From the NCBI GenBank assembly GCA_000002435.2, contig CM018793.1: 64,000 bases of DNA. The stretch is one strand, 5' to 3'. This document shows positions 1 to 64,000 of the stretch, in pieces. Position 1 is the first letter of the stretch. Every line of letters starts with the position of its first letter. This DNA comes from Giardia intestinalis. Its lineage: Eukaryota. Position numbers and translations under genes: made by a program. The notes under the pieces are model-generated. The model made no database searches and was not told the origin of the DNA. It saw nothing but the letters and a program-made list of their open reading frames with translations.

Positions 1-528
1 GATCTACTTTTGGAAGTGGAGTCTCTGCAGGCGTTAAATAATGAACTACAGGCAGAACTAGCTGGACACCGGAATCAGCTCTGTAAAGAGTCCACTTATC
101 CGTCAGAAGATGTCAAAGAATTACCTCCAGATACAGCAATGCGTGAACTTCAAATACTCTTGCAGAACTGTATGACTGAGAACAAAAACTTGCGGCTCGA
201 AGTTGTTGCGCTACAAGAGATGCTTGATGTTCAGCGTCTGTTAGCACGCATCTCACCGAGGACAACCAGTGGAGACGATTCTTCTATTAAGCAGCAACTT
301 GATGAAGTGATTACAATAAACAGGCAATACGAAGTACAAATATCAAAGCTCGAAAGGGCGGTGGCGGCTGCAGATGAAAGGCTGAATCTCTACGAGGCAC
401 GTCAGAGCCGAGAAGCACTTCTTGTGGAAACCATCACACAGTTACGAAGCCAAATCCATCACATGACTAAGAAACTCCTTGCTTATGAACACCAAGCAGG
501 GGATGGTGCTTCTCCACGAGCTAAGTAA
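1..528 (+). CDS. 3' portion of a coiled-coil protein gene, 5'-truncated by the window edge. The frame is open from nt 1, and the 'M' the ORF track places at 10 is a TTG codon.
   Basis: The frame is open from nt 1 to TAA at 526-528. Heptad-rich sequence throughout. The C-terminal ~40 aa (ETITQLRSQIHHMTKKLLAYEH...SPRAK) is paralogous to the C-terminus of the next gene. An AGTAAAT poly(A)-type signal overlaps the stop codon. Confidence 0.6.
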   Translation, partial: DLLLEVESLQALNNELQAELAGHRNQLCKESTYPSEDVKELPPDTAMRELQILLQNCMTENKNLRLEVVALQEMLDVQRLLARISPRTTSGDDSSIKQQLDEVITINRQYEVQISKLERAVAAADERLNLYEARQSREALLVETITQLRSQIHHMTKKLLAYEHQAGDGASPRAK

Positions 529-530
529 AT
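524..530 (+). promoter_or_regulatory. Giardia-type polyadenylation signal (AGTAAAT) overlapping the stop codon of the first gene
   Basis: The literal sequence AGTAAAT sits at the TAA stop and matches the Giardia AGTRAAY consensus. Confidence 0.5.
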
Positions 531-602
531 GGCGGCAGCAGCTTCCTACGTTTTGCGCACCATTTCCTTGAATTCTAATTAGTGAGATTTCCAAAATAGG
601 AA

Positions 603-2066
603 ATGCCTGCAAAGGAGCGAAATCAGAGCCCAACAACGCGTGTCCGCGCAGCTTCTGGCCCCAAAAACCAGCTTGCTGAAGAGCCTGCTGTGAGAGCCCC
701 GTCAAAGTCGAAATTGATCCATCAAGAGAAGCAGGCCAATATAACTCCTAAGCGTCCAGACACAGATCGCCGTGCTAGCAGGGGCCAGCCTCGTGGACCT
801 TCTCCGACTCAAGCAGAGCGGTCTGCATCTGGGCGCAATCATCGTGCCGCTCTCCCTGCCTCCCAACGCACCAACAACGACAAGCATACCCCCAGCCCGA
901 AAATTGACAGCGAGACCCTTCTTGCATACAAAGCCATGCGTGTGCCCTCAGATGAACAGGGCCAGTTTGATATGGTTTCAAAGATGCAGCTAGAAATAAA
1001 ACGCCTTGCCCGCGAACTCGATGAGACCCGTGCGCAAAAGGTTACGGTTGAAGCAGGAAAAAACGATCTGATAGCGGAAAACGCACGCATGAAGAAGGAG
1101 CTTAACGATGTTCTATCGAACCAGAAGTACAAAAATCACACTATTAAGAAGTTGGAAAGGGAGACAATAGAGCTGAGGGCCCGACTGGAAACAGAAAGAA
1201 GCTCATTTGTTTTGCGTCTTGCCGAAAATAATAGCAAGAATAACACTCCTGGGTCTAGAGTATCAAGTCACTCCCCACGCAGGCAGTCACCCAAGCCCTC
1301 TGCTAACGGCTCTCCAAAGGGTCCTATATGTGACAAGTGCAAGGAGAAAATAAGATCTGGTCAGTACCCCGCAGGCTCTGTCCCCTTACGAGCCGAGGAC
1401 GGGTCCTTGGAGCCACAAGAGTATAAGATTCCGGATCTGTATCTAAGAGAGGACCCCTCCCGACCTGAGTCCCAAGAGTTTCAGGTTGCAGCACCAAACG
1501 TCCTTGTATCTACGGAGAAAGACAACGCTTCATGGAAAAAGGAGCTTGAACATCTCCAGAAGGAGAATAAGGCTCTCCGCGGGGAGCTTGAAGCATTAAC
1601 AGTCATACAAAATGACGGTCACAGTCACCTGGATGTTATACAGAAAATGAACGACGATTTGGATAGGGTATTAGAGGAACGCTCAACTCTCCAACAGGAC
1701 GTCGCTTATTGGAAAGCCCAGTGTGAGCTGGCCAAGGCACAGAATGCCAACTGTGACGTTGACCAGCACGCAAGCGGATGTAGCAGGGAGGAACTTCTTG
1801 CGTGCCAGGCGCTTAATGCTGAGTACGAGAAGAAGCTTGCTGCGACTAGTGAGCGTCTCCGCCTTGCAGAAGAGCAGCTCAAGCCGTATTTAGAGGCCAA
1901 GGGCCGTGAAAAGGCTCTTATCGAGACCGTTACTTCTCTGCGTGCTCAGCTGCAAGATATGACCAAGCGTCTGTTGGCGTACGAGCAGAACAAATCACCA
2001 AGGTCTGCTAGGGCTAAATCTAACGAAAGCCTTAAAAAGGCCAACAAGCCGGCTGGCAAGAAGTAA
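603..2066 (+). CDS. Coiled-coil protein with a basic, low-complexity N-terminus; tandem paralog of the upstream gene
   Basis: ATG at 603 preceded by an AT-rich stretch (caaaataggaaATG). 487 aa. Long heptad coiled-coil region. The C-terminus (ETVTSLRAQLQDMTKRLLAYEQ...SARAK) is conserved with ORF 1-528. AGTAAA at 2062-2067 overlaps the stop. Confidence 0.7.
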   Translation: MPAKERNQSPTTRVRAASGPKNQLAEEPAVRAPSKSKLIHQEKQANITPKRPDTDRRASRGQPRGPSPTQAERSASGRNHRAALPASQRTNNDKHTPSPKIDSETLLAYKAMRVPSDEQGQFDMVSKMQLEIKRLARELDETRAQKVTVEAGKNDLIAENARMKKELNDVLSNQKYKNHTIKKLERETIELRARLETERSSFVLRLAENNSKNNTPGSRVSSHSPRRQSPKPSANGSPKGPICDKCKEKIRSGQYPAGSVPLRAEDGSLEPQEYKIPDLYLREDPSRPESQEFQVAAPNVLVSTEKDNASWKKELEHLQKENKALRGELEALTVIQNDGHSHLDVIQKMNDDLDRVLEERSTLQQDVAYWKAQCELAKAQNANCDVDQHASGCSREELLACQALNAEYEKKLAATSERLRLAEEQLKPYLEAKGREKALIETVTSLRAQLQDMTKRLLAYEQNKSPRSARAKSNESLKKANKPAGKK

Positions 2067-2067
2067 A
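2062..2067 (+). promoter_or_regulatory. AGTAAA polyadenylation signal overlapping the stop of gene 603-2066
   Basis: Literal AGTAAA, with the TAA stop at 2064-2066 inside it. Confidence 0.5.
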
Positions 2068-2139
2068 ATACTCTTTGCGAAGATGACCCTTCGTTCTTTA
2101 CGACCCCTCGTATTCATAAGCTTCTCCACTGTTATAAAA

Positions 2140-2508
2140 ATGTCAGACGATCTACAGAAACCTACGCCTCAGAAGTCAGAGCAAATAATTGATAGTTCTA
2201 ATTTGGATTGCAATAGCGGATTGATTGCGCGACACTTTCAAGTGGCCCTTACAACTGAGGATATGTCTAGAGAGGCAGAGCCCCCCTTGAAGAGCCTTAC
2301 AGACGACTTTGGAAAATGGCGTCCTGTTCAGTTGCCAGCCGGTGCAGCACCCCTTACCATACAGCGAGCTGTGACCCTGTTGAGTAGACCTGCCCTAAAG
2401 CAACGATCTGCTCGGCGAAAATCTTCCGCCACTCTTCCTCTTACAGCCAGTACGGCCACCAGGACCAAGCACAGCAAGACAGGAGAGCAGGACGGAAACA
2501 ATGTATAG
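2140..2508 (+). CDS. Small hypothetical protein (122 aa counted from the second Met; the ORF track starts it at 2083)
   Basis: An ATG at 2140 is preceded by the AT-rich 'ctgttataaaaATG'. The ORF fills the gap between the neighbouring genes. No recognisable domain. Confidence 0.3.
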   Translation: MSDDLQKPTPQKSEQIIDSSNLDCNSGLIARHFQVALTTEDMSREAEPPLKSLTDDFGKWRPVQLPAGAAPLTIQRAVTLLSRPALKQRSARRKSSATLPLTASTATRTKHSKTGEQDGNNV

Positions 2509-2546
2509 AGTGGTTTACAAATGCACAAACGTATGATGAGGCAGGC

Positions 2547-4844
2547 TCAGTTTCCGAGGAAGATCTCCATCCTCTTTTGCGAGTCGGCGTCTCCCCACTT
2601 CGCCTGAGCGGTTCGCGCTAAAGACTCTGCCTGACGGCTACGCTCATCTTGATGATGAACTCTGAAAAGCTGCGAGCACTTTGCAAGAACCACGGGACGC
2701 TCTCTTCGTACAAGGAGAACGCTGGCTAAAGCAAGGAACCTGTTCAGAATGGCAGCCTCCTCGCCCTCTGGAAGCTTGACGCTAGCAACGACACTCATCA
2801 TCTCGCACAGTATCTGGCACTGCTGCCTAGAACTGTGGAAGCACTCATAGACAAGAATAGCTGCAGCAAGCTCGTTATAGATATCGTCCTTGGTGAAGGT
2901 CTCAGTGGAGAAATAGGAGCCGCTCATCGCTTCTATGATGGACTTAGTGTTGTCGATGTGGAGCTTTATCGCAGCTTGTTGATCGATGTCATCCATCAAG
3001 CTGGCAACCCTACCTGCCTCGCGAAGATACCCATCACGATGACAGACATAGAAGAGACTTGGATATATATCTGCCTTCGCTTCCGTCGGCAGCTCGTAGT
3101 TTGGATTCATAAGCATGTTATAGCAATCAAGAGCACCGTGGAATGATTGAATGCACTTCGCGAAAAGGAGACAGTCAGTATGCGCAAGAGTATAAACGTT
3201 CTCAAAGCAGAACTTGCCCAACATAAGGGCCCTTTCGTTATTTCTAGCGTATTCCTCGGGGGAAACAGTGAGCGGGTTTTCCAGAAGAGCATATGCGACG
3301 CCCAAACTGAAATCCCTCATAAGACGGTCCGACTTCTGCATAAGATAACATTTGAGTGCGCGAGATGGCAATAGTCTAAGGTACTCTGGCATCATAGATG
3401 CCTTCATCCTTATGAGCGGCGAAGTAAGAGTCTTCACAATCGAGTCATCATCGCGCTCCAAGAGCTGCACTGGTTGTATCTGCGGCAGATGTCTGTTCTC
3501 GACCTGTTCGGCATACGACCTGATGTGCTGCTCTGAGCAGTGAGGGAAAATTATGCCAATCAGAACGTTGAGGGCAGACGTTAGCTTGCTCATATCCTCA
3601 GGCCAGACACGAGACGAGAATACCAGAAGAGCGTTGATGCAAGAAATCCAAGCGCTATCCATGATCATGCCTGTGACCTTGTCAACATGCTCCAGACCCT
3701 TTGACGCTATCTCCTGAAGTACCGTATTGCAAAGTCCTGTTCCTGCTTCACAGAATCTCCTATACAATTCTTCAGTAATCGTGATCTTCTCCTTCTCCAA
3801 CGAAAGACGGTCTAGCAGAATGATGAAAGACTTGACACCGTGGCATCCACTAACGACAGCAGCAAAAACATCGTCTAATGCAACGAAGAGCTTGTTGATG
3901 TTGATATGGGCGCAGACACCCTCCAGAATAGTTGCGGTGGACATAGGGTCACTGCTGAGTTTTACCTGGCGAAGCACCTCGACAAGTACATCTGCCTGGA
4001 GACCATCTATTGTGCATAGCTTGGCAATCTCCTTGAAACCAGTGCTGATCATTTCGGAGAGGTAAATGCGCCTCTTGTCGCGTCTGTCTGCTTCCTTACG
4101 CGTTCGCGCCGGGTCGTACTGGGTACGGACCCAGAAACGGTTCATCTCAATATAGTTTCGCAATAAAAAGTCCAAAGTGATGTCGACATCAGCAACGACC
4201 ACGTACGGCTCACTCAGATCAAAGTCAAGATGCGGGCGCAGTACCTCAACTATATAGTGGCGCAGAAAGAGGTGGCGTAAGGGATTCTGGACACCACGGC
4301 AGAACTCGTGCAAGTCAAGAACTATGTTGTTCTTAAGCTCACGGATACTGTCCATAGTGGTAGGCATCCCAAGCTTCAGTAGCTCAGCAGGAGCTGTGTC
4401 CGGATTCGCATGGAGGAACTTCCTGGCATTGTTGAGGTGCTCCAGCCAAATAGACGCAGCAAGGGCCATTAGATACAGGCGCGGTATGACGATGGTTGTG
4501 CGCTGTACGAAGACATAAAGCTGGTACGGGCTCATGATGCGCCCAAGTGGGTTCTCTGTAATCGATGAGAAGTACTGGCGAAGGGAGACCAGGAATTCAG
4601 AGACCTTTTCGTAGAGTTTCTCATACCCAGCAGGCTCCAGAAGCGTAGTCTTAAGAAGGAAAGTGCATTCTATCGCAGCGGTTGTTATAGCCATGTAATT
4701 CGACTGGTCTGCGGCGCGCACATTATTGAACTTCGATATCCTAAGGCCCAGATCTTCTAGCTGCGCAGTGAGCCACTGCTCCTGCAGAGGACGAGCCTGT
4801 ATCTGGCGCAGGTATTCAGGGTCTACTTTGGTCTGGAAAGCCAT
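2547..4844 (-). CDS. VPS35: Vacuolar protein sorting 35 (retromer cargo-selective subunit)
   Basis: 765 aa. Contains the hallmark 'IPRLYL' motif and the conserved 'EFCRGVQNPLRHLFLRHY' and 'LDFLLRNYIEMNRFWVR' blocks, collinear with Vps35 from other eukaryotes. ATG at 4844 (revcomp of 'cat') with an AT-rich upstream 'caaaaataaaATG'. Confidence 0.9.
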   Translation of the reverse strand: MAFQTKVDPEYLRQIQARPLQEQWLTAQLEDLGLRISKFNNVRAADQSNYMAITTAAIECTFLLKTTLLEPAGYEKLYEKVSEFLVSLRQYFSSITENPLGRIMSPYQLYVFVQRTTIVIPRLYLMALAASIWLEHLNNARKFLHANPDTAPAELLKLGMPTTMDSIRELKNNIVLDLHEFCRGVQNPLRHLFLRHYIVEVLRPHLDFDLSEPYVVVADVDITLDFLLRNYIEMNRFWVRTQYDPARTRKEADRRDKRRIYLSEMISTGFKEIAKLCTIDGLQADVLVEVLRQVKLSSDPMSTATILEGVCAHININKLFVALDDVFAAVVSGCHGVKSFIILLDRLSLEKEKITITEELYRRFCEAGTGLCNTVLQEIASKGLEHVDKVTGMIMDSAWISCINALLVFSSRVWPEDMSKLTSALNVLIGIIFPHCSEQHIRSYAEQVENRHLPQIQPVQLLERDDDSIVKTLTSPLIRMKASMMPEYLRLLPSRALKCYLMQKSDRLMRDFSLGVAYALLENPLTVSPEEYARNNERALMLGKFCFENVYTLAHTDCLLFAKCIQSFHGALDCYNMLMNPNYELPTEAKADIYPSLFYVCHRDGYLREAGRVASLMDDIDQQAAIKLHIDNTKSIIEAMSGSYFSTETFTKDDIYNELAAAILVYECFHSSRQQCQILCEMMSVVASVKLPEGEEAAILNRFLALASVLLVRRERPVVLAKCSQLFRVHHQDERSRQAESLARTAQAKWGDADSQKRMEIFLGN

Positions 4845-4862
4845 TTTATTTTTGAAAGGTTT

Positions 4863-5726
4863 TTACTCTTTGTTCAGAAACAACCTAAACAGGATCGACA
4901 AGAGCGCCACAACAAGAAGTCCTGCCACAGCACGAACAGTACCGCTTTTGAGCTTGCACAAATGTGCATTCAAGCCAGTGGAGCAAACGCCACCAACGCA
5001 TTGTCCGCAGCAAGAGTTCTTCTTGCTGGGCGGTGGGAGAGTCGCAGCAGTCTTTGTCATTAGGGAGTCATCCACCTTAATGTTGGACACGCTTGGCACT
5101 GCAGACACAATGTCTTCTATGGGGTCAATGACTCTGTTGAGGTACATGTCATCAGTTGCGTTCTGTGGAATATCTGCTATGATCCCTCGCAAGTACTCGG
5201 CGAGCTCGCTGTAGTTGTGCCTCTCTGCAATCTGTAGATAGTCCTTGAGCTGACCATAGCGAGTCCACGTGCCATGTGCCAACAAAGCCTTCACGGACCT
5301 TAGGCAATTGCCATCAATGGCCAAATCTAAAGCAGTTTTACCATTCTTATCCTTGCTTACCTCAAGGCTCTCCGTAAGGGCACGCACTGCATGGTATGCG
5401 TTGCTTATAGCTGCTATGTGGAGCGCTGTCTTGCCATCACTAGTACAAACATTCGCCTCGGACTCAACCAGTAGAGAGCAGGCGTCGGGATCATCTAATT
5501 CGGCGGCTATCATCAGTGCTGTCTTGCCTTCGTTGTTACAAAGGGTGATTGCGTTCGGCATTAGCACGGGGATGATGACGTGCCTTTTCTTGCGAACAGC
5601 CATCATAAGAGCAGTTTCTCCGTTTTCGTCCTTCTTTGGGCCATAAATCCACACATTATCCTCGATCAAATCCAGGTTGTCAGCCCCAACCGCCTTGAAC
5701 CAATCTTCAACTGTGTCCAGAGGCAT
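4863..5726 (-). CDS. Ankyrin-repeat protein with a C-terminal cysteine cluster and a single TM tail anchor
   Basis: The N-terminus 'MPLDTVEDWFKAVG' matches the WF.AV start seen in the other ankyrin genes of this window. About six ANK repeats (TALMMAV / TALMIAA / TALHIAA / TALDLAI). The C-terminus is ...CCGQCVGGVCSTGLNAHLC... followed by a hydrophobic AVAGLLVVALLSILFRLFL. The start is taken as the second Met (5726), which has the AT-rich 'gtttaaaaaagtccATG' upstream. The ORF track extends to 5783. Confidence 0.7.
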   Translation of the reverse strand: MPLDTVEDWFKAVGADNLDLIEDNVWIYGPKKDENGETALMMAVRKKRHVIIPVLMPNAITLCNNEGKTALMIAAELDDPDACSLLVESEANVCTSDGKTALHIAAISNAYHAVRALTESLEVSKDKNGKTALDLAIDGNCLRSVKALLAHGTWTRYGQLKDYLQIAERHNYSELAEYLRGIIADIPQNATDDMYLNRVIDPIEDIVSAVPSVSNIKVDDSLMTKTAATLPPPSKKNSCCGQCVGGVCSTGLNAHLCKLKSGTVRAVAGLLVVALLSILFRLFLNKE

Positions 5727-5740
5727 GGACTTTTTTAAAC
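5727..5740. promoter_or_regulatory. Shared AT-rich core (ggacttttttaaac) between divergent start codons 14 bp apart
   Basis: ATG of the minus-strand gene at 5726 and ATG of the plus-strand gene at 5741. The only sequence between them is the T/A-rich 14-mer, which reads as an AT-rich initiator in both directions. Confidence 0.45.
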
Positions 5741-7525
5741 ATGAATCCTGCCATAATACCAAAAGAGACTTTTCGTGCGTCATTGACCCGCGTTCTACGA
5801 CGAACAGCTAATGTGCAGAAAGCCGTTCGCCAACAGCAGCAGGATCTGCGATCTGATCTCGGGGCTTGTGTGCAACCACTAGGCCTGACCCAGGTGACAG
5901 GCCTCCCTCCATCAGATCCTGTAGAACCTGTTTCCAGAGTAGACACATATCAGCAAGCAGCCCCGGTAATGGTACAAGAGCCACAAGAACGGATTTTGAA
6001 GGGGCACCAGGCACCACTCATTCAGCCATCAACAGATGATAACCTCTTTATATTAGTCCATGTCACAGATTTATATCTTGCCCAGGGGCTCCAGGCATTG
6101 GCACCTAATCAGATATTGAACAAACTGCGGTTGTACGTTAAGTCGCCACCCAACACTGAGGAAGAGCTCACTCCAGAGAAATCTGTATATCTGGTAGAAC
6201 ATACCAAGCTGAAAACACTAGAGCTGTCCCTCATAGCAGAGCTTGAGACAGCCACAGGAGCACTTGACTTTCAGCTTGGCGCTGCTTATATTGATGTTGC
6301 CAGGACAATACATCCTGTGCTATATAAAATAGACGAGTATGGTGAACGAAGGAACGCCTTTTCACGCCGTAGAGTCAACGTCCTCTTCTCTGAAGTGGTT
6401 CCGATCCATGCTGTTACCATATCAAGTAACTATGCTGGTAGGACCGATGCAATCCAGGGCAATCTTCTAATAGGTGCTGCAGATATCTCTATCCTTTGCG
6501 GTGGCCAGCCCCTGTTAGAGTATGAGCAATCTCTGAGATCTAAGCCCTGCATCTACCTTGACATGGCAAGATATAATCCTTCAGTGAAAAAGGCAAGTAA
6601 GTCTGTCTGCTGTTCGCTAGAAACCCATGCTGACATAGAAGCATATCGTGAACTAGCATTGGGTAGGCGGACTGCACTGATGCAGGGGAAAGGTGAGGCT
6701 ACTTCCAAGCCAATACTTGGATCTAAGCAGCCAGACATGCACAAAGTTGCTGCAGTTTGTTTCGTCGCTAAGGTATCACGAGTCTTCTTCAGGAACCTTG
6801 GCCCTGTGGAACGGATCTACGCTGTAGCAACACTTCAGCCCACAGCAGAATTGGCAGCAATTATAGGGTACAAGCTTACTCAGGTGCACAAGCTTACAAA
6901 GGAGTTACGAGAACCAGGAACATCGACGGCCATACACACAGTACCATATGATCGGGAAGAGCACGGGCTTGTTTATGCAGACACGACACTGACTATTTCA
7001 CGAAAACTGGCACTTATACCAACGAACATTAACTATCTACTACATGGCTCTTTTTCTCTATCTATTTTCGGATTCCTTGCCGGTAATTCGAGAAAGATCT
7101 TTTTGGGGTCTGTGGACATCCCCCTCGCAGAGTGTTATTCTTCTGGAATAGTGATAGGGGGCTGGTTCACATTGAGCAATACGTCATACGACGGTTATAT
7201 CTATGCTGAAGCATCCATCAATAGGTCAACCAACCAAGGAAACGAGAACTGGAATTCGGCAGAGGCCGCAGAGCCGCCCACTTTTGCCCCACCAGCCTTT
7301 TCTGTGTATACCGTACCGCCCAGAGTGTCTTCATCGCCTAGACCAGCTATTCAACTCCTCAATCACGTGGCTAATGTGGCCTCTGGTATTGTCCCCCAAG
7401 TCTCAACCCAACCCCTCAAGGAACCTGTAAGCGTTAGTGTTCCGTTACTGAAGCCTGATGCTGGTGTATATGAAGAGATAGGAAGCATTGTTTCCGGCTT
7501 GAACAATCTCTTTGTGAACTTTTAA
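5741..7525 (+). CDS. Hypothetical protein, 594 aa
   Basis: ATG at 5741 directly after 'ttttttaaac'. Long open frame. No motif I can assign. Confidence 0.6.
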   Translation: MNPAIIPKETFRASLTRVLRRTANVQKAVRQQQQDLRSDLGACVQPLGLTQVTGLPPSDPVEPVSRVDTYQQAAPVMVQEPQERILKGHQAPLIQPSTDDNLFILVHVTDLYLAQGLQALAPNQILNKLRLYVKSPPNTEEELTPEKSVYLVEHTKLKTLELSLIAELETATGALDFQLGAAYIDVARTIHPVLYKIDEYGERRNAFSRRRVNVLFSEVVPIHAVTISSNYAGRTDAIQGNLLIGAADISILCGGQPLLEYEQSLRSKPCIYLDMARYNPSVKKASKSVCCSLETHADIEAYRELALGRRTALMQGKGEATSKPILGSKQPDMHKVAAVCFVAKVSRVFFRNLGPVERIYAVATLQPTAELAAIIGYKLTQVHKLTKELREPGTSTAIHTVPYDREEHGLVYADTTLTISRKLALIPTNINYLLHGSFSLSIFGFLAGNSRKIFLGSVDIPLAECYSSGIVIGGWFTLSNTSYDGYIYAEASINRSTNQGNENWNSAEAAEPPTFAPPAFSVYTVPPRVSSSPRPAIQLLNHVANVASGIVPQVSTQPLKEPVSVSVPLLKPDAGVYEEIGSIVSGLNNLFVNF

Positions 7526-7636
7526 ATCTGAGATTGTCAATGTACTTTCCCCGTATCAATGGATATACTTATGACACTGGATTCAGAAGTAGGAACTGGC
7601 ACAAGTGCAATTTACTGCACGCGTCTCTGAGAATAT

Positions 7637-9746
7637 CTAAACCTCTGTGGGAACGATGAAGGAGCTAATTCGAGGGATGTGTAAGGCCTCTTCCATGACC
7701 GTCTCTCTACGAGACTCTTGGTAGAATCTGCAAAAATCACCAGCATTTCGCAGTGCATCCTGAAGAAGGTGTGCCTTAGGCTTTTCGTCCTCGGCACTTC
7801 CAAGGTTCTTACTTTCGATGTCAATGGCAGACGCAGCGAGTTCTAAAAGTGTTGCGACCTCTGAGCCCTGAAAACCGAAAAGGCACGGATTCCACTGCGT
7901 CATGCTCAGCGGAAGCCACAGCTTCAGGTCGTTGCTTAAACCCAGGACCACCCATATCAACAGGTCTTTCTCTTCGACTACATCGTATCCTCTACGAGCC
8001 ACATCTAAGGCCTTAGCGTTGTGACGCCCATCAAATAGTGCCATTTCCTTGCGAGTGAAACGATAGCGCAACCTAATGTCTACCGGCTCCATGACCAATG
8101 CAACGCTGTCAATAGCAATGAAGGGAATGAAGAGGTTTGGTGTCTTATTGCCAAAGAAATAACAGAGGCCCTCATCAATATTGTGTACTGATGAATAGTC
8201 TAGCGCGAAAACATTCGATGGATAGAACCCCCGAAGATTGCAACATATTGATTGTCTGATACTTTGCTCAACAATACGGCAGTGAGTGTACAGGAAAGAA
8301 GCCGGAAAGAATGTAGCGAATCCTAATGCAGCAATAAGCATGGTGACGTACGGCGCCCAAGACTCGGGGCAGATTAGAAAAATAGGCGGGAAGAAGGAGT
8401 GCATGGAGAGCGAAACCGGATACAAAAGGAGAAGAAAAGTAACCGCCCCCAAGGCTGACACAAGGCCCTTGTACGTTTCTGGGGAAATTCGTTGCCTACG
8501 AAGATATTTAGAGTGACCACACTCCGAGGGCATCTGTCGAGGTAAAGACGAGGCCATGAGACAACTGGCATCAAACACAAGGCTTTGAATGTCGGTAGAG
8601 GTCGTCTGCATTTGGCTGTTACTATATCCAGAGGCTACAAGGAAAAGCAAAACCTCAATGAGTATGGCGAGCGTGGCAGTACTGATGAAAGTGTGACTAT
8701 ACGTCTTAAGTGACGGGATTAGTGTGCAAATGAGCGGTGTCCAAATAAGGACTTGAAGTAGTATTAGTGTCACATAGTTGAAGACAATAGAGGTCGTCGA
8801 CTTCAACTTCAAGATGGGGGGTATATGTGTCGATGCCCTCAAACTAGGGGATGCGTCGGGAAATCCATAATTTTCCATCTGAGTGTAATTTGACGGAAGT
8901 GCCTCCAAGATAGAGTATTTGTGCTGCTTGACATTAGATATAGTCGTCACAGAAAAGCTACAATATTGAGGGTTTTCTATGATCTCCTTTTGCAGAAACG
9001 TAACAACCGCGTCTATTGAGCCTGTGATTTGCTGTCGCAAATTAAACCACTGTACATTCTTCTGGCCCATGAACTTGAAGCCAGGCATAGGGTCTTTGGT
9101 TTTAAATAGGTCTGCGGGTGCCACGGGAAGATCTGAAAATCTTGGCTTACGTGCAGGCAGATTGATCTCAGCTGTTTCTATTGTCGTCTTTTGGGGAGCT
9201 GAGGAATTGGTGGTGCCTTCAGAGGATGGTACTGAACCAGCTGTTGGAGTTGCACTCTGAGAACGAGCTTTTTCCAGCTCATCACGCTTAACCACTGAGA
9301 GGGCAGTTGCAATCTGAGTGCTTCCACGACCATAGTTCTCGTCCATCTCAAGAAACTGTTCACTAGTCCCTGATCTACAGCTTTGGAACGGAACGTTTTC
9401 CAGAACATCCACAACTGCAGCATCCGTTTGCAGTGTTGTTCCGCTTGCTGTAAGAGGCCCTTGTGCACTTTTTAGTTGCTCCTGAAAACTCCCAGCATCT
9501 TGAGTTTCATTATTCTTCATATCCATGACTTGAGTAACAGATACCCCTTCAGTTGCTGTAGCAAACGGCTCTGAGTAGTCCAGGTTATTATAGTACCCTG
9601 CACCATCGTCAGCAGTTTCATACCCATGGGGTCCAATGTAGTGTGTAAGCTTTGGTTCAGCTCCTGGTGAGATTATGGACGTGACGTCTGCAGTATCATA
9701 GGTCGTCCTCGAAGTGTATCCTGAATCAGAGACATCTGCATCCATG
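7637..9746 (-). CDS. Hypothetical multi-pass membrane protein: acidic, disordered N-terminal ~300 aa, then 5-6 TM helices, then a C-terminal soluble domain
   Basis: The ORF-track start at 9754 is GTG. The first ATG is at 9746 (MDADVSDSG...). Several ~20-aa hydrophobic segments follow (IVFNYVTLILLQVLIWTPLI, ALGAVTFLLLLYPVSL, YVTMLIAALGFATFF, ...). Confidence 0.6.
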
Positions 9747-9862
9747 TCGGCCACGGCGAATTTCTAGTTATAGAGATTATCGTAAATACTACAGTTGCCT
9801 CTACAGTAAAGTACCTTTGCATCCATAAAAACCTCTAAACTAAAATCAGTAAAAAGGGGACT

Positions 9863-11938
9863 ATGGAGAATTGTTCGCGAGTGTCCTCATATCCAAAGAT
9901 TGCTCACACCTCAACAGATGGCCCCATTACTTATGTTATTGGGCACAAAAATCCAGACAGTGACAGCGTTCTATCCGCCATATCGTATACAGCCCTACTA
10001 AGGCAGCTATACCCGCAGAACTTTTATGTTGCTGCCGCTGCGGGCCCAATCACGGCCCAGACACGCTATATTCTGGACCGCTTCAAGATGGATCATCCGG
10101 AAATAGTTCTAGACATCACGCCCAAGGCCGGTGCGTTTGCACGCCCTAACCTAATAACCATCAACGAGACAGACAGCATAGTCCGCGCCTTGGAGCTTTA
10201 TGCCAAGTTTCAGTTCAAGGTCATCCCCGTGGTGAACGCCGAAGGCTCATTTGGCGGGTTTCTCTCCTTGACGGATATCTTTAGTGCCTTTCTCCGGCCG
10301 CGTACTGAACGAGAACTTCGGATGGTTTATACAAGCGTGGGATCTATCCTGAATGCAGTGAGGGGGAAGTATCTCGGAAAGGTATCCCTTGTGAATGACG
10401 TGCCCACTCACCGGCTCATTTACACGCTCTCTATTAGCTACTCGTCTTTCATCGAGCTCACTGCCTCTATGACCCCTGAAGACTGGAAGATAGGCATCTT
10501 TGTCGTTGGATACCACATAAACATGATTCGATACCTAGTAGAGAAGTCGGCCGGGGTCATAATTATCTCTAAGGAGAGCAAAATCAACCTGATGACCGAT
10601 GATTACCAGGGCATAGACTTCTGTAGCGATTCCGAAAACGATATGGACGACGTTGACAGCCAGAGTCACGAGCTCGGCGTTTGTTTGCATGGAAGCGGCA
10701 TTGGCGACATGGAATCTAGTCGCAACTCTGCTGTGCTGAACGTTTCCTTCTCTGAGGACTCCTCACACATGGTGATTAAGCCAGACGACTGCCTTAATTT
10801 ATCTGGGTACAACAGTTCGTCGCACAATGTTCATGACGCCGGAGAGGTTGCAAGTATTGGCGAGGCCAATCTACACACTTTCAGCAAAAAGCGCAAGGCT
10901 CTTCCTGATGATCTGGTGAAGGCCATAAATGAGTCATCGACCACTGTCATAGTGACCCCGCTTGCAGTGTCCTCTACCACACTTCTAGTGAAACAATCTA
11001 CGCCCATAACAGAATACATCAATCGTGACCAGAGTCTTGTTGTCAACGAAAACGCGAAGCTCTCTGACGTAAGGGCAAAACTCAATACGGCAAAGCACGC
11101 TCATGCTATCTGTGTTGTGGACAAGGCGAACAATCGCCCTATAGGCGTCATCACTAGAATGGATCTCCTCAAGTCTAAGATGCGCAGAGTAATTCTGATG
11201 GACCACAACGAATTTAGCCAGTCCGTTGATGGCATCAAGAGTGATGGAGTGGAAGTTGTGGAGATCGTCGACCATCATCGCCTGGGGACAAACACCACGG
11301 TAACTCCCATTAAGATGACCGTCCGTACAGTTGGGAGTACATGCACTATTGTTGCAGGGATGTACAAGGAGTATGGTATAGTTCCATCAATAGAGGTCGC
11401 TAGCCTCCTTCTCAGTGGGATAATGTGCGACACATTGATCTTGCGGTCTCCTACGACAACGCGAATAGATGTCGTCACAGCCGAACACCTAGCAAAGCTA
11501 ACAGGACTACGAATTCAAGAATTAGGACCCTCAATCTTCAACGCGACATCGCCCTTAGTTAACTGCGAAGATAAAGTGAAGCTTATTAAGACAGACTACA
11601 AACTCTACACAGTTGATGGGACAGATAAAAACATTTCAGTTGCCCAGGTGGAAACAACCTCTTTAGAAGCTCTCACGCCCACTCTAATAAAGGAGCTCCA
11701 GGAAACATTGATGGATTTGCGTAAAGTAGAGAAGCTATGGGCGATTGCCCTTTTGATCACAGACGTAGTTACATCCAACTCTATCCTCATGTGCGAAGGA
11801 CCTATCGAGATAAAGGATGTCATGGGATATCCTAATTATGAAGATTACGACATGCTTTTCGAAATGAAGGGCGTGGTTTCCAGAAAGAAGCAGTTGCTGC
11901 CTCACCTTATGACAGTGCTTCCTCTTGCTGTGAATTGA
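9863..11938 (+). CDS. DHH-family (family II, Mn-dependent type) inorganic pyrophosphatase-like protein with a CBS-domain pair inserted in the catalytic domain (CBS-PPase architecture)
   Basis: N-terminal DHH motif I 'VIGHKNPDSDSVLSAISY'. DHH motif III 'EIVDHHRLG'. A DHHA2-like region follows ('GSTCTIVAGMY', 'LSGIMCDTLILRSPTTT'). Two CBS-like segments lie between the DHH motifs ('IVRALELYAKFQFKVIPVVNAEGSFGGFLSLTDIF' and 'KLSDVRAKLNTAKHAHAICVVDKANNRPIGVITRMDLL'). ATG at 9863 after an AT-rich 'taaaatcagtaaaaagggg'. Confidence 0.7.
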   Translation: MENCSRVSSYPKIAHTSTDGPITYVIGHKNPDSDSVLSAISYTALLRQLYPQNFYVAAAAGPITAQTRYILDRFKMDHPEIVLDITPKAGAFARPNLITINETDSIVRALELYAKFQFKVIPVVNAEGSFGGFLSLTDIFSAFLRPRTERELRMVYTSVGSILNAVRGKYLGKVSLVNDVPTHRLIYTLSISYSSFIELTASMTPEDWKIGIFVVGYHINMIRYLVEKSAGVIIISKESKINLMTDDYQGIDFCSDSENDMDDVDSQSHELGVCLHGSGIGDMESSRNSAVLNVSFSEDSSHMVIKPDDCLNLSGYNSSSHNVHDAGEVASIGEANLHTFSKKRKALPDDLVKAINESSTTVIVTPLAVSSTTLLVKQSTPITEYINRDQSLVVNENAKLSDVRAKLNTAKHAHAICVVDKANNRPIGVITRMDLLKSKMRRVILMDHNEFSQSVDGIKSDGVEVVEIVDHHRLGTNTTVTPIKMTVRTVGSTCTIVAGMYKEYGIVPSIEVASLLLSGIMCDTLILRSPTTTRIDVVTAEHLAKLTGLRIQELGPSIFNATSPLVNCEDKVKLIKTDYKLYTVDGTDKNISVAQVETTSLEALTPTLIKELQETLMDLRKVEKLWAIALLITDVVTSNSILMCEGPIEIKDVMGYPNYEDYDMLFEMKGVVSRKKQLLPHLMTVLPLAVN

Positions 11939-13841
11939 CACCCTCCTTCTTTTCGAAGACCCTTGAGGTTGTTAATGCGTATATCACTCCCAAAAGTCCG
12001 ACCATTAGGCATGCTCCTATGGTAAATACTATCATTAAGTAGGTCTCTTTGAACACGATCGTGGAGACTTTGTAGGGCACGTCATTAAAGAATATAACTG
12101 CAGAGAGTGTATTGCGGTAGTGCTGAAGACGGATTTCCTTAAGTAGATCCCAACAGTTGAGGCTTTTCGCAGGCATATAGTTTTTGCAAGTTATTGTGAT
12201 ATGTTTTTTCTGATAGAAGTATGTGTCTGGTATCGAAGTTGAGAGATAGAAATCGCCGAGAAGTACTTGGTCCTGGTACGTTTCGGTAAAAGGAAACTGC
12301 TCATAGAACTCCAACCGGATGTCGGTAATAGTGGATGTATAAGCGAGCTTTTCGTCAGTGTTGTTGAGCGCAGATGTGCAGACATTGATCTTTCTATCCT
12401 TTGTGCTCTCAGCCACTAGGTTGTTGATGGCGACAGTGTGAGAATAGTTTGGAAGCAGAAGAGAATAGCACGACGTTGTGGTTGTATACTTTATGAAATC
12501 TCTGAAAAAGAACTGTATGTAATTCGCATAAACAATAAGCTGCGGACGCATAAGGCAAGGAACATAGAGCGTCTTAACGTGGTGCAAAAGGTGAAAGATC
12601 TTTTTATCGCTTGCTTGAAATTTTGTTTGGATTGCGATAATAACGTTATCCATTGTTAGCTCTGTGGCTTTATAAGTATTTGATGTGAAAAACCTTTTCA
12701 GGTCGTACTCTACCCAGAAGACAGTATTGTAAAAGCCCCTGTTGGTACAGCTGGTGCTCAGTATTTGGAGTGGATTAGGCTCTACCGTCAGCTTATCTTG
12801 AAGAGACTCAGACAGATAGGTGTTGTTGTAGAACATTGTTAGGTTGGAACCTATAAGTGTACTTTTCACCGCAGTGTAGCACCAACTGGGCGCGTCGTCA
12901 CGAAAGAAATAATACTGACGCATACACCTGTCCATTATGATACCGTCTGTAGTCCAAAAGCAGGTGTAAACTAGATCAGACTGCGAGCACGAGCCAAACG
13001 ACGAAAAGGAAAGGCTTTGAATGTTGTCATTGTTAATGCTAACATCGCCTTCTTCATGAACAAGATAACCGGTGATATAGTCCAGGCGAATAGTGACGTT
13101 TGGAGTGTATCCATAGATTATAGAAGATGAAATATCGCAGTTTGAGGAGGAAGACACAAGGCTGGTGGTGCAGCTCGCACATACCTGTGTTATTGCCGTA
13201 TGATTATAGTATCTAAGTCCCAAGATGGGATCTGTTTGCAGAAAGTCGTCGTCAAGTGGTATAGTCACCGTCGTCTTATCGCTAATTACCCACGACATTG
13301 TTCCAGTGATGTTGCAAACCATAGGATGCTGCACACGCACGGGTAAGGGGATGTATCGAGGAATGAAGTGCATGCATGTCTTCGAAATGCCAGTAGCCAC
13401 ATCGGAATAGAGTACAAAGTAGGGGTCTGTCCACGACTTAGCCAAGTCATGGACCCGCGATACAGAGTGCAGAATGGGAATGCTGAAACCCTCGTCTTGA
13501 ATGTCCCTCATGAAGGATACGTAGAAAAGTTGAAGACCATCGAGCTCCTGCATACATTCAGGGTTCCCGCCTTCCATAATGTCTGTGCATGTAAAGCGAA
13601 GAGAAACTAGACTAGTAAAGGCTATATTTGTAAGCTCAACAAGAAAGCTCCACGTTCCTGCCTGAAGCCTGACGAGCATTCCGTCCGAGGGGAGGGAACA
13701 GTTGCCAACCTCCGGGACAAATACAATAGTGAGTAGACAGTAGGCAAGATCTTTATAGATGATGAGCTCGGAACTGTTAATTGGACAGAGAGACGAAAGG
13801 ATCCTGACACTAAGAAGAATAATGATAAGACATGCAAGCAT
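11907..13841 (-). CDS. Type I membrane glycoprotein (signal peptide, many N-x-S/T sites, one C-terminal TM), hypothetical
   Basis: The N-terminus 'MLACLIIILLSVRILSSLC' looks like a signal peptide. The C-terminus has 'LMIVFTIGACLMVGLLGVIYAL' followed by a charged tail. ATG at 13841. The 3' end overlaps the convergent gene 9863-11938 by 32 nt. Confidence 0.65.
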   Translation of the reverse strand: MLACLIIILLSVRILSSLCPINSSELIIYKDLAYCLLTIVFVPEVGNCSLPSDGMLVRLQAGTWSFLVELTNIAFTSLVSLRFTCTDIMEGGNPECMQELDGLQLFYVSFMRDIQDEGFSIPILHSVSRVHDLAKSWTDPYFVLYSDVATGISKTCMHFIPRYIPLPVRVQHPMVCNITGTMSWVISDKTTVTIPLDDDFLQTDPILGLRYYNHTAITQVCASCTTSLVSSSSNCDISSSIIYGYTPNVTIRLDYITGYLVHEEGDVSINNDNIQSLSFSSFGSCSQSDLVYTCFWTTDGIIMDRCMRQYYFFRDDAPSWCYTAVKSTLIGSNLTMFYNNTYLSESLQDKLTVEPNPLQILSTSCTNRGFYNTVFWVEYDLKRFFTSNTYKATELTMDNVIIAIQTKFQASDKKIFHLLHHVKTLYVPCLMRPQLIVYANYIQFFFRDFIKYTTTTSCYSLLLPNYSHTVAINNLVAESTKDRKINVCTSALNNTDEKLAYTSTITDIRLEFYEQFPFTETYQDQVLLGDFYLSTSIPDTYFYQKKHITITCKNYMPAKSLNCWDLLKEIRLQHYRNTLSAVIFFNDVPYKVSTIVFKETYLMIVFTIGACLMVGLLGVIYALTTSRVFEKKEGVNSQQEEALS

Positions 13842-13950
13842 TTAGCACCTTGTCTTGATGTCGGTGTACCGGTTCTTTCAGAGCGGCTGCTCCAACCCAG
13901 TGCAAAAGTAGTTGGGCTTTAAAAAGTTTAATTACTCTTCCAGGCGCGCG

Positions 13951-14529
13951 ATGAACCTGGAGGACGTCCTGCGAGAGACACCCATGGAGACGTTAGAGCG
14001 TGTGCGACAGCGGCTTAGACAGGAAAGCACATCCACTAATGCTAAGGGAACCCTACCAAGACCAACCTTCGGCGATGGCACAGGACCTACCAGGGTGGGT
14101 AGTGTGATTGCTGACAGCATGCCAGTTATGCCAGAGATGGATTTAGCCACTATTCTTGAAGCTGCGGGAGTAGATACAACGAAGATGTCCTATGCAGCAG
14201 TTAATCTCGATCAGGGTGAGCGAGATAAGGAGAAGAGGAGCATTCTCACTCTTTCAAGTTTAGAGTACACAGCCGACGCTTTCCCCTTCATGGATGCTGA
14301 TAGCGTCGATGAATCTGTGATGCATCTTACTGCAATGCCCATTAAGAAGCCTACTCCTAAAAGGCGGTCAACACTACCCGCTGCTAGGTCATTTACTTCA
14401 TTGGGAGTGGCAGTCTCGGAGATCTTGAAAAACGTATCTCTCGAGGGCCCTCAGATATACTTTCAAACGTATACTACACTCAAACCATCCAATATATCTA
14501 TTTCAGATTGTGTGGAAGATAGCTTGTAA
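13951..14529 (+). CDS. Hypothetical protein (about 192 aa counted from the first ATG; the ORF-track start at 13912 is TTG)
   Basis: Open frame with ATG at 13951 (MNLEDVL...). No recognisable domain. Confidence 0.4.
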   Translation: MNLEDVLRETPMETLERVRQRLRQESTSTNAKGTLPRPTFGDGTGPTRVGSVIADSMPVMPEMDLATILEAAGVDTTKMSYAAVNLDQGERDKEKRSILTLSSLEYTADAFPFMDADSVDESVMHLTAMPIKKPTPKRRSTLPAARSFTSLGVAVSEILKNVSLEGPQIYFQTYTTLKPSNISISDCVEDSL

Positions 14530-14928
14530 ATTATTTTGACTGTTCATTGACCAAAAGATTAATCGATCGACAGTCATGAAGCAGGCGATAGTGGGATTTG
14601 CTTTAGCTACTTTAACTGTTGTCAGCGCTAAAACATCGGAGACTCCTGTAAGCTAACTCGAGACGCTCACGGCTTTAAAGCAATAGATGCACGAGTGCTC
14701 TGTAGTACTCTGCAATACTGGACTGTTTTCTATATTTTAGCAGGCCGTCTGCGCTGGTTGGTAGTGCGAGTTCTGTGCCCAGTGCCCGCCCCAGCACCTA
14801 GGTGCGGCGCGATCTGATGAGAGTAGAAACAAGGCAGAGACAAGTAGTTGGGCAAGATGTGCATCAAGTACTTGAGCTAGTAACAACTGAAGGGGGTATT
14901 TTGCTGAAGCAGAGTAGGTAGATCAGCG

Positions 14929-15510
14929 ATGCCCAGTAAATTTAAAATGGACGATCTACAAAACAGTTACACAAAGTCCCCTCCAAGTGCAAACCGGTCG
15001 ATCAGAAGGCAGCCCAACGCCAGTCTTCACTTGTCCTCAGCGCCCATGACCATGTCTTTAAAGCACGAAATTCGACTCCCAGTGTTGACCAGGGCATACA
15101 CTATACGGTTACAAGAAGAGGCAATGCGAAGAATCAAGAATGGCTTCGTCAGCTTACAGAAGCTGAGACGAGAGCCTCCATACAGAAACACAAAGCAGCA
15201 ACTTGCGAGCTCAGGCGCGATATCAATCTCCGACATTGTGACCAGTCTTACACAAGATCTACTAGATGAATTTATTACTCGTGTATGTAGTGAGGTAACC
15301 ATCTCAATGGACAGACTTCTTGTAGAAATGGGGATCAAGAACGGTCCTCCTCACCTTTCCGGGGCTATTCCTTTGACAGAGACGCTCACGACATCAATGC
15401 TTAACAGCACGGCAACGCTAAGTGGTCCAGGTCTGTCTTTACACCAGGGTCCGTCTCGGATAACACAAAAAGCCTATCCCCATCACAAAGTACCCGCTAG
15501 AAGTAAATGA
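14929..15510 (+). CDS. Hypothetical protein, 193 aa
   Basis: ATG at 14929 (MPSKFKMDD...). Convergent with the MORN gene, 30 bp apart at the 3' ends. Confidence 0.45.
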   Translation: MPSKFKMDDLQNSYTKSPPSANRSIRRQPNASLHLSSAPMTMSLKHEIRLPVLTRAYTIRLQEEAMRRIKNGFVSLQKLRREPPYRNTKQQLASSGAISISDIVTSLTQDLLDEFITRVCSEVTISMDRLLVEMGIKNGPPHLSGAIPLTETLTTSMLNSTATLSGPGLSLHQGPSRITQKAYPHHKVPARSK

Positions 15511-15540
15511 AAAGAACGCAGATTGGGGTGCAGAAGGTAC

Positions 15541-17247
15541 CTACTTTGGAACCCTTCCTAGTCCATCAGAGGGTCGCTTCATCGGATCACGGTATCCCAG
15601 GGCCCCGCGAATGCCGCCTGAACTGGCGAGCCGATTGGCTGGAGCTAGCGTGTTATTACTCAGCTGTAAGAAGCGGGAAGGCGCGGGATGCACGCTGACC
15701 CCTGTAATCAAAGAACTCGCCCCAAGGCGCGCTTTAGAGCCTGACAGAGCTTTTTCCATGGTCCCTGCCATCGAAATAGCAGCTGTGGAAGCTGACTCAA
15801 GTCCTTGGTTCGTCCCCATCTGCGTAAGTGGCACCGTTCCAGGGATCACAGAGCTCTGCAACGAGCTTCCATGACCATGCTTAACATCATTATGCCACGA
15901 TCCTTCGTAAACGCTCCCATCGGAGTACTTGCAGATGCCAGTGCCTTCACGAAGATTATTAGCAAAGGACCCCGTGTAGACGGACCCATCCTCGTAATAC
16001 TGAATTCCTTGGCCGTTTCTCTGGTCATCCTTCCAGGCCCCTTCGTACTTGCATCCATTAGCCTCCTCGAAGGTTCCATTGCCTTCGCGCACATCGTTGA
16101 GCCACTCGCCTCTGTAAACACTGCCATCTGGATAGCGGCACGTTCCTCGGCCAGCTCTCTTGTCGCCATTGTAATGACCTGAATATGTCTCTCCATTTGC
16201 GCGCACCTGGGTGCCTTGGCCACATTTGTTCCCTTCAAAGAACTCACCTGTAAAGCGTGTCCCATCTGAGTATTGAATGGACCCACTCCCATGAGCAAAG
16301 CCATTGCGAAACCCGCCCTCATAGACACTGCCATCTGTAAACTCTATACGGACCCGTTCGCCAAGAATCTCGTCGTTCCTGAACTCTCCTACCCACCGTG
16401 TTCCATCAGGAAGAGTCAGGACACCAGGTCCATGCCGCCTATCATTGTTCCACCTTCCTTCATAGACAGAGCCATCGGTGTACTTCATAGTTCCGGTTCC
16501 AGACCGACAATCATTGCACCATTGACCCGTGTATGTACCTCCCTGTTCCTCGCCTGGATCGGGCGCGTACAGCATGGTTCCTCGGCCATTGCGTTTATCA
16601 TCTACCCACTCGCCTTGGTATCGGGAGTTGCCGTCTACCATAGTGCCAGTGCCATGCCGCTTACAATTGAGAAAGTCGCCACTGTATATGGCTCCGTTGA
16701 CAAGAAAGAGCTTGCCTTGGCCGCACATAAGGCCCTTGACCCATTCGCCCTCGTACCGGCTTCCGTCGGCAAACTCACACGTGCCCTCTCCATCAGGAAC
16801 CTCGTCCCGGAAGTTACCGACGTAGCGTTCTCCCGATGCATATTTAAGGCTACCGTGGCCATCACTCCTTCGGCCCTCACAGAAATTGCCTTCGAAGATG
16901 TCTCCGTTGGGTAATTGGACTTCCCCCTTGCCATGTGGAAAGTCATTTTGCCAGTTACCCTTGTAAATGGTTGTATCCGGATACCGGCAAGTCCCATATC
17001 CTGAACGCACGTTGTGCTTGAACTCACCTTGGTATGACTCGCCAGACGCTGTCTCCAGCTCTCCAATCCCATGCCGCATGTCGTCCTGAAAGTCTCCTCT
17101 GTATCTATCACCGCAGGTTGCATTCGTTGTCTCCTTAAGAGTGCGGGCCAGATGTTCATTTGCAGTCCCTCCTGTGGGCATACGAGGCGCCAACTGAGAT
17201 CGACTCAGATCCGCTGCTCCAGAGCGAAACGATCCTGCGCGACTCAT
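15541..17247 (-). CDS. MORN-repeat protein
   Basis: About 20 tandem MORN units of the form Y.G.W..(D/N)..(H/N)G.G (for example 'YEGEWVKGLMCGQGKLFLVNGAIYSGDF' and 'YQGEWVDDKRNGRGTMLY'). The ORF-track start at 17262 is TTG. The first ATG is at 17247, with the AT-rich 'aaaattttaaaaaattatc' upstream. This start lies only 24-40 bp from the stop of the next gene. Confidence 0.8.
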   Translation of the reverse strand: MSRAGSFRSGAADLSRSQLAPRMPTGGTANEHLARTLKETTNATCGDRYRGDFQDDMRHGIGELETASGESYQGEFKHNVRSGYGTCRYPDTTIYKGNWQNDFPHGKGEVQLPNGDIFEGNFCEGRRSDGHGSLKYASGERYVGNFRDEVPDGEGTCEFADGSRYEGEWVKGLMCGQGKLFLVNGAIYSGDFLNCKRHGTGTMVDGNSRYQGEWVDDKRNGRGTMLYAPDPGEEQGGTYTGQWCNDCRSGTGTMKYTDGSVYEGRWNNDRRHGPGVLTLPDGTRWVGEFRNDEILGERVRIEFTDGSVYEGGFRNGFAHGSGSIQYSDGTRFTGEFFEGNKCGQGTQVRANGETYSGHYNGDKRAGRGTCRYPDGSVYRGEWLNDVREGNGTFEEANGCKYEGAWKDDQRNGQGIQYYEDGSVYTGSFANNLREGTGICKYSDGSVYEGSWHNDVKHGHGSSLQSSVIPGTVPLTQMGTNQGLESASTAAISMAGTMEKALSGSKARLGASSLITGVSVHPAPSRFLQLSNNTLAPANRLASSGGIRGALGYRDPMKRPSDGLGRVPK

Positions 17248-17286
17248 ATGCAGCTGTTCCAACGAGATAATTTTTTAAAATTTTAC

Positions 17287-20200
17287 TTATGCTAAGCCAG
17301 TCATCTCGATGTCCTCGGCAAAGGTAGAAAGACTATCCAGTACTTTAAGGGTTCGGAGTGTTGGTCTGTCGCAAACCTTCAGAAGTGCACGGCGAGCAAT
17401 TGGAAGTAGGGGCCACGTGGCCAAAATCTGGCTGATCACCAGGAAGAAGGAATCCCGCGGAACATTATCTGCCTTGCAGTAGTCTATGTTTGGGTTTCTA
17501 TATGGCATGGAATTGTCGACAAGGATTCCGATAGCAGTGGAGGCTTGCTGAACGTCTGGCTCGTACGCAGACAGCAAGTAATTACAGTACATGAGTATCT
17601 GTGACTCAAATACGTTGAGCCTTTCTCCACTTCTTAGGCTAGATATCACTACTAGCTCATTGGCGTGGGCGAACTTTTTGTTTCTACGCTGGATCTTCGC
17701 ACCCTCTATGCTAATCTGTTGTATGAATGCATTGATAATATCTTCGTTATCATTATCATGCATTAAATAAAATGCAACCTCTTTTGGTAAAGACCCAATG
17801 AATTTCCGACACAGAGCCTGAAACCTGTCTGTAAGTGATGCAGCCGTAAGTAATTGACCGCTTGGTACCATCTGGCTAGTGGGTTGTTGGAGTCTAGCGT
17901 CTATACTTGCCTTAGAAATAATAATGCCTGCTGTGCAGCCGCATGGCAAATATGCTCGAGGATTAGTAACGTAGCTGTCTGCCTGCATAAGCCTCATGCC
18001 CTTAATTCGCGCTGTCCCCCTAGTAGCCATAATGTGCAGTGGAGTTTTTACGGGGGTGTCTAGTTCATTTGTAGGGGTAGATTGCAGCTTTTTAGGCTGA
18101 TCGTTTTCATCTTTTTGGGGCACCTCTATCAGCCCAAGCGCCTTATACCTCTCTTCAAGCTTGAACGTCCTTAGAACAAAATCCTTGTCATAAATATTCT
18201 CCAAGTTGAGCCAAATGTAATCGACTGCGCTGTCACTAGATAGCTCGACTGGCAAAGGGCTTGTTGTGGTAGTGGTATACTTTAGCAACGTCTTTATTTC
18301 TTCCATCTTCTCGTCTGTAATATTTAGTGATAGAGCAGAAGAAGACTGTTGGTGTACGGGCATCCGTTCTCGAAAATTTAGAGACGACGCGATGCTCATT
18401 CCTATGTTAATGTTTGCACCCGCCATGTTTGCGATATGCAGTGAGGTATCCATCAACATATTGTGTGAGCGTCCCCCAGCATGGTGGTTGTCCTCGTGGG
18501 GGGTCCCGCGAGCATGACTGTTAGCAACAGAGACACCCTCTGTCTGCGTCATTGTTGTGTGACTACTGTGTATGCTCCTGAGGGGGGTCATAATAAAGGT
18601 TTCCACTTCCTCATTTGAAAGGAGTTTGGCACGGTAAAATGTATCAAACAGTTCCACAGGCGGGAGGCATCCGTAAGACTCGCCAGAACGTGATAGACGA
18701 GTGACCTCCCAGCCTAACTTATCAACAAAGTAACTCCTTATACGGGCATTGAGGCAGCAATGGCTTATACAAAGGGTTGCGGTTTGTTTAACCTTATATG
18801 AATCTGAAAAAATTGCCAGATTGTGCAGGAGGTGTAAAAGAAGAGGCGGAAATTTCCAATCGTGCTTGTAGTGGATAAATGATTCATTAGAAGCAGAACA
18901 CTGTGAGGATGTTTCGTAGAGATGAGACGTTGAGCAGCTCGTCTTATTAAATATATTTGAAATCGTTCCTCCTCTATGACTACAAACTGTGTGCATCAGT
19001 TTTCCGCGTGTACTAAGCATGGGGGCGTCGCCAAGGCTTAAGCCTGTAAGCTGGTAGCCGGGAATATTACTGATCAGACCAGTACCCCCGAACGCATTAG
19101 TCATGGAGTTTATTGGGTTCCAATTTGTGACTCCAGACTGTTCTCCCGCGGTGATGAAGCTGCTAGCAACGCTGTGGCATGTATACACCGAATGGATTGA
19201 TTCATCGTCATTACCGTCCAATGTTTCATTACTAATTGAGATAGAATCTTGTCGCAAATAGTTGCATGAGGGATCCAGTGACGCCTTTGCAATTATCTCT
19301 TTGAAGCCTGCCTCTGACTGGGCAATGAAGGCAATTGACCAGAGAGATGCTCTATACTGTAGCGTAAATCGATTTTCTACAGGGTTGAGCAATATCTCCA
19401 TGATTGTCTTGAAGATGCCTGTCTTGATAATCAGCTCACAGCCTTGTGGCGTTTTGGCCAGTTCTGCTAGAAGGCATGGACGGAGGTGGGTAGGTAGAAT
19501 ATTGGACACTCTGTTTCGATGAGAGGAATCCGGACCATTATACTGATTCATATAGTCGCTGAAGAAACCACACGGGTTAGACATGCCCTTATTTAGCCGT
19601 CCGGTCATTGCCTCTGTTGTCAAAAAGGATAGCGCTGAGGCAGGCCTTTCGAAGCCAATCGACGTACTGCTAGCGGTGTCCTTCTCCCTGATCTGTCCAG
19701 TGTTGGCAATGAACAGCTCACGAAACGCAGGTGGCATGTCAATCGACGAGTAGGGCAGATAAAGACTAGACCTTCCTAAACGTGTGTGATGTGGCATCAC
19801 CAAGTGGTCATACATTAGCTCGTCAGCTTTGTAAAAGGTTAATGATGCCGCGTCCCCCCTAACTCTATATGGAATTTTTTCTTGGAAAAAAGCTGGCAAG
19901 GAGTAATTCTGTGCAATTCCCAAATCAATATTCGAGTATATTCTTGCCTCTAGATTAAGGGTCCACTCCATGGCTGGAGCAAGACCATTGGCCCAATATT
20001 CCAGTAGAGGCATAAGAATGTTCTTTTCATCTTTAATGTAATGCAATCCTGCAGGACAGGAAGCCAACCGTTCGATAAGAACCTCTCCTATTCGACCATA
20101 TGTCACAAAAGATGGTTTTAGTGACACTATATATTCAAGAATAAGCACATTCTTTTCAGAACTAAGCTCCTCTAAGGCAATAAGGGCACAGATTGCTATT

Positions 20201-23200
20201 TCGGTAATAGGGTCGCGGCATTGCGCTACCAAACACTCTGCTGCCCAAAAGACATCGTTGAGTGTCTTGAGTTGTATAGAGTGGGACCTGAGATCTACAA
20301 AGTGGTGTTCAAACACAGAGAGGCAGGAAGAACAGAGACACGTAACATTATATTCCTTGAGAAACGTGTGTCTCTGTCTCACCATTGCCGCAATGTGGAA
20401 TGTCGAAAAATATCGCGTGCTAACGTTACTGCTTTTAAGAGCCTCTACCATGCACTCCCGGGACTCTTTGTTCAACTCACTGAATAGGATATTAAAGTGG
20501 TCGGTGGGATCAATATCATGGATTGTCAGCGACTTGTCGGGTGTTGCTCTTTTCTGTTCCACTACACCAGGGCTTAGCATATTTGCCACATTCGTTGATC
20601 CTCCAGTTTCATCCTTATTATCCCTCAAGCTGTGGTTCATGATATCGGCTTTTTCTGAGGTTGACGAATATAGCTCCACGATTCCGGGGAGCAGTGAAGT
20701 TTGGGTAAGTGATGCAGAATAGTTTAGTGACATAACTAAGTGCTGAGCCAATTCTGGTCGTGTATCTTGCTTGATGAGTTGCTTGATTGGCTTCCAAAGA
20801 CTGTCCGTCCGACCAGTTGATAGATTTAATGACGCCATTATATAAAGCCCTAGATCTGTTGATGATAGTACTCCGATCGCAGCAACCGCCCCCAAAGATA
20901 GATTTGCTTTGTAATTTTCCTTTGAGAGTAGCCCTTCATCCTTAGAGGCACTGTCTAAGATGTCATACAGTACCGAAGCAAGCCTTGACTTTCTAATTAA
21001 CGCAATACCTTCCGGGTGGCGCACTAGTAAAGAGAGCATGCCTATGCAAGTTCTGCAGATGTACAGTGTATACTCTGTTACTGGTAGTTCAAATAGAGCG
21101 CCTAACTTAAGGTCGCTGCACTGCTTGTACAGCTCTAAACTCTGCATTTCGGAGCTATCCTGATCTCCACCGATGGATTGCAACAGTAAAGTAGACGGTG
21201 CGGACCCGGGTGTGTACCCAGCAACGATAGGAACAAGCGACTTTGACCCAGCGGCCCCGGTCCTTTCTTCGGTAAATCCTTCTGGTAAGTTAGCCATGGT
21301 TATCGAAGTAGCGGCATCAAGATTGAGCTTCTTGTAGTTAGCACGCTTCAATTTCTGTATCGAGTCATGAGATTGCTTTATAGTTCCATCCATGAAGCTA
21401 AGAATATTTTCAAAAATGGGTGTTACCTTGGTCCACACAGACTTAACTTCTGCCTGTGTTTCTCCTGCATGCCCGAACTGATTGCTGAGGAAACCAATGA
21501 GTGCCGATATTGAGTTCCATCCCCAGTAGCTGGGATAATCGCTGAGTTCTCCTGACTTGAGAAAAGAGTCAATACGAAAGTAATAGAAATCAAAACCAGT
21601 CTTGCACTCAACGGACGAAATCCCTACTCTTAGGCCGCCCTTTGTTGAGGTAAGGTGTACAAACAATTTTTGAATGGCTTGGTCTAAATAGTTAAGACGA
21701 ATTCTATACAATTCTAGATTGATGTGAAGTATTCGCTCCTTCAACATTTTCTTAGCAAACCCGTTGTCATTGATTGCAATGTATGTCTTTATTATATCTG
21801 AAAACTTCAGTTTAGAACGCGTCTCCACAAGCTGACGCAATCGTTCAAACAGACTATCTTCTGAAAGGTTATTTCCATGCCGCTCGAGCTCCTTTTCATG
21901 TATGTAATGGTGAAGGTCAATTTGCTGCTGAGAAAGATTAATCTGATTGACATACTGATTAAAGTATCCTTGAGTAAACACAAATTCGTACATCTCTGCA
22001 TAAATAGAGATCGAGCGCTGGAAATTTAAGAAGGAATTGTATGCAAGAGAGCCTGAGCTGGAGCCTGACCACAGCCTAGAAAGCCCTGTGGTGTTGAGAT
22101 TGGCCTTGCTCTTTTCACACAAGTTGCCAATATAATAGCTGATTAGACTGGATAAAGAGATGATAGGATTAGAGTAAGTTCTTGGGAGTAGCTGGACACA
22201 CTTAGACAGGAAGAGCGTGAGCAGCATGAGAGCAGGTCCGTATGACATAGAGGAATCGGACATTAGCTCCCAGCAGAGCACCTCAACGAGCCCAGCTCTG
22301 GCTAGTGTTATTAAGACCCACATCATGTGGTCTGCTGTGATGTCACTATCGGTGTAGCTACCATAGCTAGACGGACAGCCCAGAGAGGCAAGGTATAGCT
22401 CGTCGATAAACAGGAGTTCTAGCAAGTTAAGTTCTGACGTCACCATACCAGAAAATGAGGCACTCATCGTCATGCTAAAGTTAGGACTGATCTCCATTGC
22501 AAGAGCTGCAAGAGCACCATAGTTAGATGAACTGTACATGTACACATCGCCTAGGCCGGGGCATCCCTTACTGCTATAGCTAGAACGCTGAGCAACAGGA
22601 ACCTCCTGGGATTCAATAACGCTATTGGTCTGGGACGATTCATTAACGAAGTTAGATAGGTACCGCAGATGGCTTGGCTGAAGCTGGGCTGAGGTGTTGG
22701 CTTTCTGCTTGCTGCGCAAAGTCGTTGTGCTCGTTAATAGGTTTCCCTTAGTCTCTGCCAGCCGCAGCCCTGCAGTACTCTTTGTCTGTTGAATTCCCAA
22801 CTTGTTTCCTGGGGAGTTTGACAAGCTTAGCTCAGTCAGCGCAATGGCACTTTGAAATCTATGCAATTCCGTACTAGGATATGTTGTACTATTCTTCAGA
22901 GAAAGGAGCTGTGCTGGACTAACAAACTTTTGCATAAACCGAGATTTAAATATACGTTTATCTCCAAGGATATCAAATAAGAGTTCATAGATAGCTCGCT
23001 TTGTCCCATCGAAGTCTTTGAGCGTTAGAAGATTATTCAATACCCCCTTAAGCCCGCACGGCAGAGACAATAAATATAGAAGGCCGGTATGAGTAGATAG
23101 AAGGCAGTACAAAAGATGTTTAGTGATTTCTGTCCGTGACGAAACTCGAACTGTTTTAGAACCGGACTGGTACTCAAAGTTCTGGGGCTGCTTTTTAAGT

Positions 23201-24690
23201 CGCGCATCAACTGCTTCTTGTCGCACACGGCACATATGAGAGATAAGCTTTTTCCCCACTTGGGTTATGGATGCATCTGCATCATTTGCTAGTGCTGTGG
23301 ATGCTCCAAAGCCACCTGCTTTAAGGGAGGACGGACCTGTGTTGAGACTCCTTTGCTTCTTACCGTGAACATCTGTCTTAGCATGCTTATCAGCGGGGTG
23401 GCCTGGTCGCAAACCCTCACTCACAAAAAACATATCCATGGCTCGTTGCTGCGCTCCATTCTTTTGTCTAATCTCTTCATAGAGAGCAGATTCCCTTTTT
23501 TGTAACTCTTCAATCTGTGCTGACAGGCCAGTGTACTTCTCTATATATGCAGTTTTTGCGGATTGAATCTGCACCAGCTTACTCTCTAACTCTGCTCTCT
23601 TATGATCTTCAATTTGATGAGAATGCTGAGCTGATAGGAGGTCTTTCCGTGTAGTGATCTCCAATTGATGTTTAGAGCTATCATCACCGAGAGTATTTAG
23701 AATTTTCTGATAATTGTGGACAATATGTGACAAATTGCGTATAGAGTTGTTGGTGGAATCGAGCTCTTCGGAAAGTGCAAGCATCATATCGGAAGTGTTC
23801 TGGATTGCTTTTTCAATTGTCTGTCTATTGGACTCCAAAATCCTGAGCTTTAGGGCAACATCATCAAGGTCTCTCTGTATGTCTTCTGCTTCACGTAAAT
23901 ACTCGGTATTGGAGGGTCTATTCTGAGTCTCCTCATCATCATCAGGTATCTCCGTCTTCGTGCATAACGGAACAAGGAGTCTATCTACGTTGTGCTTTAT
24001 TTTTGTGTCCTCTTCAGGGGTTCTTTTGGAGGATATGAGCCTCAGAATAACGGCAGAATTAATATACACTTCGTTAATTCTTTCAGGCTCAGTCAGTTGG
24101 TCAAAGAATACGCGCATGGCAGGCTCTGAATTACTAACTCCATATATAACCATCTGCTGGCATAGCGCCATACACTCTAGTTGCAAAGCATCTGCCTTAT
24201 CCGTGGCAATCGACGCTACGGCATTGATTATTGCTGTAGAAATACCCTTGGGGTCAACCGATATCATAGCGCCTATGCAATCTGTTAGACAGGTGTCTTC
24301 TGTGCTGTGATCTAGACTGTGTATTTCCAAGTGCCGCGCCATTAGAATCTGGCATCCATTCCGCAAAAGGCGTCGGGGAACCTTAGATCCTTCGAAGCAC
24401 AATGCGGTGATAAGCTTAAAAAGCGCTCTTTGAGTAAGACGGTACTGGGTTAACATCAGCGTCCTTATAGCTATGGAAATCTCAGTGGCTGCCTTATTTA
24501 TCTGGTTCTGCAAGTCCTTTGCTGCCGCAGCAGACCTCGTCATCTCCATGGATATGTACTCTATCAAGACGGCAATAGCGTCTGGGAGGACACGAAAATG
24601 CCGGACATTTTCTTCGTATTGCTCAAAGTGTGTGGCATACTGGATCAACGGAGTAAAGTTCTGTTCAAATGGAGTTAGATCATAAGTCAT
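17287..24690 (-). CDS. Very large (~2,468 aa) protein, probably a Rictor-like TORC2 scaffold
   Basis: Three collinear blocks resemble conserved Rictor regions. 'LPCGLKGVLNNLL...KRAIYELLFDILGDKRIF' resembles 'CIPNMEIRRGLLEVLYDIFRLP' in RICTOR_N. 'CIGMLSLLVRHPEGIALIRKSRLASVLYDIL' resembles 'FIGTLSCHPHGVKMLEKCSVFQCLLNL' in RICTOR_M. 'LVMSLNYSASL' resembles 'LTVSSLDYSRDGL'. 'YRASLWSIAFIAQSEAGFKEII' resembles 'KASLWALGNIGSSNWGLNLL' in RICTOR_V. There is an N-terminal coiled-coil insertion. The ORF-track start at 24702 is TTG. The first ATG is at 24690 and is preceded by 'ttgtaaattatttggg'. Confidence 0.6.
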   Translation of the reverse strand: MTYDLTPFEQNFTPLIQYATHFEQYEENVRHFRVLPDAIAVLIEYISMEMTRSAAAAKDLQNQINKAATEISIAIRTLMLTQYRLTQRALFKLITALCFEGSKVPRRLLRNGCQILMARHLEIHSLDHSTEDTCLTDCIGAMISVDPKGISTAIINAVASIATDKADALQLECMALCQQMVIYGVSNSEPAMRVFFDQLTEPERINEVYINSAVILRLISSKRTPEEDTKIKHNVDRLLVPLCTKTEIPDDDEETQNRPSNTEYLREAEDIQRDLDDVALKLRILESNRQTIEKAIQNTSDMMLALSEELDSTNNSIRNLSHIVHNYQKILNTLGDDSSKHQLEITTRKDLLSAQHSHQIEDHKRAELESKLVQIQSAKTAYIEKYTGLSAQIEELQKRESALYEEIRQKNGAQQRAMDMFFVSEGLRPGHPADKHAKTDVHGKKQRSLNTGPSSLKAGGFGASTALANDADASITQVGKKLISHMCRVRQEAVDARLKKQPQNFEYQSGSKTVRVSSRTEITKHLLYCLLSTHTGLLYLLSLPCGLKGVLNNLLTLKDFDGTKRAIYELLFDILGDKRIFKSRFMQKFVSPAQLLSLKNSTTYPSTELHRFQSAIALTELSLSNSPGNKLGIQQTKSTAGLRLAETKGNLLTSTTTLRSKQKANTSAQLQPSHLRYLSNFVNESSQTNSVIESQEVPVAQRSSYSSKGCPGLGDVYMYSSSNYGALAALAMEISPNFSMTMSASFSGMVTSELNLLELLFIDELYLASLGCPSSYGSYTDSDITADHMMWVLITLARAGLVEVLCWELMSDSSMSYGPALMLLTLFLSKCVQLLPRTYSNPIISLSSLISYYIGNLCEKSKANLNTTGLSRLWSGSSSGSLAYNSFLNFQRSISIYAEMYEFVFTQGYFNQYVNQINLSQQQIDLHHYIHEKELERHGNNLSEDSLFERLRQLVETRSKLKFSDIIKTYIAINDNGFAKKMLKERILHINLELYRIRLNYLDQAIQKLFVHLTSTKGGLRVGISSVECKTGFDFYYFRIDSFLKSGELSDYPSYWGWNSISALIGFLSNQFGHAGETQAEVKSVWTKVTPIFENILSFMDGTIKQSHDSIQKLKRANYKKLNLDAATSITMANLPEGFTEERTGAAGSKSLVPIVAGYTPGSAPSTLLLQSIGGDQDSSEMQSLELYKQCSDLKLGALFELPVTEYTLYICRTCIGMLSLLVRHPEGIALIRKSRLASVLYDILDSASKDEGLLSKENYKANLSLGAVAAIGVLSSTDLGLYIMASLNLSTGRTDSLWKPIKQLIKQDTRPELAQHLVMSLNYSASLTQTSLLPGIVELYSSTSEKADIMNHSLRDNKDETGGSTNVANMLSPGVVEQKRATPDKSLTIHDIDPTDHFNILFSELNKESRECMVEALKSSNVSTRYFSTFHIAAMVRQRHTFLKEYNVTCLCSSCLSVFEHHFVDLRSHSIQLKTLNDVFWAAECLVAQCRDPITEIAICALIALEELSSEKNVLILEYIVSLKPSFVTYGRIGEVLIERLASCPAGLHYIKDEKNILMPLLEYWANGLAPAMEWTLNLEARIYSNIDLGIAQNYSLPAFFQEKIPYRVRGDAASLTFYKADELMYDHLVMPHHTRLGRSSLYLPYSSIDMPPAFRELFIANTGQIREKDTASSTSIGFERPASALSFLTTEAMTGRLNKGMSNPCGFFSDYMNQYNGPDSSHRNRVSNILPTHLRPCLLAELAKTPQGCELIIKTGIFKTIMEILLNPVENRFTLQYRASLWSIAFIAQSEAGFKEIIAKASLDPSCNYLRQDSISISNETLDGNDDESIHSVYTCHSVASSFITAGEQSGVTNWNPINSMTNAFGGTGLISNIPGYQLTGLSLGDAPMLSTRGKLMHTVCSHRGGTISNIFNKTSCSTSHLYETSSQCSASNESFIHYKHDWKFPPLLLHLLHNLAIFSDSYKVKQTATLCISHCCLNARIRSYFVDKLGWEVTRLSRSGESYGCLPPVELFDTFYRAKLLSNEEVETFIMTPLRSIHSSHTTMTQTEGVSVANSHARGTPHEDNHHAGGRSHNMLMDTSLHIANMAGANINIGMSIASSLNFRERMPVHQQSSSALSLNITDEKMEEIKTLLKYTTTTTSPLPVELSSDSAVDYIWLNLENIYDKDFVLRTFKLEERYKALGLIEVPQKDENDQPKKLQSTPTNELDTPVKTPLHIMATRGTARIKGMRLMQADSYVTNPRAYLPCGCTAGIIISKASIDARLQQPTSQMVPSGQLLTAASLTDRFQALCRKFIGSLPKEVAFYLMHDNDNEDIINAFIQQISIEGAKIQRRNKKFAHANELVVISSLRSGERLNVFESQILMYCNYLLSAYEPDVQQASTAIGILVDNSMPYRNPNIDYCKADNVPRDSFFLVISQILATWPLLPIARRALLKVCDRPTLRTLKVLDSLSTFAEDIEMTGLA

Positions 24691-24749
24691 AGACCTACCC
24701 AAATAATTTACAAGGGTGAGCTAGGTAGAGAGTTAATTCTCTTGAGATT

Positions 24750-26399
24750 CTAGTCTTGGGATTCTAGTGCAGTGCAGAGGGCGCTGGTAAACTTATCATG
24801 AAAGTAACGGGCAGAGTATGTGTCTGCGGTCCAGCCGTTTATGTCGACCATTGAGCCTTCATCTATCAGAAGCGGTATGCACTCTACGTTGCCTTTCATT
24901 GCCGCATACATTAGTGCCGTACGCTGCTGCCTATCCTGCATCATTTTCTGTGTCGGAGCATACTTCTTGACCGCCTCGATGTCGTTGCAAAAGGAGGCCA
25001 CCATCAGGTCAGTCATTCCGATTAACTCTCGCTCCTTAGAGGATCGCATAAGAAGCTGTGCCGAGTTATAGAAGGCTAGCTGCAAAGCAATGTTGAGCGC
25101 GGTATCCTCGAACTCAGTCTTCAAGCCCGCCTCCTCCATGCAGAGAGAGACCAATTCTGTGTTATCACTTTGCAGAGCAGTCATCAGGGCGGTGGATCCA
25201 TCCTTCCTGACAATGAGCTTTTCATACGGAAACAAGCGGGTGGCTATATCCAAAAGACCGAGAGAAGTGGCGATAATGAGCGCCGTAGTGCCAAGATTGT
25301 CTTGCTTACGGGCTTCCTTAGAAATAAGGAGATCGACGGCTTCTCGACAGTTAGCCTCGACAGCAAACATAAGGGCAGTCTTCCCTGTTGAGCTTTGCAT
25401 TTCTGCTTCATGACTTATTAGTTCCTTGATCACATCTATATGCCCAGCCTGTGTTGCAAACATGAGGGCTGTCATGCCTTGGTTATCCCTTATGCCTTTC
25501 TCCTTTGGTATCAGCAGCCTGACCCCATTGAGGTCTCCGGCTCGAGCAGCAATCATCAGTGCTGTACGGCCCTCTGCGTTTGCCCAACTAGAGATCTTCG
25601 GTATCAAGGCTGCAGACTGGGCGACGGTTCCGGATAATGCAGCGAACATTAACGCAGTGTTATCGTTATCGTCAACATACTGAGCTTCATGTTTTGTGAG
25701 AATGTTAATGGCATCTGTACTCCCCTTCTTAGAGGCCCTCATCAACGCAGTTAGGAATCCATTGTCGCGCATGCCCACCTCCTTGAGCAAAAGACTCACG
25801 ATGCCACCATGATTATGTATGGCTGCAAACATTAGTGCTGTTATGCCACTGTTGTTCCGCATCTTTAGCTCATGTTTAACGAGAATCTTCACACACTCTA
25901 TGTGCCCAGCCAGCGCTGCAAACATCAATGCCGTCATGCCACCAGCCGCCTGACATTTTGCATACTGAATATACTGATGCACCGCTGCAACGTTGCCAAC
26001 GAACGACTCCCACATGAGGGGAGTGATCTTTGCCTTGGCCTGCTCAAGAGGGTAGAGCACCTCTGCTATCTTATGCTGTCTGTGCTGCATTGCAAGTTCT
26101 AAAGCAGTCATCCCATTGTCTGCGCTAATATTGACCTCATTCGAGAGGCACTGAAGGATTTCCACGGATCCCTTTTCAGTGGAATACATCAGCGCTGTGT
26201 AGCCCCTGCGGTCTCTCATGGTGGACTCATGAGGTGCAAGCAGTGAAACAGCGCCCAAGTGCCCGTGTGATGCCGAAATCATAAGTGCTGTGGTACCAGC
26301 AGCCGTAGCCTTTCGGTGACAATTTGTGAGACGGCGCAGGACAGCGACGTCTCCTGTCTCTGCAGCAGACATATAGGCCTGAAAGGCATCGTCCGTCAT
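24750..26399 (-). CDS. Ankyrin-repeat protein (Giardia 'Protein 21.1'-type), 549 aa
   Basis: Almost entirely tandem ANK repeats (G.TALM.AA..GH...V..L...). ATG at 26399. Confidence 0.8.
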   Translation of the reverse strand: MTDDAFQAYMSAAETGDVAVLRRLTNCHRKATAAGTTALMISASHGHLGAVSLLAPHESTMRDRRGYTALMYSTEKGSVEILQCLSNEVNISADNGMTALELAMQHRQHKIAEVLYPLEQAKAKITPLMWESFVGNVAAVHQYIQYAKCQAAGGMTALMFAALAGHIECVKILVKHELKMRNNSGITALMFAAIHNHGGIVSLLLKEVGMRDNGFLTALMRASKKGSTDAINILTKHEAQYVDDNDNTALMFAALSGTVAQSAALIPKISSWANAEGRTALMIAARAGDLNGVRLLIPKEKGIRDNQGMTALMFATQAGHIDVIKELISHEAEMQSSTGKTALMFAVEANCREAVDLLISKEARKQDNLGTTALIIATSLGLLDIATRLFPYEKLIVRKDGSTALMTALQSDNTELVSLCMEEAGLKTEFEDTALNIALQLAFYNSAQLLMRSSKERELIGMTDLMVASFCNDIEAVKKYAPTQKMMQDRQQRTALMYAAMKGNVECIPLLIDEGSMVDINGWTADTYSARYFHDKFTSALCTALESQD

Positions 26400-26519
26400 A
26401 GACTACCTTTACCCCTAATAATTACAGGCGATTCAATCAACAAATAGTGCAATTTTTTCAATTTCCTCATTTTTGTGAACTTTTTACAAAAGAATCTGAC
26501 AAACTTTATCAGTGCAGGA

Positions 26520-28691
26520 ATGTTTAACTTCGGAACAAGCTCCTCTTCCACTTTGAATGCCAACCAAGACACAAAGCAGCCGGGCAACTTATCGTTTGGA
26601 AGCCTTAATCTTTCAACCGGAGATTCTCAAGGCTTCAATGTATTTTCATCTTGCATGCCCACGCTGGACATGGTCTTTAAGCGGGACAACGTACAGCCTG
26701 CTAACAACCAACTAGTAGATAGTAATCTTATGTTTGACTTTCGGCAACCTAAAGTCAATAACCCTCCCATTCAGCCTCCAGTGGCCACTTTGGCAATGAC
26801 TTCTGACTCAACTTGTCCAGCAACTCCAGAACCGCAGCCACCTTATGCTTCAGAGCTGTCTTCGGACCCCGCAAGATTAGCAGAATATATATCCAAGTAC
26901 GCCCAGACCGTTGGTTCATCCCTGTCCACCGCAGTCGTAAGGAAAGAAGTCTGCACTAATCCCATCATTAAAAGGTTCTCTCATTCATTAGTATCGTCAG
27001 ATAATTCTCGCGTTTATGGACTGCTTAATACATCCACAGGGGCAACTCTTCTTACCGTTGATATTGCACATAGAAATCAAGTATCCAAACAGAGATTAGA
27101 CATCACTGACTATATAACAGAACTTATTGTAGACCCATTCGATAATAATCTGATACTGTTTTCACAATCTTCTATGATCGTGCATCTTTTGAACCGCTCT
27201 ACTGGAAAAGTTATCAATTCATATTCACACACGTTTTCTTATTATCCCTATTTTTCTCAGCTTCATAGAAAAACATATCTCTTTTTGCTGATGCCGAATG
27301 AAGCCATAGCAGGAATTGCTATTTATATTTTAGATTTAAAGACACAAAATCTCCACCAATGCCCTGTCCCCATCTTCACCTTCGAGTTCCTAGACAAAGA
27401 AGTATGTAGACTAGCTGATAGTGATACGTACTCCTTCTCCAGCACCGATGTCACGCGAGCATACATCTGTCCCTTTGGAGCCTCAACAGATTGCCTAAAT
27501 ATGTCCTCATCAAATCAGCTACCTCAGTCTCAGTCATTTCTATTCGAGGAATCTGTCTTTTATGTCGGTCTAGAACTTTTGCTTCCTTCAAATGAAGTCG
27601 CGTTGGTTCACTCAATGGTAGGCCCTATTCTACTAGAACCGATTAAGCAGCGTATAGCCTCGCTATCAAAGATCAAGGCAAGCGACTCCATCAAGATGAT
27701 ATCTTCAGATAACTTTTCCGTCGATTTTTATCTGGTTCAGCAGATCCAGTCACTCGTCATTTCCAGCGAAGAACCTAAGCACCTCATCGGCATCATTCCA
27801 GTGGCTGTATGCTCCTTAGATGATGACGTTTATAGTCATTTCTTTCTGTGCATGAGCTGGGCAGGTAAGCAAACGTCGGCTTCTCTATATGAGCTTTGCG
27901 GGGCCGAAAACTTTTTGTATGAATGCAACAATCCCATCACAATTTCACTCCAGGATGCACTGTGTTCTTACAAAGACGAGGCCATCTGCATCCATCGTGT
28001 GACCGCGTTCAGAAGCTCTTTCAATACTAACGGAATTGGCGCCAAAATCCTTCTACTGGGTACTAAAACGATTGAGGACACGCTGCACGAGTTCACTGTG
28101 ACAGTTTTCAATGTTGCGAGTGCCTCCTTGGAAGAAACTGCAGTTACCATCCAGGGAGATTTCCCCGTCCTGCTTGGGTATGACCCTACCCATCATTTTA
28201 TTCTTTGTGCATCGGGAACCCTTGCATCGATATCTATCTTACGCATGACCTCTCAGCCTCCTGTTGCTTATGATCCTCTTGTGTTCAACCACTCTACCAC
28301 TCAAATGTCAACATCGTTACCTCAACAGACCACGAACTGGCTGTCTCGACTCTCGGCTAACAAGCTCTTTGAAGAGTCCCTGGCATATCTTAAAAGTACC
28401 CCTGTCACCCAGATAGACCCCGACACCTTGAACGCCAAATTGACGTCCCTTAATGAGGTTATTATTGCAGTACTTTCTCATTCTTTTCCGGGAGAATCGT
28501 CATTGATAAAAGCTCTCTTGAAAACAACCGAAAGTTTACTCGGACAGATCTTCAAAAATAACAATCTTCTATTGCAAGCAATGCAACAGATTGATACGAA
28601 CCTTGTGCAATTATCCTGTGAATGCATCTCTAACAGTAGCAGTATAGTAACAAAGAGTACTAACGACGATACCATAAGCAGCTACCTCTAA
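26520..28691 (+). CDS. Hypothetical protein with an FG-motif-rich N-terminus (MFNFGTSSSS...SFGSLNLSTGDSQGFNVFSS). This is speculative: possible FG-nucleoporin-like.
   Basis: The ORF-track start at 26475 is GTG. The first ATG is at 26520. FNFG, SFG and GFNVF motifs fall within the first 45 aa and are followed by a large ordered domain. Confidence 0.6.
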   Translation: MFNFGTSSSSTLNANQDTKQPGNLSFGSLNLSTGDSQGFNVFSSCMPTLDMVFKRDNVQPANNQLVDSNLMFDFRQPKVNNPPIQPPVATLAMTSDSTCPATPEPQPPYASELSSDPARLAEYISKYAQTVGSSLSTAVVRKEVCTNPIIKRFSHSLVSSDNSRVYGLLNTSTGATLLTVDIAHRNQVSKQRLDITDYITELIVDPFDNNLILFSQSSMIVHLLNRSTGKVINSYSHTFSYYPYFSQLHRKTYLFLLMPNEAIAGIAIYILDLKTQNLHQCPVPIFTFEFLDKEVCRLADSDTYSFSSTDVTRAYICPFGASTDCLNMSSSNQLPQSQSFLFEESVFYVGLELLLPSNEVALVHSMVGPILLEPIKQRIASLSKIKASDSIKMISSDNFSVDFYLVQQIQSLVISSEEPKHLIGIIPVAVCSLDDDVYSHFFLCMSWAGKQTSASLYELCGAENFLYECNNPITISLQDALCSYKDEAICIHRVTAFRSSFNTNGIGAKILLLGTKTIEDTLHEFTVTVFNVASASLEETAVTIQGDFPVLLGYDPTHHFILCASGTLASISILRMTSQPPVAYDPLVFNHSTTQMSTSLPQQTTNWLSRLSANKLFEESLAYLKSTPVTQIDPDTLNAKLTSLNEVIIAVLSHSFPGESSLIKALLKTTESLLGQIFKNNNLLLQAMQQIDTNLVQLSCECISNSSSIVTKSTNDDTISSYL

Positions 28692-28747
28692 TCGCTCACG
28701 GTTTTGTGGCTATAGTCAGCATACATGACTGATGCACCTACATGCTT

Positions 28748-30994
28748 TTAGAGCATCAAGGATTCATCTGTGATTTGATCTGCATCATCGTCATCCACAA
28801 CTCGGGACAGCTCTAGCTCCAGGCGCTTCGCGTCCATCAAAGAGTTGTCAAGTCGTGCGATCTCCTTCTTCATAGTGTAGATGTCACGCTTAGTGGATTC
28901 TGAAAAGTTGTGGGCCATGCTGTCAAGCTGCTTGCGAAGCAGTTCTATGGTCTGCTTATCTGTCTTGCTCTCGTCGTACAGTTGACGCTGCATTCGTTTG
29001 AACTTGTCTAGTTCTTTATTAAGTAGAATATTTTCATTTGACAAGTCATCAATGATTTGCGTAAAGTTTTCAATTGTATCCATGAGGCCTTGATTTGTGG
29101 CTGCTACGGTAGCATCACTTGACTGTTTGTGTTGATCTTCTTGTTGGTTTTGCTGCTGTACGATGCTGTTTGTGCCCATAAAGATACTGGTTGTGTTCTT
29201 AGGGCTCTGCGCTACCTCATTATATGGTGTCGAATTGATTAGGGTGCTATTGTAAACGTTTGTCTCATTATCTGGGATAGGTATTTTGGCATTGAGGTGT
29301 TCGGAGTCGTTAGTGCCAACTACTTGATCATAGACTATCTCAAAAGCCCTTGGGGACTGAAGGCGCTGGGCTGAAGCAGGTACAGATCTCGTTAGAATAG
29401 AAGCTAGACCATCAGGGCCATCAATATTGCCCTTGAATTCTTCTCCTTCTTTATTGGCAGTTGACTGTGAGAAAAAGGAGCTATCGCTGCTGTTCCAGCC
29501 CAGCGATCTATCGTGCTTTTGATTAAGCATAGTAAGTAGCTTGGATTGCATCTGCTTGCTATAGTTAATATATGTGTTTGCAGCCTTAGAATTTGACAGA
29601 GAGCTGATGGTATCGTTTGTATTGACAGCTTGCTCCGTGTGAGATTGCATGGAGTCTGTACTTGCAGTCCAATTGTCCCTAGCTGTTAGTGTACTATTGC
29701 TGCGTACGGGCCTAGAGACAGGTCTGGATGGTGAACGTGGAGATAAAGGATTCGTACCCATGGACTTTACAAAGCTGACAATTATCTCGTTGCAGAGTGT
29801 AGTGACATCTCCTCCCGCACGCTTGATGCGTGGCGGACTACTAGTGAACGAGTGGACAATATGTGCCTCATCTTTTGCCATTGTTTTAGGAAGAGAGGTA
29901 GGGGTAACAGTTGCTTGGCGGAGTGCTGTTGGAGTTTTTTGATATCGAGGGCCACCGGTGGATGACCGCGGAGGATCGCTGGATTGAGCCTGGGCATGGA
30001 CCTGGGCCTTGAGTTGCTTTTGCAGAGACTCTGCATCTCGACGAAGCTGGTTAATATTAGTAATATACGAGTCCTTGAATCTTTCCAGTTCATGTGCGCT
30101 GTTTTGTATTGACTGAGATATGGTCACATGCTCCTCCTTAAGCCTTGAGTTAACAGACCGGGACGACCGAAGAGGCGAGGATCTAGTCGGAATGGGCGAT
30201 ATAAACAAGGCTTTGTCTGTTCGTGCGTCTGATGGATTTAGGGAGTTAACAGAGCGACCCGTTAAAGGCCGTAACTCAGCAATGGATCGGAGCTCCTTGT
30301 AGGGACTCAAGGAGGTTCCCGCCTGACCGCAAAAATCTCTATATGCCTTCTCTATATTGGGGTACTTATGTGCTAGATACTGAATATACTCGGTGGTCTT
30401 AGGGTCAGATAAACACATGCCAACAACAGATACAAGCTTGTCACACCACGTATTGGCCTCCACTGGCTCGAGAATCTTTGCCGTGGATAGGTTATTGTGA
30501 TAAAGAGCAAGATAAAAGGCGGTTTCTTTGTGCGAGTTGACAAATCCGCCCTCCTGGGGGAGTAGTAGCTCAACCGCCTTGTTCTGGCCGCTTATCGAGG
30601 CCAGCATCAGAGCCGTACGATCCCGTGAATCCCGGCGCATTACCTCATTGGGGAGAATGATTTGGATGATCTTTGCATGGTCCCTTTCGGCAGCTATCAT
30701 AAGAGCAGTTTGCATTTCAGAATTCACGGCTGAGTGACCGCTAGCAGCAAGGATTATTGCCACGTCAACACAGTTATATAGAGCACATACCATGAGCGGT
30801 GTGAAAGCGCCATCTAAAATCAGGTTGCGCTCGTACGGAATTAAGAATGATGCAATATCCACACGGTTATGCTTTATCGCATACACAAGCCCTGTTTCGT
30901 TATGTTTGTTGCGGGTACCCCGGTACTTAGTTGCATTAGCACGCACGAACGTGATATCCCCTGCTCTGATGGCATTAAACCAAATTTGGCTCAT
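28748..30994 (-). CDS. Ankyrin-repeat plus coiled-coil protein (Protein 21.1 / GASP-180-like family) with a Ser/Thr-rich low-complexity middle
   Basis: N-terminus 'MSQIWFNAIRAGD' followed by ANK repeats, then coiled coil (LQKQLKAQVHAQAQ..., and C-terminal heptads). ATG at 30994 with AT-rich upstream. Confidence 0.8.
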   Translation of the reverse strand: MSQIWFNAIRAGDITFVRANATKYRGTRNKHNETGLVYAIKHNRVDIASFLIPYERNLILDGAFTPLMVCALYNCVDVAIILAASGHSAVNSEMQTALMIAAERDHAKIIQIILPNEVMRRDSRDRTALMLASISGQNKAVELLLPQEGGFVNSHKETAFYLALYHNNLSTAKILEPVEANTWCDKLVSVVGMCLSDPKTTEYIQYLAHKYPNIEKAYRDFCGQAGTSLSPYKELRSIAELRPLTGRSVNSLNPSDARTDKALFISPIPTRSSPLRSSRSVNSRLKEEHVTISQSIQNSAHELERFKDSYITNINQLRRDAESLQKQLKAQVHAQAQSSDPPRSSTGGPRYQKTPTALRQATVTPTSLPKTMAKDEAHIVHSFTSSPPRIKRAGGDVTTLCNEIIVSFVKSMGTNPLSPRSPSRPVSRPVRSNSTLTARDNWTASTDSMQSHTEQAVNTNDTISSLSNSKAANTYINYSKQMQSKLLTMLNQKHDRSLGWNSSDSSFFSQSTANKEGEEFKGNIDGPDGLASILTRSVPASAQRLQSPRAFEIVYDQVVGTNDSEHLNAKIPIPDNETNVYNSTLINSTPYNEVAQSPKNTTSIFMGTNSIVQQQNQQEDQHKQSSDATVAATNQGLMDTIENFTQIIDDLSNENILLNKELDKFKRMQRQLYDESKTDKQTIELLRKQLDSMAHNFSESTKRDIYTMKKEIARLDNSLMDAKRLELELSRVVDDDDADQITDESLML

Positions 30995-31014
30995 TTTTGT
31001 TTACAGATTTAATC

Positions 31015-31677
31015 CTAATCCTTACGTAGCTCAAAGGTCCTCTCTTGGATTCCGTCGGCAGATATGCACATAGCAACAACTGAGTCTCCCGTATATATGT
31101 CACGTTCTGCACAGCTCCTAAATGCCGATTGAATCAGTTCAAAGGCAAACTCCCGAGTAATCTCGGCCTCGTTCTTTGACAATATGGCCTCGTCAAGTAT
31201 TGGGCATATCATGGCATTCCCTGTACCTGCAGAACCGTATCTGGTTCGCAAAGTTGAGCCAATTACGTCATATGAGTAGACAGCGCCCCTCCCTTCGGAG
31301 TCAATACCCGCCACAATGGATGATGTATACCAAGGGAAGGAGCGCCTGTAGTACATCATAGCGCTCAGCAATCTTATGAACTGCTCTATAGCTATCTCCT
31401 TTTGTGTCTTTAGATAATACTCTGTTGACTCTATCTTCATATGCTTGAGTAGTCGCTGCACATCCGCATGCATACCAGATGCGGCATAGACAATTTTATC
31501 TGTGACAGGAAAGACTTTACGGACATTACGAGAAAGGATGTTGTACCCCTCTGAAAGCCTAGTGTCTCCTGCAATCATGGCGAAGTCTGGCCCTGCAATG
31601 GCAATGATTGTTCCTCCATTGTCTATGTAAGGATCAAAATCGGGATCTTTTAACGGCGCATTCGACACCTCGGGCAT
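31015..31677 (-). CDS. 20S proteasome beta subunit (beta-3-like, non-catalytic type)
   Basis: 'DNGGTIIAIAGPDFAMIAGDTRLS...VFPVTDKIVYAASGMHADVQRL...IVAGIDSEGRGAVYSYDVIGS' aligns with proteasome beta subunits. The start is taken as the internal ATG at 31677, which is preceded by the strongly AT-rich 'caaaaataaaaaagATG'. The ORF track extends to 31779. Confidence 0.85.
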   Translation of the reverse strand: MPEVSNAPLKDPDFDPYIDNGGTIIAIAGPDFAMIAGDTRLSEGYNILSRNVRKVFPVTDKIVYAASGMHADVQRLLKHMKIESTEYYLKTQKEIAIEQFIRLLSAMMYYRRSFPWYTSSIVAGIDSEGRGAVYSYDVIGSTLRTRYGSAGTGNAMICPILDEAILSKNEAEITREFAFELIQSAFRSCAERDIYTGDSVVAMCISADGIQERTFELRKD

Positions 31678-31704
31678 CTTTTTTATTTTTGGTCCCTGCA
31701 CAGG
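31678..31704. promoter_or_regulatory. Shared AT-rich region (cttttttatttttgg...) between divergent starts 27 bp apart
   Basis: ATG at 31677 on the minus strand and ATG at 31705 on the plus strand flank a T-rich 15-mer. Confidence 0.4.
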
Positions 31705-32127
31705 ATGAGCTATGAACCAGCCAACTACAAAACCGCCATTCCAAAAGATCTTCCGGCTCAGCGGGGCTTTCAGGACCATATAAATGGCATCTTTAATTCT
31801 GCAAGCCAGTGTTTACTCACCCTAGCAAGTCTCAAGCTTGCAAAGGACTCTCAGGATACAAGGCCCGGCGTGGTTGATAAAAGCCTTCTTAAAACAGTCC
31901 AGTCTAACCTGGATGTGCTACGCCGCCTGCTTGCGTGTATAGCTGCGGTTGACCACACTACATATATGATGGCACGTATCATGGACGTGGCAACCATGCT
32001 CTTGCAGATTTCCAGTGAGCCTATGTCGGATCAGCAAGCCCGTAAGTTCAATGAGTGCTCGTCTACACTAGCAGACTTCCTAGACAGATCTATACGTTAC
32101 CTGAGTGATCTATTCAGTATTCATTAA
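31705..32127 (+). CDS. Hypothetical protein, 140 aa
   Basis: ATG at 31705 with AT-rich upstream. The ORF fills the interval between the proteasome gene and the TBCE gene. Confidence 0.4.
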   Translation: MSYEPANYKTAIPKDLPAQRGFQDHINGIFNSASQCLLTLASLKLAKDSQDTRPGVVDKSLLKTVQSNLDVLRRLLACIAAVDHTTYMMARIMDVATMLLQISSEPMSDQQARKFNECSSTLADFLDRSIRYLSDLFSIH

Positions 32128-32161
32128 GCAACAAGCCAGTGAAATGCAGAGTGATGGGTCC

Positions 32162-33976
32162 TCATACTCGGATGCGACACTCTGTTCCTGTGACGTCTCC
32201 TATAGGTGTGTAAAGGCTTAAGCTGCTTATATTTTCTCCATATATGCTCTTGCTTGAGGCAACCATCCCGTGAGACACATCTACTCCGTAAATCTCCTTC
32301 AGGATTATGAGTAGCCTCCACACGCACGTACTCTTTGGTAAAAGGATCTTCCTAGGACTTTTCTGTTTGGAATGGTGAGGCTCTAACAGAGTAATTTCAA
32401 TCAGCTTTCCACGGTATCTTCTTTCCACACTTGATAACTCCCTGTCTTCTTGCTCATCATTCCAATCACTTATCCCCTTTATTCCTTCCTCTCTTATCTC
32501 AGGCACAGACTCCAATAGATGCTTAATCCTACTTCCAGGTAATTGCAGGTCATGTTTACGTAAAAGAACAGAGACTTCTGAGGACTCCTTCCAATGCTTT
32601 CGGAGATCATCTCCACTAAGTTTCATGGCACCGATAAACCAAATGGAAATGTAAAATCGCTCCTCTGAACTTATGTCTTCGGCAGACAATGGTATCCAGT
32701 TGAGGACCTTGAGCTGTGGGCCCAGCACAGCAACGGCATAGGCCTTATGTTCTTTTCGTGGAACAGGTGCGCCGTTCACGTGGATCTCCTCATATATAAC
32801 ATCCTCTATTAGTGGGCAAAGCTTGTGCATCAATCGTAGGAGGCTAATATCCAAGCTTCTTCCAGAAAGGTTGAGTGTCGTAAGACTTTGAAATGTATGT
32901 AAGTAACTGCATTGCATAGAGGCCTCAATCATACACTTCTGCAGGCAATTAAGCTCTGAATGCTTTGTGTCTGCGCAAAGACTTAAATGTTTAAGCTTTG
33001 GAAATGCTCTAGCCATGGCCACCAATACTTCGGAAAGGGGCTGACTAAAGCTAGAGGTTGCAGACAATTGCAAGAGATCTTGGTGCCTAATCCAGGAAAT
33101 GTCTTTAGGTGAAAGAGCCCAAAAGTCAACGTGTAACTCAGTCAAGTTGGGTAGATAGAGCAGAGCTCTGAGGGAAAGGCCAGTAATACATGTATTAGTG
33201 GCGGTGGTATTGGCATCATGCTCTGGTCTGTGCTTCTGGGCATTAGTATAGATAGCGAACTGGCGTTTTCTACGCCTAAGTTGATGTAATATTCTTACAA
33301 ATTCTTGACGCTTGCTGGGAACACAAGTAGACATGTCTGCATTTGAATTTCTGGCTCTGTCTGGCTTGGTCTCAAACAGCTCATGCCATTTAACGTTGCA
33401 TCCATTCACCAAGATAACTTCAAGAGATGGAATTGCACACAGTAGGGTAAGCACACTAATAGGATCGTTGAGCAATGTAAATGAAAGTTCGAGAAAGCGA
33501 AGGTTAGCTAGGCGCGAAAATACAGAGAGGTCGCCTGTACTGGTTAGGTGCCCGACGTCATATCCTTGAAGATCGATGTCTGTTAGGTTTTCCAGATGTT
33601 GATGGTACTTATCAAGCTTGTCTTGCCCATAGAAGTGCACCCGAGTGTCTCGAATACCATCGGTAACGAACATCGTTTCTAGGCCGTTGACTTCGCGGCC
33701 TGTAACATATCGGTCCAGAATGGCATCCCATAAACTCGTTGCTGGGATAAGCCTTTTTACATGAACAAATGACCCATATAAAGGTGCACAATTGAAGTAG
33801 CGAGTCCCCTGGTATTCTCCGTCGTATTTCCCGACGGACGAATCCCACTCTACCCCACAATAGTTACTGCTCTGTTCCTTAATAGGTCCAACGTATCGTA
33901 TCGTCCCCATCTGTTCTGGATGCTCGCTGTGCCGTACTCTCTGGCTCACAAAGAGTGAGTCATTGGCCAAGGACAT
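32162..33976 (-). CDS. TBCE: Tubulin-specific chaperone E (tubulin-folding cofactor E): CAP-Gly, LRR and a Ubl-like C-terminus
   Basis: N-terminal CAP-Gly signature 'VSQRVRH...GTIRYVGPI....CGVEWDSSVGKYDGEYQGTRYFNC' (compare GVEWD...GKHDG...YF). Multiple LxxLxLxxN leucine-rich repeats follow ('LANLRFLELSFTLLND', 'LTELHVDFWALS', ...). The start is taken at the ATG at 33976 (MSLANDS...), which has AT-rich upstream. The ORF track extends to 34018. Confidence 0.8.
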   Translation of the reverse strand: MSLANDSLFVSQRVRHSEHPEQMGTIRYVGPIKEQSSNYCGVEWDSSVGKYDGEYQGTRYFNCAPLYGSFVHVKRLIPATSLWDAILDRYVTGREVNGLETMFVTDGIRDTRVHFYGQDKLDKYHQHLENLTDIDLQGYDVGHLTSTGDLSVFSRLANLRFLELSFTLLNDPISVLTLLCAIPSLEVILVNGCNVKWHELFETKPDRARNSNADMSTCVPSKRQEFVRILHQLRRRKRQFAIYTNAQKHRPEHDANTTATNTCITGLSLRALLYLPNLTELHVDFWALSPKDISWIRHQDLLQLSATSSFSQPLSEVLVAMARAFPKLKHLSLCADTKHSELNCLQKCMIEASMQCSYLHTFQSLTTLNLSGRSLDISLLRLMHKLCPLIEDVIYEEIHVNGAPVPRKEHKAYAVAVLGPQLKVLNWIPLSAEDISSEERFYISIWFIGAMKLSGDDLRKHWKESSEVSVLLRKHDLQLPGSRIKHLLESVPEIREEGIKGISDWNDEQEDRELSSVERRYRGKLIEITLLEPHHSKQKSPRKILLPKSTCVWRLLIILKEIYGVDVSHGMVASSKSIYGENISSLSLYTPIGDVTGTECRIRV

Positions 33977-34177
33977 TTCCAGTGTCAAAAGTCTAAAACT
34001 TTTATAAAGATAGAGCATACCATGCGGCCTTCGATAGAAGCTATCCCATTGGTGTTAATTATAAGTGAATATTAGGGCCTGAATTAGAGCGCTTATCCAA
34101 GCATCTGAGCTGACATAGCGTTCAGGGATCCTAAAGCATTTGTCAAAATTTCTAAATTTTAACAAGGCAGAGAGCAT

Positions 34178-37100
34178 ATGCCCCAAGTGCTAAGCGCCCA
34201 GGACTGGTTCCTGGCCGTGGACTCTAAAAATCACGCGGGAATTCGCGAGGGGCTTCGTAGATTTGCAGGAATTAGGGACGAGTTGGGAGATACAGCGCTC
34301 ATGCACGCCGCACGTTCAGGGGACTTAGCTGCCGTTAAAATTCTAGTGGACTATGAGAATTCTCTACTAAATTCAGTACAGCAAACTGCTCTCATCCAAG
34401 CCATCCTACAAGAACAGGTCAATGTAGTACGGTTCCTGCGGCCATATGAGAGTCACATTAACACTTCTGATAATCGCACGCCATTCATGGTTGCTGCCAG
34501 TGCTGGATGCAGTCAATCGTTGGCCATTTTGACCCATTATTTTGATCTTTCTACAAATCCAAATGGATTGACAGCGCTAGATTATGCCGTTTTGGGAAAC
34601 AATCTCGGTTGTACAAAGATTATTATAGAAACACAAGATGTGACACTAGATCAGGTAGATTACGCACTACAATTGTCTGAAAGCCAGCATAACAGAGAGC
34701 TATGCATGTACTTATCATCTGTTAAGCAATACATAAAGCAAAAGCTGCAGGGACGTGGCGTTTCGGGGCGAAAGCAGTTGTTCTGTATACCAACAAATGA
34801 GCTGCAAGAAATGGGGACAGTTTTGGACAAGGTAGTTAAAACACGTGTAGAAAGTGCTAGGCGTCCATCATCTGCTAAGGCTTCGCTCACAGTACACGTT
34901 CCACGTAGTAGAGCCCTGGATTCCTCTGCAGACCCACCGCAGCCAACGCTCTCTGCTCTCCAGACAACTCGGAATTCCTCTAAAATTCGGCTTCCAGTAG
35001 TAGGGCCATCTCTCACTCACGGGAAATCGGGATCGGTGGCCAAGTTTCTCCCAAGCGTTGTGCCTTCATCAGCTGTCAGTTCCTTTCTTCAAGCTCAGGC
35101 TCAGGCACAGACCCAATTGGTGGGGAGTGGAGTTAATGCATCTCTACTTTCCTCTAGCTCTGGAGGGAAGAGGTCATCACGCCCGTCATCTGCTAGAGCC
35201 GCGTCACGTCCAGGATCTGCACAGAAGTCACACAGTGTGCACAAGAAGACGAAAGAGCACAGAGAGAGTAGCTCAAGGCATAAGTACGATAGCACACACT
35301 CTAGAGATTACAGAGAATCGGATGCCATGACACTGATAACATCTCTAAATAAAGAGCTGAGCGTTAAAACATATGAGAATCTCCAGCTCGAAAAGGAAAA
35401 CGAAGATCTTAAGAAGACTATCGCCATACTCAGATCCAGTGGCCATTCTTCCGATGAAATGACTTCCCAGATGGATGCGCTGAAACGACAACTTGAGCGA
35501 CAAGATCGCATAATATTAGAATTAGAAGCCTCAAACAAAAGTCTAATGTTATCACAGAAGCATGACGAGTCAGTAGTGAATCCACCAGATCACATGGGAG
35601 TATTAAAAGATGAGTTTAGACAACAGTGCCTTGCCATTCACGAAAAGATCATTGAAATTTCTCAAATTCTTACTACAAGAAGGCAGGATCTTGCAGCACT
35701 TTATTCTTCTGCTTCTGGGCTCACTGTGGATAGTCTCTCCACAGACACCCCTATCAGTGCGTCTAAAGCTAATCTTGTACCACTAACAGATAACCTATTA
35801 TCTATGAGCAGTTCGTTACTGCAGGCACTTGGACTAAAATCCAATGATCGGGCATCTTTTGGCAATGCTCCAGCTGAAGCCCATACAGCAGAAGAGTCCC
35901 ACGCAACATCTAGCACAATGGAACCTAACTTATCACAAAACCAGCAGCTTTCCAGCCTAACAGCAGAGAATCAAGAATTGAAAACAAGATGTATAGAACT
36001 CCTAGAGTCTCTTACAATGGCACAGAGCGAGGTGGCACGACTATCTAGCCTGCAAGCTGATAACGATGTGACGCAGATATCTGAGCTTGTTGATATGAAG
36101 AATAGCCAGATAGGAGAGCTACGGAAAAGAAATGAAGCTCTTGAAAGTACAACTGCGGAAGTCCAGAATTTGTACAATGAACTAAAGGAACGCTATATGC
36201 ACGAGACTGCAGAACACAATACGCTTAAGAAGCTTCATGAAGTAACCGAGCGGGAGCTGGAAGAAACACGGAAAGCACTTGCAGGAAAGAATACAACCAT
36301 TAATAGTCTGATAAAACGAATGGCCACTCTCAGAGCAGAAGCAGAGGCTACTGGGGCTTCTGCGACGCATCAGGGTCATGGAGTTTCTGGTCTAACAGAT
36401 TGTTCTCTGGATCACATATTCTATGAGTCCTCATTGGCCACTGATGCACTATCCACAGAGAACAATCAGCAACCTCAGTCTACTTCATACACTAATGTAC
36501 CGATAGAGTTTCAATCTAAGCCAGAGCAGGATGCACCAGCTGTCTATCTTCGAACTGGAAATAGTAATGTTGCTGAGGCTTATGAGCACGCGCCTATAGA
36601 GTGTCAATCGCCAGTCAAGCCAGAAGGCCAACACCAGAAGCTTACTGGCTCGCCGTTTCCATTAGAAACAGAACATTGTCATTCTGTAACAACAGAGGTG
36701 ACACCCCTTATGAAAGCGATAGTTGAAGGAAATGCTCGGGGTGTTGGTTCTAGTCTGAAGTATCTACAAAAAACACTTCCCGATGGGACTACTGCATTAA
36801 TGCTAGCTGTACAATATGGAAGACAGAGCTTTATCAAGTATCTGCTGGAGAAAGAAGCAAGAATGCACCGATCTGATGGCGTAACAGCTCTTCAACTGGC
36901 CGTCGAATCTGGAAACGTACTTGCTATAACCGCCCTTGAAGACTATGAGGCGCCCCCTTTACCAGATGTGCCCACAGATGATGGTCGCTACACAGAGCTC
37001 ATGCAAGCAATCGAGGAGAATCGTCTGCTAGATGCTTGGAGCTTATCTAGGGTTCAGGCTGGCCTCCGTGATCCACTAGGTCGGACCGCGTTGATGCTTG

Positions 37101-37264
37101 CAGCTCAGCGTGGTTCTGTGTCCGCAATTCGCTTTTTGGTCGACAGTGAAGCACAGTTCCGAGACCACCATGGTCTAAGTGCCCTAGACTATGCACAGAA
37201 ATGCTTCAATCAAACAGCACGAGCAACCTGCATTACTATTCTTCAGAAGCATATTCATTCATAG
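34178..37264 (+). CDS. Ankyrin / coiled-coil / ankyrin protein (Protein 21.1 / GASP-180-like family), 1,028 aa
   Basis: 'MPQVLSAQDWFLAVDSKNHAG' plus N-terminal ANK repeats, a long heptad coiled coil (aa ~380-700), and C-terminal ANK repeats (TALMLAVQYGRQ..., TALMLAAQRGS...). ATG at 34178 after 'caaaatttctaaattttaac'. Confidence 0.85.
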   Translation: MPQVLSAQDWFLAVDSKNHAGIREGLRRFAGIRDELGDTALMHAARSGDLAAVKILVDYENSLLNSVQQTALIQAILQEQVNVVRFLRPYESHINTSDNRTPFMVAASAGCSQSLAILTHYFDLSTNPNGLTALDYAVLGNNLGCTKIIIETQDVTLDQVDYALQLSESQHNRELCMYLSSVKQYIKQKLQGRGVSGRKQLFCIPTNELQEMGTVLDKVVKTRVESARRPSSAKASLTVHVPRSRALDSSADPPQPTLSALQTTRNSSKIRLPVVGPSLTHGKSGSVAKFLPSVVPSSAVSSFLQAQAQAQTQLVGSGVNASLLSSSSGGKRSSRPSSARAASRPGSAQKSHSVHKKTKEHRESSSRHKYDSTHSRDYRESDAMTLITSLNKELSVKTYENLQLEKENEDLKKTIAILRSSGHSSDEMTSQMDALKRQLERQDRIILELEASNKSLMLSQKHDESVVNPPDHMGVLKDEFRQQCLAIHEKIIEISQILTTRRQDLAALYSSASGLTVDSLSTDTPISASKANLVPLTDNLLSMSSSLLQALGLKSNDRASFGNAPAEAHTAEESHATSSTMEPNLSQNQQLSSLTAENQELKTRCIELLESLTMAQSEVARLSSLQADNDVTQISELVDMKNSQIGELRKRNEALESTTAEVQNLYNELKERYMHETAEHNTLKKLHEVTERELEETRKALAGKNTTINSLIKRMATLRAEAEATGASATHQGHGVSGLTDCSLDHIFYESSLATDALSTENNQQPQSTSYTNVPIEFQSKPEQDAPAVYLRTGNSNVAEAYEHAPIECQSPVKPEGQHQKLTGSPFPLETEHCHSVTTEVTPLMKAIVEGNARGVGSSLKYLQKTLPDGTTALMLAVQYGRQSFIKYLLEKEARMHRSDGVTALQLAVESGNVLAITALEDYEAPPLPDVPTDDGRYTELMQAIEENRLLDAWSLSRVQAGLRDPLGRTALMLAAQRGSVSAIRFLVDSEAQFRDHHGLSALDYAQKCFNQTARATCITILQKHIHS

Positions 37265-37555
37265 GCATAACTTTCCAGTTTTATTTCGGGCTTCGCTTAT
37301 GTCTTGAAGGCTTCATTTTTACATATTACATTAAACGTATCGGATTGGATAATTTATTAAAAGTTTAAATTGCTATCTGTGCCCGCATCCTGTGTAATGT
37401 AGAATTATCGTTATACTGATTGCTTAGGGATGAAGACCTGCAGGTGCTCAGATCCCATATTTTGGTGAATACGTTTGGAGAAAAGCCTACCTAGGAGCTG
37501 TTGTAGACATGTAAATTCTACCTCAAAAAAGAGCTCATTACTCAGTGGGATTTGG

Positions 37556-40357
37556 ATGATTTCCGTATGGTTCGGAGCCGCTCAGCGCGGAGATGTAGCT
37601 GTCATTAAAGAACTCTTGCAGGTGCATGTTCGAACGGTTGAGGAAAATGGGAATACAGCCCTTATGCTTGCAACCCGCAACGGGCATTCCAATATCTGTC
37701 AAATCCTATCTTCGTATGAAGCAGGAATGCGCAACACTGAGGGAATGACGGCCCTGATGATGGCTGCAGTTGCAAATAACGCAGAGCTTTGTGACATTCT
37801 TGCTCCATTAGAGTGGCCGCTAACTCTTTCAGATGGAAAAGACGCTCTCATTTTAGCGGCAGAGCTAGGAAACGCCTATGCCCTCACGGTGCTCTCTGCC
37901 CATGCCGATCTTATCCAGGATGCTTCTGGACATACTGCACTAGATTATGCTGCCCTGCACGACAATATTGCATGTGTCAGGACCATAGTAGAAACACAGA
38001 GGTTATCGACGGGCCAAATAGACTCCGCTATTGAAAAAGCAGAACGGACTAAGAGCACTAGTGTCGTTGACTATCTAGTAACCACTCGACTAGCAATGAA
38101 GAGCAAATCGAAGGACGAGACAGACGTCAAGATACGAGAGTTGGAGCGTGCTGTTGCTTCTTTGCAACTCTGTTTTGCAGAGCGAGAGAACCGCGAATTT
38201 GGTGTACCAAGGTCTGATGCAGCGTGCACAGGTAACTTACCCCCGCGTTCACTTTCTCAACTGGCTGCGCCAAAAAGCTCTATTCCAGAGACAGATATTA
38301 AACTGACAGAACTATTAGAGGAAAACAAAAGGCTCAAGAAGCGGCTAGCAGCATCAATGGACCAATCCACATCGATAGCATCTCAAGTAGTTTCAGGCAA
38401 TGAATCCGACGAGGTAAAGCTTTTGTACAAGGAGTTAGAGTCAGCGGCGACCATTATGAGGGACTATGAGGCGCGCATCGATGACCTCACTTCAACGTTG
38501 AGAGAGCGTGATATGACAATACTTCAGCTGCGCACCTCCCAACTCCGGTTAGTGTCTGCAGATCCAGTTGCTGCAGAGGCAAATTTCTTCTCTTCTGGAC
38601 TTGACTCTTTTCACAGTTCTACAAGAAGTGGAAAACCTCTCGAGACTCCTAAGAAGCGTGCATTTTCTGCTATTAAAAAGTCATTCTGTGGATCAGGACG
38701 TGATGGCCGCTCTCGGTCACGTTCAAAATCTGTAAGAGGAAGCTCTCTTATTCTAGACGATGGCTGCCATAATGCCTCCCTTGGTACTGATTGCACTGGC
38801 CGTGCATCATGCACGATCTGTGGATCCACAAAACTCATGACCATTATTGATAACCTCAAGCTTACAGTCTCAGAGTACGAATCAATACAGGCTTGTATGC
38901 AGGCGCAAGTGGATGAAATAACTAGATTGACTGATGAATTGAACGGATATCATAATGTTAATATTTGTAGCAACATGCCTTCACCGACTAACTCTCATTA
39001 CCAAATGGCTTTGCAGCAACCAGCATCAAACACGTGTTCTCAACAAACAGTCTTAGACATGGAAGCACTAGACACTCTTCTCGTCAATCTTGATTTGTCT
39101 AACACAGAAGAAAAAAAGGCAATGAATCTATGGAACATCGTGTTTCAGAAAACACTAGAGCTCACATCGGACGATACAAGGAAAATGGTTGTCAGAAATT
39201 TACTCATAGCATTAAATAAGGACCTAGTTAAGTGCACTCAATCCTCAGTAGGATCACTGGACAATGAGTCTGACCAGCAGCTAACGTGTCAGTGCTTTAA
39301 AAGACAACAAGCATTCCTTCCTCTCTTTGGATATCTACCCGATCAATACATAAGGTACATTACTAACCTATACCAGTACGCACAGAGTTTGGAAAAGCTA
39401 ACTACACAGAGTAGTAAGAGCTGTACAACGTCGGCAGTCTCCGACACTTTAAGAGAATGCCAGCAAGAACACCCGGACGAAGCATCCAACTTGCAGATAA
39501 AAGACGATCTCTTTGACGGCAGAAACTCCTTGGAAATCTCATCTCTCAAGGACAAGGTTAGATTTGCAGACGCAGAAGCCGTAGTACTTGACGAGTCCAT
39601 CAGTCACAGCCTGAGCATGCCTACATTACTTGCTGATAACACACAGACATCAACCTTTGCTGTTGCACACGCACGACCCACCACACCTGCTTCAGTTATC
39701 CAACCAGAGGACTCCGTTGATACATTAGCGGGAAGCCTGCCCAATATACTCGACGGGATGACAGATGATGATTACAACCCATTGATGCGCGCTATCAAAA
39801 CGAATAATCTCCGTGAGATAGGCACAACTCTACGTTACGCCGGTGAGAGTTTATCAGATGGTAGTACAGCTCTTATGTTGGCGGCAGAACACAACTGTAT
39901 CGTTGCTGTTAAGTACTTACTTTCTGTAGAAGCAAAAAGGGTGCGGTCAGATGGGAAGGTCGCCTTGGATATAGCTTTAGAGAAGGGGCATTATAAGATA
40001 GCTGAGCTATTGAGCGCAGAGTGCCTAGATGTTTCCGCATACTCCCGAGAATCCGGACGCGTAACTGAATTAATGACTGCCGTCTTGGACGGCGACATGA
40101 AGCTCGCGTGGAGTTTGATCCCCCTACAGGCTGGTCTTCAAGACGAAGAGGGGAGGACCGCGCTAATGTACGCTATAACCGAGGGGAAAATGAATATGGT
40201 ACAAATGCTTATCCCTTACGAACACGGGATTATAGACAAAGAAGGCCGGAACATACACGACTTTATAAAGCTCTTCATCAATGATCGCTCACTCATAAGC
40301 CAACTGGAGACATCCCTACTCCGTTGTTCTTTGCGCACAAATTCTCGAGTGCAATAG
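37556..40357 (+). CDS. Ankyrin / coiled-coil / ankyrin protein, paralog of 34178-37264
   Basis: Same tripartite architecture. The ORF-track start at 37475 is TTG. The first ATG at 37556 gives 'MISVWFGAAQRGD'. The C-terminal ANK block is '...STALMLAAEHNCIVAVKYLL...'. Confidence 0.85.
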   Translation: MISVWFGAAQRGDVAVIKELLQVHVRTVEENGNTALMLATRNGHSNICQILSSYEAGMRNTEGMTALMMAAVANNAELCDILAPLEWPLTLSDGKDALILAAELGNAYALTVLSAHADLIQDASGHTALDYAALHDNIACVRTIVETQRLSTGQIDSAIEKAERTKSTSVVDYLVTTRLAMKSKSKDETDVKIRELERAVASLQLCFAERENREFGVPRSDAACTGNLPPRSLSQLAAPKSSIPETDIKLTELLEENKRLKKRLAASMDQSTSIASQVVSGNESDEVKLLYKELESAATIMRDYEARIDDLTSTLRERDMTILQLRTSQLRLVSADPVAAEANFFSSGLDSFHSSTRSGKPLETPKKRAFSAIKKSFCGSGRDGRSRSRSKSVRGSSLILDDGCHNASLGTDCTGRASCTICGSTKLMTIIDNLKLTVSEYESIQACMQAQVDEITRLTDELNGYHNVNICSNMPSPTNSHYQMALQQPASNTCSQQTVLDMEALDTLLVNLDLSNTEEKKAMNLWNIVFQKTLELTSDDTRKMVVRNLLIALNKDLVKCTQSSVGSLDNESDQQLTCQCFKRQQAFLPLFGYLPDQYIRYITNLYQYAQSLEKLTTQSSKSCTTSAVSDTLRECQQEHPDEASNLQIKDDLFDGRNSLEISSLKDKVRFADAEAVVLDESISHSLSMPTLLADNTQTSTFAVAHARPTTPASVIQPEDSVDTLAGSLPNILDGMTDDDYNPLMRAIKTNNLREIGTTLRYAGESLSDGSTALMLAAEHNCIVAVKYLLSVEAKRVRSDGKVALDIALEKGHYKIAELLSAECLDVSAYSRESGRVTELMTAVLDGDMKLAWSLIPLQAGLQDEEGRTALMYAITEGKMNMVQMLIPYEHGIIDKEGRNIHDFIKLFINDRSLISQLETSLLRCSLRTNSRVQ

Positions 40358-40427
40358 CTGCATGCATAATTTTAGAGTTTCCCGCGTTAAAAAATCCATT
40401 AAATTCCGCCAATGTGGAAAATTTAAA

Positions 40428-42872
40428 ATGTTCAAGATCAAGGACTCCGACAGCTGGTTTTCTGCGGTCTCCGAAGGGAAGGCGAAGCTCGTTGCAGCGT
40501 CGGCCAAGTCCTTCAAGGGTTTTCGTAATGAGAACCAAGAAACTGCTCTCATCCTAGCAGCGAAGCTCAACCATCCGGATATTGTTGAAGCCTTAGCTGT
40601 GCACGAGGCGAGGCACACAGACAGCAATGGATATACTGCGCTTATGTGGGCAGCTAAGAACGGAGACGCCAGAATGGTCCGGGCCCTCATTAATAGCGAG
40701 CGTGATATTGTCTTGCCCGATGGGCGTGATGCGCTATCCTTGGCTGCAGAGGCGGGAAATTTGGAAACCACAAATGCCCTTGTCCCCTTCTTCGAGCTCG
40801 CTAGGCCTTCTACTGGACTTTCGGCTCTTGACTATGCGGCCCGTGCAAACCATGGAGAAGTAGTTAAGGCGCTCATTGCAGAGTTCGATCCGGCTGTGCA
40901 CGTACTCGAAGCAGCACTTCGGCAGGCAGAGATTATGAACCACGGGGAGCTAGCGTCCTACCTTAGGAGTGTTGTTGACTCTAAAGCAGATGGAGTTTCC
41001 CCCATAGGCTCCGCGGGTAGTAATTTTGTCTCTCGCCTAGCAACTCCGAATACTCATTCGCCGTGTGCTAGTGTTGTTCCTTTACAGACACACGCAAGCT
41101 ATGCAGACTGCGAACGGATGGCGGCCTATGCGCACAAGCTTGAGGATGAACTTAGGGAGGAGCGCAGTAAGACGCATATCGATGCTAACCGCATTCTAGG
41201 TAAGTCATACACCGACGAGGATCTTCGCATGTACATTGCGACAATGGAGGCCAAATTGGAAGCATCGGATCGTGAGCGTGTAAAGCTGCACGCAGAGATC
41301 ATGGAGCTTCGTCGGCACTACGGAGATTCGAAGAAGGCTGGTGCAGGTGATATGAATGTGGTTTCTCGTTCTCTAACCGAGCTTCAAAAGCTTAGAAAAG
41401 AAAACTCTGACCTTCAGGATGTTATCAAGAGCCAGACTAGCCGCATAAATGGTTTGGTTGCAACTAGCAAGCGTCAGAGTGAGTTGTTGCGTAGCATTAA
41501 CAAGTCTGGTGCTGATGGAGATAGCGCAATGGGGGCGACCAAGAGTATGCGTGAGTTACATAGTCTGGAGGAAAAGTTGCAGGAAACGGACACACAGTAT
41601 ACAAAACTAAGGAAAGAGCATGGGCGTTTGCGTGGAGAGCATGAAGATCTTAAGGAAAAGTACGAGGAGGCTTGCAAAATGCTGGCCACCAAAGAAAATG
41701 GCGAAGATGCAGTAAAGACCCTGAATGCGATGGAGTCTAAGTCAAGGGCGGAGCGTCAGAGAATGAATGACACGAAAATGATGTCGCACCGAAATAGAAG
41801 TAGCGCTAGCCCGAGCCATCGTGCTTGTGCTGAGCCTAAGAGCATAATTGAATCTCCCAAACGTGGTAGTTCTTATGGAACGATGGGACCGCCTAGACGC
41901 ACCGTTAGCAGGCTGACTGAGCAGAACATTCCTGTAATTGCGCCATCTAGTGGGGATGCAGATAGTTTCGCTGCCGCATTTGATAACACGTTGTCGAAGA
42001 CTCCAAAGGACTCCACTTATAAAACAGCCGGAACATATCAGGCGATAAAGAGTTCCAAGGAAAAAGACAAGGAAATTGCCCAACTTAAGGATGAGCTTTT
42101 TAATTGCTATTCTGCAGACGAGGTTGAAAAGCTGCACCGTGTAATTGAACTCCGTGAGGCTCAACTCGCAGATGTTACAAAGGAGCGTGATGCCTTAGGT
42201 GCTTACCTGGATCGTTACAACACGTCGCAGTATAATGCGCAACAGGTGGCAGACGAGAACGACCACTTGAAGCGAAGGATTGCTGCACGCGACGAGGCCA
42301 TCCATAAGATGACACGTGAGCTTTGTACCGTGGCGCGTGCCTCTAGATCAACCATGGAGTCCAAATTGCAGGAAAAGGACCAAGAAATTGCACGACTTAA
42401 TGAGAAGATTACTGCCTTACATGATGATTATATGCGTTTGAAGAATGACCCCAATATTCCGCAGCAGACCGCGCTCGGGATCGAGTCCCGGGAGAAGTAC
42501 CTCCGGATGATCGCAGACACGGAGCAGCAGAATCACGTCTACCGGAAGCTCATCCAGGACCAGCAGGCGCAGATCGGCATGCTGGTCGCGCAGCTGGGGG
42601 CGGCCGAGAGCCAGGCGCAAGCCCTCGCTGCTGACGGGCTTCGGGGGTCGGCAACCTGGGCCCCCAGCGAGGCGCAGCCAGCTCTGGGGCCGTTCCCGCA
42701 GTGCCCGCCCCAGTCCTCTGCCCGCAGCCCTCTGGATGCCCGTCTGCAGGACGTCGAGATCCTCGAGCGGGAGCAGATGGCGGCACAAAGCGGCGCAAAG
42801 GCAGCCTCTGACCGTCCCTGGACACCACCGAGCGCAGAGGGCTGTGCGCGGCCCGCAAGCTCATACTCATAA
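40428..42872 (+). CDS. Ankyrin plus coiled-coil protein; the last ~137 codons lie inside the left inverted repeat
   Basis: 'MFKIKDSDSWFSAVSEGKA' follows the canonical 'ggaaaatttaaaATG' (the ORF-track start at 40362 is only 5 nt after the previous stop). N-terminal ANK repeats, then coiled coil. The sequence shifts abruptly to GC-rich at 42462, the repeat boundary, and the frame continues as ...QQTALGIESREKYLRMIADTEQQNHVYRK...ASSYS*. Confidence 0.8.
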   Translation: MFKIKDSDSWFSAVSEGKAKLVAASAKSFKGFRNENQETALILAAKLNHPDIVEALAVHEARHTDSNGYTALMWAAKNGDARMVRALINSERDIVLPDGRDALSLAAEAGNLETTNALVPFFELARPSTGLSALDYAARANHGEVVKALIAEFDPAVHVLEAALRQAEIMNHGELASYLRSVVDSKADGVSPIGSAGSNFVSRLATPNTHSPCASVVPLQTHASYADCERMAAYAHKLEDELREERSKTHIDANRILGKSYTDEDLRMYIATMEAKLEASDRERVKLHAEIMELRRHYGDSKKAGAGDMNVVSRSLTELQKLRKENSDLQDVIKSQTSRINGLVATSKRQSELLRSINKSGADGDSAMGATKSMRELHSLEEKLQETDTQYTKLRKEHGRLRGEHEDLKEKYEEACKMLATKENGEDAVKTLNAMESKSRAERQRMNDTKMMSHRNRSSASPSHRACAEPKSIIESPKRGSSYGTMGPPRRTVSRLTEQNIPVIAPSSGDADSFAAAFDNTLSKTPKDSTYKTAGTYQAIKSSKEKDKEIAQLKDELFNCYSADEVEKLHRVIELREAQLADVTKERDALGAYLDRYNTSQYNAQQVADENDHLKRRIAARDEAIHKMTRELCTVARASRSTMESKLQEKDQEIARLNEKITALHDDYMRLKNDPNIPQQTALGIESREKYLRMIADTEQQNHVYRKLIQDQQAQIGMLVAQLGAAESQAQALAADGLRGSATWAPSEAQPALGPFPQCPPQSSARSPLDARLQDVEILEREQMAAQSGAKAASDRPWTPPSAEGCARPASSYS

Positions 42873-44797
42873 GTAAACACTTCTGTAAGTACTTCTGATA
42901 AAAAGAATTAAAATATAAATATATCTGGCGCGCCCCCAGTCCGGCGTAGTATAACGGCTAGAATGGTTGGTTCTCACCCAACAGATCCGGGTTCGATTCC
43001 CGGCGCCGGAGCGTTTCCCGCCTTCCTTCGTCTTAGCATACGCCGCCCCACGGTGGGCCCAGACCCTAAGTATCGATTTGCAAAGACAGCTGACCGGACT
43101 GTCGCACAAGTAAGTAAGCTCGTGATCTGCAGCCAGTGATGATGCATCCATATTTAGTGAACAATAAACCAATTCCTAGAACTCCGGAATATAACTGGCT
43201 GTACTATGAGCCGACACAAGCCTTGAAGATAGATCTGCCACAACGTAATTAACTCTGCGCTGGGCGCCAAAGGTAGCCAGTCTATAGTGAGCTAGGCTCC
43301 ACAGGTCACATTTAGTATTGCATGCATGAAACGTGCTACTCCTCTACACGGCAAGTATAGCTTGTGAAAGAATGCACACTTGATTCTCGGTGTCTAGCTG
43401 CAAAGGTGATACATCTTTTAATGCATAGATGAATGGGTTTTTTGTAGCTCAGATAAAAAAGGTAGAATGGGCATTGGAAGAGCAAAACTCTAGAAGATAG
43501 GTTGGCATTCATTAAAAGGTAAGCTTCGAAGTGCACAAGTCTTTCAACCACATTCTCACTTTTAGTTTGAAGATTGTTCCACCTCATACAATCGGATTCT
43601 TTTGCAATCGCTGAAATTGTCATACCATCTCTTTCTAATTCTAACTTAATAGGAAACGCAACTACAAAGCCATTGGTTAATGGCCAACGTCACTATCATT
43701 ACATGAGCTATTAACTACTCATCTCACCATCTTTGTACTATGTTTAGCTTATCTTTTCGAAGAAGACTAGCCCGAGGTCAAATCTCTATAGCACCAGCTG
43801 GGCGTACCTCATAGGTATGCAGATTACTAGAAGTATACATTAATACTATGCTTAGTTTCCCCTTTAGTTATATTATTTACCTACATAGTAGAGAGATTGT
43901 AAATCGCTCGGAAGAAGAGTGAACTTCTAAAACAAATACTTAGTAGAATAAGATATGCGACACTACTGTTAGCTGTAGCGTCTACCGCAAAAGCGCCGGC
44001 CCAACGAATCTTTCTACAGTGGCGCGCAAAGTGTACTCGCGCACGCTACTGTCCTGACCTAGACATGGGACAGAAAATAGCCACTGATAAGAATTTATAC
44101 CTAACAAGATTTAGAGCGGTTTCAGTCGAATACTAATAAAGCGGAACCATTTATCTAGTCTAACTAGGGTAAGAATAGGTCCCGATTGTTCCAGTTTCAC
44201 AGAAACAGGAACGTAGATCTGCTCAAGCTGTCAATGGCCGGAGCCCGCTGGCCTGAGATTTATGCTTGGATGCCATCAAACTAAATGTGAGCCCGATGGT
44301 CCCGCCTACAAGAACGGTCACGCCAAGGGTGATCCCTGTGATCGCGCCTGGGCCGAGGCGGCGCTTGACCGACGAGCCTCCGCAGTAGTTCTCCAGGGGG
44401 AGGTTTCCGTCCGCACAACGGAGGCAGAGGACGGCGCCTGACCCTGCCTGCGCCTGGCAGAGCCCGCACCCGTGGATGCCTGCCATCCGAAGCCCCTGGG
44501 GCGCCGTCTGGTCGCAGGGCACACAGTCCCGGGGGCCTCCGAGGGGCGTCGCCTGGAAGTACCTGTCGGCACAGGCCAGACAGCTGGCTGCCGACGAGCA
44601 GGCGGCGCACGGAGAGGGGCATGCCAGGCAGCGGTCGCCCGCCAGGTGCCAGCCCCTCTTGCAGGAGGTGCAGACACCCCCGTCGCAACGGGCGCAACCG
44701 GCCGCGGTGCACGGGCTGCACGAGCCCCCGGAGAGCCCGTAGCCTTCCGCGCAGGCGTGGCACGTGACCCCCGCCCTTGCCCGGTCTGCCGCGCACA
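42462..44797. repeat. Left arm of a 2,336-bp inverted repeat (partner at 52022-54357)
   Basis: Reverse-complement identity with 52022-54357 runs the whole length as far as I can read it, and every translated ORF I compared is identical between the arms. The outer boundary maps to 42462 / 54357 (ccgCAGCAGACC versus tcaCAGCAGACC). The inner boundary maps to 44797 / 52022. Contents: 3' end of gene 40428-42872, tRNA-Glu, 1.2 kb of AT-rich non-coding DNA, 3' end of the HCMP gene. Confidence 0.85.
42940..43011 (+). tRNA. tRNA-Glu (anticodon CUC)
   Basis: 72-nt cloverleaf. Acceptor stem tccggcg / cgccgga, fully paired. Anticodon stem gttgg / ccaac with loop ttCTCac. T-arm ccggg-ttcgatt-cccgg. Overall very similar to eukaryotic tRNA-Glu (same T-arm, CTCAC loop). 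Confidence 0.85.
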
Positions 44798-47700
44798 CGG
44801 CACAGTGTGGAATTCCCGTGAAACCGTTCTGGCTTGTCACATCATCGCACGGGCGGCAATCGGACGGAGCAGAGACAGAGCTCTGCGTCGAGTAGTATCC
44901 CTGGCTGCACGCGCTGCATGTGGTGGCAGATGTGCAGCGGAGGCAACCAGGCGCGCAGGGGATGCATTCGCTGCCGCTTGTCCAGAAGCCCTCTGTCGGA
45001 CAGTCGCGGGGGCACAGGAGCATCCCGTCCAGAGTCAGCGCCTTGCGTCCACTCTCGCACGCCAGACAGACGACCGGGCCCACGCGATCAGCGAGGCGGC
45101 ACCTCTGGCAGCCGTCGACCCCTGTCCATCCTCCGCCTGCCCCCGCGTCGTTGCACAGCAGGCACCTGCTGGCGCTGGAGTGGGTCGGCCTGACCTCGAC
45201 GGCATTCTCGTTGCATCCTATGCACGCTATACTTTGCTCCCTACAGAGGCATTGCGGAGGGCAGATCTTGGGGACGCACTCTTCGCCGTTCCAGATGTGC
45301 TCTGGGACGCAGCTGGTGCATCTCGTGCTTGTACACGTTGCACAGTTGTCGATCGCGCACGGGATGCAGCTGTCAGCGGCCTCGTAGTACGTCATTGGAC
45401 AGACTGCATGGCAGGTCACCTCTGTCCCGGTCGAGAGCGCCTTGTAGCCCGGGAGACAGTCCTTGCACAGTGCGGGGCCCGCTACCTTCGGAGCCTCACA
45501 GAGCCTGCAGCCACTCACTCCCACCCAGCTGTCCCTGCCAGACGTGTCCGAGCAGGCAAGACAGGCTCCCAGGCCAGGCGTGGTGAACGTGCCAAAGTAT
45601 CCCTCGGCGCACTCTTTGCATTTATCAGCCCCCATACCATCGCACGTCTTGCACGCTGGGTGGCACGCAATGCAGGACGTGCTCTGGAGATAGTATCCGG
45701 CCCTGCAAGCAGTGCACGTGTTGGGGTCGTCTACGCACGCGCCGCAGTTGGGATCGGAGCAGCGCACGCAGCCCTTATCTGTCTTGGAAAAGCCTGCCTT
45801 GCATGCAGTGCACCCGGACGTCGACTCCGTGGTGTCTCCACAAATGCTCGTCCCCGGCGCCCTTTCCTTTGTGTAGCAGGCGCCCTCGAAGAGGAACATC
45901 CCGTCTCCGCAGTGCGAGCACACGCCCTTGCTGCAGATAAGTCCCTCCTTCGGCTCTGCGCACGTGCCATCCAGAGGAACCTCTCCGTCGATCAGGCAGC
46001 GCCCGCAGACGACCTGGCCGTCGACGACCACTGCATCGCGCTCATCGCAGATACCCGTGCCGGGGTACTCGCCTGCGGAGTAGCAGCCCCCCTGGTGGAG
46101 GAAGTAGCTCCCTCGGCACGCGGTGCAGCGGCCCTTCTTGGCGTCCTTTACGCATGGACCGGCAAGTGAGCGAGCTTCTCCAGGATAGAGTGTGCAGACG
46201 CCGTCGATCGGCACATAATCACTCGACGCGCACTGCGAGCACAGAGACCCGTCCATGACTGTGCAGGAGCCCCAACTGCAAGCGTCCTGCCCCACTCTTT
46301 TGCAGGGCTTCGTGCAGTATGCCCCGGCCCCGACGCCTGTCAGCGTGTAGGGCTGAATGCATTCTGTGCAGTACTTCACGTCTATCTCGCAGCTGGCGCA
46401 GTTGGAGACGGCGCAGGACATGCACGTCAGCGTCTCCTTGTTGTGACGGTAGCCGGGTCTGCACCGCCGACAGGTTCCGGCATCGCGGCCTGTTCCAAGG
46501 ACTTCGCAAATCCCACTTCCAGGAGTAGTCGTGATATCATAGCAGCCTCCCTCGTGGAAGAAGTAGTTCTCGGGACATATGACGCATAAACCGCTGGAGC
46601 ACGAGACACCATCTGGCACATCCTTTGTACACAGGCCATTTATTGGAAACTCTCCTGCAAGATTGCACTGCTTGCAATATGTGCGCCTTCCGACTGTCAG
46701 AAGCTCCCTACAAATGCCAGACCCGGGAATCGCGGCAGGGTCATAGCACCCGCCCATGTAGAGCATGTATCCGCGTAGGCACCCTGTGCAGACGCCCTTC
46801 CCCTTCTCGCAAACATAGTCTGTGTCATGCCCCGTGCAAGCCCCGTTGATCGGCCACTCGTCATCCAGCGCACACCTGGAACAGTACAGCGAGCCCATCG
46901 CCGTACAGCTGCCAGCCTTACAGTTACCAGACTCTGATCTACTGTCGTTGCAGCTTTGGATACACCGCGAGCCGTCCTCGCTAGGAATGTGCTTGTCCTT
47001 GCATCGCGTGCAGATGACCCTCTTTGGTGTCTCGCTTGGATAGCACTCTGTGCAGCCGTCAACGCCCGTGTATCCATTTGTTGCACCTGTATCATTACAT
47101 AGGATGCAGGACTCCTTTGTGGGATCGAGCAGGTCTGTGCTGTAGTACCCGGAGGCACACGATGTGCACACCCCTGCAACCGCTGAGTCGACGGCCACCG
47201 CGCAGACCACCGTTCCAGGCGAGCGTCCTATCTCGTAGCACCCCCCGGCGTGCAGGAAGAACCTTGGCCCGCAGCGTGTGCACGACGTGGGGCTTGGTGT
47301 GGCAGCGACACATTGCGATCTGATTGCCCTAGTGTTAGCCAATGCAACGCACGAGCCGTCGATCGGGACTTCCCCGTCTCGCTTGCATTGCTTGCAGATC
47401 GTGTACGGGCCCAGCGTAGCCTGGTGCTGGCTGTCACATATGGCAGTCCCAGCTGTTGCGCCTTTAGCATAGCAGCCCCCATAGTAGAGGAGGTGCGTGT
47501 CCTTGCAAGCCGCACACGTCCCGCTGGATGGGGTTGTACGGATGCAAGCGTCGTCATTTGCCTTGCACTTTCCGTCGATGATAACGCTGCTTAATAGCGC
47601 ACAGCGGCTGCATGCGAGCGTGCCGTTGACATTGCAGTATCCTGCAGCACAGGACGTGGGAAGCAATCCAACGGGGCATTCCTCAGTACATATGTTATTC

Positions 47701-50700
47701 CTCAGTGCAAATCTATCCTTGCAGACCTTACACCCAGTACTATCGCACTTCTTACACCCGGGTGTGCATGCAACACACGAGTTCCCACTGGCATAGTACC
47801 CATCCTGGCAAGAGGCGCAGGTATTTGCCGCATCGCACGTCAAGCAGTGGAGCACGCTGCAAGCAACACACTTTCCGGCCGCAAGATAGAAGCCGTCTGC
47901 GCATCCCGTGCATTTTGTTGCACTATCCTGGCACGTCTTGCAGCTCTTATCACACATCTGACAGAACTCAGCAGACTCATACATCCCATCCGGACACTTA
48001 GTAAAGCATGCAACCGTTGCAGGACTTCCATCCTTGGTTATCTGGAATGACTTAACACCCTGTTTGCACGACCTGCAGATGCCATCTCCCTTGACGGTGC
48101 AGTCATCCGAGACCTTGCACTCCCCATCAACGGGCACCTCATCCTTCTGCTTACACTTCGCACAAAACGACCCTGCGCCCGATGTCACGACATCCTGGGC
48201 GTCGCAGATGTCCCCCGCCTCGAACGACCCCGCTTCATAGCAGCCACCCTTGTACTTGATGTATCTGTGGGTGCAGTATTTGCAGGTGCCATTAGCTTGT
48301 TTATATTGTATGCACACGCCTGCGGCCACTGAAGCACACACGCCGTTGACTGGGCCCTCGGCGTCAGCAGCGCACTGGGAGCAGTAGAACGTGCCCAGGA
48401 CATCACACTTGTCCTTTCTGCACCTGTGCTCCTTGGGGTCTGCCTCTGCCTCAACGCACGTTTGCACGCACTCCGTTCCCCCGTTCATTGGTCTGTAGAA
48501 CTGCTCGCAGGCAACACAGACCAGGAGTCCGTTGGAAACCTTGCAGCTCTTGCAGTGGGGTATGCCCTTCAGCGTGTCGCTGTTCTCTGTGCACGGAACA
48601 CACGAGTCGCTGATACTTGAGCGGTCGGGGGGCGCGTAGTATCCCTCTTTACAAATATCACAGATCCCATTGTCAGATCCGATGCTTTTGCATAGTATAG
48701 TTCCGGGAGCAAGGTCTGCTGAGACACAACTCCCTTTAAGCAGAAAATGATTGTCAACACAATAATAACATCGTCCAGTAGGCACACGGGCCAAAACGCA
48801 CGGAGAAAGCTTGCTGTCAGACATAGGAATGCAGTGCCCATTAACTGGCAGATCAGATAAAATGCTACATCGGAAGCAATACGTCACGCCATCCATTACA
48901 GCATACTCGCCACAAATGGCGTTTCCTGGATAGGTCTTTGGATTATAGCAACCATTCTTATAATAAAAGAATAATCCTGCGCATCCAGTGCATGTACCAT
49001 TTGGCACACCCGACTTCTTACATATATTCTCCTTATCGACACTAGTACATTTGCCATCGATAAGAGCATCTGTATTCAACGCGCACTTTGAACAAAAGGT
49101 AGCTCCAAGCACATTACAAAAATCAACGGCACACTGACCTGATCTAGGTTGTAGCGAGTCAGTCGGGAGAGGGCAGCTTTCCTCGCATACACCGTTAACC
49201 AATAAATAGCGATCTAGACAGCTTGTGCAGTGTCCTGGACCAGAGATTAGGGGAGCTAAACACGTTCTACAAAAAGCTATACCGGTGTAGCCGAAAATTC
49301 CACCTACATCGCTACAGTGAATGCACGATTGAATCGTTGAGCTTCGAACAGGATTGAGATAATAAGTTGGTCCACATACTTCGCAAACGCCTGCTCTTGC
49401 TTTAGTGCATATCTGTGGATAAAATTCTGGTGTAAAGCAAACTGTACGGTGCAAGAAATATCCAGCTCCACAACCAGTGCACACTCCCTCTTTGCACGTA
49501 TTTCCATAAGTTTCGGTGGTGCAAGATCCGTTAATAGGATATTCTGTTTCGAGAGTGCATTTCTTACAATATGTAAATCCATAACCTGTAAGTGTGTGTT
49601 CCTTTTCACATATCGGTATTACTGGCTTAATCGTATTGTAACATCCACCGTAGTAGAGAAGATAGCCTTTTGAGCATCTCCGGCATCTACCGCCCTCCAT
49701 AACAGCACACTCGGGAGCATCTTCCCGTAGAGGCCGGCAAACCCCATCTATGGGAACCTCACGTTCTATACTACACCTTTCGCAGAATGTCTTATCACGA
49801 ACAACACATCCTCCGTAAATGCAGCCCCCAGGCGTGAGTTCCTCCGTGCAAGCTTTAACACATGAGTCCTTACCTTCATTCTTTTGAAGCTGATAACTAT
49901 AAGCGCAACTATTGCAAACGTCCACGCCCCCATCACAGTTTACGCAGTACTTGATGTTACATGGTCTGCATTCTGATCCAACATGGGTATATCCAGAGGC
50001 ACAAACTGAACAAGTAGCTGTGTCGTCGACATCCTTACAAATACTGAGGCCGATGGGCGTTCCTTTTTCATAGCATCCTCCTTTGTAAGGAAAATACCGA
50101 GGTGGACACTCTGTGCAGCGGCCAGATACTACTTTGGCGCCCATTAAGGCAGATGTGCACTGTCCATTTATGGGGCACTCATTATCATTTGCGCAACAAG
50201 AACAAAGTGCAGACGAGAAAATGTTGCAATGATCAGACTTACATGACCCCGGAGCAAGACCGTTTGTCCAGCACGATATTTCGCAGTGATTTTCTGTTAG
50301 GAGATATCCCCTTTCGCAGACTGTGCATTGCGCTCGTTGGCCTCGTGGAAGAGGTAAGCATTTTGCACAGTGAGCTATGCCAGCGTTATCGTACTGAAGA
50401 AGTACATCATTACAATACTTGCACATACCTTTCCCCATCGAAAACACTTGAAAGAATATTTCTGGAGCACAAGAAGTACAATCATTCGCGTTAGGACCAA
50501 GGCATGAAGCACAATTTGAATGGCATGGAATACAATCTCCTCTGTTGCGAAAATAGTTGTCTACACACGCTTTGCATTTCCCAGCATTATCCACCTCGTT
50601 ACATATGACGTTTCCTGGAGCAGATTCTGGGGAATAACATCCACCTTGGTAAATGAAGTAATTCTTACCACAAGAGGTACACTTAATAGAGACAGGTGTT

Positions 50701-51812
50701 GGTAGACCGCCGGCTGAATCTCGACAACCAGAAGTTACAACTAGCGGATTATTGTATGGCACACATACTCCGTTGATTGGAACGAAACCAGGCGTACCAC
50801 ATTTCGCACAAAAGGTTGCACCCCTAATATCAGTAGTGTAGGCACATGCCTTAAGTCCTAGCTCAGTATCCACACGATAACATCCGCCTTGAAAAAGGAT
50901 GTATCCCTTTCCACAGTTATCACACATTCCCAACGAGATGGATATATGGAGACAAATATTCTGGTCATTAGAAGTGCAAACTCCGTTAATCGGTACTTCG
51001 GTGCCAAGAGAACAGTGGGCACAGAGTTTGTTCTCAAAAGCAGTACATCCATCTTCAGCACACTTTCCAGACTTGGCTATTTTACTTTTATCACAAGTGA
51101 GAATACATGTACGAGTCTGTGAATCATATGAATAGTTATCAATACAAAGAAGACACTCATTAGGCGTTGCACCCGTACACATCAAGCAATTGCTAGGGCA
51201 AGTAAGACACTGATTTCCAGCCAAATAATATTGTGCTTGACAAGAGAGGCATTTCAAAGAATCACTGGTACTCATTGTACAAGAGCGACAATTTTCTATA
51301 CCGTAAGGTTTATCTGAACACCTTTTACAGAGAGACCCATCAAGAAAACGATCCGGAGGACAACTCAGGCACTGATTTTCAGAACTTCCAGAACAAGAAC
51401 TGCAGTGAGCATGACAGGTCTTACAAGTCTGAGGAGTTGCTTGAGTGTCGAGATAGTAACCTAAAGAGCATATTTTGCAAAGATTCCTGGCTAGATCAAC
51501 GCAAATAAGATTTCCAGGACTATAAAGTATATTGTAACACCCGCCCTCATGAATGAAATAATTCTTTTCTACACATGAAGAACAGGTTTTAGCAGAGTTT
51601 TTAAGAGGCTTACCTGCCTCAGAAGCGCAGCCGGAGGCCACAGCCCTGGGGTCGTCGTACGGGATACAGAGTCCGTTTATAGGAACCTCACCAGGGGTGG
51701 CACACTCAGAACAATACCGGCCCTCTAAAATAGTGCATTTTCCTATAGCGCACTCTCCAGGTCGATTCCCATGGGTACATGAGAGTGCAAGTCCAAAAAT
51801 GATCGCCAGCAT
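44223..51812 (-). CDS. High-cysteine membrane protein (HCMP, VSP-like), 2,529 aa. The 3' 575 nt lie in the left inverted repeat.
   Basis: Signal peptide 'MLAIIFGLALSCTHG'. Hundreds of CXXC / CXC motifs. A recurring 'GGCY' motif (YQGGCY, FQGGCY, LYYGGCY, ...). A single C-terminal TM 'ITGITLGVTVLVGGTIGLTFSLMA' with a short tail 'SKHKSQASGLRPLTA'. This is HCMP-like rather than VSP-like because there is no CRGKA ending. ATG at 51812 with AT-rich upstream. Stop TGA at 44223-44225. Composition switches from AT-rich codons (5' ~3.1 kb) to very GC-rich (3' ~4.4 kb) near 48650. Confidence 0.9.
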   Translation of the reverse strand: MLAIIFGLALSCTHGNRPGECAIGKCTILEGRYCSECATPGEVPINGLCIPYDDPRAVASGCASEAGKPLKNSAKTCSSCVEKNYFIHEGGCYNILYSPGNLICVDLARNLCKICSLGYYLDTQATPQTCKTCHAHCSSCSGSSENQCLSCPPDRFLDGSLCKRCSDKPYGIENCRSCTMSTSDSLKCLSCQAQYYLAGNQCLTCPSNCLMCTGATPNECLLCIDNYSYDSQTRTCILTCDKSKIAKSGKCAEDGCTAFENKLCAHCSLGTEVPINGVCTSNDQNICLHISISLGMCDNCGKGYILFQGGCYRVDTELGLKACAYTTDIRGATFCAKCGTPGFVPINGVCVPYNNPLVVTSGCRDSAGGLPTPVSIKCTSCGKNYFIYQGGCYSPESAPGNVICNEVDNAGKCKACVDNYFRNRGDCIPCHSNCASCLGPNANDCTSCAPEIFFQVFSMGKGMCKYCNDVLLQYDNAGIAHCAKCLPLPRGQRAQCTVCERGYLLTENHCEISCWTNGLAPGSCKSDHCNIFSSALCSCCANDNECPINGQCTSALMGAKVVSGRCTECPPRYFPYKGGCYEKGTPIGLSICKDVDDTATCSVCASGYTHVGSECRPCNIKYCVNCDGGVDVCNSCAYSYQLQKNEGKDSCVKACTEELTPGGCIYGGCVVRDKTFCERCSIEREVPIDGVCRPLREDAPECAVMEGGRCRRCSKGYLLYYGGCYNTIKPVIPICEKEHTLTGYGFTYCKKCTLETEYPINGSCTTETYGNTCKEGVCTGCGAGYFLHRTVCFTPEFYPQICTKARAGVCEVCGPTYYLNPVRSSTIQSCIHCSDVGGIFGYTGIAFCRTCLAPLISGPGHCTSCLDRYLLVNGVCEESCPLPTDSLQPRSGQCAVDFCNVLGATFCSKCALNTDALIDGKCTSVDKENICKKSGVPNGTCTGCAGLFFYYKNGCYNPKTYPGNAICGEYAVMDGVTYCFRCSILSDLPVNGHCIPMSDSKLSPCVLARVPTGRCYYCVDNHFLLKGSCVSADLAPGTILCKSIGSDNGICDICKEGYYAPPDRSSISDSCVPCTENSDTLKGIPHCKSCKVSNGLLVCVACEQFYRPMNGGTECVQTCVEAEADPKEHRCRKDKCDVLGTFYCSQCAADAEGPVNGVCASVAAGVCIQYKQANGTCKYCTHRYIKYKGGCYEAGSFEAGDICDAQDVVTSGAGSFCAKCKQKDEVPVDGECKVSDDCTVKGDGICRSCKQGVKSFQITKDGSPATVACFTKCPDGMYESAEFCQMCDKSCKTCQDSATKCTGCADGFYLAAGKCVACSVLHCLTCDAANTCASCQDGYYASGNSCVACTPGCKKCDSTGCKVCKDRFALRNNICTEECPVGLLPTSCAAGYCNVNGTLACSRCALLSSVIIDGKCKANDDACIRTTPSSGTCAACKDTHLLYYGGCYAKGATAGTAICDSQHQATLGPYTICKQCKRDGEVPIDGSCVALANTRAIRSQCVAATPSPTSCTRCGPRFFLHAGGCYEIGRSPGTVVCAVAVDSAVAGVCTSCASGYYSTDLLDPTKESCILCNDTGATNGYTGVDGCTECYPSETPKRVICTRCKDKHIPSEDGSRCIQSCNDSRSESGNCKAGSCTAMGSLYCSRCALDDEWPINGACTGHDTDYVCEKGKGVCTGCLRGYMLYMGGCYDPAAIPGSGICRELLTVGRRTYCKQCNLAGEFPINGLCTKDVPDGVSCSSGLCVICPENYFFHEGGCYDITTTPGSGICEVLGTGRDAGTCRRCRPGYRHNKETLTCMSCAVSNCASCEIDVKYCTECIQPYTLTGVGAGAYCTKPCKRVGQDACSWGSCTVMDGSLCSQCASSDYVPIDGVCTLYPGEARSLAGPCVKDAKKGRCTACRGSYFLHQGGCYSAGEYPGTGICDERDAVVVDGQVVCGRCLIDGEVPLDGTCAEPKEGLICSKGVCSHCGDGMFLFEGACYTKERAPGTSICGDTTESTSGCTACKAGFSKTDKGCVRCSDPNCGACVDDPNTCTACRAGYYLQSTSCIACHPACKTCDGMGADKCKECAEGYFGTFTTPGLGACLACSDTSGRDSWVGVSGCRLCEAPKVAGPALCKDCLPGYKALSTGTEVTCHAVCPMTYYEAADSCIPCAIDNCATCTSTRCTSCVPEHIWNGEECVPKICPPQCLCREQSIACIGCNENAVEVRPTHSSASRCLLCNDAGAGGGWTGVDGCQRCRLADRVGPVVCLACESGRKALTLDGMLLCPRDCPTEGFWTSGSECIPCAPGCLRCTSATTCSACSQGYYSTQSSVSAPSDCRPCDDVTSQNGFTGIPHCAVCAADRARAGVTCHACAEGYGLSGGSCSPCTAAGCARCDGGVCTSCKRGWHLAGDRCLACPSPCAACSSAASCLACADRYFQATPLGGPRDCVPCDQTAPQGLRMAGIHGCGLCQAQAGSGAVLCLRCADGNLPLENYCGGSSVKRRLGPGAITGITLGVTVLVGGTIGLTFSLMASKHKSQASGLRPLTA

Positions 51813-52020
51813 GTGATGCTATTTTTACATAAACGCCTTTATACATTAGAATCACACATCATAAATTTGGCTTTTCCAGAGCTAATTTCCTATTTTTGAA
51901 TACAAAAATATATTCCCATCTTTCAATCTGGTCTATTTATCACACTACAGTAGTGTTATTTAAACGCTCGTATGTGATGCTCCTAAAGATGGTTGAATCG
52001 TGCTAATTTTGCATTGTATT

Positions 52021-52596
52021 ATGTGCGCGGCAGACCGGGCAAGGGCGGGGGTCACGTGCCACGCCTGCGCGGAAGGCTACGGGCTCTCCGGGGGCTCGTG
52101 CAGCCCGTGCACCGCGGCCGGTTGCGCCCGTTGCGACGGGGGTGTCTGCACCTCCTGCAAGAGGGGCTGGCACCTGGCGGGCGACCGCTGCCTGGCATGC
52201 CCCTCTCCGTGCGCCGCCTGCTCGTCGGCAGCCAGCTGTCTGGCCTGTGCCGACAGGTACTTCCAGGCGACGCCCCTCGGAGGCCCCCGGGACTGTGTGC
52301 CCTGCGACCAGACGGCGCCCCAGGGGCTTCGGATGGCAGGCATCCACGGGTGCGGGCTCTGCCAGGCGCAGGCAGGGTCAGGCGCCGTCCTCTGCCTCCG
52401 TTGTGCGGACGGAAACCTCCCCCTGGAGAACTACTGCGGAGGCTCGTCGGTCAAGCGCCGCCTCGGCCCAGGCGCGATCACAGGGATCACCCTTGGCGTG
52501 ACCGTTCTTGTAGGCGGGACCATCGGGCTCACATTTAGTTTGATGGCATCCAAGCATAAATCTCAGGCCAGCGGGCTCCGGCCATTGACAGCTTGA
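52021..52596 (+). pseudogene. 3' fragment of an HCMP gene (191 codons: a few CXXC repeats, a TM segment and a tail), identical to the HCMP C-terminus. It begins with an ATG placed exactly at the repeat boundary, so it could be expressed as a mini-HCMP.
   Basis: From 52022 the sequence is the reverse complement of 44223-44797. The HCMP codon gtg (V) reads atg here. Upstream is an AT-rich 'gctaattttgcattgtattATG'. The 20 nt just upstream still show weak similarity to the HCMP (LILHCIMCAADR versus GIPHCAVCAADR). That suggests a diverged HCMP copy whose 3' end was homogenised with the left copy. Confidence 0.5.
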
Positions 52597-53807
52597 GCAG
52601 ATCTACGTTCCTGTTTCTGTGAAACTGGAACAATCGGGACCTATTCTTACCCTAGTTAGACTAGATAAATGGTTCCGCTTTATTAGTATTCGACTGAAAC
52701 CGCTCTAAATCTTGTTAGGTATAAATTCTTATCAGTGGCTATTTTCTGTCCCATGTCTAGGTCAGGACAGTAGCGTGCGCGAGTACACTTTGCGCGCCAC
52801 TGTAGAAAGATTCGTTGGGCCGGCGCTTTTGCGGTAGACGCTACAGCTAACAGTAGTGTCGCATATCTTATTCTACTAAGTATTTGTTTTAGAAGTTCAC
52901 TCTTCTTCCGAGCGATTTACAATCTCTCTACTATGTAGGTAAATAATATAACTAAAGGGGAAACTAAGCATAGTATTAATGTATACTTCTAGTAATCTGC
53001 ATACCTATGAGGTACGCCCAGCTGGTGCTATAGAGATTTGACCTCGGGCTAGTCTTCTTCGAAAAGATAAGCTAAACATAGTACAAAGATGGTGAGATGA
53101 GTAGTTAATAGCTCATGTAATGATAGTGACGTTGGCCATTAACCAATGGCTTTGTAGTTGCGTTTCCTATTAAGTTAGAATTAGAAAGAGATGGTATGAC
53201 AATTTCAGCGATTGCAAAAGAATCCGATTGTATGAGGTGGAACAATCTTCAAACTAAAAGTGAGAATGTGGTTGAAAGACTTGTGCACTTCGAAGCTTAC
53301 CTTTTAATGAATGCCAACCTATCTTCTAGAGTTTTGCTCTTCCAATGCCCATTCTACCTTTTTTATCTGAGCTACAAAAAACCCATTCATCTATGCATTA
53401 AAAGATGTATCACCTTTGCAGCTAGACACCGAGAATCAAGTGTGCATTCTTTCACAAGCTATACTTGCCGTGTAGAGGAGTAGCACGTTTCATGCATGCA
53501 ATACTAAATGTGACCTGTGGAGCCTAGCTCACTATAGACTGGCTACCTTTGGCGCCCAGCGCAGAGTTAATTACGTTGTGGCAGATCTATCTTCAAGGCT
53601 TGTGTCGGCTCATAGTACAGCCAGTTATATTCCGGAGTTCTAGGAATTGGTTTATTGTTCACTAAATATGGATGCATCATCACTGGCTGCAGATCACGAG
53701 CTTACTTACTTGTGCGACAGTCCGGTCAGCTGTCTTTGCAAATCGATACTTAGGGTCTGGGCCCACCGTGGGGCGGCGTATGCTAAGACGAAGGAAGGCG
53801 GGAAACG

Positions 53808-53879
53808 CTCCGGCGCCGGGAATCGAACCCGGATCTGTTGGGTGAGAACCAACCATTCTAGCCGTTATACTACGCCGGA
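53808..53879 (-). tRNA. tRNA-Glu (anticodon CUC), second copy in the right repeat arm
   Basis: Exact reverse complement of 42940-43011. Confidence 0.85.
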
Positions 53880-53946
53880 CTGGGGGCGCGCCAGATATAT
53901 TTATATTTTAATTCTTTTTATCAGAAGTACTTACAGAAGTGTTTAC

Positions 53947-54312
53947 TTATGAGTATGAGCTTGCGGGCCGCGCACAGCCCTCTGCGCTCGGTGGTGTCCA
54001 GGGACGGTCAGAGGCTGCCTTTGCGCCGCTTTGTGCCGCCATCTGCTCCCGCTCGAGGATCTCGACGTCCTGCAGACGGGCATCCAGAGGGCTGCGGGCA
54101 GAGGACTGGGGCGGGCACTGCGGGAACGGCCCCAGAGCTGGCTGCGCCTCGCTGGGGGCCCAGGTTGCCGACCCCCGAAGCCCGTCAGCAGCGAGGGCTT
54201 GCGCCTGGCTCTCGGCCGCCCCCAGCTGCGCGACCAGCATGCCGATCTGCGCCTGCTGGTCCTGGATGAGCTTCCGGTAGACGTGATTCTGCTGCTCCGT
54301 GTCTGCGATCAT
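53947..54312 (-). pseudogene. 3' gene fragment: a copy of the last ~135 codons of the ankyrin/coiled-coil gene 40428-42872. It sits just downstream of, and out of frame with, gene 54363-59345.
   Basis: Translation 'MIADTEQQNHVYRKLIQDQQAQIG...ARPASSYS' is identical to the C-terminus of the 40428-42872 product. The TAG of the upstream gene lies 6 nt outside the repeat. Confidence 0.6.
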
Positions 54313-54362
54313 CCGGAGGTACTTCTCCCGGGACTCGATCCCGAGCGCGGTCTGCTGTGAAA

Positions 54363-57300
54363 CTACCGTGCTTTTTCGAAGGGAAGTAACAAGCGAATAA
54401 TTTCAGTTCTTTCTGCCTTTATAGCCAAATCAAGTGCAGTAGCCCCGTCAGCCCTCTCCACGCCAGATTCGTATTCTCTGAGCACACTTACGGCATTTTT
54501 GTTTCCCATTTGTGATGCGAGCATTAAGGCTGTTGTACCATCTGGCCTGACACATCCTACATGGCGCAACTGTCGCCTCAAAACTCCAATTGGTGCATTC
54601 GAAAGTACAGCTCTCATCAGAGGAGTATCATCATGGTGTTCTTTAAGTAGAGCATCGCCATAAGAATCTTCGGTCTCGATCTTATGATTCGTTGCTGTAT
54701 TAATGGAGGAAGCAATGCCAGATGAAGACTCTAGATATCCATCTAGTTTCCTATCTGCCATGAGCATTCTTAGCTTCTTATTAGTTTGAGAAAGAGCATC
54801 AAGTCTTTGTAATGCTCCATCATGCTCCTTGCTTAGCTGCTCATATGACTCCTTATACTCACTTAAATGGTTTCTAGTGGAAATAAGTTGCTGTTCGATA
54901 TCATGGACCTGCCTATTTAGAGCTGTCGTCGTTTCATCCATATGAGATTTGAGATTGATAAATGAATGCACTGTTCTATTCAGTTTATCTTGTAATTCCT
55001 GCTTCTCTGACTCTAATAGCTCAACTGTACTAGATAAATTAATATCAGGCTCGGTAGCAGTGTCTGTCTGTGTCTGCGCTATAAGTGCTGTTAATGCTAG
55101 GTTTTCGTTAGCAAGTTGAGAAGCAGATGTGCGTAACTCTAATTGCTCTCTACGAGCTACCTGAAGCTCTGATGTGATATTGGACAGTTCCCTCTCAAGT
55201 TGAAGCCCTCGGCTAGTTTCTAACTCCAGCTGCCTCTTGGCAGATTCTAATTCTATAGAAATCTCGTAATTCTTACCCTTTAGTTCATCTTTCTGTTGTT
55301 TGAGGTCCAGTAACTCTGCATTCCTCTTGTCACTTATAATGTTATCATGTTCAGTCAAAGCTATGCGCTCTTGAAGCTGATTTTCTGCCTTCCTTAGCAA
55401 TGCTGTAACGGTGCTTATTTGATTTTCCTTTGAAGCTAGCTCTTCACGAAGATACCGTATTTCGTTCTGATGAATAGATAGCTCATTCTCAGCGTTATCT
55501 ATGATATCACGTGTCGCTTCAGTTTCTAGTAATTCATGACGTAAAGAGCGATTGAGAAGTTCTGTCTGGTGCAACTTAGATTGTATAGATGCCATCTGAA
55601 TACTCAGATGTTGGACAGTTTGAACAAGTGAGTTAGGAACGGCTACTTTATCTACTTCTGTGTATTTTTGTATTGAGTTGGAAAGTGTGCGACTGAGAGA
55701 TAAATGGTTAAATGCAGAGTTTCTTGCATCTGTGCTTATATTACAAAGATCTAATGCTGAATCTTCCTCGTTTCCACCACAAATACTCTGTAGCAGCTCC
55801 GCATATTGTATCCCCGAGAGTGTTATAATAGAATCAGCAGGAGAAAGCTCCGAATAACAGTCATGTAAAGATACGTTCAGATCGCTCTTCTTTACCGTGG
55901 TTGTTTGAGAAGTGCTCCGGGGAACTATAATGTTAACAATACTCGGGTCAGCATCATATTCATTAATCTCATTCAAATTCTCTGCTTGTTGCATTATAAC
56001 ATCGCGTGCTGGCTGGTTGTCAACGTCTGCATTGGAATGCAATTTTGTTGATGTAGACTGATATATTGCTGTTTGAACAATCTTGTCGCTGAATTGTATC
56101 ACATCGTGGTTTTCTAAATTATCCACGGTTTGAGTCTCTGTTGAAATAGCATTTTGGCGTTGCAAAATGGTGCGCCGCAACTCAACTAATTGTGCATTAA
56201 CATCTAAGAGCTCATCTTGTAACTCATCATTTCGTATCTGTAATTCCTGTCTATTTTTAATTATAGAATCAGATGCATCTCTTGCACGTTGAACTTCACT
56301 TTGCAATTGCTGGATTCGAAGATCCTTTTCTTGCACTTCAAGGTTAAGCTTATGGATATGCTGTTGAAGCGTTTCTTCAGTCGTTTTGTTCGCTGACGCT
56401 AATAGCTGACCTGCTATTTGCTCATTTGCAATGGATAACTTATTCTGAAGGTCATCATTTTGAGTATTGAGGGAGTCACATAATTCCTCAAGGTAACGTA
56501 GTCGTGCAGAGGTATCAGATGTGGGCACATGTCCTTTGACATCATGTTCTTGAGATAAACTATATAGGCCTTTTGGAGCAGAGGCTATTTGGGTTTCTAG
56601 TTGTAAACTGGAAACATGAGGCTCAGGATTGGCCGATCCGGATGTATCTAGATGTACAAGTACAGATGAAAGTTGTATGGTATCTGAATCTGATATCGCA
56701 GGACGTTTGTCTGTCTGTGTAAGAGTTAGCACGTTGGCTGATTCTTCTAAATCTAAATAGTCTCGAATAATGTGTGTCGTCTGTCCATATGCATTATCTG
56801 ATCCACTAGACCTAGAGATACTTCTAGACAATATTAGGCTTTGAGCCATGATAGACCGATCAACCAGTTGACATGATTGATCCGAGATTTGTCTTAGCTT
56901 CTCTGATAGCTGCACAATCGTATCATTTGCTAACAGCAGATCGTGTTCTGCTTGGGTATTCAGAGCAATTTGTTCAGTAAGTTGAATAATTTGAACATCC
57001 TTGGCTTTAAGTAAAGGTATCATCTCCTGTAGGTTCTCTACTTCTAGCATCTTTTCTTCTAACTGTTTTTTTAAATCGACTAGGTCATCTGTCGAGTGGG
57101 CAGATGCAACAGTCTCGTATTCTGCTAATTTTGCATCTAAAATGTGAACCAGTTTGGATAGCTCATCATTCTCATCTCTCACTTGCTGTAGTTCTAACAT
57201 CACGGATTTGACATCAGTATTATCAGAAACATCAGCAAGTTTATCAGACACTGCACAATCTGGGGTACGTTGTAGCTCTTCCTCCCGACGTTTCTCTAAC

Positions 57301-59345
57301 TCTGTGATTTGCTCCTTGCTCTTTCTGAGCTCATCTTCTACAGATAACTTTGATAGCTTAACCTCCTCAAGCTGAAGAGAAAGGCTGGCTATCATTCTGG
57401 ACGTTCCTGAGGCATTTGTTACCTGACTAAGCTCCTCCAAGTCACGAATCTTCAAACGCTGATCATCAATAAGCTTTTCCTGTTCTGCCACTTTATCTCT
57501 TAGTTGGGTGATTGTCTCATCAACGGGAAATACTTCATTAACTGCGCTTTTTTCTAAAAATCTATAAATACTACTGTTCTTATCTATAACAATCGATGGA
57601 CTGGAAAACAAATTTGGAGCATTTAAGTCCAAGCCAAGACAATCGTTTTCCTGCATGCTTTTCAGGGTGTTCATAGATGCTCCCGATAGTCCACCATTAG
57701 GGCTAAGTAAAGAGTTGGTACTTTGAGAATCCTCCAAAATACTGCTCAGATCAGTTGGAGCAGCAATAGTAATCTTGGGTGACTCAGAGACTGCAGTTAA
57801 CACGGCGGAATTGTGGACAACCGAGGGTATGCCTGTGTGCTCATACGGGCTTGCAGTCCTAGTGAGTTGTCGTGAGGGTTCAATTGGAGAAAATGATAGA
57901 GGTTCTTCCTTTAATAAAAGAATAAGAGATTGTAAAACAGAAGACATTGCATCTGGTAGATTGGAATCGTAAATATTTGCAGATTGCACTAAAGCTTTAA
58001 GAGATTGGATTAAACCAGTGTGTTCTTGCGTCAGTGTATTAAGCTGTTCAGCCTGGTGCTGTGAGAGAGACTCGTGCTCAGACAACCGGGCCGTGAGATC
58101 AGTGATTGCTTTTTCCTTTTCTTCTAATTGGCCAAACAACAAACTGATTGCATCGTCTTCTTGTGTGAGTACCTGTTGAATATTTCCATTCTCATCCGTC
58201 AAAATAAGCTCCTTAGGAGCCTGCTCTGTATTCAGGCCAATGTTATCAGAAGCTATAGTCATAGAAGTGGACGCAGACTTGCGTTCAATCTGAATTTCTG
58301 CCTTCAAGTCAGTAATAGTCTTAGTTAGTATAGCAATAGTTCCATTTCTGAGCTCTAGCTCTTGATTTAGCAGAGCTATTTCGGCTTCCAACGTAACCTT
58401 GGCTGCTTCGTCGCTAGTTATCAGAAGGGGGTCGTTTTTAAGCAAAATATGGCCAATTTGCGATTGCATTTCTGATAGAGACAGCCGTAATCGAGTGTTT
58501 TCCTTCATTAAAGAGGCCAATTCAGGAGTTTGATTAGTCTGTAAAGATGCAGACTTAACTACTTGTTCTCCCGATGAGGTAATTATTTTATGGTCTAAAA
58601 TGTGGGCGCCTATTGTTAGAGATGCTACTTGTAATCTGAGACGTTCCAATTCTTCTTTTTGTGAACAAATAAGTGATGCTGCTGGGTATTCTTGCAACTT
58701 CCCATGTATCAATGACTCCAGCTGTTTCATCTCGTTATTCTGTCGAACAAATACATCACGAAGAACCGTGTTTGCATTCAGAAGCGCTTTGAGATCGTCG
58801 CGCTGCCGTACAACAAGAGATTGAAGGGAATCCAATTGAACATAAGCCTCAGACAGCTCGCTAACCATCTTCTTGACCTGCTCAGCGTTATACTCCTGAA
58901 CGCACGCAACGGTTTCAACCCGAAAGAGGAGTTCACCACTACCTTCACTGTCAGTGGAATTCTCCGTAGGAAGTTCCTTACTATAATACTGAGCCATAGC
59001 TCTCATAGCACGATAGCTACGAGACCAATGTGCCACATTGTATGCGGTGTATAGGTCCTTTAGGAGAATGTGGCCTTCCAAATCCAATAGGCAAAGACAC
59101 ACTTCCGGATTATCAGCTTCAGCAGCAAGCATTAGTGCTGTATAGCCCCGGTTGTCACAACAGCCTGCCTCGTGCTGCTTGAGAATATGCACCATACGAT
59201 AATCATTGCGCATTGCAGAGTACATAAGGCCTGTGAGACCGCTGGGAGTCTTAGTTCCCTTGTACCTAGCAAGGGAATGCTGAACAACTGCATAATCGGA
59301 CCGAAGAATGGCGTCAAACCAGCCTTCTTCATTCTCAATTAGCAT
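54363..59345 (-). CDS. Ankyrin / long coiled-coil (~1,300 aa) / ankyrin protein, 1,660 aa (Protein 21.1 / GASP-180-like family)
   Basis: 'MLIENEEGWFDAILRSDYAVV' plus N-terminal ANK repeats, a very long heptad region, and C-terminal ANK repeats (TALMLASQMGNKNAV..., TALDLAIKAERTEII). ATG at 59345 after 'ccgaaaaATG'. Stop TAG at 54363-54365. Confidence 0.85.
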   Translation of the reverse strand: MLIENEEGWFDAILRSDYAVVQHSLARYKGTKTPSGLTGLMYSAMRNDYRMVHILKQHEAGCCDNRGYTALMLAAEADNPEVCLCLLDLEGHILLKDLYTAYNVAHWSRSYRAMRAMAQYYSKELPTENSTDSEGSGELLFRVETVACVQEYNAEQVKKMVSELSEAYVQLDSLQSLVVRQRDDLKALLNANTVLRDVFVRQNNEMKQLESLIHGKLQEYPAASLICSQKEELERLRLQVASLTIGAHILDHKIITSSGEQVVKSASLQTNQTPELASLMKENTRLRLSLSEMQSQIGHILLKNDPLLITSDEAAKVTLEAEIALLNQELELRNGTIAILTKTITDLKAEIQIERKSASTSMTIASDNIGLNTEQAPKELILTDENGNIQQVLTQEDDAISLLFGQLEEKEKAITDLTARLSEHESLSQHQAEQLNTLTQEHTGLIQSLKALVQSANIYDSNLPDAMSSVLQSLILLLKEEPLSFSPIEPSRQLTRTASPYEHTGIPSVVHNSAVLTAVSESPKITIAAPTDLSSILEDSQSTNSLLSPNGGLSGASMNTLKSMQENDCLGLDLNAPNLFSSPSIVIDKNSSIYRFLEKSAVNEVFPVDETITQLRDKVAEQEKLIDDQRLKIRDLEELSQVTNASGTSRMIASLSLQLEEVKLSKLSVEDELRKSKEQITELEKRREEELQRTPDCAVSDKLADVSDNTDVKSVMLELQQVRDENDELSKLVHILDAKLAEYETVASAHSTDDLVDLKKQLEEKMLEVENLQEMIPLLKAKDVQIIQLTEQIALNTQAEHDLLLANDTIVQLSEKLRQISDQSCQLVDRSIMAQSLILSRSISRSSGSDNAYGQTTHIIRDYLDLEESANVLTLTQTDKRPAISDSDTIQLSSVLVHLDTSGSANPEPHVSSLQLETQIASAPKGLYSLSQEHDVKGHVPTSDTSARLRYLEELCDSLNTQNDDLQNKLSIANEQIAGQLLASANKTTEETLQQHIHKLNLEVQEKDLRIQQLQSEVQRARDASDSIIKNRQELQIRNDELQDELLDVNAQLVELRRTILQRQNAISTETQTVDNLENHDVIQFSDKIVQTAIYQSTSTKLHSNADVDNQPARDVIMQQAENLNEINEYDADPSIVNIIVPRSTSQTTTVKKSDLNVSLHDCYSELSPADSIITLSGIQYAELLQSICGGNEEDSALDLCNISTDARNSAFNHLSLSRTLSNSIQKYTEVDKVAVPNSLVQTVQHLSIQMASIQSKLHQTELLNRSLRHELLETEATRDIIDNAENELSIHQNEIRYLREELASKENQISTVTALLRKAENQLQERIALTEHDNIISDKRNAELLDLKQQKDELKGKNYEISIELESAKRQLELETSRGLQLERELSNITSELQVARREQLELRTSASQLANENLALTALIAQTQTDTATEPDINLSSTVELLESEKQELQDKLNRTVHSFINLKSHMDETTTALNRQVHDIEQQLISTRNHLSEYKESYEQLSKEHDGALQRLDALSQTNKKLRMLMADRKLDGYLESSSGIASSINTATNHKIETEDSYGDALLKEHHDDTPLMRAVLSNAPIGVLRRQLRHVGCVRPDGTTALMLASQMGNKNAVSVLREYESGVERADGATALDLAIKAERTEIIRLLLPFEKAR

Positions 59346-59638
59346 TTTTCGGAACGTTAGAAGTAGTTTGTTTTGGCTTACGTCGACCCGGTACGTTAGC
59401 TCTTACTGATGTTGTTATCCTTATAGGCCATGACATCTAGTAAACATCTTTATGCTGTCTTTTGTGTAAACGAGCTGAGTCCTGCCAAATTGAACGGTTA
59501 ATTGTTATGATTAGTTGACACTCATAGAAGAGCCAGAGAAAGAAACCTGTATCTATGCATGTACTACTTGTACTGTTTGAATGAATAAGTTTCAGGCGTA
59601 GAACATGGAGATAGACCTAAAAGCTGATACAAAAGTTT

Positions 59639-61684
59639 ATGGAGAATGACGAGCGGAAAGCCAGCCTGTCAAGCCTTTTGAGGGAATTAGAGGACAATGC
59701 AGCCCTCAGGCTAAGGTGCTTAGCTCTTGAGGAAGAGATCCAGCGGCTTAGTTTAGTCTTACAGAATACACAACAGGCAAATGATATCTTCTCTCCAAGA
59801 CTCAATGACACTAGCAATACTGCAAATATTCCATGTGGTCTCTGCACTAGCATGCTTCCAAAAGTAGCAGAATTGCAGGGAGTAGTCAACGTGCTAAATG
59901 TAGCCGTAAAGGAAGCCGCGGCGTCTAATGACACACCATCATACCGGATTCCATCAACACTAACAGAAAGCCTCAGAGAGGATATTAGAAATGCTTATCT
60001 TTGGCTCCAACGGATGCTGGAGGCACATTCAGAAGAAATCCAAGAAGATTGCAATCTGAAACAAATATCTATAGAGATACTTAAATTGCTTGCGCAGAGG
60101 GGGGAGCATAATAAGTTACTAGAAAACTACAAAGCCTTGGCTGCTGAAAATGCCGAACTTATGAAACGTATTACACAGCTAGAATGTAGAGACAGAGTAG
60201 GGACAGTAGGTGAAAGGTACGAGGAGGACAGCGAAAAAGTTATGCCAGCTGAATGTGACGTTAAGTTATTAAACGATCAGATAACCACTTTGACTCATCG
60301 CGTCGAAGCTTTAACATTTTCGAACAGGTCTCTTAAGAACGAGTTGCTAATTAAAACAAAAAGTGCATCAGCTTTAGAGTCTAAGCTTGAGAACTATATT
60401 GCCATACAGCAAAGCTATCTGGCTGTATGCGACAAGATAGAGGAGCTATGCGAGCGCACCGTTTACAGCAATAGAGAAGATGATGCCAATCTGAATAATA
60501 ATTTATTAGTTCACAATATTTGTAATACTCTGACAATCGTAGCAGATCAGCTATTTGAGATCTCTGCCCTATTCACTCAAACCAGCCCTGCAGAAATGCA
60601 GCCAGTCCTTCATCAACAACCCCATTCCTGGGGAGTAACTAGCATAATAGCCCGGTGTGCTCAGCTTAAGGATATTAACCAAAGGCTGCAAATAGAATTG
60701 GAAACAACAAAATATGAACAGTTGCATAAATTTAAGGAGCAACAGGAAATAATTGGTGCTAAAGAGAGGTATATAGAAGAGCTACTTACGAAATTATCAA
60801 TAGAAAATACTCTGTGTGCACATAGTACCGATTCCCATCAGTCACCCCTTTCAGACAGCATCGACGATGTAAAAAATATTGAAGATCTACAGAAATTTAT
60901 AGAACACTTAGAACACACAGAAAGATCTACGGCCACTTTGAGCATAAACTCTTTGAAGCAGATTTTGGCCGCCGCAAAGTCTAACTCTCTGATGGCTGAG
61001 AGTGTATTAACTAGCATATCGTCATTACGAAATGATTTACCCATAGATACGTTGAGAAATCTATCAGTAACTCTGTCAACCGGTATCCGGGATGGCACAG
61101 AGCATTCTCTATCCATTGTCACGACATCAGAAGGAACTAATACTCCAATACGTTTAACTGAGAAGGAATACCATACCCTAAAGGAAACGATTTCTGGCTT
61201 GACCCATTTATTGTTGTGCTCCTCTGATACCCTTGGGGATCAAAAAGTTGAAGAGGAGTGTGAAGCTGAAGGATGTGGTGAACGTGACTATGTACTCGAA
61301 AATAAGCAATCTCCTGGCTCAATAGAAGAAGAGTTGCCCTTGGAAGAGACAAGCAAGGTGGCCTTAAGTGAAGCTGAGAGTATATTGTTGGATAAAGGTA
61401 AAAGCGATATAGCAAGTGAAGATAAAGACACAAGTCCTCCAGAGCAGTGCTCTTCTGACTCTGGAAAAACCACTGAGAAAGGTAGCACAAGCAAACCAAC
61501 TATAATAATTAAATCCTTGAAAAAGCCTGCCCATCAGAAGCGAAAAATAAGTGTCTGTCTTTCATCACCAAGTTCAAATCAGAGCTCCCAGAAGACGATA
61601 GACTCAAATTCCGAGGATGAGTTCAGCAAAGAAAAGTCTACAACAGATAGATGGAGGGCCCTAGATACCGAAGATATATGGTAA
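59639..61684 (+). CDS. Coiled-coil protein with an acidic, Ser-rich C-terminus; hypothetical; 681 aa
   Basis: ATG at 59639 after 'ctgatacaaaagtttATG'. Heptad-rich N-terminal two-thirds. No catalytic motif. Confidence 0.7.
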   Translation: MENDERKASLSSLLRELEDNAALRLRCLALEEEIQRLSLVLQNTQQANDIFSPRLNDTSNTANIPCGLCTSMLPKVAELQGVVNVLNVAVKEAAASNDTPSYRIPSTLTESLREDIRNAYLWLQRMLEAHSEEIQEDCNLKQISIEILKLLAQRGEHNKLLENYKALAAENAELMKRITQLECRDRVGTVGERYEEDSEKVMPAECDVKLLNDQITTLTHRVEALTFSNRSLKNELLIKTKSASALESKLENYIAIQQSYLAVCDKIEELCERTVYSNREDDANLNNNLLVHNICNTLTIVADQLFEISALFTQTSPAEMQPVLHQQPHSWGVTSIIARCAQLKDINQRLQIELETTKYEQLHKFKEQQEIIGAKERYIEELLTKLSIENTLCAHSTDSHQSPLSDSIDDVKNIEDLQKFIEHLEHTERSTATLSINSLKQILAAAKSNSLMAESVLTSISSLRNDLPIDTLRNLSVTLSTGIRDGTEHSLSIVTTSEGTNTPIRLTEKEYHTLKETISGLTHLLLCSSDTLGDQKVEEECEAEGCGERDYVLENKQSPGSIEEELPLEETSKVALSEAESILLDKGKSDIASEDKDTSPPEQCSSDSGKTTEKGSTSKPTIIIKSLKKPAHQKRKISVCLSSPSSNQSSQKTIDSNSEDEFSKEKSTTDRWRALDTEDIW

Positions 61685-61686
61685 CA

Positions 61687-63882
61687 TCATAGTATTTTAT
61701 TAGAAAACCTCATGTTTACGTAGTCACACGTTTCCTTGGTAAATTGATATCTCTTAGACAAGTATAAGACCCCTTCTAAATCCCCATCAGAGCAGAGCTG
61801 TACCACAAAGCTATGTAGAGCAGCCTGCAGAAGCCATTTGCGCGTCTCAGCGGATTCACCCGATACGTCCCGACTCAGCATAAGGTTGACTGCATCACCA
61901 TAAGCTTTTACACGCATCTCCACGTCTGTGCTAAAAAGACAGGTATGCTCATATGCCCTCGAAGGCATGGAGTACGCTTTGGTATAGTGTGTGAGTGGCC
62001 GCACCGATTCATTTAGGCGACATGCAGGGCCTTTATGTCCAGGTAGATCAGTGGCCAAGGGTGCTTCCGATTCACACTGCTCCTTAAAGGCGTCGCCAGG
62101 TGTGTCACTGTCAGATAGCGTTTGAGAGCTGTGGTTACTAGTATCAGCTACATTACTTACACCGGTGTTTATCAGTAGGTGAGACAGAGTTGAAGAAGCT
62201 TCATATAGAACGTCGAAAGCACCTTGTTGATGCAAGGATGGTTTAGCCCCGAAGCTCCTCTCTATAGGTCGTTGATGAGTTGAGCAAGAATTTGCTCTAG
62301 AAAGTAAGCCTTTCGGGACTTGACTCCACAAGTCCTTTACGCATCTTTTCGCAGCACTCTTCAGAATGTGATAATCTGGTTTGGGAGTGGTAGAAACAGT
62401 AACATTGAAAAGTTCTGTAGTTGCAGTAATAGAGTAGTGATCTGTATTAGGCTCATTCTGGATTTCATTCGCTAAAGGGTTGGACTGTTTCAATTGAAGT
62501 GTGATGGTGAGCTTTGTTTCAGATGTCAGTGAAAGGTTTTTGCGTAGCATTCGTAAATAGAGTTCTGTGATCAATGGAGACACAGATTTGTCTAAAGAAA
62601 TATCGTCTTGTAGAGAGTGCACTTGTCCAGGAAGAGGTCTAGTCAGTATGCTGAGGCGCCTTAATGCCTTTGAAGATAGCGTTTCTGTAGACTTTTTGTG
62701 TATCTGTTTGCTTTCCAAGGTGTTGAGGAAAAGCTTGCGAGCTCTAGGTTGAAGCCCTTCTGTTCTGACAGGAAAAAATCCTTTCGATGCGTCATCAGTG
62801 CGCCCCTTCAGCATGGAAATTAGCTGCTTCGCTTGGTCTACGCTAATTATTTGGCAGATATCTCCAATTTGTGCACTTAGAATCTCTCCACACTTGGTAA
62901 TTCCAAGTTGTTCAGCAAATTGCTGCTCTACCTCTGAAGAAAGGCCTGGAAGAAAAGACAGAGGTCTATTAATTAACAGTGTTCTACAGGTAGATGACGT
63001 AGCAGAGAATATTCCATTAGAACCGGCCAGCTTTGTGGCAATTTGAGCTGCAAAGAGGGAGTCACCAAATCCCAAGGAGCAATGCAAGCCAGTCTCTTGA
63101 AGAACACGCTGTTGCAGTTGTAACCCTAGTGCTAAGCAACTATTACCATTAGCTGCAGAAAGACTAACGTGGCCCGATAAATCTAGAACTGCCTCGTTGT
63201 AATTCATGGGCATGATAGCTTTGCTGAACTGGCCAAGAACTTTAAATAACTCCTGACCTTTAGTATTATACATTTTGGTATCATAGCTTAGAACCTGAGT
63301 AGTGGGACAGCGTTCAAAGGCCTCTCCTACCGTCATACCAGATTCAATTCCCATTTGCTTGGCAGCCTTGGTACAGTCCAGAATAATAGCTCCATCGTTG
63401 GCTTCCTTGCTATCAAATTGGTTGGCAATAATAACGGGTGCTCCAATCAACCGTGTTCTTTCATTAGAAGACAGAAAGCTTAAGGAGGAAGATATGAAAA
63501 ATGCATCAACGTATACGTGACAAAGGACATACATGTTTTTTGAGTGTATTGGAGTGGGACCTGTTGGAGGGTGCGTTAAAAGATAGTCAGTCATTTCGAG
63601 TTTCCACGCAGACATCTGCTGATCAAAATGTTGCTTTTTGCATACAATTGGAGTTGCCCTATATGTATTTGTGACGCCGACATTTTTGTATTTAATGGAT
63701 GGGCCTCCTATGAACGATCCGCTCATCAATCTGGATCTTGGGCGCAGAAAACGCCATTGCAATAGACTCTTAGCCACTCGCATCCTTCCCTCTCTAGTAC
63801 ATTGATAGTAGTCCGCTTTGTTGAGAAACTCCTCTGGGGAAGACGGAAGCTTTTCATTTAGTAACGCCTCAATGGCCTGCAA
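61687..63882 (-). CDS. Y-family (DinB / Pol kappa-like) DNA polymerase homolog with substitutions at two of the three catalytic carboxylates; a probable pseudo-polymerase
   Basis: Collinear Y-family blocks. 'HVYVDAFFIS' aligns with HVDMDAFYA. 'LDCTKAAKQMGIESGMTVGEAFERCP' aligns with NYHARRFGVRAAMPGFIAKRLCP. 'MPMNYNEAVLDLS' aligns with MAMSLDEAYLNIT. 'SLGFGDSLFAAQIATKLAGSNGIF' aligns with SAGIAPNTMLAKVCSDKNKPNGQ. 'LPGLSSEVEQQFAEQLGITKCGEI' matches the HhH region. The Asp of motif I is Tyr here, and the SIDE Asp is Asn. The ORF-track start at 63882 is TTG. Candidate ATGs are at 63783 and at 63534 ('caaaaaacATGtat', 6 aa before motif I). There is an N-terminal extension of about 117 aa, like the Pol kappa N-clasp. 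Confidence 0.7.
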   Translation of the reverse strand: MQAIEALLNEKLPSSPEEFLNKADYYQCTREGRMRVAKSLLQWRFLRPRSRLMSGSFIGGPSIKYKNVGVTNTYRATPIVCKKQHFDQQMSAWKLEMTDYLLTHPPTGPTPIHSKNMYVLCHVYVDAFFISSSLSFLSSNERTRLIGAPVIIANQFDSKEANDGAIILDCTKAAKQMGIESGMTVGEAFERCPTTQVLSYDTKMYNTKGQELFKVLGQFSKAIMPMNYNEAVLDLSGHVSLSAANGNSCLALGLQLQQRVLQETGLHCSLGFGDSLFAAQIATKLAGSNGIFSATSSTCRTLLINRPLSFLPGLSSEVEQQFAEQLGITKCGEILSAQIGDICQIISVDQAKQLISMLKGRTDDASKGFFPVRTEGLQPRARKLFLNTLESKQIHKKSTETLSSKALRRLSILTRPLPGQVHSLQDDISLDKSVSPLITELYLRMLRKNLSLTSETKLTITLQLKQSNPLANEIQNEPNTDHYSITATTELFNVTVSTTPKPDYHILKSAAKRCVKDLWSQVPKGLLSRANSCSTHQRPIERSFGAKPSLHQQGAFDVLYEASSTLSHLLINTGVSNVADTSNHSSQTLSDSDTPGDAFKEQCESEAPLATDLPGHKGPACRLNESVRPLTHYTKAYSMPSRAYEHTCLFSTDVEMRVKAYGDAVNLMLSRDVSGESAETRKWLLQAALHSFVVQLCSDGDLEGVLYLSKRYQFTKETCDYVNMRFSNKIL

Positions 63883-64000
63883 CCTAGTAACGGCTGCAGA
63901 CTCGAAATATGCATCTGGCGACTCGTCATGATTTATTGTTTCGAACTGAGCACTCTCAACTAACCGTTGCTGCGAATGACTATCGGTAGCGAAATAGTTA

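Follow-up and report, generated by a model that had tools for sequence, protein, structure and literature searches.

A Giardia ortholog of the translesion polymerase Rev1 that has probably become a non-catalytic scaffold

Introduction

Rev1 is a BRCT-containing deoxycytidyl transferase among the Y-family DNA polymerases. In the yeast enzyme, the incoming dCTP pairs with R324, while L325 evicts the template base. At its C-terminus, Rev1 has a four-helix domain to which Rev7 and RIR peptides bind, and it also carries ubiquitin-binding motifs (UBMs). From genetic studies of engineered alleles, it has long been argued that the main role of Rev1 is that of a scaffold, and that its dCMP transferase activity is needed for only a few lesions. 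With a catalytic-dead yeast Rev1 (D467A/E468A), most translesion synthesis (TLS) is still done and Pol zeta is still regulated (PMC13250573). In human REV1, residues D1202, L1203 and E1204 contact REV7 (PMC8468184, PMC5773155). A Y-family homolog without catalytic residues is also known from bacteria, where ImuB, which belongs to the ImuA'-ImuB-DnaE2 mutasome, acts as an adaptor that links an error-prone polymerase to the sliding clamp (PMC6511836, PMC11791113, PMC10421592).

Here, we describe a Rev1-like protein of Giardia intestinalis that has the same domain order as yeast Rev1 and human REV1, which are its best sequence matches. Compared with the engineered catalytic-dead Rev1, its behaviour would be expected to be equal; its predicted inactivation, in contrast, is natural and extensive (D replaced by Y, D by N, Y by K, T or A, R by K and K by G, and loss of the N-digit Arg-Leu). 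Unlike eukaryotic Rev1, the Giardia protein has no UBMs; a little finger cannot be recognised in G. intestinalis and is missing from G. muris, and the candidate C-terminal domain (CTD) is barely recognisable and shorter, lacking ca. 16 residues ahead of the last helix. With DinB, Dpo4 and Pol kappa it shares the palm, fingers and thumb fold, but DinB and Pol kappa have neither a BRCT domain nor an N-digit. In the literature, we found no report of active-site loss in Giardia Rev1, and nothing informative on TLS in this parasite or on its Rev3, Rev7, Pol eta or Pol kappa; the sole mention found was in a figure legend of a preprint, which names "Giardia Rev1-like proteins" (bioRxiv 10.1101/2025.09.02.673565).

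Results

The stretch of DNA analysed (the window; 64,000 nucleotides of G. intestinalis contig CM018793.1, assembly GCA_000002435.2) contains a 731-codon open reading frame with a TTG start at 61687..63882 on the minus strand, on which the first-pass annotation was based. Upstream of 63882, the frame stays open up to the window edge at 63999, with neither a stop codon nor an ATG, and the translation of the window is 100% identical to residues 98-867 of XP_001709271.1 (A8B5P1; full-length sequence P0009), an 867-aa protein of G. intestinalis WB annotated as "DNA damage repair protein". Initiation at the TTG, or at an out-of-frame ATG at 63929, was excluded, since the frame is open to the edge and matches the annotated protein from residue 98. 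We conclude that the TTG start at 63882 is an artefact of a bacterial-code ORF caller and that the earlier gene model was cut by the window edge. The true gene start lies ca. 291 nt past the end of the window; the gene runs off the window, and residues 1-97 of XP_001709271.1, with the BRCT domain, are outside it. Synteny around the gene is conserved, and the neighbouring eL30 of this syntenic locus shows 100% identity with chain 7PWG_c of the Giardia ribosome. The features of the gene are as follows.

61687..64000, minus strand: in-window part of the G. intestinalis WB Rev1-like gene, residues 98-867 of 867, with the stop codon at 61687-61689
63745..63903, minus strand: conserved helical region between BRCT and N-digit (residues 130-182); many columns are invariant across assemblages, and the region aligns with G. 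muris
63571..63636, minus strand: Rev1 N-digit helix, present as a remnant (KQHFDQQMSAWKLEMTDYLLTH, residues 219-240); the profile alignment to 8tlq_B begins at HLSAWK
63031..63516, minus strand: palm and fingers (Pfam IMS, residues 259-420), from PF00817 and from hhalign against Rev1 cores
63496..63519, minus strand: motif I, H258-V-Y260-V-D262-A-F-F265; first catalytic Asp replaced by Tyr in the ortholog-profile alignment
63358..63378, minus strand: dNTP-binding segment of the fingers, D305-C-T-K308-A-A-K311; Dpo4 Y48 and R51 both replaced by K
63193..63204, minus strand: motif III, N363-Y-N365-E366; catalytic Asp replaced by Asn, Glu kept
63022..63024, minus strand: G423, at the position of the palm Lys (Dpo4 K159, which contacts the dNTP phosphates) in the homolog alignment
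62776..62991, minus strand: thumb with helix-hairpin-helix (residues 434-505), from a weak IMS_HHH match (E 0.04) and the Rev1 and Dpo4 alignments
62311..62766, minus strand: candidate divergent little finger (PAD), residues 509-660, from an hhalign hit within the shuffle range and the alpha/beta pattern of a low-confidence model
61996..62310, minus strand: variable Ser-rich linker, residues 661-765, poorly conserved across assemblages (dN/dS 0.37-0.49; Ser 15%)
61690..61995, minus strand: conserved C-terminal domain, candidate Rev1 CTD, residues 766-867, from dN/dS, an AlphaFold2 model and hhalign; kept in G. muris

Membership of the Y family, as proposed in the first-pass annotation, was confirmed by a Pfam IMS (PF00817) match far over the cut-off (112.6 versus 23.2 bits, E 2e-32), in which ORF residues 123-284 covered the complete model (1-148/148). 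Alignment of the protein with Rev1 cores by hhalign gave an E-value of 1.4e-39 across 242 columns. The best single-sequence match in the PDB (phmmer) was human REV1, with an E-value of 1.4e-14, and with the profile of Giardia orthologs, yeast Rev1 in its full length (8tlq_B) was matched at 9e-25, one stretch being the BRCT domain and the other the N-digit and core. Rev1 led the PDB ranking, followed by Dpo4/DinB (E-values of ca. 1e-13, with a Dpo4 alignment spanning approximately 215 residues), then, far behind, by Pol iota and finally by Pol kappa, whose chains were the weakest matches (E 0.6-0.8) and had no significant stretch. A word-indexed protein search returned almost no sequences beyond Giardia. 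The closest homologs were taken from a search of 1.8 billion representatives, and those that carry a name were REV1 or deoxycytidyl transferase; the closest outside Giardia came from fornicates (Kipferlia bialata GIQ83870.1 and GIQ82139.1, and the uncultured P0045 and P0046), with E-values of 1e-29 to 1e-44. Going by the PDB ranking and the top homologs, we conclude that the closest relatives of the protein are Rev1 and not Pol eta, iota, kappa or DinB. The affinity to DinB and Pol kappa suggested earlier was not borne out.

A BRCT domain was found in full-length P0009 (region 17-99; PF00533, 8.7e-9 at residues 17-88; PF16589, 1.9e-7), and the ortholog profile pairs it with the BRCT of yeast Rev1 in 8tlq_B. 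The helical region at residues 130-182 gave no family match. In the N-digit helix, Giardia MSAWKLEMTDYLL was aligned with yeast HLSAWKANLKDKFL. The SAWK residues are kept, while S-R-L is lost, yeast R324 being replaced by F222 and L325 by D223. In place of S-R-L, Giardia sequences have H-F-D or Q-L-D/T; the register upstream of SAWK is inferred, as an ungapped extension. The Rev1-specific S[RK]L motif of the N-digit is present in 144/152 other homologs and in 0 Giardia sequences. In alignment to yeast Rev1, the region previously likened to the N-clasp of Pol kappa is a Rev1 N-digit helix with a BRCT domain ahead of it; the "~117-aa N-terminal extension" makes up just part of a 258-residue N-terminal region.

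A full-length AlphaFold2 model, built from six Giardia sequences, had a mean pLDDT of 35.5 (highest, 66-74, in the thumb region) and was too poor for active-site inspection; the mapping of residues rests on HMM alignments instead. In the ortholog profile, HVYVDAFF was aligned with HIDFDCFF of yeast Rev1, so that D362 (Dpo4 D7) corresponds to Y260 (codon TAC, 63511-63513). In the five G. intestinalis assemblages, position 260 is Y, Y, Y, C and H, versus D in 132/132 other aligned homologs. For motif III, phmmer against the PDB aligned NYNEAVLD with SIDEAYLD of Dpo4 (D105 to N), and the ortholog profile aligned NYNEAV with yeast SIDEAV, where D467 is replaced by N365 (AAC, 63196-63198) and E468 is retained as E366 (GAG, 63193-63195). 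All five assemblages have N at position 365, encoded by AAC or AAT, where 155/155 other homologs have D; at position 366 (Dpo4 E106), the Glu retained in Giardia is also found in 155/155 other homologs. Of the metal-binding carboxylates, D7, D105 and E106 in Dpo4, which become Y260, N365 and E366, the Glu alone remains. D262 and E366 are invariant.

Residues that bind the nucleotide are replaced as well. Position 308 (Dpo4 Y48) is K, T or A depending on the assemblage, versus Y in 151/155 other homologs, and position 311 (Dpo4 R51) is K, versus R in 154/155. Position 423 is G in all G. intestinalis assemblages (codon GGT or GGC) and P in G. muris, versus K in 155/155. The variability at positions 260 (Y/C/H) and 308 (K/T/A) is as expected for sites released from constraint. 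Sequencing error was excluded, since the substitutions recur in five assemblages and the Asn codon varies synonymously. The first-pass annotation had reported that two of the three catalytic acids are missing, had asked whether other assemblages share the substitutions, and had predicted a dead enzyme. The HMM alignments agree on the two acids, the five assemblages share their loss, and the prediction is strengthened by the loss of the equivalents of Y48, R51, K159 and yeast R324. We conclude that the protein should be catalytically dead.

Downstream of the thumb, no match to Pfam IMS_C (PF11799) was obtained for a little finger, and the hhalign score against the PAD helix-strand (17.8, versus 14.6 +/- 2.7 for shuffles) was within the shuffle range. 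Serine makes up 11.7% of residues 501-867. No PIP, APIM, UBZ, UBM, FF or RIR motif is conserved among the orthologs, in line with the earlier observation that the Ser-rich C-terminal half has no visible PIP or UBZ; for UBM, there was neither a PF14377 match nor a conserved L-P core motif. With no UBM, PIP or RIR motif, the usual contacts with PCNA and ubiquitin are not visible. The C-terminal half is, however, not as featureless as it had seemed, since the variable linker is followed by a strongly constrained helical domain of ca. 100 aa (dN/dS 0.06) that resembles the Rev1 CTD more than expected by chance.

This C-terminal domain consists of an invariant HYTKAYSMPSRAYEH motif and a predicted four-helix bundle; its AlphaFold2 model has four helices and a pLDDT of 70.8. 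In hhalign, AALHSFVVQLCSDGDLEGVLYLSKR was aligned with the alpha2-loop-alpha3 part of the canonical Rev1 CTD (P 6.6e-4). The score was 22.7, versus 10.4 +/- 2.0 for shuffles and 9.9 for a reversed control, and was reached by 0/200 column shuffles. The same match was the top one when the entire 867-column profile was scanned. The similarity extends over just 25 confident columns, and its HHsearch probability is 27%. Within it, D837-L838-E839 (61774-61782) are aligned with D1202-L1203-E1204 of human REV1, in the REV7-contact loop. An HMMER profile of the domain had no match in the PDB, there was no PF16727 match, and Pfam searches with C-terminal fragments at E<=10 gave nothing relevant. Fold searches with the domain were non-specific and did not recover the Rev1 CTD, and jackhmmer started from a mammalian CTD gathered 93 canonical CTD sequences, none of them from Giardia or fornicates. 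The similarity to the Rev1 CTD thus appears weak yet above chance, and seems to be centred on the REV7-contact loop.

Overall dN/dS was 0.15-0.22; the core gave 0.12-0.18 and the C-terminal domain 0.055-0.07. For WB and assemblage E, where dS is unsaturated (0.58), dN/dS was 0.13 in the core and 0.07 in the C-terminal domain. These data demonstrate purifying selection on the gene in five G. intestinalis assemblages and G. muris, strongest on the C-terminal domain, and a pseudogene was excluded on the same grounds. All five assemblages and many isolates have an intact open reading frame of ca. 2.6 kb, and the 641-aa G. muris ortholog is also intact. In the latter, H, E, G and P occupy four of the replaced active-site positions; motif III has kept its D-E pair, while motif I is scrambled. 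The G. muris protein has no counterpart of 262 residues that would hold the little finger, but its C-terminal domain is kept.

Kipferlia and other fornicate relatives, which are less reduced or free-living, have a complete active site. Their Rev1 proteins (K. bialata, P0045 and P0046) have in common with Giardia an LL..PP.GP.P segment that follows the N-digit, as well as, in P0045 and P0046, the C-terminal DGDLE motif. Unlike the Giardia protein, they have kept the DxD and DE carboxylates and the Y, R and K residues, and P0045 and P0046 have an SRLHH N-digit motif; with these residues kept, they look like active Rev1 enzymes. The loss of catalysis is probably older than the split of G. muris and G. 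intestinalis.

Discussion

The Rev1 fold and domain order are present in the Giardia protein: BRCT, N-digit helix, palm, fingers and thumb, and a C-terminal helical domain. We consider it likely that the gene is the Giardia ortholog of Rev1 and that its product has turned into a pseudo-polymerase working as a scaffold. Only the non-catalytic job of Rev1, that of a docking platform, would have been kept. The BRCT domain, possibly together with the polymerase shell, may bring the protein to stalled replication or to the clamp, and the C-terminal domain may recruit another polymerase. The partner would most likely be Pol zeta, recruited via Rev7, the most conserved Giardia loop being the one aligned with the Rev7-contact loop of human REV1. 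A non-catalytic role resembling that of Rev1, which the first-pass annotation had put forward, is the best reading of the data; the protein, moreover, is probably the Giardia Rev1 ortholog itself rather than a mere analogue. As to its history, we give about even chances to selection having stripped Rev1 down to a scaffold, which was dead before the split of the two Giardia species, has no UBMs, dispensed with the little finger in G. muris, and was kept for its BRCT domain, its shell and a Rev7-type CTD.

A dead Rev1 could also have been repurposed outside Pol zeta-dependent translesion synthesis, its CTD binding a lineage-specific partner; the protein would then be, for example, a BRCT-dependent adaptor for damage or for replication forks, or a protein that binds structured DNA. 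The weak match to the canonical CTD, its absence from the results of fold searches, and the lack of counterparts in known families for the invariant HYTKAYSMPSRAYEH motif and for residues 130-182 would all fit such a protein, as would the missing UBMs and the little finger dispensed with in G. muris. Human Rev1 is reported to unfold G-quadruplex DNA without nucleotidyl transfer (PMC3950705). However, the best-conserved loop falls exactly on the Rev7-contact loop, in a match that is co-linear and above shuffles, and the DGDLE motif is common to fornicates with intact Rev1 cores, which suggests the ancestral Rev1 CTD of the lineage and not a novelty. We therefore regard repurposing as unlikely and prefer a Rev1 scaffold that recruits Pol zeta.

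Residual nucleotidyl transfer with non-canonical ligands, such as D262, E366 and N365 with a single metal ion, appears very improbable. It would account for the invariance of D262 and E366, for an N365 held by selection, with synonymous AAC/AAT variation, and for the fairly constrained palm, fingers and thumb (dN/dS 0.13). Yet five residues of the active site that are otherwise invariant have been exchanged, the three triphosphate binders among them, and two of these positions drift between assemblages, whereas 0/155 homologs are substituted at the D, E and K positions. The Rev1-specific templating Arg is also gone, the G. muris ortholog has a scrambled motif I and no little finger, and the standard route to a catalytic-dead Rev1 is to change D to A or N at these positions (D467A/E468A, PMC13250573). 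A functionless relic, a unitary pseudogene in the making, is hardly credible. Lost catalytic residues, a long and variable linker and a large deletion in G. muris are what such a gene might display, but the selection analysis contradicts it: the frame is intact in the five assemblages, many isolates and G. muris, overall dN/dS is 0.15-0.22, with 0.06 for the C-terminal domain, and invariant residues show synonymous variation. There is next to no chance, finally, that the protein is an enzyme of the DinB/Pol kappa type with an N-clasp that lost catalysis, as first annotated. Its Y-family core is collinear with Dpo4/DinB (PDB E-values of ca. 1e-13), but Pol kappa chains match worst (E 0.6-0.8), Rev1 matches best both with the single sequence and with the profile, BRCT and N-digit included, and the closest homologs are overwhelmingly Rev1.

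A lineage that dropped the chemistry of Rev1 while keeping the protein under purifying selection would provide independent evolutionary support for the view of Rev1 as a scaffold. If the proposed reading is true, nature has carried out an experiment in Giardia that shows the selectable function of Rev1 to be non-catalytic, and the minimal Rev1 scaffold would be defined by it. By comparison, the dispensable parts would be the UBMs, the N-digit Arg and, in G. muris, the little finger, and the BRCT domain, shell and C-terminal loop would be the parts kept. The gene further suggests that Giardia has a translesion or damage-tolerance pathway that is so far unstudied, which is relevant given that metronidazole, the front-line drug, damages DNA.

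The logic proposed for the Giardia protein is the same as that of ImuB, which is a functional analogue only. ImuB is bacterial, belongs to another branch of the Y family, and carries beta-clamp and RecA-NT motifs instead of BRCT and the Rev1 CTD. The likeness of the two is a case of convergence from independent origins, the Giardia protein grouping with eukaryotic Rev1.

The window carries a Rev1 ortholog

The minus strand at 61687..63882 contains a 731-codon ORF, whose match to Pfam IMS (PF00817) scored 112.6 bits (cut-off 23.2). Upstream of 63882, up to 63999 (the last full codon in the window), the frame has neither a stop codon nor an ATG. We therefore conclude that the TTG "start" is a product of a bacterial-code ORF caller, and that the gene extends beyond the window. 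The translation was 100% identical to residues 98-867 of XP_001709271.1/A8B5P1 ("DNA damage repair protein", 867 aa, Giardia intestinalis WB), whose numbering is used below (ORF residue i is full-length residue i+136). The N-terminal BRCT domain (residues 17-99; PF00533, 8.7e-9; PF16589, 1.9e-7) lies outside the window. Automatic gene calls in many assemblies (loci L002 and L003, and cluster members of P0001/P0003) start at internal Met52, inside the BRCT domain, and so give truncated forms of 807-817 aa; the models from NCBI have 865-868 aa. An inventory of domains based on the short forms would miss this one.

The first-pass annotation had described the protein as collinear with DinB/Pol kappa and its ~117-aa N-terminal extension as resembling the Pol kappa N-clasp. 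The best single-sequence match in the PDB was human REV1 (phmmer, 1.4e-14), the weakest being Pol kappa chains (E 0.6-0.8). With a profile of the Giardia orthologs, two stretches of full-length yeast Rev1 (8tlq_B) were matched at 9e-25: the BRCT domain and a region from the N-digit helix (Giardia MSAWKLEMTDYLL versus yeast HLSAWKANLKDKFL) through the thumb. Upstream of motif I, 144 of the 152 closest non-Giardia homologs carry S[RK]L, a motif specific to Rev1, most of the others being N-terminal fragments, and the named members were REV1 or deoxycytidyl transferase. Judged by these matches, the protein is assigned to Rev1, not DinB or Pol kappa; the extension is therefore not an N-clasp, and in the Rev1 profile alignment it corresponds to the N-digit plus linker. 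One segment, located between BRCT domain and N-digit, has no family match:

63745-63903, minus strand: conserved helical segment, residues 130-182 (ESAAVTRLQAIEALLNEKLPSSPEEFL...LLQWRFL), kept in G. muris

The yeast M1 motif was considered for this segment and ruled out, as yeast M1 is located upstream of the BRCT domain.

The active site is degraded

A phmmer search against the PDB aligned NYNEAVLD with Dpo4 SIDEAYLD, and the ortholog profile aligned HVYVDAFF with yeast Rev1 HIDFDCFF, and NYNEAV with SIDEAV. The catalytic positions are therefore as follows:

63511-63513, minus strand: Y260 (codon TAC), at the first catalytic Asp (Dpo4 D7, yeast Rev1 D362)
63196-63198, minus strand: N365 (codon AAC), at the motif-III Asp (D105, D467)
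Minus strand: E366, the retained catalytic Glu (E106, E468), checked at the codon level

Both substitutions had been read correctly in the initial manual alignment. The site is degraded further than was then seen, since the phmmer/PDB alignment also placed K308, K311 and G423 at the triphosphate-binding residues Y48, R51 and K159 of Dpo4. For comparison, 155 non-Giardia homologs, collected by scanning 1.8 billion representatives exhaustively with HMMER, were aligned to the Giardia profile; their active-site columns were essentially invariant.

Active-site columns (Dpo4 numbering) in other homologs and in five G. intestinalis assemblages
D7: D 132/132; Giardia Y/Y/Y/C/H
D9: D 132/132; Giardia D
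Y48: Y 151/155; Giardia K/K/T/A/A
R51: R 154/155; Giardia K
D105: D 155/155; Giardia N
E106: E 155/155; Giardia E
K159: K 155/155; Giardia G

Positions 260 and 308 drift among assemblages, like unconstrained sites. In the N-digit, yeast R324 and L325 are replaced by F222 and D223 (L/D or L/T in other assemblages; register from ungapped extension from SAWK), and the Giardia N-digit is thus predicted to lack the residue pair that defines Rev1 chemistry.

The gene is kept by selection

Full-length syntenic orthologs were found in five assemblages (98, 80, 65, 63 and 57% identity), in each case with a TMEM18 gene upstream and a coiled-coil-like gene downstream, tail to tail. At syntenic locus L001, the eL30 gene product is identical to Giardia ribosome chain 7PWG_c, which confirms Giardia as the source.

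Nei-Gojobori dN/dS
Whole gene: 0.15-0.22
N-digit/palm/fingers/thumb: 0.12-0.18
Linker, residues 661-765: 0.37-0.49 (WB versus other assemblages)
C-terminal residues 766-867: 0.055-0.07

For WB versus assemblage E, the least saturated informative pair (dS 0.58), the values were 0.13 (core), 0.37 (linker) and 0.07 (C-terminal domain). Codons varied synonymously at invariant residues such as N365, G423, K311 and D837-L838-E839. The low dN/dS and this synonymous variation rule out a pseudogene; the gene is kept by selection, with purifying selection acting most strongly on the C-terminal domain.

The region after the thumb

No Pfam family matched anywhere after the thumb. Residues 509-660 may be a divergent little finger: a low-confidence model gave a helix-strand-strand-strand-helix pattern, and one helix-strand unit scored 17.8 in hhalign against the PAD of Rev1 relatives, within the column-shuffle range (14.6 +/- 2.7).

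Residues 766-867, where constraint on the protein is highest, were modelled alone as four helices (pLDDT 70.8). Jackhmmer gathered 93 canonical Rev1 C-terminal domains from the homolog set; when their profile was compared with the Giardia profile, AALHSFVVQLCSDGDLEGVLYLSKR aligned with the alpha2-loop-alpha3 segment (human LQVVKYCTDLIEEKDLEKLDLVIKY; P = 6.6e-4). The score was 22.7, versus 10.4 +/- 2.0 for column shuffles (maximum 16.3; 0/200 reached it) and 9.9 for the reversed control, and this match was the single best of the canonical profile against all 867 columns. Invariant D837-L838-E839 falls on human D1202-L1203-E1204, a loop that forms the REV7 interface together with tail residues Y1244 and L1248 (PMC8468184, PMC5773155); a low-confidence extension of the alignment put F862 and I866 on these two. 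Directly before the helical bundle is a further element:

61927-61989, minus strand: HYTKAYSMPSRAYEHTCLFST motif, residues 768-788, nearly invariant in five assemblages

It matched no known motif, had low to moderate pLDDT (about 40-50) in the domain model, and is partly kept in G. muris (RGYAFPRRAY). An earlier reading that UBZ and PIP motifs are missing holds across the Giardia orthologs, in which no APIM, UBM or FF is conserved either.

Predicted loss of catalysis in the Giardia lineage

The G. muris ortholog (TNJ27705.1, 641 aa) is alignable from BRCT through thumb and again at the C-terminal domain. The 262 residues between them (cf. window 61996-62766) are replaced by ~56 low-complexity residues, which suggests that it lacks any little finger. 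In this ortholog motif I is scrambled to HVHDAGLV, and E, G and P occupy the Y48, R51 and K159 positions; the motif-III D-E pair is retained. The next relatives, Kipferlia bialata and the uncultured P0045 and P0046, retain the full active site. This contrast argues that catalysis was lost in the Giardia lineage before G. muris and G. intestinalis split, the D-to-N change coming later, in G. intestinalis. P0045 (JGI metagenome) and P0046 (Logan assembly), both with fully intact Rev1 cores, retain SRLHH and have in common with Giardia a C-terminal DGDLE motif and an LL..PP.GP.P segment after the N-digit; their sources are probably free-living or other fornicates.

A putative scaffold

The Giardia protein is thus a Rev1 ortholog with one of three carboxylates, none of three triphosphate binders and no templating Arg. 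Even when catalytically dead, Rev1 sustains most translesion synthesis and continues to regulate Pol zeta, and scaffolding is regarded as its main role (PMC13250573). In bacteria, ImuB is a Y-family protein that is naturally dead and serves as an adaptor (PMC6511836, PMC11791113). We infer that Giardia Rev1 acts as a scaffold only. It would be recruited via its BRCT domain, and perhaps also its polymerase-shaped shell, and the C-terminal domain would bring in Pol zeta (Rev7) or some other partner. The main rival to this scaffold reading is repurposing, in which the dead protein would now serve a different partner or pathway.

The concept of a dead Rev1 or Y-family protein is already known from engineered alleles and ImuB; in the literature searched no naturally occurring inactive Rev1 was reported, and none of the papers mentioning both Giardia and translesion synthesis was a study of this process in Giardia. 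The gene is annotated only generically; a figure legend of one preprint names "Giardia Rev1-like proteins" (10.1101/2025.09.02.673565).

Neighbouring genes

59639-61689, plus strand: 681-aa ORF with no Pfam match, the downstream neighbour, tail to tail
54363-59345, minus strand: 1660-aa ankyrin-repeat protein (Ank_2, 2.8e-21), syntenic in other assemblages
44223-51812, minus strand: 2529-aa ORF, VSP-like/high-cysteine protein with 17 stretches of PF03302 (variant-specific surface protein family; E 2e-171)

The end of the 681-aa ORF lies 2 nt from the stop codon of the Rev1-like gene, and the two genes abut within 1-2 nt at all five assemblage loci; the 3' processing signals of each must therefore lie inside the other. 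The 2529-aa ORF is unusually long for a VSP-like or high-cysteine protein.
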